DNA of 40,541 nucleotides, from contig JBBSHP010000001.1 of NCBI GenBank assembly GCA_038232555.1, positions 1-40,541 of the forward strand. The letters are read 5' to 3'. A model generated the notes under the pieces. The model made no database searches and was not told where the DNA came from. It saw only the letters and a program-made list of their open reading frames with translations. Each line of letters starts with the position of its first letter. Positions within the stretch are counted from its first letter, which is position 1. Below, one piece after another: positions 1 to 40,541 of this stretch. The position numbers were made by a program, and so were the translations under genes. This stretch comes from Bryobacterales bacterium (lineage in GTDB: Bacteria > Acidobacteriota > Terriglobia > Bryobacterales > Bryobacteraceae).

Positions 1-261
1 AACCTGCTGTACTACGCCTATACCGCGCCGTACAACGAATTGCGGCAGGGAATCGCGTCGACACCGGCGCAAGTTCGGATGGTATACCCGAACGCGTTCA
101 GTGTGATCAACACGGCCGACGGGCCAATCGATCAGCGGTACAACGACTTGGCTAGCGCGGTGAAGCAAGGGGACAGCCTGTTATACCGCAGTTGGTTCGA
201 CGACGAGCCAGCTAATTCTAAGGTGAAGAATCTATATACTCCGTTAAACAGCAATCAATAA
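1..261 (+). CDS. 3' end of an unidentified protein-coding gene (5' part lies outside the window)
   Basis: Frame 1 is open from base 1 to TAA at 259-261; the ORF track lists it only from an internal TTG at 40. No recognisable motif in the 86 C-terminal residues. It converges on the PEP-CTERM gene with 2 nt between the stop codons. Confidence 0.35.
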   Translation, partial: NLLYYAYTAPYNELRQGIASTPAQVRMVYPNAFSVINTADGPIDQRYNDLASAVKQGDSLLYRSWFDDEPANSKVKNLYTPLNSNQ

Positions 262-263
262 AC

Positions 264-1106
264 TTAGGAACAAGCCTCTGCTGACGCTGGATTTGGAGCG
301 CTGACATCATCCGCCTGGAGCGGTTCCATGTATACCTCCTTCCGGCGCCTGCGCGACCATCCCGCGAAAGCGGCCAACCCGGTTAGCCCGGCAGTGAAAA
401 GCGCTAGGGATCCTGGTTCGGGCACACTGCTTGCCGATACCCGTACCACGAGATCGTTATAATCCCGGTCTGAACAACACGCCAATGAGAAACGAGCGTC
501 GTCCATTGCAATCCAATAGGCCTCACTGCCGGCCACAGCCGATTCTCTGAAAACCGCGAAGTGCTGGTCACCAGGATCGGTCGGATTCAAGCTGGATTGG
601 GTACGGTACACGGCGAAATCACTGGGTACATGGAGGTAGAATCCATAGCTGGCGCTGGGCGTAAAGAGGGTGGTCGCTCCCGGGCCTTGTGGACCCAGGA
701 AAATGGGGTTCAGTATACCTGGATTCGTCAGGTCATACCACCCAAACTCATTCAGCGCAGCGGCGCTCGTGGATGTAATCTCTAATTTAAATATCGCCTG
801 CTGGGCGGGGCTAGTCCGCAGGAAAGAGAAATTAGGTTCCGGATTGGTCCCGACCCCAAGGTAAGGAATGGCGCCGGGCGCACCAGGAACGGTGCACGTC
901 CCTCCGAACCCCGTCAGACAGTACCCGATGTTCCTGCCCGAGCCGTCGAGCGAATGCGTGTCCCAAAATGGAACTCCATTTTCATTTAGATCGGCTGTAG
1001 TCCAGTTTTGAAAGCTGCCAGCGCCAGGCACGATGACATCGGCGGAAGCCGTTCCCAGAATCAGAAACTCCATTGTGATCAGACCAACTGTGCAAAAACG
1101 TGCCAA
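264..1106 (-). CDS. Secreted PEP-CTERM sorting-domain protein with a DUF4114-like region
   Basis: N-terminal signal-like peptide MARFCTVGLITMEFLILGTASA/DV. C-terminal VPEPGSLALFTAGLTGLAAFAGWSRRRRK, which is the PEP motif, a TM helix and an Arg cluster. The preceding CCSDRDYNDLVVRV resembles the conserved DYND block of DUF4114. The TTG start at 1106 is preceded by GGAG (1116-1119) with a 9-nt spacer; an alternative ATG lies at 1073. Confidence 0.8.
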   Translation of the reverse strand: MARFCTVGLITMEFLILGTASADVIVPGAGSFQNWTTADLNENGVPFWDTHSLDGSGRNIGYCLTGFGGTCTVPGAPGAIPYLGVGTNPEPNFSFLRTSPAQQAIFKLEITSTSAAALNEFGWYDLTNPGILNPIFLGPQGPGATTLFTPSASYGFYLHVPSDFAVYRTQSSLNPTDPGDQHFAVFRESAVAGSEAYWIAMDDARFSLACCSDRDYNDLVVRVSASSVPEPGSLALFTAGLTGLAAFAGWSRRRRKEVYMEPLQADDVSAPNPASAEACS

Positions 1107-1127
1107 TGCGGTAGTCTCCAGATGCCA

Positions 1128-1156
1128 AGTTTAGAGTTGATTCAAAGCTAAGTCAA
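1128..1156 (-). promoter_or_regulatory. Putative sigma70-type promoter of the PEP-CTERM gene
   Basis: On the minus strand: TTGACT (plus 1151-1156), a 17-nt spacer, then TAAACT (plus 1128-1133). This lies about 20 nt upstream of the GGAG/TTG start. Identified by eye only. Confidence 0.3.
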
Positions 1157-1163
1157 TGGATAT

Positions 1164-1181
1164 TAGGACTATATAGGACTA
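1164..1181 (-). promoter_or_regulatory. Direct repeat TAGGACTA-N2-TAGGACTA just upstream of the putative -35 (possible regulator binding site)
   Basis: Exact 8-bp repeat at 1164-1171 and 1174-1181, with a 10-bp (one helical turn) periodicity. It sits 8 nt upstream of the putative -35 hexamer. Confidence 0.25.
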
Positions 1182-1342
1182 AATGGCCGTAATAGACATT
1201 CAAATTTCCCAGGTGCGCTCAGGAACATATGGACTGTAGGGCAGCCCTCCGATTGTGCCCAGCGCTCCAATCCCTTGGGGTTTTCCCCCGGTAAACTGCA
1301 GCAAGTTTTGATTAGCAGCCATATCATATGCATTACTGGGGA

Positions 1343-2245
1343 TTATCCGTTTGTAATCGCAGCGACGATGCTCTCGGGGTCCAAGCCGCTCTCACGCCGG
1401 TGAAATTTCTGGGATCCGTACAGGCCGGAAACATAGCCGAGAGCGTACCGGTGCGTAAAACGAGCTGGGGCTTGACCCATGCAAGCCAAACGATGAATCA
1501 GCATCTGGCCCACCCCGCCGGTGGCTGTGTGCTCTTCCACGACGAAGAGGTGACGCGAGCGCTGGAGACTGTCGCTGAACTCGCCCGGCAGCTCTGTGAG
1601 GGGCAGTTCACTGAGCAGCCACACATCGGGGCGGCGGGCTTGCTCCAATTTGGAAACAGCGGCAAGTATCCCGCCTACCAACGGTCCAGCCACAACCAGA
1701 GTCGGGCCGTCACCCTCTAATAACCTGCGCCACGCTGCGTAGGGTGGCAGAGCCACCGCTTTCGGTTCTTCGGAAACACCCAGGCGGAGGTAAACCGGCC
1801 CCTCGGAGCGCATCAAGAGAGGAACGATCGATGTGACATCGCCATCGAATGCCGGTGCAAAGACCCGCAGGTTCGGCAACGTAAGAAGAGCACCGTAATC
1901 CTCGAGAGCGTGATGCGTGCTGCCCATCACGCCGTAACCGTAGCCACCTCCATTTCCGACCAGGATTACCGGCATATTGTGCAAGCAAACGTCATTGCGG
2001 ATCTGTTCAAATGGCCGGGCGTAGAGGAACGGCGCGATGCTGTACACCCAGGGCCGCCAGCCCATTTTCGCGAGGCCAGCTGCCATGGATACCATGTTCT
2101 GCTCCGAGACGCCGGCATTGATAAACCGGCTGTTCAGGACATCCCGTAACGGCTCGAGCGATTTGAATCCGAGATCACCGGTGAGAAAAACCAAGTTCGG
2201 GTTATCGGCCGCAGCTACGAGCGTTCGGCAGAAGACGTCACGCAC
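1343..2245 (-). CDS. Transketolase, C-terminal (pyrimidine-binding) subunit of a split transketolase
   Basis: FINAGVSEQNMVSMAAGLA and GSTHHALEDYGALLTLPNLRVFAP match the Pyr-domain motifs of transketolase/DXS-family enzymes. The 300-aa size fits the C-terminal section. GTG start, overlapping the N-subunit gene by 31 nt. Confidence 0.85.
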   Translation of the reverse strand: MRDVFCRTLVAAADNPNLVFLTGDLGFKSLEPLRDVLNSRFINAGVSEQNMVSMAAGLAKMGWRPWVYSIAPFLYARPFEQIRNDVCLHNMPVILVGNGGGYGYGVMGSTHHALEDYGALLTLPNLRVFAPAFDGDVTSIVPLLMRSEGPVYLRLGVSEEPKAVALPPYAAWRRLLEGDGPTLVVAGPLVGGILAAVSKLEQARRPDVWLLSELPLTELPGEFSDSLQRSRHLFVVEEHTATGGVGQMLIHRLACMGQAPARFTHRYALGYVSGLYGSQKFHRRESGLDPESIVAAITNG

Positions 2246-3027
2246 TCTTCATTCACCTCGAGCCGGGCCTTCTGATATTGCTCGTCACTTAATGGGAGGT
2301 AGTGCCACTGCATCTCATGTTCCATGAACGATACACCGCAGCCTTTCGTCGTCTTAGCGATGATAGCCAGCGGGCCCTCCGCACGGTCCTCCAGCGCCAC
2401 CCGGATACCCTCCATGTCGTGTCCGTCAATATTAAGTGTACGCACACCAAAATCCTGAAATTTCCTGGCGAGCGGCTCCAGATCCGCGATCTCCCGCGTC
2501 GTCCCAAAGCCTTGCAGCCCATTACAATCGACAATAATGGTTATGTTCAGCTTATGGTGGGAAAGGAAAATCAGGGATTCCCAACACGAACCTTCATTCC
2601 ACTCGCCGTCAGACATCAGGCAGAATATTTTTCCTGGTTCTTGCTTGAGCTTCTTTCCAAGAGCGAGCCCCGCCGCTAAACCGAGACCATGGCCGAGGCT
2701 GCCGGTTGCAAACACGATTTCCGGTATTGCGTGGGCCGGTGGATGCCCGCTCAAACGGGTGCTGTCTTTATGAAACTGGCGTAAGTCTTCATCGCTCAAA
2801 ACGCCAATAGACCATAACGTAATGTACAATGCCCCAGCCGCATGTCCTTTGGACAAGATGAAGAGATCATTTTCGCGCAAGACAAGGTGATAAAGGCTGA
2901 CCAGAATATCGAGCGCGGATAGGTTTCCGCCGATATGCCCGACTCTGCTCTCGTAATGCATTTCGAGCAGGCGAAGCTTGGCTCGTCGGCGCAGATCGGT
3001 AATTGGGACAGAGTGATTGGTGACCAT
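2215..3027 (-). CDS. Transketolase, N-terminal (thiamine-diphosphate-binding) subunit
   Basis: GHIGGNLSALDIL, GSLGHGLGLAAGLALG and MSDGEWNEGSCWES (TPP/Mg-binding GDG-N-type block). 270 aa, ATG start. Confidence 0.85.
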   Translation of the reverse strand: MVTNHSVPITDLRRRAKLRLLEMHYESRVGHIGGNLSALDILVSLYHLVLRENDLFILSKGHAAGALYITLWSIGVLSDEDLRQFHKDSTRLSGHPPAHAIPEIVFATGSLGHGLGLAAGLALGKKLKQEPGKIFCLMSDGEWNEGSCWESLIFLSHHKLNITIIVDCNGLQGFGTTREIADLEPLARKFQDFGVRTLNIDGHDMEGIRVALEDRAEGPLAIIAKTTKGCGVSFMEHEMQWHYLPLSDEQYQKARLEVNEECVTSSAERS

Positions 3028-3160
3028 ACATGTAAGGCTACGTTTTACGCGAGGCGAAGGCAGTCGGTGAGTTTAGCGGGATCGATATTCGATTCTACTA
3101 CTACGCGCGACTCACCAGTGCCGCTACATAAAGGACAGGACCGGATGGTCCACTCCAAGT

Positions 3161-4027
3161 TCACGAGCGATCTTTTTGGGCGATTATCGTATACCCCAAA
3201 CAATCATCTCCGCCTCGACCCCATAATGTGATGTTCGCTATGGATGCTAGCAGGATGAACAGGGGAATGAAGCAGATACCTACCAGGCGAATCAACCAGC
3301 CCAGGGCTGCATTAGTGTTTTGGGGCATCAAGAGCCGTAGAATCAATGCCATTACCTTGTAGCAAGCGACTGTGCCTGCGTTTCCTCGCGCGTAAACACC
3401 GATGCCGGTAAACCCCATTTCTTTCAGCAGGTAATCCATGCTGGAGGGAGTAAATCTCCAATAATCATAAGGTATAAAGTGCCAGCGGGCCGCAAAGGGA
3501 ACGGTGAGTAATAGGGAACCTCCGGGCGTCAAGCAGCGCCATGCCTCGGCTAGGAAGCCTCGGGTATTGAGGACATGCTCCAGGGTTTCGGTGCATAAGA
3601 CAAAGTCCGCGGAGCTATCCGGCACAGGCCAGACATCACCCGAAAAGTACTCCGTATCCGGCATTTCATAGCCGAAATGCGCTCTCGCAGCCGCTGTATC
3701 GATGCCTCTGTAGCTAGCGTCGGGGCTTACCAAACGCCGATAGGGCTGGGCTCCGCACCCTACGTCCACAATAGTGCCGCGTATCGTAGGGAGAACAGTG
3801 CTTACGTCGTTCCAGACCGACCCTGCCTGGATATCAAAAAAACGCCGCAAAGCGGCGGCGACGTTTGACAGCGAGCCTGAGTCGGGCGAGAATAACGGCG
3901 GCCGCCATTGTTCCGCCTGGGCTTCCACCATGTTGGTTTTGTTCGGAAATAGGGCGAGTATTGTTCGGCCCGGCAATGCTTTATAGAGGCCGTCCTTGTT
4001 CTCGTGTGGGAAAACGAATTTCACCAT
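3161..4027 (-). CDS. Class I SAM-dependent methyltransferase with C-terminal transmembrane segments
   Basis: Motif I IVDVGCGAQPY and post-II LTPGGSLLLTVPF. The C-terminus (YKVMALILRLL...LIRLVGICFIPLFILLASIANITLW) is hydrophobic. The ATG at 4027 overlaps the upstream gene by 47 nt; an alternative ATG lies at 3931. Confidence 0.75.
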   Translation of the reverse strand: MVKFVFPHENKDGLYKALPGRTILALFPNKTNMVEAQAEQWRPPLFSPDSGSLSNVAAALRRFFDIQAGSVWNDVSTVLPTIRGTIVDVGCGAQPYRRLVSPDASYRGIDTAAARAHFGYEMPDTEYFSGDVWPVPDSSADFVLCTETLEHVLNTRGFLAEAWRCLTPGGSLLLTVPFAARWHFIPYDYWRFTPSSMDYLLKEMGFTGIGVYARGNAGTVACYKVMALILRLLMPQNTNAALGWLIRLVGICFIPLFILLASIANITLWGRGGDDCLGYTIIAQKDRS

Positions 4028-5960
4028 CTTTCATAATACTGCGGCGGATGAAATGAGGCCGCTGTTTCACTTCTTCAAAGATCTTGGCTATATATTCCGC
4101 TACCAGACTAATCGCGAGCAGGTTCAGAGATCCAAAAACAAGAATAGAGGTCAGTACACTTGCGAATCCCTTTGGAGCAAGATCGGGAAATGCAACTTTC
4201 GCCAGTATCTCTCCGGCCATGAGAATCACTGAGAGACCGAAGAGCAATAGCGCGGACGCACTCAGGATACTCAGCGGAACATAGCTGAACGAGAGGATGC
4301 CCTTCTTCGCCCATCCAATATTCTTCAAAAAGCTATTGGTAGTTACTCCGAACATTCGTTCCGGGCGGACATAGTCCACCCCGACCTGTCGAAAACCGGC
4401 ATACGCTCGGACACCGCGCAGAAAGAGATCCCTTTCCGGGAACCGCAGCATGGCTTCCGCAACTCTTCTGTCGATCAAAGAACAGTCCCCCGCATCGTGC
4501 GGAATGCGGATATAGGAGAAATAATCAAAAATACGATAGAAGAGCTTGTAGGCTACACGCATCCTCCAAGGCGCCTCCCGCTTCACTCTACGGCCATAAA
4601 CCACGTCGTAGCCCTCGCGCCATTGTGCAACGAACTCCTCAATGAGCTCGGGGGGATCCTGTAAATCGCCATCGAGAAGCACACACGCGTTCTTGGACGC
4701 AATCTCCATACCACTGCGAAACGCGGCTTGCGACCCGAAGTTCCGGGAGTGGGAGATGCCCAGCACACGGCGATCGTTGCGAGTAATCGCTCGGATGACT
4801 TCTTCCGAGTTATCGGGACTGCAATCGTTCACAAACAGAATCTCATAATCGATGTTCAGCCGGGTGAAGGTGGTCTTTAGACGCTCATACATGACTGGAA
4901 TCGCCTGGCCATCCTTATAGCAAGCAATGATGGCCGAGACACTGTGTTTAGTGTCCAGGCCAAACTTCTTAGAAGATTGTAAATAACGATCTTTGTCCGG
5001 CAGATCGCGATACCAGTCAGCCATCCTGGCAAGGCCTTGCTCAAGTGGAACTTGGGGTGCCCACCCAAACCGGCTGCGCACCTTACTTATATCCGCGTAC
5101 CATTCAGCGAGGTCCCAAGAGCGGCTTGGCATGCTGAAAGATGGATCTTCACGAATCGAGAACAGGTCCTTGGCCACGCCTGCGAGGTCTGAAATGGTAG
5201 TCTTCCGGCCGGACCCGACGTTAAAAGACTCACCGTAGTCACGCTCGCCCAAGTTCAAAGCGACGTCGACAAATGCTTCGGTAACATCGTCTACATAGAT
5301 AAAATCGCGCGATATACGAGGATCGACAAGGTCGGGATACTCATGCTGGAGCCCATATCGCACCAGATTTGGAATCAGGCGTGAGGAGTCTTCGAGGGGG
5401 CCATAGACCGAATACAAGCGAAGGTTTACACAAGGGATACGTTTCTTTCTGCCGAGGAATTGGATAAGATTCGCGGCCGCCACTTTCGAAACAGCATAAG
5501 CGCTGTTAGGTGCCGGAAGGGAATCCTCGGACGGGGCCGAAGCATTATCGCCGTACTCGGAGGAACTCCCAGCGTGAACGTAACACGCGATCCTACGAGT
5601 TTCCAAGCGGGGCAATAAGCGGGAAATCAGGTTGAAGTTAGTCTGGTAAATCAACTGGCTATCTGTCTCAAACGAGTAGGCGCCGTAAGCAACACAATCG
5701 AAAACAGTCCGAGGCTTTATGGTTTCGAGAAGTGCATCCAGATTCGAATCGATCAGAAGGTCGGTAACCACCATCTTGTCTTTGGGTAGGTCCTCCAATC
5801 GCCAGGCAGGCAAACGGCTTGCGGTCCCGTAGACATCTTCACGATGCAGCAGGAGCGTTCTGACCAGATTGGCTCCCACGAACCCGCTGGCACCGAGAAC
5901 AAGAATAGGCCCTTGCAAGTGTTTGATTTTGTGCTCGAGGCCGGGAGTTGTGGCCATCAT
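3981..5960 (-). CDS. Bifunctional fusion: extended-SDR NAD-dependent epimerase/dehydratase (N-terminal) and GtrB/ArnC/DPM1-type GT2 polyprenyl-phosphate glycosyltransferase (C-terminal, two TM helices)
   Basis: N-terminal half: VLGASGFVGANL (Rossmann), GSSSEYG and YAVSK (SDR catalytic S and YxxxK). C-terminal half: VSAIIACYKD, FVNDCSPDNS, LLDGDLQDPPE (DxD). The C-terminal helices end in LVAEYIAKIFEEVKQRPHFI, typical of GtrB/ArnC enzymes. Confidence 0.8.
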   Translation of the reverse strand: MMATTPGLEHKIKHLQGPILVLGASGFVGANLVRTLLLHREDVYGTASRLPAWRLEDLPKDKMVVTDLLIDSNLDALLETIKPRTVFDCVAYGAYSFETDSQLIYQTNFNLISRLLPRLETRRIACYVHAGSSSEYGDNASAPSEDSLPAPNSAYAVSKVAAANLIQFLGRKKRIPCVNLRLYSVYGPLEDSSRLIPNLVRYGLQHEYPDLVDPRISRDFIYVDDVTEAFVDVALNLGERDYGESFNVGSGRKTTISDLAGVAKDLFSIREDPSFSMPSRSWDLAEWYADISKVRSRFGWAPQVPLEQGLARMADWYRDLPDKDRYLQSSKKFGLDTKHSVSAIIACYKDGQAIPVMYERLKTTFTRLNIDYEILFVNDCSPDNSEEVIRAITRNDRRVLGISHSRNFGSQAAFRSGMEIASKNACVLLDGDLQDPPELIEEFVAQWREGYDVVYGRRVKREAPWRMRVAYKLFYRIFDYFSYIRIPHDAGDCSLIDRRVAEAMLRFPERDLFLRGVRAYAGFRQVGVDYVRPERMFGVTTNSFLKNIGWAKKGILSFSYVPLSILSASALLLFGLSVILMAGEILAKVAFPDLAPKGFASVLTSILVFGSLNLLAISLVAEYIAKIFEEVKQRPHFIRRSIMKDGEIRFPTREQGRPL

Positions 5961-6101
5961 CTACTTAGCGTGTATATCAGCATATTCAGGCGGCTCAATT
6001 GCAAGACTATGAGTAAAATGAGATCTGGGGGATCGGGAGAGGACAACTGATAACCTTAACCAATCCCTCCAAACCTGTCTAATCGCTCCATCAGGGTTGT
6101 G

Positions 6102-7727
6102 TCAGTGATTAACAGTTGTCACGTCGAAGAGCAAGTTATCGCCCTTTTGAGCTTTGAACTCAAGCTTGTTATGGTCCGACAACAGCTTAGAAGGAAGCCA
6201 CTCCAGTCGTGAAACTGACGAATAGTAAACCCAGAACCTCGGGTGTGAGGAAACGAAACGCGAATAGTCCTCAATTTTTAAGGGAACCCAGTCCTTGATC
6301 TTCGCCAGGCCCCAGTCCGGGAGAAAGTCCGGGTACTGAACGGCGGTGCTGGGATCACTCAGATAGAAAACACGTGAAGCCAGTGCCTGCGAGCCATAAT
6401 AAGAGAGTTGTAAGAATAAAAGAGGGTTCGAGATAGCGATCGGGGAGCTGTCGTTCTCAGGAATAATCCCATTCAGGGAAGATATTGAGTCCACTCCAGG
6501 CGTGATCGGAAGCCGCCCCACTGACACAATCATGAACCATGCGAAAAATACCAGCACCAGGGTTGTGCCCACGATGGCACGTCCAGCGGCGGCGAAATAT
6601 GAAAAGAAACCGACCAGAATTGAGCAGCCGACCACCGCTGAGATCCCATATCGATCCATATAGTAGCCAGTAAATAGCTTTGCTAAGATCATGACCATGA
6701 ATGGAGCGAGGCTAAGGACGATCACGGCAATGGTTTCGTGTAGCGGTAATGCCCTCGGGTTCCCACTGGCTTCAGAACGGACTTTGCCAAGCTGGAGAGC
6801 CTGGGCGAGAGTCCCTATAGCAAGACACGCCAAGATAGGTATCAGCGTCGGTGTAAATAGATTGGGATAAAACTCCATGGCAGCCCGGTAGCTCGGCTTT
6901 GCCCAGAATACGGATGAGCGGAAGGTATAAGCATATAACCCGAACGAGGAGCCTTGAACGAGAGGCAGAAACCATAAAACGGGAATTGCGCCCAACCCAA
7001 GCGCAATCCAGACCGGCCAATCAATGCGCCGGGAAAGCCACGAGCGGGTTAGCTCTCCCGCCGCAATCGAAACAAATATCAAGACCGCATAATAGTGGTT
7101 CGCAACAGCCACGGCCAGCGTCGCCGCTAAGCCAATTAGCCACATTCTGCGAAATCGCCCTCTTTCAACCGAAGATTGCCAGCATACCAGAGCCGCGCCT
7201 GTAGTGCCGAGGAGTACACCATAGGGTCGCGCCTCGTATGCATAGCGGTGTGTAATGCTCACCAGAGGGAAAAGAATTGCCAGGAATGCGTAAGGCGCCG
7301 AGCACCTTTTCGAAACGAACCTGAACACACCTAAACTCATCGCCCAATAGCCGAGGATTGCGGGAAGACGGGTTGCTACATGTCCATATCCCAGGAGTTG
7401 ATGCGAAGCTCGAGTTAGGAGATAGCTCAAAGGAGGCTGGGAGTCAACGCCCGCCGCGAGCAGCGACCAGATATCTCCAATCCGCGGAAATCGTGAGATA
7501 TAGAATGTAAAAAACTCGTCGTACCACATGGGCTTTCGCCAGGCGTCGACAATTGTAAACGCCATATACAGGATGGTTAAACAACCGAGCCATAACAGCT
7601 TTCTCTTTTCAAGATGCTTTGCAAACTCCCCTATATAATGATCCAATGACCGAACCAGAAGTCGTCCGCCGAGTTGCTGCGCCGCTTCGGGATCGCCCCT
7701 CTGGCTACTTCTGAACTGGTTGGTCAT
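6102..7727 (-). CDS. GT-C fold glycosyltransferase, ArnT/PMT_2 (GT39/GT83)-like
   Basis: Polytopic membrane protein. After TM1 it has [11 protein letters not shown] (acidic DE motif), then QPPLSYLL and [16 protein letters not shown], the arrangement typical of ArnT/PMT_2 enzymes. ATG start, overlapping the upstream flavoprotein gene by 23 nt. Confidence 0.7.
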
Positions 7728-9390
7728 GGGATGAACCTGCTGCCGCGCTCATCGATCCTTTGTTCAAGGCGAGGTCTTCTGAAGCGGGGGTGCCGATTTG
7801 CTTTTCGTCCTTTTCACTGGCCTCTTCGTGGTAATCCGTTTCGGTGTTAACGGACCAGATATTGTCTTTGTTGGTACGCCCTTCAGCGATGTTGTCGACG
7901 GCGATCATTGCGGTGAGCATCGAATGATCTTGATTGTTGTACTTATGCATTCCGTTTCGGCCTACCAGAAACAGATTCTCGAATCGATCCAAATATTGTC
8001 TTAGGACCGGGAAGCGGGAATAGCTTCCGAAATAAGCGGGGTAGGTCTTTGGCATGCGGATTACAGTCGAGTCCAACACATCCGCTTGTTCTATGATGCC
8101 GATTTTATCCAACTCGGCTGCGGCCAATTGTGCCATCTCGGCATCGGGCTTTCGCCATAGTTCATCGCCTTCGTAACAGAAATATTCGACGCCTACCCAG
8201 ACTGTGTTGGCATCCGCAACCATATAGGGGCTCCAGTTATTAAATATTTGAAGCCGTCCGGCCACTACATCTGGCTCCTGGATGTAGATCCAGTTGTCAC
8301 TGATCAACTTGCGGGACTGTTCGTGCCGATCATTGACTTTAAGCTTACTCAGCAAGAGGCCTACGGTGATAAAATCGCGATAGATCAGGCCATCGCTAAT
8401 CTCCCGAATCTGATCCGGCACTTCCGTTTGCATGTCGTTAATGAGTTCTTTTATCGGCAGCGTCGAAAAGAAAAAATCTCCTTCCAACCTCTGCGCTTCA
8501 CCAGTCGGGTCACCCAGGGCGGTGATGGCCGTGACGCGGTCCCCCTCGATATGAATCTTGGTCACGTTGAGGCCTGTCAGGATCTGCCCGCCTTTGGCGG
8601 TCACAATTCTAGCCACCTCCTCCCACATCTGACCGGGTCCGTATTTCGGGTACATGAACTGCTCGATCAGAGATGTCTCGGTGTTTTTTTGTGCGAGGTC
8701 CTTTCGGGTTCTAAACTTCTGCTTCACAAAATGTAATATCGTCTTCGTTACAGATAGGCCTTTGATCCGTTGCTCACCCCATTCAGCGCTGATCTCATTG
8801 CAAGGGACGCCCCAGACCTTTTCCGTATAGGATTTGAAAAAAGTGAGGTATAACTCCCGGCCAAAGCGATTGATAAAGAACTGCTCCAGACTATTCACGT
8901 TTCGAATCGGAAACAAAGCGCTTCGTACATAGCTGACCCCGATGCGGACTGTTCTGAGCGCCCCGAGCTTCACAAGCGTATCTTTACTGAGCCGGATGGG
9001 GTACTCAAAGAACTTGCGTAAAAAGTAAATTCTGGATTTCCTGCTTCTCAATAACATCACCCGATCCGCCGACTCCGGCGCACGCGCGTTTTCATTGCTC
9101 CGCACTGTGCGCGTAGATCCCTGATATGCGATCTGTTGCTCTTCGCCGGTTTGGCGTTGGAGCGGTAGGATGTTGAGCCACCATTCCATTACCCGGTCGG
9201 ATTTCGAGAAGAAACGATGGCCTCCGATATCCATCCTGTTTCCTTTGTAGTTGATGGTGCGGGAGATTCCCCCCATGTACGTGCTTTTCTCAATAACAAT
9301 TGGAATAATATCCGTTCGATGCAGCAATTCGTATGCCGCGGTTAGACCGGCTGGACCGGCGCCCATGATAATTGCTCGTCTGCGATTCAT
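7705..9390 (-). CDS. NAD(P)/FAD-dependent oxidoreductase (amine-oxidase/UDP-galactopyranose-mutase-like superfamily)
   Basis: N-terminal dinucleotide fold [17 protein letters not shown]...[10 protein letters not shown], then [15 protein letters not shown]. 561 aa with an acidic, low-complexity C-terminal tail. The subfamily cannot be resolved by eye. Confidence 0.75.
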
Positions 9391-9465
9391 AATTGTTTGA
9401 AGGTGTTGTGTGAGGTGTTAAGGCTGGCCGCGAGGCCGATCTACCGATCTTTACAGACCACTGTG

Positions 9466-11124
9466 TTAACGCAATTGGGATAGCTTAGGCGGGTTGAGAT
9501 CGGCCTCCAGCAGCCAAGTGTCGCGAGTGCCAAAATAATCAAGGAGTTCATGGTTCTTCGATGCTCCCATGTCGCGCGCCCATACAATCTTTGCACGATC
9601 GATATCAGCGCGGTTGTAAACCCATTCGTGAGTGTAGTCGTGGCCAGGAGCGTAGCGCACCAGAATTAAATGTTGGCGCGTACCCGCGCCCATGCGCTCT
9701 AGGATTTTGGTCCGTTCGACGGCCCAGGGTTGGTTAGAGGCCACATAGCCAGGCCGGTGCAGCAGCGATGCGGCTAGCAGACTGGCGTGAAAGGCCAGGA
9801 TTATCAGGACGCCCAACACTCCCAGCGGGACATAACGCCAGCGCCAAGCAGATAATCGTTCCATACTGAGAGCGATCAACGCATATATCAAACCCGCCAA
9901 AGGAGCGATGTAATGAGGATGCACCGCCGCGCCGAACAGCATTGCGGCAATAGATACGCCGCACGTCCACATGGCGACGCGGTTCCAGGGAGTTTTCAAC
10001 AGAAACGGAAGTCCGATGAGTGACACCGTCAAGACTGGACCCAGATAAAAGTTCCAGGAACCGGCGAGTTTCTTTAAGCTCGCTTTGGCGAAACCGGATA
10101 ATGAGCGCTGCTCGTGATATTCCGTAAGCAGGTGATCGTACATCTCTTCTATTTCCTTGTGCCGGAACATCGTCGGCTTAGATCCGGCATGCCCCAATAT
10201 AGTAAACGGCACGGGGAAATACGTTCTGGAATTTACCTGATAAGGCATCTGGAGCGGATCCCCTGTGACACGGAAATCGTATAGAGCCATCGCCGCCGCG
10301 GCTGGTATCAGGATCAGAGATGTAGAGATACCGATGCGATACCAATCGCGACCGGAGAAGCGCCTCACTGCCGGTATAAACAGGAACAGAAATAAAAATA
10401 AGATGAACGTTGTTAACACACCCTCGAAAGGTCTGGTGTTTGCCAGTATGGCAAGACCCAGACCCAAAAGGCAGCCCTCGCGGAAGCGGCGCCGAGCCGT
10501 TAACTGCCGTGCCGCGCCAAATACCAGTGCTCCGCCCAAAGCGGCAACCGACCCGCCCCAATAACTGTAATCCCAATATTGAGCTACCAGGCGAGTCATG
10601 CAAACGAATGCTCCCAATAGGGCCCAGGCAGGAGGAGTCCATTCTAATAACATCCAATAGATCGCCGCGCAGGCAGCGGCTGTACTAAGCCACACTCCAA
10701 TTATGGGGCGGCTAAATAGGCGCTGCCCGATTGCCAGTGCAGCTCCCTGTCCAGGAGGATATTTGGATGAATAGGTAGGTTGTTGATTGACAAAAATAGT
10801 TTCGAAGTGAACCCACATAGGATGGGCGGGGTTGGTGAGCCGGCCAGAAGCAAAAGTGTCCGAGGCTAAAAGATAGCAGAATTCGTCGAGTACAAACGGC
10901 ACCGGCGGGTTCCAGATAAGACTTCGGCCGGCCCCGAACGCAAATGCTATCACACCGATCAGAACGATCGAAGGCGCACGGCGTGAGGCAATTCGGCTCG
11001 AGGCCTCCAGCCCCCGGCAGAACCATCGATCCAACAAATCGCTGATCGGGGAAACTGCCCGGCCGAGACGATGGTTACTAGCCGCAAAGTCTGCGGTTTC
11101 ATGTTTCGGGATTTGAGTAGGCAT
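9466..11124 (-). CDS. Polytopic membrane protein, probable GT-C-like glycosyltransferase (tandem paralog 1)
   Basis: Loop after TM1: LDEFCYLLASDTFASGRLTNPAHPMW...YPPGQG. It resembles the ArnT pattern DExxYxxxAxxxxxSGxxxxP. It has at least 10 hydrophobic segments and a conserved soluble C-terminus (HEWVYNRADIDRAK). Collinear with the 11158-12741 product. Confidence 0.55.
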   Translation of the reverse strand: MPTQIPKHETADFAASNHRLGRAVSPISDLLDRWFCRGLEASSRIASRRAPSIVLIGVIAFAFGAGRSLIWNPPVPFVLDEFCYLLASDTFASGRLTNPAHPMWVHFETIFVNQQPTYSSKYPPGQGAALAIGQRLFSRPIIGVWLSTAAACAAIYWMLLEWTPPAWALLGAFVCMTRLVAQYWDYSYWGGSVAALGGALVFGAARQLTARRRFREGCLLGLGLAILANTRPFEGVLTTFILFLFLFLFIPAVRRFSGRDWYRIGISTSLILIPAAAAMALYDFRVTGDPLQMPYQVNSRTYFPVPFTILGHAGSKPTMFRHKEIEEMYDHLLTEYHEQRSLSGFAKASLKKLAGSWNFYLGPVLTVSLIGLPFLLKTPWNRVAMWTCGVSIAAMLFGAAVHPHYIAPLAGLIYALIALSMERLSAWRWRYVPLGVLGVLIILAFHASLLAASLLHRPGYVASNQPWAVERTKILERMGAGTRQHLILVRYAPGHDYTHEWVYNRADIDRAKIVWARDMGASKNHELLDYFGTRDTWLLEADLNPPKLSQLR

Positions 11125-11157
11125 GGAACAAGCGGCAAACGACAGCGTAGAGGTGGT

Positions 11158-12741
11158 TCACCGAAGCTGAGATAGACGAGGCGAGCTCAGATCGGGTTCG
11201 AGCAGCCATACCCGCCGGTCTTGGAAATAGCGAAGGAGCTGGTCATTATGGGCCGGGCCCAGGTCCCGCGCCCAAACCACTTTGGCGCGATCGATGTCGG
11301 CTCTGTTATAGACCCATTCGTGAATGACGTCATGGCCTGGCGAGTATCGCACCAATACTAGATGGCGATTCGGATGGTTGTTCAGCCGTTCGAGAAGGTC
11401 CGCTCGTTCGGTAGCCCAGGGTTGCCGCCAGACCACCGCGAGCTGGCCGCCCCAGCTCCGCGCTGGAGCAAATAGAAGAAATACATGGAGAGTCAAGATT
11501 CCCAAGATGATCAGCCCGCCGGCATGTATATTACGCCACCGCCATTGAGAGAAGCGCTTCATCGACTGTGCTATTAACACATAGATCAGGGCCGTAAGGG
11601 GCGCGACGTAATGGGGCAACACGGCTGTGCTGAACAGCAACCCGGCCGCGGTTGCCCCGCATGTAAATATTGCGAACCGGCTCCACTGGTCTCGTAGCAA
11701 GGACGGCAATGCAATCAACGGAATGGTTAGACATAGCCCGGCATAAAACGTCCAGTTCTCCCAAAACTTCCTCGCTGCCGCTCTTGCAAACCCCCGCAGC
11801 GAAAGCTGGTCGGCATATTCACGATACAAATTCTCATACTCACCCTCGATTTCCTTATTGTTGAAGATAGGCTTTGGACCAGGATGACCCAACAGAGAAA
11901 ACGGTACGGGAAAATATCTTTCAGCATTCACCTGGTACGGCATCCGCAAAGGGTTTCCAGTGACCCGCTGGTTGTAAACCGCCATAACCGCAAACGTAGG
12001 GACTAGAACGAGAAAGACCGGAAGGACCATGTCGCAAAAAAATAAGCGCCGGGAGGGAAGCGAATCTTTGCGCAAGCAGACCAGGAGCATAATCACGGCG
12101 CACGCCGTGACTAAACACCCTTCGTAGGGCCGCGTGTTGGCCAGGATCGCCAGGCCGAATCCCATTCGCAGACCATCGGCGAACCGGAACCGGTCCGGAA
12201 TTCGAGGAATTCCGTGAAACAAGAGAGCTCCGCCTAAAGCCGCCAGGGATCCACCCCAAAAGCTGTGCCCCCAGTATTGAGCTACCAGCCGGACCATTGC
12301 GATGAAGGCCCCGGCCAGAGCCCAAGCGCCCGGCGCCCATGCCAATAGCATCCAGCAGACGGCGGCGCAGGCGCATGCCGTGCTCAGCCAAACCGCAATA
12401 ATAGGATGGCCGAACAGCGCCTGCCCCGCCGCTAAGACCAAGCCTTGGCCCGGAGGGTATTTAGATGCGTAAGTGGGCTGCTGATTAATGTGAATGCTTT
12501 CAAAGTGAACCCACATTGGATGGGTCGGATTAGCCATCCGGCCTGAAGCAAAAGTATCCGCGGCTAGTAGATAAGAAAACTCATCCAGATATGAGGGAGC
12601 GGGAGTTCCCCAAATCAGGGCTCGGACGGCGCATAGCGTAAATGCCAGCACGCCAAACGTTGCAACGCACAGGTTGCCGCGTGATGCCAGGACGTCCAGC
12701 TTCTCAATGAATGGTAGGCGCGGTAGGGCTGAAGATAACAT
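11158..12741 (-). CDS. Polytopic membrane protein, probable GT-C-like glycosyltransferase (tandem paralog 2)
   Basis: LDEFSYLLAADTFASGRMANPTHPMWVHFESIHINQQPTYASKYPPGQG, with the same C-terminal block HEWVYNRADIDRAKVVWARD. The ATG start overlaps the UbiA-family gene by 38 nt. Confidence 0.55.
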   Translation of the reverse strand: MLSSALPRLPFIEKLDVLASRGNLCVATFGVLAFTLCAVRALIWGTPAPSYLDEFSYLLAADTFASGRMANPTHPMWVHFESIHINQQPTYASKYPPGQGLVLAAGQALFGHPIIAVWLSTACACAAVCWMLLAWAPGAWALAGAFIAMVRLVAQYWGHSFWGGSLAALGGALLFHGIPRIPDRFRFADGLRMGFGLAILANTRPYEGCLVTACAVIMLLVCLRKDSLPSRRLFFCDMVLPVFLVLVPTFAVMAVYNQRVTGNPLRMPYQVNAERYFPVPFSLLGHPGPKPIFNNKEIEGEYENLYREYADQLSLRGFARAAARKFWENWTFYAGLCLTIPLIALPSLLRDQWSRFAIFTCGATAAGLLFSTAVLPHYVAPLTALIYVLIAQSMKRFSQWRWRNIHAGGLIILGILTLHVFLLFAPARSWGGQLAVVWRQPWATERADLLERLNNHPNRHLVLVRYSPGHDVIHEWVYNRADIDRAKVVWARDLGPAHNDQLLRYFQDRRVWLLEPDLSSPRLSQLR

Positions 12742-13711
12742 TCAGAATCGGCATGTCGACCAGTAGCGCTAAAACCATCACGATCGAACAGGCAATCACC
12801 GCTATCATCAAGATGCGCTCGCGGTACAGGCCCTCGGGCCGCTGAACGACGCTATCCGGCTTGAAGGCTAAATCAAGATATACGGCCATCACTAGAGCCA
12901 TAAACGGGACCGATAGGATTAACTCCAGGCGGTATCGCATGATAAAAGCCCCAAAGAACAGCATCGCCGCGGAGCTATAGAACATCACGGACGCCAAAAG
13001 GCGCTCTTCCGTATAGAAACTGAAAGATTTTCGATAAGAGGCTGCCAGAAGCGGATTCCTAAGATCCCGGTATTCGGCATATCTCTTGAGAGCCATGAAG
13101 TAGCAGCCAACCATCCAATAGCTGAGCAGCAAGGAGGCTGGTGGAATGATTACGCTGGTGACGATAAACCATCCCGCGAGCATGCGTAGAGGATTGTTTA
13201 TAGATTCGGACAGGACGTCCAAATACGGCAGATCCTTGCTTCTAACGGGCGAAATGTTATAGACGCAGCCCATCACCCACAGTACGAACATCGTGGCCGT
13301 GAATCGAATCGAAACCGTCCATGCCAGCCCCATTCCCGCAATCATAAGCGCGATCCATTGCACATAAGCAAGCGGAATGTTGACCCGGCCCGAAGGCACT
13401 GGCCGTGAAAACTTGGTGGGATGCAGGCGATCAAATGGCGCATCCAGCACTTCGTTGATAACGTAATTGCTCGAAGCAATCAGGCAAGTCGATAAGAGGC
13501 CAAAAATAACACGCTGTAGCAGGCCGGGTGGGAATCTGGAAGTCTCAAGACTTAAAGCGACTACAATTCCAGGGAGTACAAATACATTCTTCACCCAATG
13601 ATCTGTGCGGGCTATCTCATAATGCGCTCGCAAACTGGGGCGTTGGGTCTCGGACGGCCTCCATTCGCCGCCTGATTCGCTTTTCCTGGCTTCAGCACTG
13701 GCGGAAGACAT
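12704..13711 (-). CDS. UbiA-family prenyltransferase with a decaprenyl-phosphate 5-phosphoribosyltransferase (DPPRS, Rv3806c-like) signature
   Basis: HWVKNVFVLPG near the N-terminus, and NYVINEVLDAPFDRLHPTKFSRPVPSGRV. The latter is NDxxD-type Asp-rich motif 1 followed by the HPxK..RP...G.V block that I associate with DPPRS. About 8 predicted TM segments, 335 aa. Confidence 0.7.
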   Translation of the reverse strand: MSSASAEARKSESGGEWRPSETQRPSLRAHYEIARTDHWVKNVFVLPGIVVALSLETSRFPPGLLQRVIFGLLSTCLIASSNYVINEVLDAPFDRLHPTKFSRPVPSGRVNIPLAYVQWIALMIAGMGLAWTVSIRFTATMFVLWVMGCVYNISPVRSKDLPYLDVLSESINNPLRMLAGWFIVTSVIIPPASLLLSYWMVGCYFMALKRYAEYRDLRNPLLAASYRKSFSFYTEERLLASVMFYSSAAMLFFGAFIMRYRLELILSVPFMALVMAVYLDLAFKPDSVVQRPEGLYRERILMIAVIACSIVMVLALLVDMPILNVIFSPTAPTIH

Positions 13712-14507
13712 TAGCTAGTTCCTTATAACCTGAGATTCCCATCCATTGCTTTTGTCTGCTTGCTTTCCGGCCTACGATCACGCATGATATACCCGCCGCG
13801 TCGGCAGCCACTCCGTCTACTTCGGGCCGATCCCCTATATACAGCACTTCGTCTTTGGCTACGGCCAAACGTTTCATTACCACCTCCAGCCCACGTGGAT
13901 GGGGCTTGAATACCTGAATATCGGCATCCTGCGCGCTTGCAATCACTTCAAAAAACCGCTCCAGTCCTAAAGCGTGAATCTTCCTGGTTGGATCGTAATC
14001 GGAAAGGGCGGCTAGTCGAATCCCAGAATTTTTAGCGTCCTGCAAAAACCCGATTAACCCCGAATAGATGGCGAGCGGAAGAAATGGGAGCGGTTCTTGC
14101 TCCATCCACCGGGTCACATATGCATTGACGATCTCAGGCGCCATACCGGTCCACTCACTCGTGAGACGAAGTTGGTCTCCCACAGTTTGTGAATCCGTCT
14201 GGGGGCTTCTGCGTAGCGTCTCCTGTGCGCGCCGATAGCTTCTTAGAATACGGATGGTCGAGATTCCTTGCAATGGACAGGTTAAATGGTGTTGAAGCAG
14301 CTTCCGAAACATGGCCCGGCGCACCCGCGCTTGGCCATACAGGGTGCCGTCGACATCCAGGATCACGGCTTTAAGCCGCGTAACATCTGGCAACAATTTT
14401 ATACTGAGCAACGGAGTTCGAGTGCCGATTGGCAGCTTTAATTCGCCTACTGAATTCAATTGCGCCACAAAGTTTGTTGGGATCTTTCCCAGGGAAGGCG
14501 TTTCCAC
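13692..14507 (-). CDS. HAD-superfamily hydrolase (phosphatase)
   Basis: Motif I ILDVDGTLY (DxDxT), motif II LAALSD, motif IV YIGDRPEVDG. The ORF-track start is a GTG at 14507, overlapping the upstream gene by 52 nt. In-frame TTG codons at about 14396 and 14393 would give a more typical short N-terminus, so the start is uncertain. Confidence 0.7.
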   Translation of the reverse strand: METPSLGKIPTNFVAQLNSVGELKLPIGTRTPLLSIKLLPDVTRLKAVILDVDGTLYGQARVRRAMFRKLLQHHLTCPLQGISTIRILRSYRRAQETLRRSPQTDSQTVGDQLRLTSEWTGMAPEIVNAYVTRWMEQEPLPFLPLAIYSGLIGFLQDAKNSGIRLAALSDYDPTRKIHALGLERFFEVIASAQDADIQVFKPHPRGLEVVMKRLAVAKDEVLYIGDRPEVDGVAADAAGISCVIVGRKASRQKQWMGISGYKELANVFRQC

Positions 14508-16534
14508 TCGACCCGATCCACATCGTACGTGGCTCCCGCCAATAGACTCTTGGTTGTAAATCGCAAAGTTACGGTCCTGTTCCGCTCAAAGGCAATGGGG
14601 AAAACAATCTCGGATTTGTAAGGCGGCAAGGATATCGGAATGCTCCTCGGCGAGCCCTCCGGTGTGACCAGATACCGGGGAGTTAATCCAATTAGAGGAA
14701 CTTTGGTCCATGGGTTCCGGACCGCATAGCTGAGTTTAACCACAGCAATCCTGTCTAATCCATTCCTGGATGGAATGACCACGCAATTGCAGTCTTTATT
14801 CAAGGTTAACGTCTCAAATTGCTGGCTTGGCGCAATCCAGTCGACCGGCTTGCGATGCCACAGCACCGCGTGCTCAATCTCCTCGAGCGGATCGTAGTTA
14901 TTGACGACATCTTCGAAAAATGGCCAATTCACGTTTTCAAGCCACTCTTCGTAGTCAAAGTACCGTTGAGAGATGGTCTGGACAAATTCCGGCTTCAGCT
15001 CTCGAAAAGCGGTGGAATAACGGCTCCGGCGTTCTGGTCCTACTTCCAATGTCAGGTAGTCTCCAACAGGATGGAAAATACCGTAGTGAGCTTCCAGCAA
15101 ACCGGCGTACGTGGACCAGAGCGAGAGAGGGCCGGTATTCTGACGGTGGCTGTCGATCACCCGCACCGATTCGGCCATGTAGCGATTCCAGGTGTCGCCC
15201 AGATACTTGCTATATGCTGGTCTCGCGGTGCGGATATGGCGGGCCAATGCACTCACGTTGCGAGCGGAAAAATAACTGAGCGGCAGTGCCGCTATCAGGC
15301 ACACGGCCAGGAATACCGAACCAAAGATGAGAGACCGGCGGCGCAACTGCCCTTCACTTTGAAAAGCTTGCGAAATTGCGCCGATGTTATGGGCAACCCA
15401 GATCACGGTTACCAGGATTAACACGCGGCATAACGGAAAGGTATAATGTCTTCCCAGCATGCCAAGAAGCGAAATACTCGATAACATGCCGTAGAAAAGC
15501 ATGATCGCTACAGGCAGTTCCCAGTCTGCCGAAATCCGCATCTTTCCCCTTACTATCCTCGGAAGCAACAAGAGTAGAAACACTCCGCCAACCAGAGTTG
15601 GCATAAAAGGTAACCAGTAATGGCGGGACGTAAGTAAATCCGCCCATGTACCGAGGAATGGATTTGGGGGGCTGCCGTCATACCAGAACTTATCCGCTGG
15701 TAGTTCGACCAGAGCATAATGTATAGCTTTTGACATTCCCTCGATTCCACAGAGTAAGGCGCCCAGTGCAAACGTACTAACGGTCGCAGTAAGCATAACC
15801 ACAGCGGTAAACCGGACATTTCGCCACAACGCAGTCTTAGCCTCGGTGTGTTGCCCGACCCCGAATCGAAAGAACTGAAAAGCCGAACAAGCGAGCGACA
15901 CAACAATGAAGGCGATCGTCAACGCGATCCCTTGCTCAAACCCGAGCAGCAGCCCTAGCGCAATGCACAGCCCGGTCCCAATTCCTTTCATCGTGTCGCT
16001 AAATCCTGCTTGCAGGAACGCAAATGCCAGAACGGGCGCGGTCGAACGCACTCCAATCAAGCTATTACCCGGGCCGGCGCTGAATGGAAATAGAATTTCC
16101 AGGATGAAGATCACCCCGGTCATCGCTATCAAGGCCCGGCCGAATTTCCTTGTGACTGCGTAAGTAAAACTAACGAGAGCAAGAACAAAAACCAGAAACG
16201 AGATCGCCTGCCGCGATAGTTCCGCCGCATTGATCGTTTTTCCAAACAGCGCAAAGAGAGGGTAGTGAAGGGCCGGAATTCCGAATCCAAGATAAGACGG
16301 GAAATCAAGTCCAGGGGTCTGACCCGCTGCCGTCCTCCTGAGCGAATTGAAGGTAGTGAAAGGACCATCGGCCGGGAACCCAGTGAACCAAAAAGCAGCC
16401 AAAACGCTACTTGAGACGTAAAAGGCGGACCAGGCGATCAGAAAGGCCAGAGCGCCGGTTTGCATGATCCGTTCCAGGTTCCAGCCAGAACCCACTGGGG
16501 AACGATATGTCTCGGAAATAGACGCGGGTATCAT
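14456..16534 (-). CDS. Large polytopic membrane protein with a roughly 250-aa C-terminal soluble domain; function unknown, possibly GT-C-like
   Basis: 692 aa, ATG start 6 nt after the PQQ gene stop. The first loop, DGPFTTFNSLRRTAAGQTPGLDFPSYLGFGIPALHYPLFALFG, loosely follows the G..P..DF..Y.P...LFG pattern of GT-C enzymes. I recognise no named family. Confidence 0.45.
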   Translation of the reverse strand: MIPASISETYRSPVGSGWNLERIMQTGALAFLIAWSAFYVSSSVLAAFWFTGFPADGPFTTFNSLRRTAAGQTPGLDFPSYLGFGIPALHYPLFALFGKTINAAELSRQAISFLVFVLALVSFTYAVTRKFGRALIAMTGVIFILEILFPFSAGPGNSLIGVRSTAPVLAFAFLQAGFSDTMKGIGTGLCIALGLLLGFEQGIALTIAFIVVSLACSAFQFFRFGVGQHTEAKTALWRNVRFTAVVMLTATVSTFALGALLCGIEGMSKAIHYALVELPADKFWYDGSPPNPFLGTWADLLTSRHYWLPFMPTLVGGVFLLLLLPRIVRGKMRISADWELPVAIMLFYGMLSSISLLGMLGRHYTFPLCRVLILVTVIWVAHNIGAISQAFQSEGQLRRRSLIFGSVFLAVCLIAALPLSYFSARNVSALARHIRTARPAYSKYLGDTWNRYMAESVRVIDSHRQNTGPLSLWSTYAGLLEAHYGIFHPVGDYLTLEVGPERRSRYSTAFRELKPEFVQTISQRYFDYEEWLENVNWPFFEDVVNNYDPLEEIEHAVLWHRKPVDWIAPSQQFETLTLNKDCNCVVIPSRNGLDRIAVVKLSYAVRNPWTKVPLIGLTPRYLVTPEGSPRSIPISLPPYKSEIVFPIAFERNRTVTLRFTTKSLLAGATYDVDRVEWKRLPWERSQQTLWRN

Positions 16535-16540
16535 TTCCGC

Positions 16541-18565
16541 TTACGGAAGGGCAAACGCAACGTAAGCATCTCCAGGCTTCGTTTCGAGTTGCCCTGCTCC
16601 ACCCGCGGCTATCGCCACGTACTGCTTTCCGTTTACTTCATAAGTGGCCGGAGTCGCATATCCGCCCGCTTCTAGTTGCGCTTCCCATAAAATTGTTCCC
16701 GCAGTTTGGTCGAAAGCGCGAAATTTCTCATCTCGCGTGCCACCAATAAAGACCAAGCCTCCCGCAGTCACAATGGATCCACCAAAGTTCTCGGTTCCAG
16801 TCGCCGGTACCCCCTTTGCCGTCAACTCTTTGTACTCGCCCAAAGGCACCTGCCAGACAATCTCGCCCTTATTCAGATCGATGGAACTCAACTTTCCCCA
16901 GGGTGGCTTAACAGCCGGGTAACCTTCATCGTCCTGGAACTTATGAAAGCCGGTGAAGTCGAACGGATAACTCAACCTGTGCCACAACTTGGAGTCAACG
17001 ATGGAGAGAATGTAGGGGATCTCGTTGGAGTTAACGAACAGTGTCCCTATTGAGGGGTCAAACGATCCGCCGCTCCAATTCGCACCGCCATGAAACCCTG
17101 GGAAAATGATAGTTCCCTGCTTGGAAGGAGGTGAAAATATAGGGCCGGCTTTCAATGTCCGAAATTGTCTCAGAGCCGATGCGTGCGACTTAGGCGAGAG
17201 ATCCGTTAGGTCGGCTTCGGTTAAGTTATGTCGTGAGAATGGCGGGGGCTTCACCGGGTATGGTTGAGTAGGCCAAGCCTGCTCCCCGGGAAGACCGGAT
17301 GCGGGAACCGCGCGCTCTTCGATGGGCAAGAGGGGTTCTCCCGTTTCCCGGTCCAACAGAAAGACGTAACCCATTTTGGTAAGCTGGGCCACCGCGTCCA
17401 CCGGACGCCCATTATGATGAACCGTAACCAGGATCGGCGGACAGGGCAGATCGTAGTCCCACAGGTCGTGATGGACTGCCTGGAAATGCCAGACTCGTTT
17501 ACCCGTGGCTGCGTTTAAGGCGACCACGGAATCGCCGAAAAGATTTTTCCCGTGGCGGTCGCCGCCATAATAATCAAACGTGGGCGACCCGATGGCCAGA
17601 AATACAAGGCCTCGTTTCTCGTCCACAGTCATGCCGGCCCAATCGTTGGTGCCGGCCGCAGTTTTCCACGCCTCCGGTGGCCATGTTTCGTAGCCGAACT
17701 CCCCCGGTTGCGGGATGGTGTGGAAAATCCATTTTCGTTGGCCCGTCCGAACATCATAGGCCCGCACGTGCCCTGGCGCCTCTGGCCGCGGTCCTTCTCC
17801 CGTTTTCGATCCAACGATAATTAGATTTTGATAGATCACTCCGGGGGAAGTCACCATGTAGCCGCTCTTCCCGAGTTCCCGCTCCAGGCCTTGCCTGAGA
17901 TCCACCGATCCGTTGCTGCCGAATTCCGGAATCGGTTTACCGGTTTCGGCCTTGAGCGCAATCAGGGTATGGTCCGCAGCGAACAGGATTCGCCGGTCCC
18001 CGCCTTCTCTCCAGAATGCAACGCCCCGGTTCACTCTCCACGGGTCGAGTTTCTCTGTTTTCAGCACGCCTGGAATACCGTGGAATGCTAAAAGAGCAAA
18101 TACGCCGGCGCCCAGGAACAGCAGCGGCCTCAGCCACTTCATCCATCTTTTCGAGGCGGCCCGCGAAATGCCTAACACAGCGATGAGCGGGAACGCGCTA
18201 TACCAAGGAAAGGAAGGACCTTGGCCTGCCGGAAACGGATCATAAGTCCAGAGGTGCTTGCCGCTGGAGGCGTCTAGCGCGATCAACTTCAGCCGAGGAG
18301 AGGTGACATACATCACCCCATCCACTACGATAGGCGTGCATTCAATCGTGGTCTTCGGTTCATCGCTCTTATCCCCGGTATGATAAATCCAGGCGACCCG
18401 AAGCTTTCGCACATTCGACCGGTTGATCTGGTCCAATGTAGAATATCGAGTTCCACCAGGATCCCCCCCCGTTACCGGCCACTCGCGTGAACTCTTAACA
18501 GTAGAGCCGGCCGGCAACCCGCATAAAAACCAACTTAACAGCAGAGCTGTAAGTCTGTTTTGCAT
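16541..18565 (-). CDS. PQQ-dependent (quinoprotein) dehydrogenase, glucose/sugar dehydrogenase-like beta-propeller, secreted
   Basis: Signal-like N-terminus MQNRLTALLLSWFLCGLPAG, then WPVTGGDPGGTRYSTLDQINRSNVRKLRVAW, ECTPIVVDGVMYV, ALDASSGKHLWTYDP, NRGVAFW and repeated propeller blocks (ALNAATGKRVWHFQ, RAFDQTAGTILWE). An unusual hydrophobic insertion lies at aa 111-177. Confidence 0.85.
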   Translation of the reverse strand: MQNRLTALLLSWFLCGLPAGSTVKSSREWPVTGGDPGGTRYSTLDQINRSNVRKLRVAWIYHTGDKSDEPKTTIECTPIVVDGVMYVTSPRLKLIALDASSGKHLWTYDPFPAGQGPSFPWYSAFPLIAVLGISRAASKRWMKWLRPLLFLGAGVFALLAFHGIPGVLKTEKLDPWRVNRGVAFWREGGDRRILFAADHTLIALKAETGKPIPEFGSNGSVDLRQGLERELGKSGYMVTSPGVIYQNLIIVGSKTGEGPRPEAPGHVRAYDVRTGQRKWIFHTIPQPGEFGYETWPPEAWKTAAGTNDWAGMTVDEKRGLVFLAIGSPTFDYYGGDRHGKNLFGDSVVALNAATGKRVWHFQAVHHDLWDYDLPCPPILVTVHHNGRPVDAVAQLTKMGYVFLLDRETGEPLLPIEERAVPASGLPGEQAWPTQPYPVKPPPFSRHNLTEADLTDLSPKSHASALRQFRTLKAGPIFSPPSKQGTIIFPGFHGGANWSGGSFDPSIGTLFVNSNEIPYILSIVDSKLWHRLSYPFDFTGFHKFQDDEGYPAVKPPWGKLSSIDLNKGEIVWQVPLGEYKELTAKGVPATGTENFGGSIVTAGGLVFIGGTRDEKFRAFDQTAGTILWEAQLEAGGYATPATYEVNGKQYVAIAAGGAGQLETKPGDAYVAFALP

Positions 18566-18567
18566 GC

Positions 18568-19836
18568 CTAGGGACGGGCAGCCGAAGCCTTTCTATGCAC
18601 CGCTACAGCCTGCTTACGTTCGGCCGAATGTTCCGTTCCATCTTGCGGACCACCGTGATCATGCCCTTCCCACCCGAGCACCTGGGTGTAAACCTTGGTC
18701 ATGGACTGTGCTTGAATCGGACCGTCGAAACGTTCCCTGACCCAATTGTGCGCTCGCTCCACCATGGAGGTATATCGGTCGGGGTTCTCACTGAAATCCG
18801 CAATACGTTGCGCAATCTTATCCAGTACCAGGGGATCCTCGGCTATTTCATAATCGCTTGGAGAAGCGCGTTCTTCAAAAACGGAGTTTTCAGGAGTAAC
18901 CAATGGGTATTGTGGGTCGCGAAAGTCGCCCTCACCGGCCAGGCCGAATACTGGAACCCGAGCGGCCATAGCTTCAGCGATTACGAGGCCAAATGGCTCC
19001 AGCCGGCTCAGAAACAGGAAAGCATCCATTGCCGCGTAGCACGCGCGCACGTCGTCGAGCATGCCCGTGAAATGAATACGGTCCTCCAGGCCCAGTTCTT
19101 CCGCATGTTTTTTCAGATCGGGCTGAATGGGCCCATCGCCGCAGAACACCACATGCCACTTCTTTTCCAACCGGGACAGAATCCTGATTGCATCGTGGCA
19201 TCCTTTATACCAAGCTAAGCGGCATACCATTCCAAGAATCATGGCGTCTTCAGGAAGGCCAAACATCCTTCGAGCGTCACCGCGCCGGACAAGCTGACAG
19301 AAGGATGGGCAATCCACCGCGTTGTAGACCGTCCAAGTACGCTCCGGACGGCCCCATCCGAATTCCAATATCTTCTTACGCATACCTCGCGTAATACAAA
19401 CCTGTCCGTCCATTAAAGCCGGCATTCTGGCTGCAAGAAGACGGTCCAACCATCCCATATCCGAGAGGAAAAACGGTCCGTGTAGATGACTTAGTTTCTT
19501 GAAGCGCGTGCCTGCCAGTGCCCCATGCAGCCAGTGCGCGGGGTTGTGGAAATGTAAAATATCGGGGCTCAACCTGCACACCAACTCTCGGGCCCGAAAC
19601 CAGGCCCGCACATCTTGCGGACCTTTCGATCGGAGAAAGTGGCACGGAACAGTAGCCCGGTGCGCAACCGGGCCCGGTTCCCCATAGGTAAAGAGCAGAT
19701 GAGCTTCGACTTGCTGGGGGTCCAGGAAGTGAGCAAGCATCTCGCCCACCCGCAGAGAGCCACCTACGTTCAGGTTGTCGCGATATAGGACCAGAGCGAC
19801 CCGAATAGGCCTGCTATTGGGTGTTTGTGACGACAT
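18568..19836 (-). CDS. GT4-family (GT-B) glycosyltransferase
   Basis: EX7E motif in FLFLSRLEPFGLVIAEAMAARVPVFG. N-terminus IRVALVLYRDNLNVGGS. ATG start, overlapping the upstream gene by 23 nt. Confidence 0.8.
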   Translation of the reverse strand: MSSQTPNSRPIRVALVLYRDNLNVGGSLRVGEMLAHFLDPQQVEAHLLFTYGEPGPVAHRATVPCHFLRSKGPQDVRAWFRARELVCRLSPDILHFHNPAHWLHGALAGTRFKKLSHLHGPFFLSDMGWLDRLLAARMPALMDGQVCITRGMRKKILEFGWGRPERTWTVYNAVDCPSFCQLVRRGDARRMFGLPEDAMILGMVCRLAWYKGCHDAIRILSRLEKKWHVVFCGDGPIQPDLKKHAEELGLEDRIHFTGMLDDVRACYAAMDAFLFLSRLEPFGLVIAEAMAARVPVFGLAGEGDFRDPQYPLVTPENSVFEERASPSDYEIAEDPLVLDKIAQRIADFSENPDRYTSMVERAHNWVRERFDGPIQAQSMTKVYTQVLGWEGHDHGGPQDGTEHSAERKQAVAVHRKASAARP

Positions 19837-21004
19837 GGAAGGAATTTTGTACGGTAGCGTGCGGATTCATGCGGGAGCATTCAGAAAGGGCTTGCCTCAT
19901 GCTCACAGCCCGCGCGCTCCAGGTCTCTTGTTTACTACTGATCCAACGTAACTCTTCGAATTCATCCTGAAAACCTTTGGAGCGCAGCTGCTCCAACTCG
20001 CGCGCCAGATGCCCGGCATCATTTACAAGCCGTAGCAAAGGTTCTTTGTGAAGGAGCTCCTCAAAGCCACGCGTTGCGAGCATGGGTCTGCCGGCGGCCA
20101 AGTGCTCATAAAATCTGGTGGAACTGCCGGAGTAAGTTGGCTCTTTTTTTGTATAAGGAAGAATAGCGACATCAAACGATCGCGCGTAATCGCGTAACGC
20201 GCCGTAATGCTTACTGCCGGTAAACCGGATGCGGCCTCCCCTAGCCATTACCAGCTTACGCATTCTGCTCTGCTCTCGTTCCGCGATGGGCATATCCGTG
20301 GGCCCCACCAACACCCAGCTCAGCCAACCCGTTCGATCCATCGCCTCGTTGAGCAGCTCCCAGTCCATGTTGCCGGAGAGGTTGCCTATTATCCCAGCGA
20401 TAGGGCGCGGCAGATCGGATATATCTTCGGGTAGGTTGCCTGGATTCCACATAGGCTTCGGCAGCAGGTTCTCCGCGCGTGTTGCATTCGGGATCACTCT
20501 GACCTTTGCGGGCGAACATCCCGCTTCCGACTCCAGATAGGAGGCAATCCGGGTTGAGTTGGGGCAAACCAGATCGGCGGCCCTGCACATTCTAATATCC
20601 AGTGACCGGACCTGAGCGGGATTGACTTTCGCATAGCGAATCGTTAAGTCCGTAAGATAGTAGATAACCGGACCACTCCATTGTTCGGCCACTGGCGCAT
20701 AAAACGGCGTCGTGCAGACCAGTGGCGACGAGTCCACATCCGGATGTTTCCTTGCCAGCCGGTCACTCTGGCGAGAACCGAGCCGGGAGAGTAACGAGAT
20801 CGGGAACCGGGCATACCCGCGTTGAAGCGGGAAATGGGCCAGCCGCACCGGGGGGTCTTGAAGAACTTCATCGCGCTCCCAGTTTTGTATACAACCGATG
20901 CTGCTCATATGGGGAACCCATGCCAGAGTTGGCTCCAGGGCGCTCAAGGCCGAAGAGAACTCCTTCATCCATATACTCGAGGCATCCAGCACGTGCCAGG
21001 TCAT
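19814..21004 (-). CDS. GT-B-like glycosyltransferase (TuaH/group-1-like, no canonical EX7E)
   Basis: The C-terminal half, FDVAILPY...SSTRFYEHLAAGRPMLAT, resembles the KxFEYLAAGKPVV block of group-1 transferases. ATG preceded by GGGAG with an 8-nt spacer. Confidence 0.55.
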   Translation of the reverse strand: MTWHVLDASSIWMKEFSSALSALEPTLAWVPHMSSIGCIQNWERDEVLQDPPVRLAHFPLQRGYARFPISLLSRLGSRQSDRLARKHPDVDSSPLVCTTPFYAPVAEQWSGPVIYYLTDLTIRYAKVNPAQVRSLDIRMCRAADLVCPNSTRIASYLESEAGCSPAKVRVIPNATRAENLLPKPMWNPGNLPEDISDLPRPIAGIIGNLSGNMDWELLNEAMDRTGWLSWVLVGPTDMPIAEREQSRMRKLVMARGGRIRFTGSKHYGALRDYARSFDVAILPYTKKEPTYSGSSTRFYEHLAAGRPMLATRGFEELLHKEPLLRLVNDAGHLARELEQLRSKGFQDEFEELRWISSKQETWSARAVSMRQALSECSRMNPHATVQNSFHVVTNTQ

Positions 21005-21129
21005 AGGTTCCGCTCCCTGAACCTATGGATGCGAACCTCTGCTAATACGTTGATCCGTCTCGACGAACCTCCGTCTAAGCAGGGCAGCTTACCTTGCTGG
21101 GTCCACCGAAGACGACTTGGTAACTCCAT
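21001..21129 (-). CDS. Candidate small basic ORF (42 aa) that exactly fills an intergenic gap
   Basis: The ATG at 21129 lies 1 nt after the TGA of the upstream gene (21131-21133). Its TGA stop overlaps the ATG of the next gene as ATGA (21001-21004). Product: MELPSRLRWTQQGKLPCLDGGSSRRINVLAEVRIHRFRERNL. No obvious SD, and no homology recognisable. Confidence 0.2.
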   Translation of the reverse strand: MELPSRLRWTQQGKLPCLDGGSSRRINVLAEVRIHRFRERNL

Positions 21130-21130
21130 T

Positions 21131-23056
21131 TCACTGGCGCGCATAGATAACCTTATCCCCAAATTTGGCGGTGGGCTGATAGTGTGTTCGAATATAGTCG
21201 AGCACAGGAAAAGTTTGCGCGGTGTCGCACGCCAAACGCGATGAACGCCACACGATCGAGGGGAACGTGCACCCCGTGTGAAGACACAATCCGTATGTAG
21301 CCTGGAAATCGCTACCCTGATTGGCAATTACGTAGCGCGGCGTCGCATTCTCGATACGCTCCAAGTCGGTGGCAAGATATCGCTGCGCCGGCGCCAGCGC
21401 GGTAAACTGCGTCGAAAAAATTGGACTGCGGCGATGGGCAGCGAAATTGATTCCTCCCCCGAGCGCAACGTCCAACACAGGTTCGTTCTCCGCGGTATGA
21501 GAAAGGACATAGGAATAGATTTGCGGACCCATCCCGTCCTGTATCTTGATCGGACCCGCTTGGGTGTCCAGGCGGACATAATGACTCTTCCTTTCAGCGA
21601 CGAATCCGGTACCCGCCCGCAGCAGATCGTAACCGCCCAACAAAACCAGCAGCGTCAAAGGCACAGTGCCACCCGCCGGCACCCAGGTTGGCGCGCCTAG
21701 GACGGGTTTGTATTGTATAACCAGCATCAATAAGTAGGGTCCCACTATGAACCAGATCGGATAGGCGGCGACGGTCACTGCCGTAAGCTGGCTCATCGTA
21801 CCTCCGAATAAGCTCCGCAGGGACATCACGAGAGCCGATGTAAGAGCTACGAAAAGCACAGCCGTGTGATACTGCCATTGCGACCTGGTCCAGAAATTAC
21901 GCACCACACCCACAGCCAGCACCATCCAGAGAACGATTGACGTCCACATGACAGGCAGCAGCACGGTCCCGGTCGAGAGAAAGAAGCCCAGAATTTTTGC
22001 CGCCGTCAGGTGGCCTTGAAGAACCGGGATTTCACGAGCGCAGTATGGCAGATAAAAGATCGTCGCGATCAACCCGGCAGCGGCTCCCAGGAAAAGTAAG
22101 AACTGATGTCTCTTGCTAAGACCTAGATTCGCGGCGCGAGTTGCCGATAAGGCGGCCACAACGATGCCGGCGTGACCCAGAGCCACCGCTCCGCCGAACA
22201 GACCTAAGCCGGTGGGCCACCACGGGCAACTAAGCGTCGCAATCCCATATCCGGCTATACCTGCGATTAGATTAGCGGGCCCTGTAACAACCTGGACGAC
22301 AAAGTAGCAGAGCAAAGCCGGCGCACAACAAAATGAGATCAGTAGACCGTAGTGCACCAGCCAATCCCTGAACGGCCGATTAGCGAACCACATCATCCGA
22401 TCGACGACGGCTGTAGCCGCGAGGGCGCCTGCCACGCCGAGTATAAACTCCGGCTTAGTAAGCAGCCCGATCGTGGCTCCTGTTACCATCCAGAACCTGG
22501 CGCGAGTATCGAAAACGCCGCTTCGCAGGTACGCGAAGGATTCCCGCAATACGAGCAGCATCCCCACCATGCCCAAGGGGATGGCGGGCGTATAGACCTG
22601 AAGCGAAAATAATGCGAAATTGCCGGTGTTTGTCGCGCCCGCGCACGCCAACGTAAATGCGATAAGGATCGGAAGAGGGCGCGGAAGTAGACGGCGGGCA
22701 GTATCCCAAGTCAGAAGCACCACCGCCGTGCTGATTACATCGAGGCATAGCTGAACAGTTATGTAGGATGCCCCGAAAACGCGTATTGCCATTCCTAGCA
22801 CAGCAATGGCAAGCGGCGGATATTGCCAGGCAAAATCGCGGTACGGAATTTCTCCCGATGCCGCGCGATAGCATTCGAATATCCAGCGGGACGAATCACC
22901 CCAAAAGCTGTCGAGTTTCCCGAAGCGCAGGGCACTGCAGAAGGCACAGACCAGCACCAGAGCCGCAATGCTAACCGTCGCCGAATGCGCACGGCGGTGG
23001 AGCTTTCCGGGCTGAACCTGCTCCGTGGCAGGGATACCGATTTCAGCTGTCGACAT
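21131..23056 (-). CDS. Polytopic membrane protein, GT-C-like (GT87/DUF2029-like motif)
   Basis: 641 aa with many TM segments. The first loop, DSFWGDSSRWIFECYRAASGEIPYRDFAWQYPPLA, resembles the PYRDF...YPP block of DUF2029/GT87 polyprenyl-phosphate-mannose-dependent transferases. Flanked by the only sizeable gaps inside the array. Confidence 0.5.
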   Translation of the reverse strand: MSTAEIGIPATEQVQPGKLHRRAHSATVSIAALVLVCAFCSALRFGKLDSFWGDSSRWIFECYRAASGEIPYRDFAWQYPPLAIAVLGMAIRVFGASYITVQLCLDVISTAVVLLTWDTARRLLPRPLPILIAFTLACAGATNTGNFALFSLQVYTPAIPLGMVGMLLVLRESFAYLRSGVFDTRARFWMVTGATIGLLTKPEFILGVAGALAATAVVDRMMWFANRPFRDWLVHYGLLISFCCAPALLCYFVVQVVTGPANLIAGIAGYGIATLSCPWWPTGLGLFGGAVALGHAGIVVAALSATRAANLGLSKRHQFLLFLGAAAGLIATIFYLPYCAREIPVLQGHLTAAKILGFFLSTGTVLLPVMWTSIVLWMVLAVGVVRNFWTRSQWQYHTAVLFVALTSALVMSLRSLFGGTMSQLTAVTVAAYPIWFIVGPYLLMLVIQYKPVLGAPTWVPAGGTVPLTLLVLLGGYDLLRAGTGFVAERKSHYVRLDTQAGPIKIQDGMGPQIYSYVLSHTAENEPVLDVALGGGINFAAHRRSPIFSTQFTALAPAQRYLATDLERIENATPRYVIANQGSDFQATYGLCLHTGCTFPSIVWRSSRLACDTAQTFPVLDYIRTHYQPTAKFGDKVIYARQ

Positions 23057-23131
23057 TATTGAATTTCGATGGAGCGCGTCGATAGGACGTCAGCGTTCAA
23101 TTCGCAATGTATCCCTTGCGCCTCGAGCGCT

Positions 23132-24163
23132 TTAGACAACGTTCAGACGGTCCGGGGCTGGAGTTGCCACGCTACTGTTGGTTTCGTATTCGACGAAATA
23201 TAAAGGTTGATCCTTAGTCTCGTCGAGAATGCGCGCCGTGTACTCAGCCAGGATAGAGATGATCAGGAAGAGAAGGAGGAACATCGTCGTCTGTGTAAGC
23301 GATGTAGTTATCCATCCTTCAGCTATGCGGTGCTTGACTAATGTCACAGCAAAGATATAAAAAAGATAAATCAAATTAGCGAAGCTAGCGAGGATACCCA
23401 GCAGAGACGCAAAGCGGAGTGGCGCGGCACTGTTGGAGACCACAATACTGATGGCCGTAAACATCCGGCGCAACAGGTTGCGCGCGCGCGCTTTCGAGGG
23501 AACGTTTGCTGGCTCGTAATGGATAGAGCTTTGTCGATAGCCCACCGATGCGCTCAACCAGCTTAGATATCGGTTTTTGCTCTTGATTCTGACCATAGAG
23601 TTGACGATGCGCCGACTGAGTACGCGATAGCAGGACTCTTCCGGCCGGAGTTGAAATCCGAGCACACGGCTGGCAGCACCATAAAATGCGCGGGTAATCA
23701 AACGCTCCATGAATGACTCTGCTGTGCGGCTTGGCTCCGCGATAACGGCATCGTACCCACTGAGTGCTTTAGAGATCAAGGCGGGAATTTGTTCCGGAGG
23801 ATCGGATCCGAGATCCATCAATACGACATAGTCGCCAATGCAGTGATCCAGAGCCGCGGTCATTGCAACTTCTCTTCCGTATCTGCGAGACAGCCGCATG
23901 AATCGGACATTCGGCAAGGAGCGCTGTAGGGCTTCAATGCGTGCACTCACGCCTGGGACACAGCCGCTATCGACTACAAGAAATTCGTAATATCGGTACT
24001 GCTGGGCCAGGATATCCATGGTCCTTTGTATCCGTTGCTCCAGATCGCTGATGTCCTCAGCTATAACCGCGGTGATGGACACGAGTATGTCGCCATTTCG
24101 CTCCGCAAGCTGATCCTTCAAGGCATTTAGGGAATTCAGGGCCGACTCAGCAGAATGATTCAT
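23132..24163 (-). CDS. GtrB/ArnC-like GT2 membrane protein with divergent catalytic motifs
   Basis: The architecture matches GtrB: a GT-A domain and two C-terminal helices ending in ILAEYTARILDETKDQPLYFV. However, it has VVDSGC where VDDGS is expected, and LMDLGSDPPE where MDADLQDPPE is expected. Confidence 0.6.
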   Translation of the reverse strand: MNHSAESALNSLNALKDQLAERNGDILVSITAVIAEDISDLEQRIQRTMDILAQQYRYYEFLVVDSGCVPGVSARIEALQRSLPNVRFMRLSRRYGREVAMTAALDHCIGDYVVLMDLGSDPPEQIPALISKALSGYDAVIAEPSRTAESFMERLITRAFYGAASRVLGFQLRPEESCYRVLSRRIVNSMVRIKSKNRYLSWLSASVGYRQSSIHYEPANVPSKARARNLLRRMFTAISIVVSNSAAPLRFASLLGILASFANLIYLFYIFAVTLVKHRIAEGWITTSLTQTTMFLLLFLIISILAEYTARILDETKDQPLYFVEYETNSSVATPAPDRLNVV

Positions 24164-25286
24164 TGGTTGACCTCGACATTAGCTCTCCGACTCCGATCGC
24201 CTGTAGAACATCATAAATGTTGTCAAGTTTTCCACCCAATATAACGGAGTGATTTTTGAATCCGTAGTCCCGGCGGCATAGAATCGGCCGTCCGTCGTCG
24301 ATCTCGTTTTGCATCAGAACCGTCTTAATTTCGAATAACGACCTGACATGTTCCACCTCGCTTAAACTGGGCACGTAACGCTGGCTGTCCTTGACCATGA
24401 ATTTAAATTTAGACTCAAATGAGAACGTCTGGGACATCTGGCGCAGGCCGCCGCGATCATCCCAATGCTCGTGGGGCGTGTAATGAACGTGAGAGAGGCT
24501 ATGCAGTCCGAGAGCCGGGAACGGCATCATTGAAAAGAATGGGCCATCCATAACTGTTATCCCGACTCGCGAGAGCGGTGGGGGGACGCGGATTATCGCC
24601 ATCTCTGCGATTTCGTGCTTTAGAGGCAACGGGTGTAAGTTCGATCGAACCAGTGATTCATTCATCCGCGAATAGGTGCAATTGAAAATCTCCCCGCCTG
24701 TAATCTCTGCTCCATGCTCAAGTTTCACCCTTACGCTACTGCCCACACCGGGGGCCACATGGTCCACCTCGCAGCCAAACCGAATTTCGACGTCACGGGC
24801 GCGCAGCTCTTTTTCGAGTCTAAAGCGGAGCTTTACAGCGTCAAAGGCGCATTCTTCAGTGCAGAATACCTCTTCAATCAGGGCCGGATTAAACAACCGG
24901 GCGATGTGTGTGGGAGGCCGGCGCAGCGGAATACGCACATGTTCACAGAACTTTCGGAACTGATAAGCATTCACCTTCGAAGTGCTCCGGGCAATTGCAT
25001 AGATCTGTAAAAAAGAGTCGTCAACGCACTCTTCAAAATCGGACTTGAATTGAGGAAAATTGGCGGCCGAACGCAATGCAGTGAGGAGGCTGCGCGGATA
25101 GTGGTACCCGTTATGGATACGCGCCTGATTGACGTATGAAGCCCGGGTCAGCAGATCGCCCGCTCTCTCAAGAAGGAGAACGCGCCGGTCCTGCTGGGCT
25201 GTTGCGAGCGCCACGCAACAGCCGTAAAAGCCGCCGCCCACGACGATCACATCATAGCTGTCGCGAAGAGGGCCGATGCTGCTCAT
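24147..25286 (-). CDS. FAD-dependent oxidoreductase (DAO/GlpD-like Rossmann flavoprotein)
   Basis: YDVIVVGGGFYGCCVALATAQQDRRVLLLER is a GxGxxG motif with the acidic residue at the end of beta-2. 379 aa. Its stop overlaps the start of the GtrB-like gene by 17 nt. Confidence 0.75.
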   Translation of the reverse strand: MSSIGPLRDSYDVIVVGGGFYGCCVALATAQQDRRVLLLERAGDLLTRASYVNQARIHNGYHYPRSLLTALRSAANFPQFKSDFEECVDDSFLQIYAIARSTSKVNAYQFRKFCEHVRIPLRRPPTHIARLFNPALIEEVFCTEECAFDAVKLRFRLEKELRARDVEIRFGCEVDHVAPGVGSSVRVKLEHGAEITGGEIFNCTYSRMNESLVRSNLHPLPLKHEIAEMAIIRVPPPLSRVGITVMDGPFFSMMPFPALGLHSLSHVHYTPHEHWDDRGGLRQMSQTFSFESKFKFMVKDSQRYVPSLSEVEHVRSLFEIKTVLMQNEIDDGRPILCRRDYGFKNHSVILGGKLDNIYDVLQAIGVGELMSRSTNESFC

Positions 25287-25313
25287 TGCTGGTATTTGTG
25301 TCTCAAAGTGTGC

Positions 25314-26774
25314 TTAGCCGGCCCCAGCAGTTTGCGGTTTCATATGGCTTACAGTGCTGCTGGCCCCGCCTTGCTCTGCATGCCAGATTATTTGGAGTTT
25401 GGCCTCGACAGCGTCAATCAACGGCAGCAAGATGGAACTGGCCAGCGGGTTAACCCCTTCCAGGCAGAAGATAACGGAGCCTGATGGCATTAGCGAAATG
25501 GCCAGCTGCCGCGATTGTTTCCTTGCGCCAGGGCGCAACTCCTGTTCGAAGGTGCTGCCCCCAGCGTTCAAGCATACATAAGTGAAGCCGGCCGTCTGGC
25601 ATGCGTGCGCCAAGGCCTCCCAGCATTCTCCGATGTCGGTCGCCCGAGCTATCGCTTGTTGTGCCTCTTTCACGCAAATCTTTAGCCGAAGAAGAACTCG
25701 AATTTCACCTTCAACTAAAAACCTCCTGAACACGCCGAATTCAACGTACTTCAATTGCCGCAAGCCCAAGTAAGCGAGGGAGCAGAAAAGCAATAACAGG
25801 ACAGTTCCGGCTCGCGGATGAACCACCGTTTGTAGCACGGCGAGAGCTGCGGCCAACCCGGAGACACCGCAGAGAACCAGAGCCGCCGCTCGTTGTGTTA
25901 GTCCCAGAGAGAGCAAGCGGTGATGGATGTGGTTTCGGTCTGCATCAAAAATGGGCTGCTGTCGCAGGAAGCGGCGCATCACGGAGACCGCTACTTCTAT
26001 GGTGGGGAAAGCCATTGCGACGAGCGGTGCCATCAAGCCTAGCCCTGTTGACGTGCCTTGGTTCCAAAGGAGGCCATAGCAGCCCAGCAGGAACCCGACA
26101 AGCAGGCTCCCCCCGTCCCCCAGAAAAATCGACGCTGGGTTCCTGTTGTAATACAAAAAGCCCAATAATCCGCCAACTAACGGTACAATGGCGAGGGCCA
26201 GAGCCGGGTTATGCTGAATCAACGCGGCAATAAGTGTACCGATTGCCGCCATGAGCGCCACGCCCGACGCTAAACCGTCCAACCCGTCAATCAAGTTGAA
26301 GGCATTCATGCAGAATACGAGCCAAAAGACAGTCAGTGGATAGATCCACCACTGAGGTAATGGGGGCGCGGAAACCGGACCCAAGTGGATGCCCGCCCAG
26401 CAGGCCCAAGCCGCGCCGATGAATTGGCCGGCAATCTTCTTCGACGGTGACAATCCCCGGAAGTCATCGATCAGACCCGTGGCGAATACGATCATCGCTG
26501 CTGGAATCAGGCGTATCAGCAACAAAATACTCGGGTCGTTTTGTTTGAATATGCCTTTCCATAGCGACGCGATCACGAGCACGATGGCGAGGATCACAAA
26601 GTAGCTGATAGCTACAGGGATTCCCCCGATCCGCGGAATCGGGCGTCCATGCAGCTTCCGATGATTATCCGGGACATCCACAAGATCCAAAAAGCCGAAT
26701 AGATCCCGGAAAAAGGGGGTAAGGATTAGCGATACGAGTAGCGAGCAGATGCCAACGATAATTAGTGCGCTCAT
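25314..26774 (-). CDS. WecA/MraY-family polyprenyl-phosphate hexosamine-1-phosphate transferase (initiating enzyme) with a roughly 150-aa C-terminal extension
   Basis: PIPRIGGIPV, LIDDFRGLSPSKK, NAFNLIDGLDGLASG and FLGDGGSLLVGF. 486 aa, compared with roughly 360 aa for typical WecA. ATGA overlap with the upstream gene. Confidence 0.85.
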   Translation of the reverse strand: MSALIIVGICSLLVSLILTPFFRDLFGFLDLVDVPDNHRKLHGRPIPRIGGIPVAISYFVILAIVLVIASLWKGIFKQNDPSILLLIRLIPAAMIVFATGLIDDFRGLSPSKKIAGQFIGAAWACWAGIHLGPVSAPPLPQWWIYPLTVFWLVFCMNAFNLIDGLDGLASGVALMAAIGTLIAALIQHNPALALAIVPLVGGLLGFLYYNRNPASIFLGDGGSLLVGFLLGCYGLLWNQGTSTGLGLMAPLVAMAFPTIEVAVSVMRRFLRQQPIFDADRNHIHHRLLSLGLTQRAAALVLCGVSGLAAALAVLQTVVHPRAGTVLLLLFCSLAYLGLRQLKYVEFGVFRRFLVEGEIRVLLRLKICVKEAQQAIARATDIGECWEALAHACQTAGFTYVCLNAGGSTFEQELRPGARKQSRQLAISLMPSGSVIFCLEGVNPLASSILLPLIDAVEAKLQIIWHAEQGGASSTVSHMKPQTAGAG

Positions 26775-28015
26775 GAAGGTGCCTTGCCCAAAACTGAAAA
26801 ACGATTGGAATCGGAGTGCGAATCGGCTTTGCGCCGCGGCAATATATCAGCCCCGATGATGCCGCAAATGCGTGCGACACCTCGATGCAAGTCGTAATGC
26901 GCCAAAAACGCCTGCCTTGCCCGGGAACCTGCAACACGGTGCATTGTCGGATTTAGCGCTAGCTCATTCAGCAGGTCCAAAAGACCCTGGGTATCTCCGC
27001 AGTCTATCTGCCATCCGCACTGAAATCGCTGAATGATCCTGCTCGGCGTTGCGTCTCGAGGCCCGATGAAAAGTAAAGGCCGTCCGGCGGCCATTATTCC
27101 ATAGACTTTGCTTGGCACCACAGTCCCGCAGCAGGAGTCCAGTTGGGTAACTAAGCCGAGATCACCCTGTGCGAGATTTACAGCCATGTCATCGCGGCTG
27201 CCGTAAGGAAGAAACGAGACGTTCTCGAGTCCGTTTCGCGCGCACGCGTCTTTCAATCCCTTGCGGCGCGCGCCTCCACCGGCGAAAAGGAAACGGAAGC
27301 GCTTGTTATGGCGCAACTTATTTATGCAGGAAAGGATCGTCTCCGTATCGTGGAGCAGGCCGAGGTTGCCGGAATACAGAATCGTAAGCTGCCCATCGTC
27401 GCCGCGCAGCAGAGGATAAATAAGCGTACCGTCGGACCAATTTTCGGCAACGTGGATTTTGTGAGACGGAATGCCGCGGGCGAGTAACCGCTGCCGCATG
27501 CATTCGCCTAGAGCGATCACCCCGTCGGAGCGCTTTCGAGAATAATCCGCAATTGCGCCAAGCACGCGCAGGACGAAAGAAGTTGGCGGCAACATGCCCG
27601 CGTCCACCAGTGCATCCGGGAAAAGATCCATCTCCCAAATAAAATGCCTGCGATGTCGTAACTTTCGGAGCAGAGTGCCCAGGAACGGCAACATCGGAGG
27701 CGTAGTTAAAGTTATCACCACATCCGCGCGCTCGATGGTCGCTCCCTTCCACAGTGCTCCAGCGAGAAAGGTTATATAGGACGCTGCGCGAGAGAGTTTT
27801 CCAGAGCCGAATTGGGAACCCGGAATACGATGCACCGTTACTGGCGGGGGCTGCTCGGTGCTCTCACTAGCCGCATACAGACCTTGGCTGCACAGTACGG
27901 CAACGTCATGCCCCTGCTTGGCAAGCGCTCTGGAAACGTCCGTTAATAATTGGCTGGTGGGAGCAGCGTCCGGCCAGAAGAACTGATTAATCAAGAGAAC
28001 TCGCATGTGCTTCAT
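26771..28015 (-). CDS. GT4-family glycosyltransferase, WcaI-like
   Basis: N-terminus MRVLLINQFFWPDAAPTSQLLTDV, and a C-terminal VVPSKVYGIMAAGRPLLFIG block typical of WcaI-type enzymes. Confidence 0.8.
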   Translation of the reverse strand: MKHMRVLLINQFFWPDAAPTSQLLTDVSRALAKQGHDVAVLCSQGLYAASESTEQPPPVTVHRIPGSQFGSGKLSRAASYITFLAGALWKGATIERADVVITLTTPPMLPFLGTLLRKLRHRRHFIWEMDLFPDALVDAGMLPPTSFVLRVLGAIADYSRKRSDGVIALGECMRQRLLARGIPSHKIHVAENWSDGTLIYPLLRGDDGQLTILYSGNLGLLHDTETILSCINKLRHNKRFRFLFAGGGARRKGLKDACARNGLENVSFLPYGSRDDMAVNLAQGDLGLVTQLDSCCGTVVPSKVYGIMAAGRPLLFIGPRDATPSRIIQRFQCGWQIDCGDTQGLLDLLNELALNPTMHRVAGSRARQAFLAHYDLHRGVARICGIIGADILPRRKADSHSDSNRFSVLGKAPS

Positions 28016-28644
28016 GTCCGCGATTTGCGGTTCGTGGGGACCAACCGCAGATCTTGTATATCGTCTTGTGCGCCGCCCACCGGCCCAACCACATTGCGCA
28101 ATACACGTAGCCGGATGAAATGTGCCGGGTTCCCGGCATGCACCTCATAGGCGGGGATGTCCTTGGTCGCCACGCTCCCACCGGAGAGTACGGCGCATTG
28201 CCCCACCGTCACTCCCGGTGCAATCATCGCCCGGGCACCCACCCACGCTCCAGCCTCAATTTCAATCGGCCCGAGAAGTAACCCAAAGCCAGGATCGGAC
28301 CAATCGTGATTCCCGGTACAAAGATAAGCTCCCTGGGAAATGCACACGTTGTCGCCGAGCGTCACCTGATCCAGGTTGTCGATCCAACAATCCTCTCCGA
28401 TCCAACAATGGCTTCCGACCTTCAGTCGCCAAGGGTACTTAACGCGAACTCCAGGCTTGATGATCACGCCTTCCGCTATCTCTGCGCCAAATAGCCGGAG
28501 CAGACTTCGGCGCACCTTCGATAGGGGTAACAAAGGACAACGCAACACCGGGAGCCCGACAAAGAACCAGGCGGCTTGCAGGTAAGCCGGACGTCCGGGT
28601 TTATACCAGCGGTTCTCATATTTAGAAAGATCTACCGTCGTCAC
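28012..28644 (-). CDS. Hexapeptide-repeat O-acetyltransferase, WcaF-like
   Basis: Left-handed beta-helix repeats (IGEDCWIDNLDQVTLGDNVCISQGAYLCTGNHD..., IEAGAWVGARAMIAPGVTVGQCAVLSGGSVATKDIP). The N-terminus DLSKYENRWYKPGRP...AAWFFVG resembles colanic-acid WcaF. GTG start. Confidence 0.8.
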   Translation of the reverse strand: MTTVDLSKYENRWYKPGRPAYLQAAWFFVGLPVLRCPLLPLSKVRRSLLRLFGAEIAEGVIIKPGVRVKYPWRLKVGSHCWIGEDCWIDNLDQVTLGDNVCISQGAYLCTGNHDWSDPGFGLLLGPIEIEAGAWVGARAMIAPGVTVGQCAVLSGGSVATKDIPAYEVHAGNPAHFIRLRVLRNVVGPVGGAQDDIQDLRLVPTNRKSRT

Positions 28645-28656
28645 GCTTAACCCGGA

Positions 28657-29880
28657 TCACATCAGTTCAACGGAACTTGGTTTATTCCCGCCGAGCATCC
28701 AAGTATAAACTTCAGCCATCTGAGCGCCAATAACCGCCCATTGATAGTGACGGTCAATCATTCGTTTACCCCGCGCTCCCATAGCGGACGCTTCGGCGTG
28801 GGGAAGACGGAAGAACTCGTTTAATGCATGTTCGATTGAGCCCTGATTCGGTTCAATCACCCAGCCGCAACCCTGCTGGGCGACTTGCGGGATGTTGCAA
28901 TTTTTCGTGACGATAACCGGCACGCGCATTCCAAGCGCTTCGAGCACCGCCATGCTAAAACCTTCCGAGTACGAAGGTAGTATGAAGGCTTGCGCCGCGG
29001 CTAAAGCGCTCCATTTATGAGCGCCGGCGAGCATTCCCGTAAACGTAACATGTTCACGAATGTCAGCCTTCTCAATCAGAGTCTCCAGCTTGGCGCGCGT
29101 GTTTTCAAAGTCCGGTCCTGCGATAACCAGATGGGCGCCGTCGTGTTTTTTGACGGTTGGAAGCCACGCGTTGATAAGGTTGTCCAGGCCCTTTTTGTGG
29201 TGTAAACGCCCAAGAAATAGAACGATTCTTTTCGCGGCTAGACCCGGATAGGCATCCAGAAAGAGATCACGATTTACGGAGGATGGTATCTCGACTCCAT
29301 TGGGAACAACAGCTATAGGATTTTTGAGACCAATTCGCCTGTAGTCTCCAACCTCGGTATGCGTAAGCGCACGCAGGCAAGCGGCATTATGCAGGCTCTT
29401 GGTTTCAATGAGTGTGGCGTAAAACGCCTTTTTCATCTTCTTGTTCTGCAACGCCCAGCGTTCAAGCATTCCATGGGCGGAAATCATATACGGGCGTTTA
29501 CGCTTGTGTGCGACACGCGCGGCTGCCGCGCAGTGCATTTCCCACAGACCGTGGATGTGGACCCCATCCACCTTATCGATTTCAATCGCAAGTTTACGGC
29601 GGCTTTGGGATCGCAACATCCAGCGCAATCTACCCGGCGAAACGCAAGTAACGTGATGGCCGGCCAGGTGCTTCTGTCGTAGTTCAGCGGAGTCGCAGAA
29701 TCCAATAATGGGCGAACCCCAACCCGTATCGCGCATGACCCGGCACAGCGGTGGCAAGGACGCGGCAATCCCTCCGTAAGAAGGGTCGAGATGTGATATG
29801 ACCTGTAACCAAGATGAGACTGCGAGCTTAGGCGGCGCTTCGACCGGAGATGGGTTCATGAGTGACAATGACACGTGCAA
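28657..29880 (-). CDS. GT4-family glycosyltransferase
   Basis: EX7E in FILPSYSEGFSMAVLEALGMRVPVIV. Start uncertain: TTG at 29880 (ORF track), GTG at 29874 (GGAGG with a 6-nt spacer), or ATG at 29859. Confidence 0.8.
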   Translation of the reverse strand: MHVSLSLMNPSPVEAPPKLAVSSWLQVISHLDPSYGGIAASLPPLCRVMRDTGWGSPIIGFCDSAELRQKHLAGHHVTCVSPGRLRWMLRSQSRRKLAIEIDKVDGVHIHGLWEMHCAAAARVAHKRKRPYMISAHGMLERWALQNKKMKKAFYATLIETKSLHNAACLRALTHTEVGDYRRIGLKNPIAVVPNGVEIPSSVNRDLFLDAYPGLAAKRIVLFLGRLHHKKGLDNLINAWLPTVKKHDGAHLVIAGPDFENTRAKLETLIEKADIREHVTFTGMLAGAHKWSALAAAQAFILPSYSEGFSMAVLEALGMRVPVIVTKNCNIPQVAQQGCGWVIEPNQGSIEHALNEFFRLPHAEASAMGARGKRMIDRHYQWAVIGAQMAEVYTWMLGGNKPSSVELM

Positions 29881-31012
29881 CCTCCTCTGCCCAATGTTCT
29901 AGCGAATAATGCGCGATCAGCTCTTGCGACGCACGGGCCATGCATTGCTGCTGATTCTCGTCTGAGCGCTCCAAGCGCAACATGCAATCGCTTAACTCCA
30001 CCTCATTGCCGGCATCGAACCGAAATCCATTTCGTCCATCCTGGACCAGATCATCGGCACAGCCGCATTGGGAGGACACGATCACGGGCAACCCTGAGGC
30101 CATGGCCTCATTGACAACCAACCCCCAAGGTTCACGCCAACTTGGCAGCACAAAGCAGTTCGCGAAGGCGTAGTAGGGCGCCAATTCATGAGTGGTCTTC
30201 AATCCAGTGAAATAGACCGTATTGGACAACCCCGCCTGTTCAATCTGTTCGTGAAGGCGATCCGAGAGCGGGCCGTCCCCCACCATCACCAGCGACCATT
30301 GGCCGCCCTGGTCGCGGAACCTTTTGAAGGAGCGAATCAGCGTTTCCAGATTCTTCTCCGGCGCGAGTCTACCGACATACAAAAAGTAGCGTCCGGGCAA
30401 ACCCATTTCAGGATCCCGCCCTATTTGCCTGCGCTCAGCGGCTTGTTGTTCAAAGTAAGAATTATCGACAACGTCGTAAAACAGAGCCAGTTGATCGTCT
30501 CGGAAGCCGAGGCTACGCGCGTACGACAGATGTCTCTTACCGCCGGTAATAGCCGCATCGAACAGAGTGGAAACAAGTAACCGCTTCACTGCTTCCTTCC
30601 ATCCCGCTCGCGCATGATCTTCGCGTGTGCTTTCAGTCATCAGAACAGCCTTTCGGCCGTGTAGCTTGCTCCAAAAGGCGGCAGCCAGGGCGGGGAGCGT
30701 ATAGTAGCCCGGGATCAGCACAGCCTCGGGATTAAGATGGTCCAGTTTATGCCATACCAGCACTGCAAGTTCCAGTTGCCTGGCATTTGTCCAGGAGGCG
30801 TCGGGCAAAAGAGTTGAGACAGCCAACCCATTTCTTTCATCGGTGCGGAACACGAGACCTCGATGCACGCCTTCGCCGCCAACGAGTTCAATTCCCGCCA
30901 CTTTTCCGGACAGAAAGCGCGAACTCGATAAGGCGCGGAAACGCGCGACATGATACGAGTACCAGTCGATCCAGATGACAGCCAAGCGAACAGAGTTGAT
31001 TTTGAGCGGCAT
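29828..31012 (-). CDS. GT4-family glycosyltransferase
   Basis: EX7E in CFVLPSWREPWGLVVNEAMASGLPVIV. The ATG overlaps the upstream stop (TAATG). Confidence 0.8.
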   Translation of the reverse strand: MPLKINSVRLAVIWIDWYSYHVARFRALSSSRFLSGKVAGIELVGGEGVHRGLVFRTDERNGLAVSTLLPDASWTNARQLELAVLVWHKLDHLNPEAVLIPGYYTLPALAAAFWSKLHGRKAVLMTESTREDHARAGWKEAVKRLLVSTLFDAAITGGKRHLSYARSLGFRDDQLALFYDVVDNSYFEQQAAERRQIGRDPEMGLPGRYFLYVGRLAPEKNLETLIRSFKRFRDQGGQWSLVMVGDGPLSDRLHEQIEQAGLSNTVYFTGLKTTHELAPYYAFANCFVLPSWREPWGLVVNEAMASGLPVIVSSQCGCADDLVQDGRNGFRFDAGNEVELSDCMLRLERSDENQQQCMARASQELIAHYSLEHWAEEVARVIVTHEPISGRSAA

Positions 31013-32379
31013 TAAGCCGGGGTTGACCAGGGCGAACGGCCTACGGTTGCGAAAGGCGATAAGTCCGGAAGCATCAGGCCGGCAAGCTCGGCGTCGTCTT
31101 TATCTTGCGCCCGTCGAGCCCGGATCCATACGATCCAAATTGGAACCGAGAGCAGCAGAAGCCGGAAGATTACGGCTTCCATCGTTTGCATAACCATGTA
31201 AACGGACAAAGCGGCCATGACAATGTACTGAGTTACCCAAGGTCCCCCATGTGAGTACGTCCTCCGCCACACTCCCGCGTACGAAAACCCAATAGACCAC
31301 AGCGCGATGAAACTACCCCAGCGGAATTCAATCCACAGATCCGCGATGAGTCCCGGCGCGGATCCCTCGGCTCCGTTCCATCCCAATGTTTCGGAAAAGC
31401 CTTCTCCGGTTCCGGAGTTGTGCATCAACTCCGGTAGCCCGACATCCTCGTACTTGTTGGGCCAGACGGCGCTCGGAATTGGCCGCACAAAAATTTCGGC
31501 GAGGTAGCGGCGGCCCCAGTAGAAGTGTTCACGCTGCTCCGCGCTTAGAATAGACCCCGCGCCATAGATATATTCATTTCCGGCGTCCGGTTTCTCAACG
31601 ATAGTTGTAATATCGGTTGTAAGTTCCCCCTCGGACCCCAGATAGATGCTCCCCCGGTTTGAAACCAGGAAGAGCATTAATAAACCTAACGCGAGCCCGG
31701 CGGAAGCGGCGACCACTAAGCGCGGGCGCCTGCGGCGATTCATGTAATAGCCGGTAGCTATAACGATGCCGATCATGAATGTCGGCCCACGCCGTGAGGT
31801 AAGCACCGCCTGAGCTATCCACGGTCCAATCAGGCCGGCTAGCACGATCAAATAACTGACTTGGATACGCCACTGCAGAACGGCCGTCAGTATCAACAGA
31901 AAACCCGGAAATATCAGTAGCGATCCATCGCGAATATACCCACTGTCGTCCCAGCCGCCGCTGTAAGGACGGCTGAACGCCTCATGAAAGCCACCCACAT
32001 TAACGATACTGATCATCCAGGCCGCCAATCCCACAAAACCGATTACCATGCCTCCGTTGAGGAGGATGCGCGCGGCGGAAGCGCCCAAATTAGGGGCAAT
32101 TTCGGTTTGCTTTACGCGACAGCCGCCGGTTAAACAACCTTGTATCAGACACGCTACCCCGAGAAGATTCCAGCACTGAACACTGAATAGTTGATCGGGC
32201 TGGAAAAATCCGTCCAGCCCGCCGGCACGGCTGAGTTTCATCGGCATCCATCCGTATAAGAACATCAGCATGGGCCCGAGGAACATTAATGGATGAAAGA
32301 CGTCGCGGCTGCCGGCGTAGGCATAGATCATGCTCGCCGCGATTGTGGCCATCGTCGCCCAAAGTAAAAATTCAAACAT
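31012..32379 (-). CDS. wzy: Wzy-like oligosaccharide repeat-unit polymerase
   Basis: 455 aa with about 10-12 TM segments and a large extracytoplasmic loop (YWGRRYLAEIFVRPIPSAVWPNKYEDVGLPELMHNSGTG...). It sits among GT genes next to a flippase and co-polymerase. The assignment rests on topology and context, not a strict motif. Confidence 0.6.
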   Translation of the reverse strand: MFEFLLWATMATIAASMIYAYAGSRDVFHPLMFLGPMLMFLYGWMPMKLSRAGGLDGFFQPDQLFSVQCWNLLGVACLIQGCLTGGCRVKQTEIAPNLGASAARILLNGGMVIGFVGLAAWMISIVNVGGFHEAFSRPYSGGWDDSGYIRDGSLLIFPGFLLILTAVLQWRIQVSYLIVLAGLIGPWIAQAVLTSRRGPTFMIGIVIATGYYMNRRRRPRLVVAASAGLALGLLMLFLVSNRGSIYLGSEGELTTDITTIVEKPDAGNEYIYGAGSILSAEQREHFYWGRRYLAEIFVRPIPSAVWPNKYEDVGLPELMHNSGTGEGFSETLGWNGAEGSAPGLIADLWIEFRWGSFIALWSIGFSYAGVWRRTYSHGGPWVTQYIVMAALSVYMVMQTMEAVIFRLLLLSVPIWIVWIRARRAQDKDDAELAGLMLPDLSPFATVGRSPWSTPA

Positions 32380-33644
32380 TAGCGTGCGGAACCGGCTGTA
32401 ATAGGTCCGACAACTTCCGCCACCCGCTGGCGGAATCGAGCCCAGGTGAAGTGCTCCGCCGTTTGCCGCGCAGCTTGGCCCATATTGCGGAGGTCTCGCC
32501 GGTGACTCATCATCCAGTCAATCCGCTCCGCTAACGCGCCGGCATCCCCGGGCCCCAAGATAAAACCTTCCTGGCCTGAGCGAATAAGATCGGGAGCGGC
32601 AGTTCTCGTGGTACTCACAATGGGCAGCCCGGACGCCATGGCCTCCAGTAGCACATGGCCAAATCCTTCGGCAAGGGAAGGAAACACAAATGCATCAGCG
32701 GATTGGTAGGCCGCGAGCAACTCCTGCGCATTTACAAACGGCCGTACCTGAACGTGGTCTTTGAAAGGCTGGAACAGGTCCAAGGAGTCCACTGTTCTTC
32801 CGCAAACAATCAGTTCGAGATCAGCCGGATGGAAACGGCGTATTGCTTCGAGCAGATACTTAATACCCTTCCTCTGAGTAATAGTGCCAACAAAAAGCAG
32901 GCGAAGCTTGTGGTTGTTCGGCCGCGCCGTTCGGGCCTGAAAATCGGGGCAAAAGTGGTTTAAGTCAACTCCATACGGGATAACCGAGATGCGTTCCCCG
33001 GCAACGCCGCTTTCCACCAGCGTTTGCCGCGTAAACGAAGACGCCGCAATCCAGTGATCCGCCATCCCGCTTTCCTGGACAAGCCGTTCGAAATCCTCTG
33101 GCGGCAGGGCGAGTTCCCATTCTTTATCCAAGGAAGATGCGCATTCCGGATAAGCTACCCGCTCCTGTTCCAATATCTCCCGCACGCGGCCCGGATGTGG
33201 ATGCACTTGAAAGAGAATGCGAGGCTGATTGCCATGCACGGAAGAGAAAGCATTATAAGCGTAATAGCTGTAGCTTACGAGCGCCGCACCCCGCCGGCCG
33301 GCCAGTCGGCCGGCGTACTCGCCAAGGCATTTATCCGACCATCGAATCGCCCGGCGCTGCCACTCAAACGGCGTCCACCTCAACTTACCAATACCGAACG
33401 AACCTACTCCGCTAAACGCACAGGTCTTAACGTGCCGCGCGGGGAGCCCGTCCGAATATCGTTTCCGAAGCGCTTTAACCACCGCGGATGGACTACACCT
33501 TTCCGCAAAACGAGCCCATCCGTGGTCACCCGGCCAGTACAAATCGGTGACCAAGGCCTCCAGCAGGCCAGCTTCTTCCAGCGCTCGCGCGACGTGATAT
33601 CCGTCTCGCGCACCCCGGTGAACGACGACTGTTTTCGCGGCCAT
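32379..33644 (-). CDS. GT4-family glycosyltransferase
   Basis: EX7E in FVFPSLAEGFGHVLLEAMASGLPIVST. ATG start, with a TAATG overlap onto the downstream gene. Confidence 0.75.
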   Translation of the reverse strand: MAAKTVVVHRGARDGYHVARALEEAGLLEALVTDLYWPGDHGWARFAERCSPSAVVKALRKRYSDGLPARHVKTCAFSGVGSFGIGKLRWTPFEWQRRAIRWSDKCLGEYAGRLAGRRGAALVSYSYYAYNAFSSVHGNQPRILFQVHPHPGRVREILEQERVAYPECASSLDKEWELALPPEDFERLVQESGMADHWIAASSFTRQTLVESGVAGERISVIPYGVDLNHFCPDFQARTARPNNHKLRLLFVGTITQRKGIKYLLEAIRRFHPADLELIVCGRTVDSLDLFQPFKDHVQVRPFVNAQELLAAYQSADAFVFPSLAEGFGHVLLEAMASGLPIVSTTRTAAPDLIRSGQEGFILGPGDAGALAERIDWMMSHRRDLRNMGQAARQTAEHFTWARFRQRVAEVVGPITAGSAR

Positions 33645-33688
33645 TATTGTGTGACAAGTCCAGGTCGAACAGCTCTAATTAGCGGCGC

Positions 33689-34819
33689 TCAGACCAGTTC
33701 TAGAAAGTGTTGCCGCATTTTCGCGGAAGCAATCGGCCATGTGAATTGTTGGCATCGCTGCTTTCCGAGTTTGGCATACTGTTCCCGGATCGCCTTATGG
33801 CGAAGTAAGGTATCCAGAGCCTCAACATGAGCGGTCGGCACATCCGGCGGAACTAACACCGCCGCGGATCCGGCCACCTCCGGAATGGAAGCGCAATTAC
33901 AGGCCACCACGGGCGTTCCACAGGCCATGGCCTCCAGAATGGGGATTCCGAAGCCCTCGTAACGACTGGGAAACCAAACGGCGTGGGCATGGTAGTAGAG
34001 AGAACATAAAGCTTCGTCCCCCACAAACCCGGTAAACACCATGGAACCTGCGCCCAACGAGCGAGCGCACTGCTCGAAATAGGGATCGCAGTGTCCCGCG
34101 ATGACCAGCAAGAGGTTCGGGTATTTTTCCCGGAGCAACGGCCAGGCATCAAGGACAAGGGGCGCATTCTTACGATAATGAAGACCTCCGGGCAGCAGCA
34201 CGAAAGTTCGTGAGCTCAGGCCCGCCTGCCGGATGAACTCCTCTCCTTGATTGCTAACGGGATTTGAAAACCGCGGCGGTGCTGCATTATGAACGACGCG
34301 GAGACGAGACCGGATTTCAGGAAAAAACGTCCCGAGCCGTTCGGCCGAGAAAGAAGAAACCGTGTGAAACAGATCCGCTCTGCGAGCCAGCATCGAATAC
34401 AAGAGGCTCCACTTGAGCCGCTGCTTAATCATGCCCAGACTTTTTCTATGGGCATCTCTCTCGAAATAGGCGGCATCATGTAATGTCACAACTAGCCTCG
34501 ATTTCAAAGTTGGAACATAGGCTTCCGTCGTGCAATGCACTATGTCCGCTTCCGGCCAATACCGTTCTGCGCGCGGCCGCCCCGTGCATAGCCAGCGCGC
34601 CTGTTGCGCTGATGTATCGGCCGAGAACAAATGATAAGAGAACTGGGTCCAGGGCAAACCGACTCGCGGTACAACCGTCGCATGATCCTTGGAATCGCCT
34701 AGAATGCGAAGGTTCACATCCTCCTCGCGAGCTAGATGCTCGGTGAGCTGACGCGCAACACGCCCGGCTCCGGTTGAGCCGTAAATATTCCGCAGATGCA
34801 CATAGGAAAGAATATTCAT
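33689..34819 (-). CDS. GT4-family glycosyltransferase
   Basis: EX7E in VWFPSRYEGFGIPILEAMACGTPVVA. N-terminus MNILSYVHLRNIYGSTGAGRV. Confidence 0.8.
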   Translation of the reverse strand: MNILSYVHLRNIYGSTGAGRVARQLTEHLAREEDVNLRILGDSKDHATVVPRVGLPWTQFSYHLFSADTSAQQARWLCTGRPRAERYWPEADIVHCTTEAYVPTLKSRLVVTLHDAAYFERDAHRKSLGMIKQRLKWSLLYSMLARRADLFHTVSSFSAERLGTFFPEIRSRLRVVHNAAPPRFSNPVSNQGEEFIRQAGLSSRTFVLLPGGLHYRKNAPLVLDAWPLLREKYPNLLLVIAGHCDPYFEQCARSLGAGSMVFTGFVGDEALCSLYYHAHAVWFPSRYEGFGIPILEAMACGTPVVACNCASIPEVAGSAAVLVPPDVPTAHVEALDTLLRHKAIREQYAKLGKQRCQQFTWPIASAKMRQHFLELV

Positions 34820-34866
34820 GCTCGGATGGGCACTACCCTGACCATACGGGGGCTAAAAATCCAAAT

Positions 34867-36438
34867 CTACAGGATTGCCTTGAAGGAATACCAAGACGCG
34901 CGGATGGCGTGCCCTACAGTGTAGTTTAAGCCAGTCGGCAGAATCCCGTTCTTCTGTCCATACCAAACAATAATCCATGCAATTAAGCCAAGCACCGCTA
35001 GTATCGCGCCACCAAACAAAAGCATATGCCCAGGGTTAAAAAAACGCATATAGGCCAGCCCGGATAAAGCCAGAGCCGCCAGAACGTTTAGCAGCAACAG
35101 AAAGCCCAAGCCGTTCGGCGCCTCCTCAAAGCGCCGGAGCCTTATGAAAACCAGAAAGGCGGATACGGCGTGAGCCGCCAATAGTGTCTGAACGGCCGCG
35201 AGCGCGCCGTGTCCCGGAATTAAAAACCAGCCTAGAACGATCACAAGAACCGACCATACCGCGTTGATAACGCCGGAATCGTGTACCGACCGTATAAGGA
35301 GCCGGGCGGCGGCGGGAGACGTTCCCATGTGAATCACCCCGGTGGTAATCGCAAGTGCGGCCGGAAGCTCCGCGCCGGAGTAAACAGCCCCGTATAAACG
35401 GGTCAGCGTCCAAGGCAACATTATGATCAGCAGTCCCGCGCAGACGCTCGCAAGCAGGGTGGCAATGCTGGTACTTACCAGCACGACGCGACTGCTGCCG
35501 CCGAACGGCTCAGCTCCCTCTTCTGTAAATAACGCAAAGCTGCTTTGAGCGATCAAACTCGGCGCCAGTGCCGACATGTTACGCAATTGCGTGGCGATGG
35601 AATAAAACGCCATGCCAGTTAAGGACGTGTCAGCGCGGGCGACAAGCGAGGCGGTCCACCATCCCGCCGCATTGAGCCCCACCACGCTCGCCAATTGAAC
35701 GAGTCCGAATCGCCAGACGGTCCACACCGAAAGGCTCGCCGCCTCGCCCGTATCCAATGTATGCTTGTTTCTAACATAATGTGTTAAAAATGCCACCGCA
35801 ACGACTGCGGCGAGCACTGCCGCGGCTTGCCCGGCGATCATAGGGATAGCTCCGTGCCGCGCAGTTGAGGGCACGACCAGCAGAAGGCCACCCCCTACTG
35901 TGACCGATAATGTGACTAAGAGTCCGAACCGGCGCTGTCCGATCAGCAGGCCCCGGCAGCATTCTAATAAAACGAACGCCACTGCGGAAACCGCTCCCAC
36001 CTTCAGCGCGGGAGTCAAACTCGAATTTTGAAGAAGCAGGCGCGCCAGCGGATTCGCGCCGACCCAAAGAATGATTCCGGCGATCGCAGCCGAAGTTAAA
36101 CTCACAAGCAGAAGTATGCGGATTAATTCCGCATAGCCCCTTTTGCCACGCGAGTGCTGGCCGGCGAAGCGGCTAGCTGTCGTACCGATGCCTGCGCCGG
36201 CATAACTGGCCACATTCATTGCCGTTGTCTGGACCAGGGAATAAGTTCCAAAAACTGTAGCCCCGCCCAGACGCGCCGCTAGCACATTTGAGATAAAACT
36301 GGCTCCGCGCTCAATTGTCAGCGCTACGCCTAAGGCGGACATTCCCGACAAAAGCGGCCCGAGAATAGAGCGCTTGACGGAACCCACGCTTACACCATCA
36401 ACGGCCTCCGTGGGCACTACCTGTGACTTGGTACCCAC
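34867..36438 (-). CDS. wzx: Wzx-like MOP-superfamily oligosaccharide flippase
   Basis: 523 aa, at least 12 hydrophobic segments, Gly/Ala-rich helices. Positioned directly after the Wzc-like gene; the GTG start abuts its TAG stop. Confidence 0.7.
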   Translation of the reverse strand: MGTKSQVVPTEAVDGVSVGSVKRSILGPLLSGMSALGVALTIERGASFISNVLAARLGGATVFGTYSLVQTTAMNVASYAGAGIGTTASRFAGQHSRGKRGYAELIRILLLVSLTSAAIAGIILWVGANPLARLLLQNSSLTPALKVGAVSAVAFVLLECCRGLLIGQRRFGLLVTLSVTVGGGLLLVVPSTARHGAIPMIAGQAAAVLAAVVAVAFLTHYVRNKHTLDTGEAASLSVWTVWRFGLVQLASVVGLNAAGWWTASLVARADTSLTGMAFYSIATQLRNMSALAPSLIAQSSFALFTEEGAEPFGGSSRVVLVSTSIATLLASVCAGLLIIMLPWTLTRLYGAVYSGAELPAALAITTGVIHMGTSPAAARLLIRSVHDSGVINAVWSVLVIVLGWFLIPGHGALAAVQTLLAAHAVSAFLVFIRLRRFEEAPNGLGFLLLLNVLAALALSGLAYMRFFNPGHMLLFGGAILAVLGLIAWIIVWYGQKNGILPTGLNYTVGHAIRASWYSFKAIL

Positions 36439-38802
36439 CTAATCCCCGGCCGCTGCGTAACTCCGAAGATATTTGTTATAGGTTCCATTATTTTGGCTTT
36501 TTCGTGGATCCCAATCGTTCAACACTGTACCTAAAACACAGATTCCATCCTGAGCGAGGCATTGCTGCATGCTCAAAGCGCTATCGCGGCTGGTTTTCCC
36601 CGAACGGAATATCAGGAGTACGCCTTCCGCTAACCATCCAAGCACCCGTGCATCGGAAAGATACATCATCGGCGGTGTGTCAATGAGGATATAGTCGAAC
36701 TCACGCCGAAGTCGAAGTAGCAACCGCTGTAAGCGCTGGGAATGCAGCTTGGCTCCGATGTCGCGTTTAACGGCTCTGGTGGGAAGTACGAACAAATTCT
36801 TAATTTTAGTCTGACGGACCAGGTTCAACAATGGGACATCATCGATTGGCTCGCTGCCTTCAAGTAGATCGGACAACCCGCCGGTCGGATCCAAGCCAAA
36901 CAGTTCATGCAGCCGAGGTTGACGCAGATCGCCGTCTATCAACACGACGCGCCGATTGATATTTGCCAGCGCAATCGCTAAGTTCGTGGACACGGTGGTT
37001 TTCCCGTCCCCCGATTCCGGACTTGTGAGGACGACTACCCTCGTTTTCACTCCCGCCCCGTTTGTGAACAGGAGCGAATTCATTGTGGCAGAGAAGGCGT
37101 CCGAAATATCCCGTGGCGTTCCTGTCCAGGTCGCGAGCTCAAGAGGCTGGTGCGCCTGGGCCGCTGCGGCAGCCCTGGCTTCCCCCCCCTCGTCTTTCGG
37201 AGGCGATGAAATTTCCTGTCCAATGGTTCGCGGCTTGCGATGCTTCAGCTTGTCAGTCCCGCTTGCTAGAAGCTGACGGACAGAATGGGTTCGGGCCGAT
37301 GGAATCACGCCCAATTCCCGAACTTGCAAATGCCGGGCACTCTCCCCGGGTTCCCACAACGTGCGATCGGCTTTGGAGCGGAGAAGAACAAAACCCATAC
37401 CCACGCACGTGCTGAGAATGAATCCGAGACCCATGCCTGCGACCCAATTGGGTGAGTACGGTTTACCAGGCGGCGTGGCAATGTCAACGACGGTGATCGT
37501 GCTCGAACGGAGGGCCTGCGCCAGCCCCACTTCTTCGACACGCTGCAATAGGCTCTCATAAAGCTTACGCCCTGAATCGACTCCACTCTTGAGCATGTTG
37601 TAATGCACGGCTTTATCGGCATGTTCGGATACCTGAGCCATCTGAGAGCGATAGGCGCGGGCCGTCATCGTTTCCCGGCGCTGCGCTGCGCCGTACTCGC
37701 TCCGAAGTCTTTTTAATGCGTCTTGCCGCTCCCTTGCTAGCGTGTTCTCGAGTTCCGTTATTTGCGATTTGATCTCGCGCACCTTGTAGTGAGCTGGGGT
37801 CATAGTCGCCGAAACCTCCGCCAACTGCCGGCGTAGGTCGGTCAGTTTCATTCGGAGCTCGCGGACCGGCCCCTCGTCCAACAAGGATGGAAGCCCGCCG
37901 CTGGCGTTGTTGGCCGCCACTTCATACTGCGATTCCCTGCTGATCCGCTCGGATTCGGCACGTGACAATTCCGCCTGGAGTTGGCGCAGTTTTTCCTGCG
38001 CCAATCCGGCGGCTTCGGAATCGAACATCAGCCCCGATTCTCGAACCGAATCCCGCAGCTCGGCCTCAGCCTTTGTAAGCCGGCGTTTCACATTATCCAA
38101 TTGGCTCGAAAGCCATTGTCCAGTTTCCTGCGTGCTCCGATACCTGGACTCCACGTTTTGGGTTTCGTAGGTCTGAGCCAAGCTGTTACACATCTCTGCC
38201 GCAATCTGCGGGTCACGGGCATCGCAAATGATCTCTACGATGCGCGTATTGCCTAAAGCCCGTACTTTGACCCTGTGAGCCGCATCAGCCAGGAGATCTG
38301 TTCTGGAGATCCGGCTCTGGCCGAAGTTGAAGATGGACCACCACTCTCCGGCTTGTTCCGGCGCCGCCGCCAGGGTTGGTTTGTTCTTGATGCTCTTAAT
38401 CGCTCGTTGTAGCAGCGATTCACTCTGCAGGATCTTAATCTCGGTCTGCAGGTAGGCTTCGGGAAGTACGTTTCCGGCTGTGCTGACTGCGGGCGTAGCC
38501 TCACGCACATTCAGAACACTCTCATTCAGATTCCTGATGTCGAGCACGGTTCGCGCGCGGTACAGCGGAATTTGTAGAAGACAATATCCAAACCCTCCCA
38601 TAAAACCGAGCAGGCCTAAGAAGCACAGCAGGCTCAGATGCCCTCGCAGCACCCGCCAGTATTCCAGCAATTGCCCGGATGCCTCGGCCGGAGCCGGGCG
38701 CCACTGTTGATACGGGCTCAAGCTCCCCGAGAAGGCAGGCTGTTGTAAAACGATTTCTTTGCGGGATGAATAAATCTCATCGCCGGAGTTCTGATTGGTC
38801 AT
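36439..38802 (-). CDS. wzc: Polysaccharide co-polymerase fused to a BY-type tyrosine autokinase (Wzc/GumC/EpsG-like)
   Basis: N-terminal Wzz-like region with TM1 (LLCFLGLLGFMGGFGYCLL) and a long coiled-coil periplasmic part, then TM2 (GMGLGFILSTCVGMGFVLL). Kinase motifs: Walker A SPESGDGKTT, Walker A' LIDGDLR, Walker B YILIDTPP. C-terminal Tyr-containing tail GTYNKYLRSYAAAGD. Confidence 0.85.
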   Translation of the reverse strand: MTNQNSGDEIYSSRKEIVLQQPAFSGSLSPYQQWRPAPAEASGQLLEYWRVLRGHLSLLCFLGLLGFMGGFGYCLLQIPLYRARTVLDIRNLNESVLNVREATPAVSTAGNVLPEAYLQTEIKILQSESLLQRAIKSIKNKPTLAAAPEQAGEWWSIFNFGQSRISRTDLLADAAHRVKVRALGNTRIVEIICDARDPQIAAEMCNSLAQTYETQNVESRYRSTQETGQWLSSQLDNVKRRLTKAEAELRDSVRESGLMFDSEAAGLAQEKLRQLQAELSRAESERISRESQYEVAANNASGGLPSLLDEGPVRELRMKLTDLRRQLAEVSATMTPAHYKVREIKSQITELENTLARERQDALKRLRSEYGAAQRRETMTARAYRSQMAQVSEHADKAVHYNMLKSGVDSGRKLYESLLQRVEEVGLAQALRSSTITVVDIATPPGKPYSPNWVAGMGLGFILSTCVGMGFVLLRSKADRTLWEPGESARHLQVRELGVIPSARTHSVRQLLASGTDKLKHRKPRTIGQEISSPPKDEGGEARAAAAAQAHQPLELATWTGTPRDISDAFSATMNSLLFTNGAGVKTRVVVLTSPESGDGKTTVSTNLAIALANINRRVVLIDGDLRQPRLHELFGLDPTGGLSDLLEGSEPIDDVPLLNLVRQTKIKNLFVLPTRAVKRDIGAKLHSQRLQRLLLRLRREFDYILIDTPPMMYLSDARVLGWLAEGVLLIFRSGKTSRDSALSMQQCLAQDGICVLGTVLNDWDPRKSQNNGTYNKYLRSYAAAGD

Positions 38803-38808
38803 GATGTA

Positions 38809-39867
38809 CTAACGGTGAAAGATCACAAATCCAGTCCCGATCTGAATTGCAGTTTCAATGGCACGCGTGGTAGCACTTCGCGCAGCGCTGTTCGGAACAA
38901 ATAAGATATCGTTGGCGCCCAAAGAAATATCTGGTGCTTTTCCGTCCAGGATTTTTTGCAGGTCTACCGGGGTATCGGTTCTCCCTCCTCCCGGCACGTT
39001 GCTTGCGCGCAGCACTCTTGTATGCTTGGCCGAAGCGCGAATATCAAGCCCCTCGGCAAGCGAAAGAAGTTCCAAAGCTGTGATCGACGATCGGTCCCCT
39101 AAAGGAAAGCCTCCGGACTTCTTCACATTCCCAACCACGTACACCGTGTCAGCGCGGGCGATAGTAACCACGTCGTACGGCTGGATAACAATGTTTGCCG
39201 CTGGATCGCTGGACGAGAGGAGATTCTTGAGGTCGACATCGGCGACACTGGACCCGTCACTAGCCTCCTGTGCATTCGGCACAGGCAAAGGCCCGTACGC
39301 TTTCTGGCGAACAATTCTCAGTTTCGGCCCGGCATCGGTGCGAATGCCCCCTGCCATGGACAGGAAGTCAAGCAGTGTAGTTCGTCCTTGTAACTGGTGC
39401 TTTCCAGGGGTTGCGACCGCACCTAAGATAGATGCCGGATGGCTGTGGATCTGGTCTACGACCACCGTCACCTCGGGTTCTAAATAGTATATTTTCAGCT
39501 TTGCGGCTAATTCGTTCTCAAGTTCTTGAGCCGTCCGGCCCGCAGCGTGGACTCGGCCGATTAGCGGAAAATTGATATCGCCGGTGGCCTCGATGCGGAA
39601 CTGCTTATCGGCGATCTCTTTAGCGTGTACGGCATGCACCACGATCTGATCGTCTATCCCGAGCATATAGGCGGGAGATTGGATGGAGGCGGTTGCATTA
39701 TTGCGTATGAGGTCCGCGGGGGCAGTCTGCTGCGAGGAAATGCAGATGCACGGCATCCCGAAAAATAGCAGCGTCGAAGCAACAACAGCTCTAAGAACGG
39801 CCATACGGGCATGGGCGCTACCGGGCAGTGCTCTCTTAAAAAACTTGGAGCTAAAGTGAATCGGCAT
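38809..39867 (-). CDS. wza: Wza-like polysaccharide export outer-membrane protein (Poly_export and SLBB domains)
   Basis: YMLGIDDQIVVHAV...GDINFPLIGRVHAAGRTAQELENELAAKL is the Poly_export block, followed by SLBB-like repeats (ILGAVATPGKHQL; VYVVGNVKKSGGFPL). The ATG at 39867 overlaps the NusG-like gene by 17 nt. An alternative ATG at 39804 gives a cleaner signal peptide (MAVLRAVVASTLLFFG). Confidence 0.85.
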   Translation of the reverse strand: MPIHFSSKFFKRALPGSAHARMAVLRAVVASTLLFFGMPCICISSQQTAPADLIRNNATASIQSPAYMLGIDDQIVVHAVHAKEIADKQFRIEATGDINFPLIGRVHAAGRTAQELENELAAKLKIYYLEPEVTVVVDQIHSHPASILGAVATPGKHQLQGRTTLLDFLSMAGGIRTDAGPKLRIVRQKAYGPLPVPNAQEASDGSSVADVDLKNLLSSSDPAANIVIQPYDVVTIARADTVYVVGNVKKSGGFPLGDRSSITALELLSLAEGLDIRASAKHTRVLRASNVPGGGRTDTPVDLQKILDGKAPDISLGANDILFVPNSAARSATTRAIETAIQIGTGFVIFHR

Positions 39868-40381
39868 GAATTGTGGTATTTGTATCTAAGGAGAGAGCCC
39901 AATCGCGGTCAATCTCAACCAGCACCGAACGTTGCAACAGCTTTACCGATAACAAAAGCCGTACTGAATTCTTAATGGCAACCAGACGACCTGATAATCC
40001 CATCAGCGGCCCGGCGACTATCGTAACCGGCTGCCCGATTTCAAACACAGGAGAAGGTAGGTATTGAAGTCTCGAATTTGTCACAGTCTGCAACGCTGTG
40101 ATCTCGTGCTCCTCGATAGGCGCGGGAATATTGCCAATTCTGACTACACCGGTAACTCCTGGCGTACTCAGTGCCAAACTGCGGTAGGGCATATCGAAAT
40201 GAGCAAATACGTAACCTGGAAACAGCGGTAACTCTAAAAGTTTGTACCTGTCCGCCCAACGTTTCCTGGCAGTGTAGAGAGGTAAGAAATGAGGCACACC
40301 TTTCACTTCGAGAATATGTGAAACAAACTTCTCCGCTCGTGGCCGGACACGCAACGCGAACCATTTTGGACAATCAGGCAT
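39851..40381 (-). CDS. NusG-paralog transcription antiterminator (RfaH/UpxY-like)
   Basis: NGN domain WFALRVRPRAEKFVSHILEVKGVPHFLPLY...LPLFPGYVFAHFD, and a KOW-like FEIGQPVTIVAGPLMGLSGRLVAIKN. I prefer the ATG at 40381 over the ORF-track TTG at 40477. NusG paralogs normally begin just before the W-F/Y-A-hydrophobic strand, and another minus-strand ORF ends at 40422. Confidence 0.8.
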   Translation of the reverse strand: MPDCPKWFALRVRPRAEKFVSHILEVKGVPHFLPLYTARKRWADRYKLLELPLFPGYVFAHFDMPYRSLALSTPGVTGVVRIGNIPAPIEEHEITALQTVTNSRLQYLPSPVFEIGQPVTIVAGPLMGLSGRLVAIKNSVRLLLSVKLLQRSVLVEIDRDWALSLDTNTTIHADSL

Positions 40382-40392
40382 AGGCTTAATGT

Positions 40393-40418
40393 AAATTAAA
40401 AAAGCTGGATATCCGCTT
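40393..40418 (-). terminator. Possible intrinsic terminator or leader hairpin between the upstream ORF and the NusG-like gene
   Basis: The minus strand reads AAGCGGATATCCAGCTT: a 6-bp stem with one bulge and an ATAT loop. It runs into TTTTTTAATTT, starts 4 nt after the stop at 40422-40424 and ends about 12 nt before the ATG at 40381. Confidence 0.3.
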
Positions 40419-40421
40419 GAC

Positions 40422-40541
40422 TCAGGTAACCGCTGCGGAACTGGTTTTCGCGCTGGTTGCTGGTTTCGGGTGAACAATCAGGTCATAGGTCACGGGATCG
40501 ACGGCCACAGCCTGTTGCGCCAGTCGGAAGAAAAGCTTGCC
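40422..40541 (-). CDS. 3' end of an unidentified minus-strand ORF that enters from the right edge
   Basis: The frame is open from 40541 to TGA at 40422-40424 (GKLFFRLAQQAVAVDPVTYDLIVHPKPATSAKTSSAAVT). It is too short to identify and may not be coding. Confidence 0.2.
   Translation of the reverse strand, partial: GKLFFRLAQQAVAVDPVTYDLIVHPKPATSAKTSSAAVT

Follow-up and report, generated by a model that had tools for sequence, protein, structure and literature searches.

The analysed stretch of 40,541 nucleotides (the window) carries an exopolysaccharide operon of a soil bacterium, which holds five adjoining module genes at positions 9466–16534, all on the minus strand. The 692-aa open reading frame at 14456–16534, called as a 669-aa gene in the database, encodes a predicted GT-C-fold membrane protein with a C-terminal β-sandwich domain and lies directly upstream of a gene for a HAD-IA phosphatase (13692–14507), a candidate polyprenyl-P-ribose-5-phosphate 5-phosphatase. 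The longest HAD reading frame overlaps the preceding gene by 52 nt, but since its relatives are 209–241 aa long the true start is probably located further downstream. The HAD gene is translationally coupled to that of a 335-aa UbiA-superfamily polyprenyl-phosphate phosphoribosyltransferase-like (PPPRS/DPPRS-like) enzyme at 12704–13711, with a 20-nt overlap between the HAD stop and the UbiA start (13692–13711). The UbiA stop in turn overlaps by 38 nt (12704–12741) the start of the gene at 11158–12741 for a 527-aa GT-C-fold membrane glycosyltransferase candidate of an unclassified family, and a 33-nt gap separates the latter from its tandem paralogue at 9466–11124 (552 aa). The module is flanked by a PQQ β-propeller dehydrogenase with a signal peptide (16541–18565) and by a separate second lipid-phosphate-sugar module (3981–9390), both likewise on the minus strand. 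The motifs, gene overlaps and gene order quoted in the preliminary description are all present in the window.

The 12704–13711 product contains both HWVKNVFVLPG and NYVINEVLDAPFDRLHPTKFSRPVPSGRV, and the 13692–14507 product both DVDGT and GDRPEVDG; these are not chance occurrences, since the former protein matches Pfam UbiA with an E-value of 4e-23 and the latter Hydrolase and HAD_2 with 6e-18 and 3e-17, respectively. By sequence, the UbiA-type enzyme is nearest to DPPRS and not to the quinone or haem prenyltransferases, as had been proposed for it. Among the NCBIfam models it matches the HAD-UbiA fusion NF006088 best (94 bits) and then three of the DPPRS group (75–90 bits), all under their cut-offs and with E-values of 1e-21 to 6e-27, whereas the E-values are weaker for the profiles of generic prenyltransferase (6e-15), of haem O synthase (1e-9) and of UbiA (3e-3). 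The best PDB match, over nearly the full length, is Rv3806c from M. tuberculosis (8j8j, E 1e-14), and in a neighbour-joining tree, for which E. coli UbiA, CyoE and MenA served as outgroups, the clade of the window enzyme is sister to DPPRS. The score is far under every curated DPPRS cut-off (90 versus 234 bits), and the protein is therefore placed, on sequence grounds, in a separate clade, which is very large, spans approximately ten phyla and is 57–75% identical.

The DPPRS likeness extends to most of the residues that bind PRPP and Mg. The compared Rv3806c positions are identical in the window enzyme at 16 of 19 sites (R22, K28, Y70, N73, D77, D81, H84, P85, K87, R90, Y138, K143, K191, R192, E195 and R207), and all 16 are invariant in 120 of 120 homologues. 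In Rv3806c, R22, K87, R90 and K143 form the PRPP pyrophosphate cluster, K28 and Y70 contact the 5′-phosphate and N73 and D77 are Mg ligands (Gao et al., PMC10994848). All of these are identical in the window protein, whereas E. coli UbiA, CyoE and MenA all deviate at Y70 and H84 and, in most cases, at K28 and K87. The clade-specific changes with respect to Rv3806c are D74 to E, Q135 to G and Y157 to N, of which the second affects a ribose contact and the third a 5′-phosphate contact, both being invariant across the clade, and a 3-residue insertion is found near the changed contact sites. Position 135 varies also in the fusion-type and Legionella relatives, where it is T, S or N. In three loci (L007, L035 and L093) a complete HAD-synthase fusion is found alongside this UbiA type, a co-occurrence that would mean redundancy should the two enzymes yield an identical product.

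The HAD protein retains all four catalytic motifs (D51xD53GT55 in motif I, S169 in motif II, K201 in motif III and G225-D226...D231 in motif IV), as do 16 of 16 family members, and its top NCBIfam model is TIGR02253 (CTE7), matched under the cut-off. Of 74 related loci, 38 have a HAD gene on the same strand immediately upstream of UbiA, and in three loci (L006, L022 and L087) the HAD slot is occupied by a match to the N-terminal phosphatase domain of NF006088 (E 1e-50). With its motifs intact and PRP-type HADs in sister loci, the protein appears to be a credible 5-phosphatase in place of the mycobacterial PAP2 enzyme, which agrees with the non-orthologous replacement suggested in the preliminary description.

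Sequence searches of Pfam, NCBIfam and the PDB gave no match for the 527-, 552- and 692-aa proteins, as the earlier reading implied, and for the 11158–12741 product the Pfam and PDB searches remained negative also with a family profile. Nevertheless, the confident AlphaFold2 models of the 527-aa (pLDDT 91.5, pTM 0.92) and 692-aa (pLDDT 87, pTM 0.86) proteins resemble GT-C glycosyltransferases only, with ArnT as the best match, and the GT-C-like nature earlier ascribed to these proteins is thus borne out at the level of predicted structure. In Foldseek searches against the PDB, the best 27 matches of the 527-aa model are all GT-C enzymes, led by ArnT (5ezm, E 6e-6, TM 0.51) and including ALG12, STT3, PglB, AftA, AftB and Emb, while the 692-aa model matches ArnT (5f15, E 4e-6), EmbA/B, EmbC, OST, AftD, PglB and ALG6. 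The C-terminal domain of the latter gives weak local matches to CBM22 and CBM36 (probability ~0.92, E 0.08–0.27). D53 and E54, which directly follow TM1, are invariant among 56 homologues of the 527-aa protein, and the 552-aa protein, 56% identical to it across 517 residues, retains the LDEF(C/S)YLLA motif after TM1 and likely shares the GT-C fold of its paralogue. Only 18 homologues of the 692-aa protein were found. The GT-C families appear unclassified, and the window proteins show no sequence likeness to the polytopic partners of the Burkholderia and NGR234 fusion-type systems.

The five genes at 9466–16534 probably encode a system for pentofuranosylation outside the cytoplasm, serving the Wzx/Wzy/Wza/Wzc polysaccharide that the other genes of the operon produce. 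In such a system, the UbiA-type enzyme would move 5-phosphoribose from PRPP onto polyprenyl phosphate at the cytoplasmic face, as suggested by homology and by the conservation of the residues that contact PRPP, Mg and the lipid phosphate. The co-translated HAD-IA phosphatase would strip the 5-phosphate to yield polyprenyl-P-ribofuranose, a step to which the gene coupling, the intact catalytic motifs and the presence of the PRP-type HAD of the Citrobacter enzyme at the same position in sister loci all point. The lipid-linked sugar would presumably be shifted to the periplasmic face by a flippase encoded outside the window, within which no fitting GtrA-, SMR- or ArnE/F-like flippase is found, and at least one of the three GT-C-fold proteins (692, 527 and 552 aa) would pass the pentofuranose on to the polymer or to its repeat unit. 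The GT-C fold is modelled, and only gene adjacency suggests the pentofuranose donor and the acceptor.

As the preliminary description had noted, DprE1 and DprE2 homologues are absent: the whole window encodes neither an FAD_binding_4 protein of the DprE1 type nor an adh_short protein of the DprE2 type, none of its proteins matches DprE1-like or DprE2-like sequences, and no stand-alone SDR epimerase is found there. D-ribofuranose is therefore the default and most likely the delivered sugar. Alternatively, the lipid-linked Ribf of the same donor pathway could be epimerised prior to transfer, giving arabinofuranose or xylofuranose, by a non-orthologous redox enzyme such as the SDR domain of 3981–5960, the DAO flavoprotein (24147–25286) or the PQQ dehydrogenase, which seems unlikely. 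The GalE-like SDR (ORF13) of Citrobacter O2 alone turns lipid-linked Ribf into Xylf, extra oxidoreductases are found in known systems (a GMC enzyme in NGR234, FAD and SDR enzymes in Burkholderia), and a GalE/ArnA-like SDR domain is encoded in the window. The latter, however, is fused to a GtrB/ArnC/PgfS-like GT2 (3981–5960, minus strand; Pfam Epimerase and Glycos_transf_2, best NCBIfam model PgfS and then the ArnC type) that has its own PMT_2 GT-C (6102–7727, minus strand; 29.9 bits, cut-off 26.1), which argues for a separate UDP-sugar-based module. The flavoprotein at 7705–9390 (minus strand) in the same module is UDP-galactopyranose-mutase-like, its best PDB matches being the eukaryote-type mutases (E 2e-12). 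The PQQ dehydrogenase (Pfam PQQ, E 2e-202; TIGR03074 at 511 bits, under the cut-off of 832) is conserved beside the 692-aa GT-C, whose homologues always follow it, directly in L099 and L100 and at one gene's distance in L081. It could, as a periplasmic enzyme, oxidise the sugar, but a reductant to finish the epimerisation appears to be missing. Moreover, only 2 of the 80 genome loci bearing this UbiA type have the dehydrogenase (about 2 for the dehydrogenase and DAO flavoprotein taken together), and both enzymes accompany a WecA-GT2-641-aa block and not HAD-UbiA generally, so that the substitute epimerases earlier proposed have become weak candidates.

The conservation expected of the HAD, UbiA and GT-C triad stands as a general adjacency, which recurs across phyla, but not for the specific 527- and 692-aa families, which accompany HAD-UbiA in few acidobacterial loci only. 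Of the 55 UbiA loci having 3 kb on both sides, 33 have a HAD gene within this distance and 29 a GT-C-like gene; 18 have both and 44 at least one of the two. It is rather doubtful that HAD-UbiA makes a lipid-linked pentose for which the flanking GT-Cs are not the users, these taking instead hexose-phosphate lipids such as a product of the SDR-GT2 enzyme, or that the pentose decorates another envelope glycan or proteins and not the exopolysaccharide. The 527-aa family, with more than 5,800 clusters, is mostly far from any UbiA gene, and its members are often orphan genes or adjoin GT2-GtrA fusions in neighbourhoods lacking UbiA, so the donor is not fixed by the family. The GT-C family beside HAD-UbiA also differs by locus (PMT_2 types, PTPS_related, 527- and 692-aa families), and L099 carries the PQQ dehydrogenase with 692- and 527-aa homologues and no HAD-UbiA within 15 kb. 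On the other hand, the 527-aa gene begins within the end of the UbiA gene and the HAD gene overlaps or abuts the 692-aa gene, four independent acidobacterial loci (L081, L087, L006 and L022) have a 527-aa homologue directly after UbiA and two (L081 and L100) have a 692-aa homologue ahead of HAD-UbiA, while the SDR-GT2 enzyme already has a dedicated PMT_2 GT-C beside it. Finally, it is very improbable that the UbiA-type protein is a prenyltransferase or uses another donor or acceptor, with merely ancestral DPPRS likeness: the sub-cut-off scores, the clade-invariant E87, G148 and N173 (window numbering) with the loop insertion, G148 and N173 replacing the ribose and 5′-phosphate contacts, and the co-occurring fusions would fit this, but the 16 shared sites include the 5′-phosphate and pyrophosphate contacts divergent in classical UbiA enzymes, position 135 is variable among relatives, and the recurrent pairing with a phosphatase and a GT-C fits a sugar-phosphate lipid product.

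The mycobacterial decaprenyl-phosphoarabinose (DPA) pathway consists of Rv3806c, Rv3807c, DprE1/DprE2 and the Emb/Aft GT-C enzymes. The proposed pentofuranosylation system shares with it a homologous first enzyme, in which the PRPP, Mg and lipid-phosphate residues are kept, and GT-C-fold end users. In contrast, the window UbiA is only ~30% identical and below the equivalog cut-offs, a HAD replaces the PAP2 phosphatase, the gene for which adjoins the true DPPRS of Rhodococcus, DprE1 and DprE2 are lacking, and the context is an exopolysaccharide operon and not cell-wall arabinan. The closest relatives of the window UbiA in cultured organisms (40–42% identity) are encoded in UbiA-HAD-GtrA operons on Rhizobium and Rhodobacter plasmids (e.g. 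pRL10 of R. johnstonii 3841), where they are annotated just as 'UbiA family prenyltransferase'; no characterisation of these operons was found in the literature searched. They share the E/G/N signature and the SESxNNP motif, and the pRL10 HAD is likewise of the HAD-IA type (30% identity, E 2e-31), but the gene order is UbiA-HAD instead of HAD-UbiA and, unlike in the window, there is a GtrA-type flippase and no adjacent GT-C. Gtr/Arn/Pgf-type systems (GtrB/ArnC/PgfS GT2, flippase and GT-C), of which the window also holds one at 3981–7727, similarly combine a lipid-phosphate sugar donor with an extracytoplasmic GT-C, although their donor derives from a nucleotide sugar via GT2 and not from PRPP via a UbiA-type enzyme.

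The same pathway logic is found in Citrobacter O antigens, where a polyprenyl-phosphoribose synthase with a HAD phosphatase as its fusion partner works with a GT-C (Kelly et al., PNAS 2024, PMC11127046). In the three-component pentofuranose side-chain systems of Citrobacter youngae O1/O2, ORF15 is the PRP-PPPRS, ORF14 a small transporter and ORF12 a GT136 GT-C, and the logic has been shown biochemically for ORF15 and ORF12 (PMC11127046). As predicted here for the window, the UbiA-type synthase of Citrobacter depends on PRPP, the 5-phosphate is removed by a HAD-superfamily enzyme and a GT-C modifies the finished glycan outside the cytoplasm, and the 692-aa protein resembles ORF12 in joining a GT-C body to a C-terminal β-rich domain. 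However, the window synthase is only ~28–34% identical to the fusion-type synthases, its phosphatase is separate and of the HAD-IA and not the PRP type carried by sister loci, a small transporter gene is absent, and the backbone is of the Wzx/Wzy type, whereas the Citrobacter prototype is ABC-transporter-dependent. Systems of synthase, HAD phosphatase, flippase and GT-C are widespread, with further examples in Gram-negatives, Gram-positives, a phage and exopolysaccharides, and the variants already listed include some in which the phosphatase is a separate protein, more than one GT-C is present, epimerases are added or the target is an exopolysaccharide (Kelly et al., PMC11127046). It is thus out of date to regard the pathways described beyond the mycolata as a handful of cases, and the link to an exopolysaccharide can no longer be regarded as new biology; the enzymatic reading of the module is supported, the claim of novelty is not. 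The departures lie in the HAD-IA enzyme in place of a PRP-type HAD, the unclassified GT-C families and the lack of a window flippase and of any epimerase that is DprE1/E2-like or a stand-alone SDR, and the module is most likely a divergent variant of a pathway type called widespread in 2024.

The UbiA-type protein (12704-13711) clearly belongs to the UbiA superfamily (Pfam PF01040, 82.3 bits with a cut-off of 34.2) and carries the N(D/E)xxDxxxD motif as N86-E87-x-x-D90-x-x-x-D94. Among the NCBIfam models, the HAD-UbiA fusion family NF006088 ranks first (E 6e-27), followed by three models of decaprenyl-phosphate phosphoribosyltransferase (DPPRS; NF008976/7/8, E 2e-25 to 9e-21) and then by the generic prenyltransferase (6e-15), haem O synthase (1e-9) and proteobacterial UbiA (3e-3) models. 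All scores stay well short of the curated cut-offs (for the DPPRS models, 89.8, 81.1 and 74.6 bits against 234, 207 and 474), so that the protein resembles DPPRS without being an equivalog. The closest solved structure is that of Mycobacterium tuberculosis Rv3806c (E 1e-14, nearly full length), for which the substrate contacts have been defined from a PRPP-bound structure (Gao et al., PMC10994848). Of the twelve Rv3806c contacts to PRPP, Mg and the 5′-phosphate (R22, K28, Y70, N73, D77, K87, R90, Q135, Y138, K143, Y157 and K208), all except Q135 and Y157 are identical, which comprises the pyrophosphate cluster R22, K87, R90 and K143, the 5′-phosphate contacts K28 and Y70, the Mg ligands N73 and D77, as well as Y138 and K208; with the exception of K208, these ten residues are invariant in 120/120 close homologues. 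In E. coli UbiA, CyoE and MenA, Y70 and H84 are replaced throughout and K28 and K87 for the most part, and in a neighbour-joining tree without bootstrap these proteins fall outside, with the window clade and the Rhizobium/Rhodobacter plasmid proteins sister to the DPPRS group. The preliminary description had set the protein apart from the quinone and haem prenyltransferases, and the profile ranking, the Rv3806c match and the tree all agree with this. Homology and residue conservation suggest a polyprenyl phosphoribose synthase of the DPPRS/ORF15 kind, ORF15 being the fusion-type synthase of Citrobacter youngae.

The clade nevertheless differs from Rv3806c in several respects. D74 is replaced by E87, the ribose O3 contact Q135 by G148 and the 5′-phosphate contact Y157 by N173, all three invariant within the clade, which also has a three-residue insertion and an SESxNNP motif. 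Position 135 does not appear to be strictly required, since T, S or N is found there in fusion-type and Legionella relatives. The clade is also very large, with an E-value of 1e-5 or below for 5,952 of the 8,000 scored candidates and an identity of 64-75% for the top 120. A genome scan yielded 377 relatives, and the best 80 of the 377, at 57-71% identity, come from Acidobacteriota, Gemmatimonadota, Myxococcota, Chloroflexota, Actinomycetota, Planctomycetota, Nitrospirota, Latescibacterota, Armatimonadota and Methylomirabilota; many clade members are already labelled as decaprenyl-phosphate phosphoribosyltransferases by JGI. An identity of 57-75% over about ten phyla is unusual for a membrane enzyme, and the partner proteins are less conserved (approximately 40-50% for the HAD protein and 45% for the GT-C proteins), a contrast that suggests strong constraint, horizontal spread, or both. 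A search for phage homologues found none.

The motifs and gene overlaps on which the module was originally delineated are all present in the window, and the phosphatase encoded at 13692-14507 has intact HAD motifs I to IV, which are conserved in 16/16 family members. In 38 of the 74 related loci with enough upstream sequence, a same-strand HAD gene directly precedes the UbiA gene, as counted by a jackhmmer search that recovered a second HAD subfamily missed by a motif regex. The HAD-IA type of the window is found in 35 of these and a different subfamily in three (loci L006, L007 and L022); the HAD protein before UbiA in locus L087 is likewise of a different subfamily. The HAD proteins of the sister cassettes belong to PF12710 (L006 9281-9910, L087 9262-9891, and L022), and the one in L006 matches the N-terminal domain of the NF006088 fusion family with an E of 1e-50. 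Judging from the domain layout rather than from a direct comparison, NF006088 would represent the architecture of ORF15, in which the N-terminal HAD domain has been shown to be a phosphoribose phosphatase (PMC11127046). The window protein is a catalytically intact HAD protein coupled to the synthase, of the HAD-IA subfamily as opposed to the phosphoribose phosphatase type at the same position in L006, L022 and L087; that two HAD subfamilies occupy this position argues strongly, if indirectly, for a 5-phosphatase role. The exchange of HAD-IA and PF12710 proteins is a swap within one superfamily at a fixed position before the UbiA gene. On Rhizobium plasmids, operons of the order UbiA-HAD(IA)-GtrA are found.

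Of the flanking membrane proteins, the 527-aa one (11158-12741) is a member of a family that counts over 5,800 clusters at 90% identity. Searching Pfam, NCBIfam and PDB with the sequences or profiles of the 527-aa, the 692-aa (14456-16534) and the 641-aa (21131-23056) proteins was unproductive, and fold comparison alone was informative, for the first two. Neither the three proteins at 9466-11124, 11158-12741 and 14456-16534 nor 56 members of the 527-aa family match Pfam PMT_2/PMT, and by hhalign no relationship to the 527-aa family can be claimed for the 641-aa (probability 4%) or the 692-aa protein (0.7%). The AlphaFold model of the 527-aa protein (pLDDT 91.5, pTM 0.92) has GT-C structures as all of its top 27 Foldseek matches, ArnT being the best (E 6e-6, TM 0.51), followed by ALG12, STT3, PglB, AftA, AftB and Emb. 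In GT-C enzymes the catalytic acid sits directly after the first transmembrane helix, where PMTs have a DE motif, and the 527-aa family has the invariant D53 and E54 in precisely this place. The 692-aa protein has only 18 detectable homologues, and its model (pLDDT 87, pTM 0.86) matches ArnT (E 4e-6), EmbA/B, EmbC, AftD, PglB and ALG6; a C-terminal beta-sandwich domain with weak CBM-like matches follows. The two models, which match GT-C structures only, and the 56% identity of the 552-aa protein (9466-11124) to its 527-aa paralogue place GT-C-fold transferases next to the synthase, as the preliminary description had anticipated for the tandem pair. The structural likeness to ArnT, a GT83/GT39-type enzyme, is present in the two modelled proteins, whereas the Pfam match is absent. 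The 641-aa protein combines some 13 transmembrane helices with a soluble domain at its C-terminus; in loop 1, Y72 and P81 are invariant and D54 and D74 near-invariant. Its family counts 358 representative clusters, and the protein may be another GT-C-like enzyme or else a transporter.

The HAD-UbiA-GT-C triad is partly conserved, and the specific GT-C families of the window much less widely so. In the 55 related genome loci that have 3 kb of sequence on either side, a HAD gene lies within 3 kb of UbiA in 33 loci and a recognisable GT-C-like gene in 29; 44 loci have at least one of the two, and 18 have both. Besides HAD, the commonest neighbour in six-frame HMM searches is a PMT_2-type GT-C, with PTPS_related or PMT-like proteins in other loci. 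The exact families of the window recur only in a small acidobacterial group, with the order WecA-DAO-GT2-641aa-PQQ-(533-aa soluble protein)-HAD-UbiA-527-like in L006, L022 and L087, PQQ-methyltransferase-692-like-HAD-UbiA-527-like in L081, and PQQ-692-like-HAD-UbiA in L100. Elsewhere (as in the loci L089, L090 and L091), the 527-aa homologues frequently stand as orphan genes or next to GT2-GtrA fusions; L090 has two copies in tandem that adjoin such a fusion and an ABC-transporter O-antigen cluster. A pentofuranose is assigned as the donor of the 527-aa protein because of gene coupling alone. The PQQ beta-propeller dehydrogenase (16541-18565), which has a signal peptide, is encoded directly or one gene before every 692-aa homologue examined (L081, L099 and L100), and its gene closes the conserved WecA-DAO-GT2-641aa-PQQ block in L006, L022, L087 and L100.

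The closest known counterpart is the three-component system of C. youngae, in which the HAD-phosphatase/UbiA-synthase fusion ORF15 makes lipid-P-Ribf from PRPP, the small transporter ORF14 is the predicted flippase, the SDR ORF13 converts Ribf to Xylf, and the GT-C ORF12, founder of GT136, adds the sugar to the O antigen within the periplasm (Kelly et al., PMC11127046). The same study calls the strategy widespread and lists systems with a separate phosphatase, MATE/SMR transporters, several GT-Cs and epimerases, for O antigens as well as exopolysaccharides, and the earlier suggestions that only a few such pathways are described outside the mycolata, and that one coupled to a Wzx/Wzy/Wza/Wzc exopolysaccharide operon would be new biology, can therefore no longer be upheld. 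Judged by homology, residue conservation and fold, the window has counterparts of the synthase and GT-C components of this system (Kelly et al. 2024) but not of the small flippase, and the GT-C body and C-terminal beta-sandwich of the 692-aa protein resemble the layout described for ORF12. Two fusion-type loci conform to that description: the Burkholderia stagnalis locus (polytopic protein, methyltransferase, HAD-UbiA, FAD enzyme, SDR, SDR, FAD enzyme, GtrA) and the NGR234 locus (HAD-UbiA, oxidoreductase, polytopic protein, GMC oxidoreductase, SMR transporter, epimerase) encode synthases only 28-34% identical to the window UbiA protein, and the window membrane proteins have no sequence similarity to their polytopic partners. 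The mycobacterial DPA pathway differs in its neighbouring PAP2 gene, which adjoins true actinobacterial DPPRS, and its DprE1/DprE2 pair; Pfam/NCBIfam scans detect no PAP2 protein in the window. No small flippase of the ArnE/F-like ('MATE') or SMR/GtrA-like kind is present either: a jackhmmer search of the window for GtrA-like ORFs was negative, a hidden small flippase ORF was looked for and not found, the gaps between assigned genes are all below 240 nt, and the only MOP-type protein is the Wzx-like one at 34867-36438.

As for the sugar, Araf-containing glycans are accompanied by DprE1/E2 homologues (PMC11127046). The window encodes no FAD_binding_4 or adh_short protein and none with a blastp match to Burkholderia DprE1-like or DprE2-like proteins, so the absence noted in the preliminary description holds for the whole window; a DprE1-like gene lies near the window UbiA type in one of about 100 loci, where a second, DPPRS-like UbiA gene adjoins. 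The substitute epimerases that had been proposed fare poorly. The flavoprotein at 7705-9390, whose homologues turn up in the vicinity of HAD-UbiA in about 5 of 80 loci, has eukaryote-type UDP-galactopyranose mutases as its best solved relatives (E 2e-12) and is rejected as a DprE1 substitute, and the PQQ dehydrogenase, present in 2 of 80 genome loci, is no general partner of this UbiA type. The sole SDR is joined in one protein to a GT2 of the GtrB/ArnC/PgfS kind and has a PMT_2 GT-C of its own beside it, which points to a separate module based on a nucleotide sugar. Together with the flavoprotein, the region 3981-9390 resembles a second lipid-phosphate-sugar module, which might supply a lipid-carried furanose, for example Galf. 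Given the lack of DprE1/DprE2 likeness, the separate placement of the SDR and the UGM-like nature of the flavoprotein, ribofuranose is, by default and with moderate confidence, the predicted sugar.

The window is a single long minus-strand array of about 30 genes, which Pfam and NCBIfam scans allow to be read as an exopolysaccharide operon. At its head a NusG paralogue (39851-40477), probably an operon-specific antiterminator of the RfaH/UpxY kind, precedes Wza, Wzc and the weak Wzx-like protein. Next come seven glycosyltransferases of the GT4 type and one of the GT2 type, then a 455-aa protein with a weak likeness to Wzy (TIGR04370, score under the cut-off), followed by a hexapeptide acyltransferase, an initiating transferase of the WecA/MraY type, a DAO flavoprotein, the polytopic 641-aa protein and the PQQ dehydrogenase. 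After the five-gene module come the UGM-like flavoprotein, the PMT_2 GT-C and the SDR-GT2 fusion, and the tail (1343-4027 and 264-1106) consists of a SAM methyltransferase, a transketolase split into separate N- and C-half genes, and a PEP-CTERM/DUF4114 protein that suggests an exosortase-linked exopolysaccharide system. A NusG gene is also found near the cassette in L081 and L082. Very large, convergent Big_7/PA14 repeat proteins directly follow HAD-UbiA(-GT-C) in L081 (12722-15997), L084 (2320-6195) and L100 (13793-17674), and the window has no counterpart of these.

Taken together, the feature is real and its enzymology appears correctly read, and we regard the overall mechanism as fairly probable; the module fits best among the known systems of lipid-linked pentofuranose glycosylation, as a divergent variant and not as new biology. 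A more novel reading, that the clade, with its invariant E87, G148 and N173 and its loop insertion, uses a donor or lipid or makes a product unlike the Rv3806c/ORF15 type and that the PQQ and 692-aa proteins perform an oxidative step outside the cytoplasm, is improbable as a whole. It is kept alive by three loci, L007 (1079-3145), L035 (5604-11008) and the Rhodobacter plasmid L093 (5269-9421), where the window-type UbiA lies adjacent to or less than 3 kb from a complete HAD-synthase fusion; two synthases side by side are hard to explain if they make the same product, and a different donor, lipid or product would account for them. The UbiA domain of the 885-aa Rhodobacter fusion seems to be without several catalytic residues in an uncertain alignment of a hand-trimmed segment. 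The acidobacterial pairing of PQQ dehydrogenase and 692-aa GT-C could mark an oxidative modification of lipid-linked or polymer-bound pentofuranose, and such an oxidative route to modified pentoses, if true, would have no known precedent.

The module does not overturn current understanding. If this reading is right, the PRPP-to-lipid-pentofuranose strategy would extend well past the mycolata and the enterobacterial O antigens, into exopolysaccharides of the Wzx/Wzy type in Acidobacteriota and in many more soil phyla, carried by a synthase clade that is very large, highly conserved and uncharacterised and involving at least one large GT-C family seemingly without a Pfam or CAZy home. This would provide a concrete starting point for predicting where soil exopolysaccharides are decorated with furanoses, and for assigning functions to thousands of membrane proteins now called 'hypothetical'.
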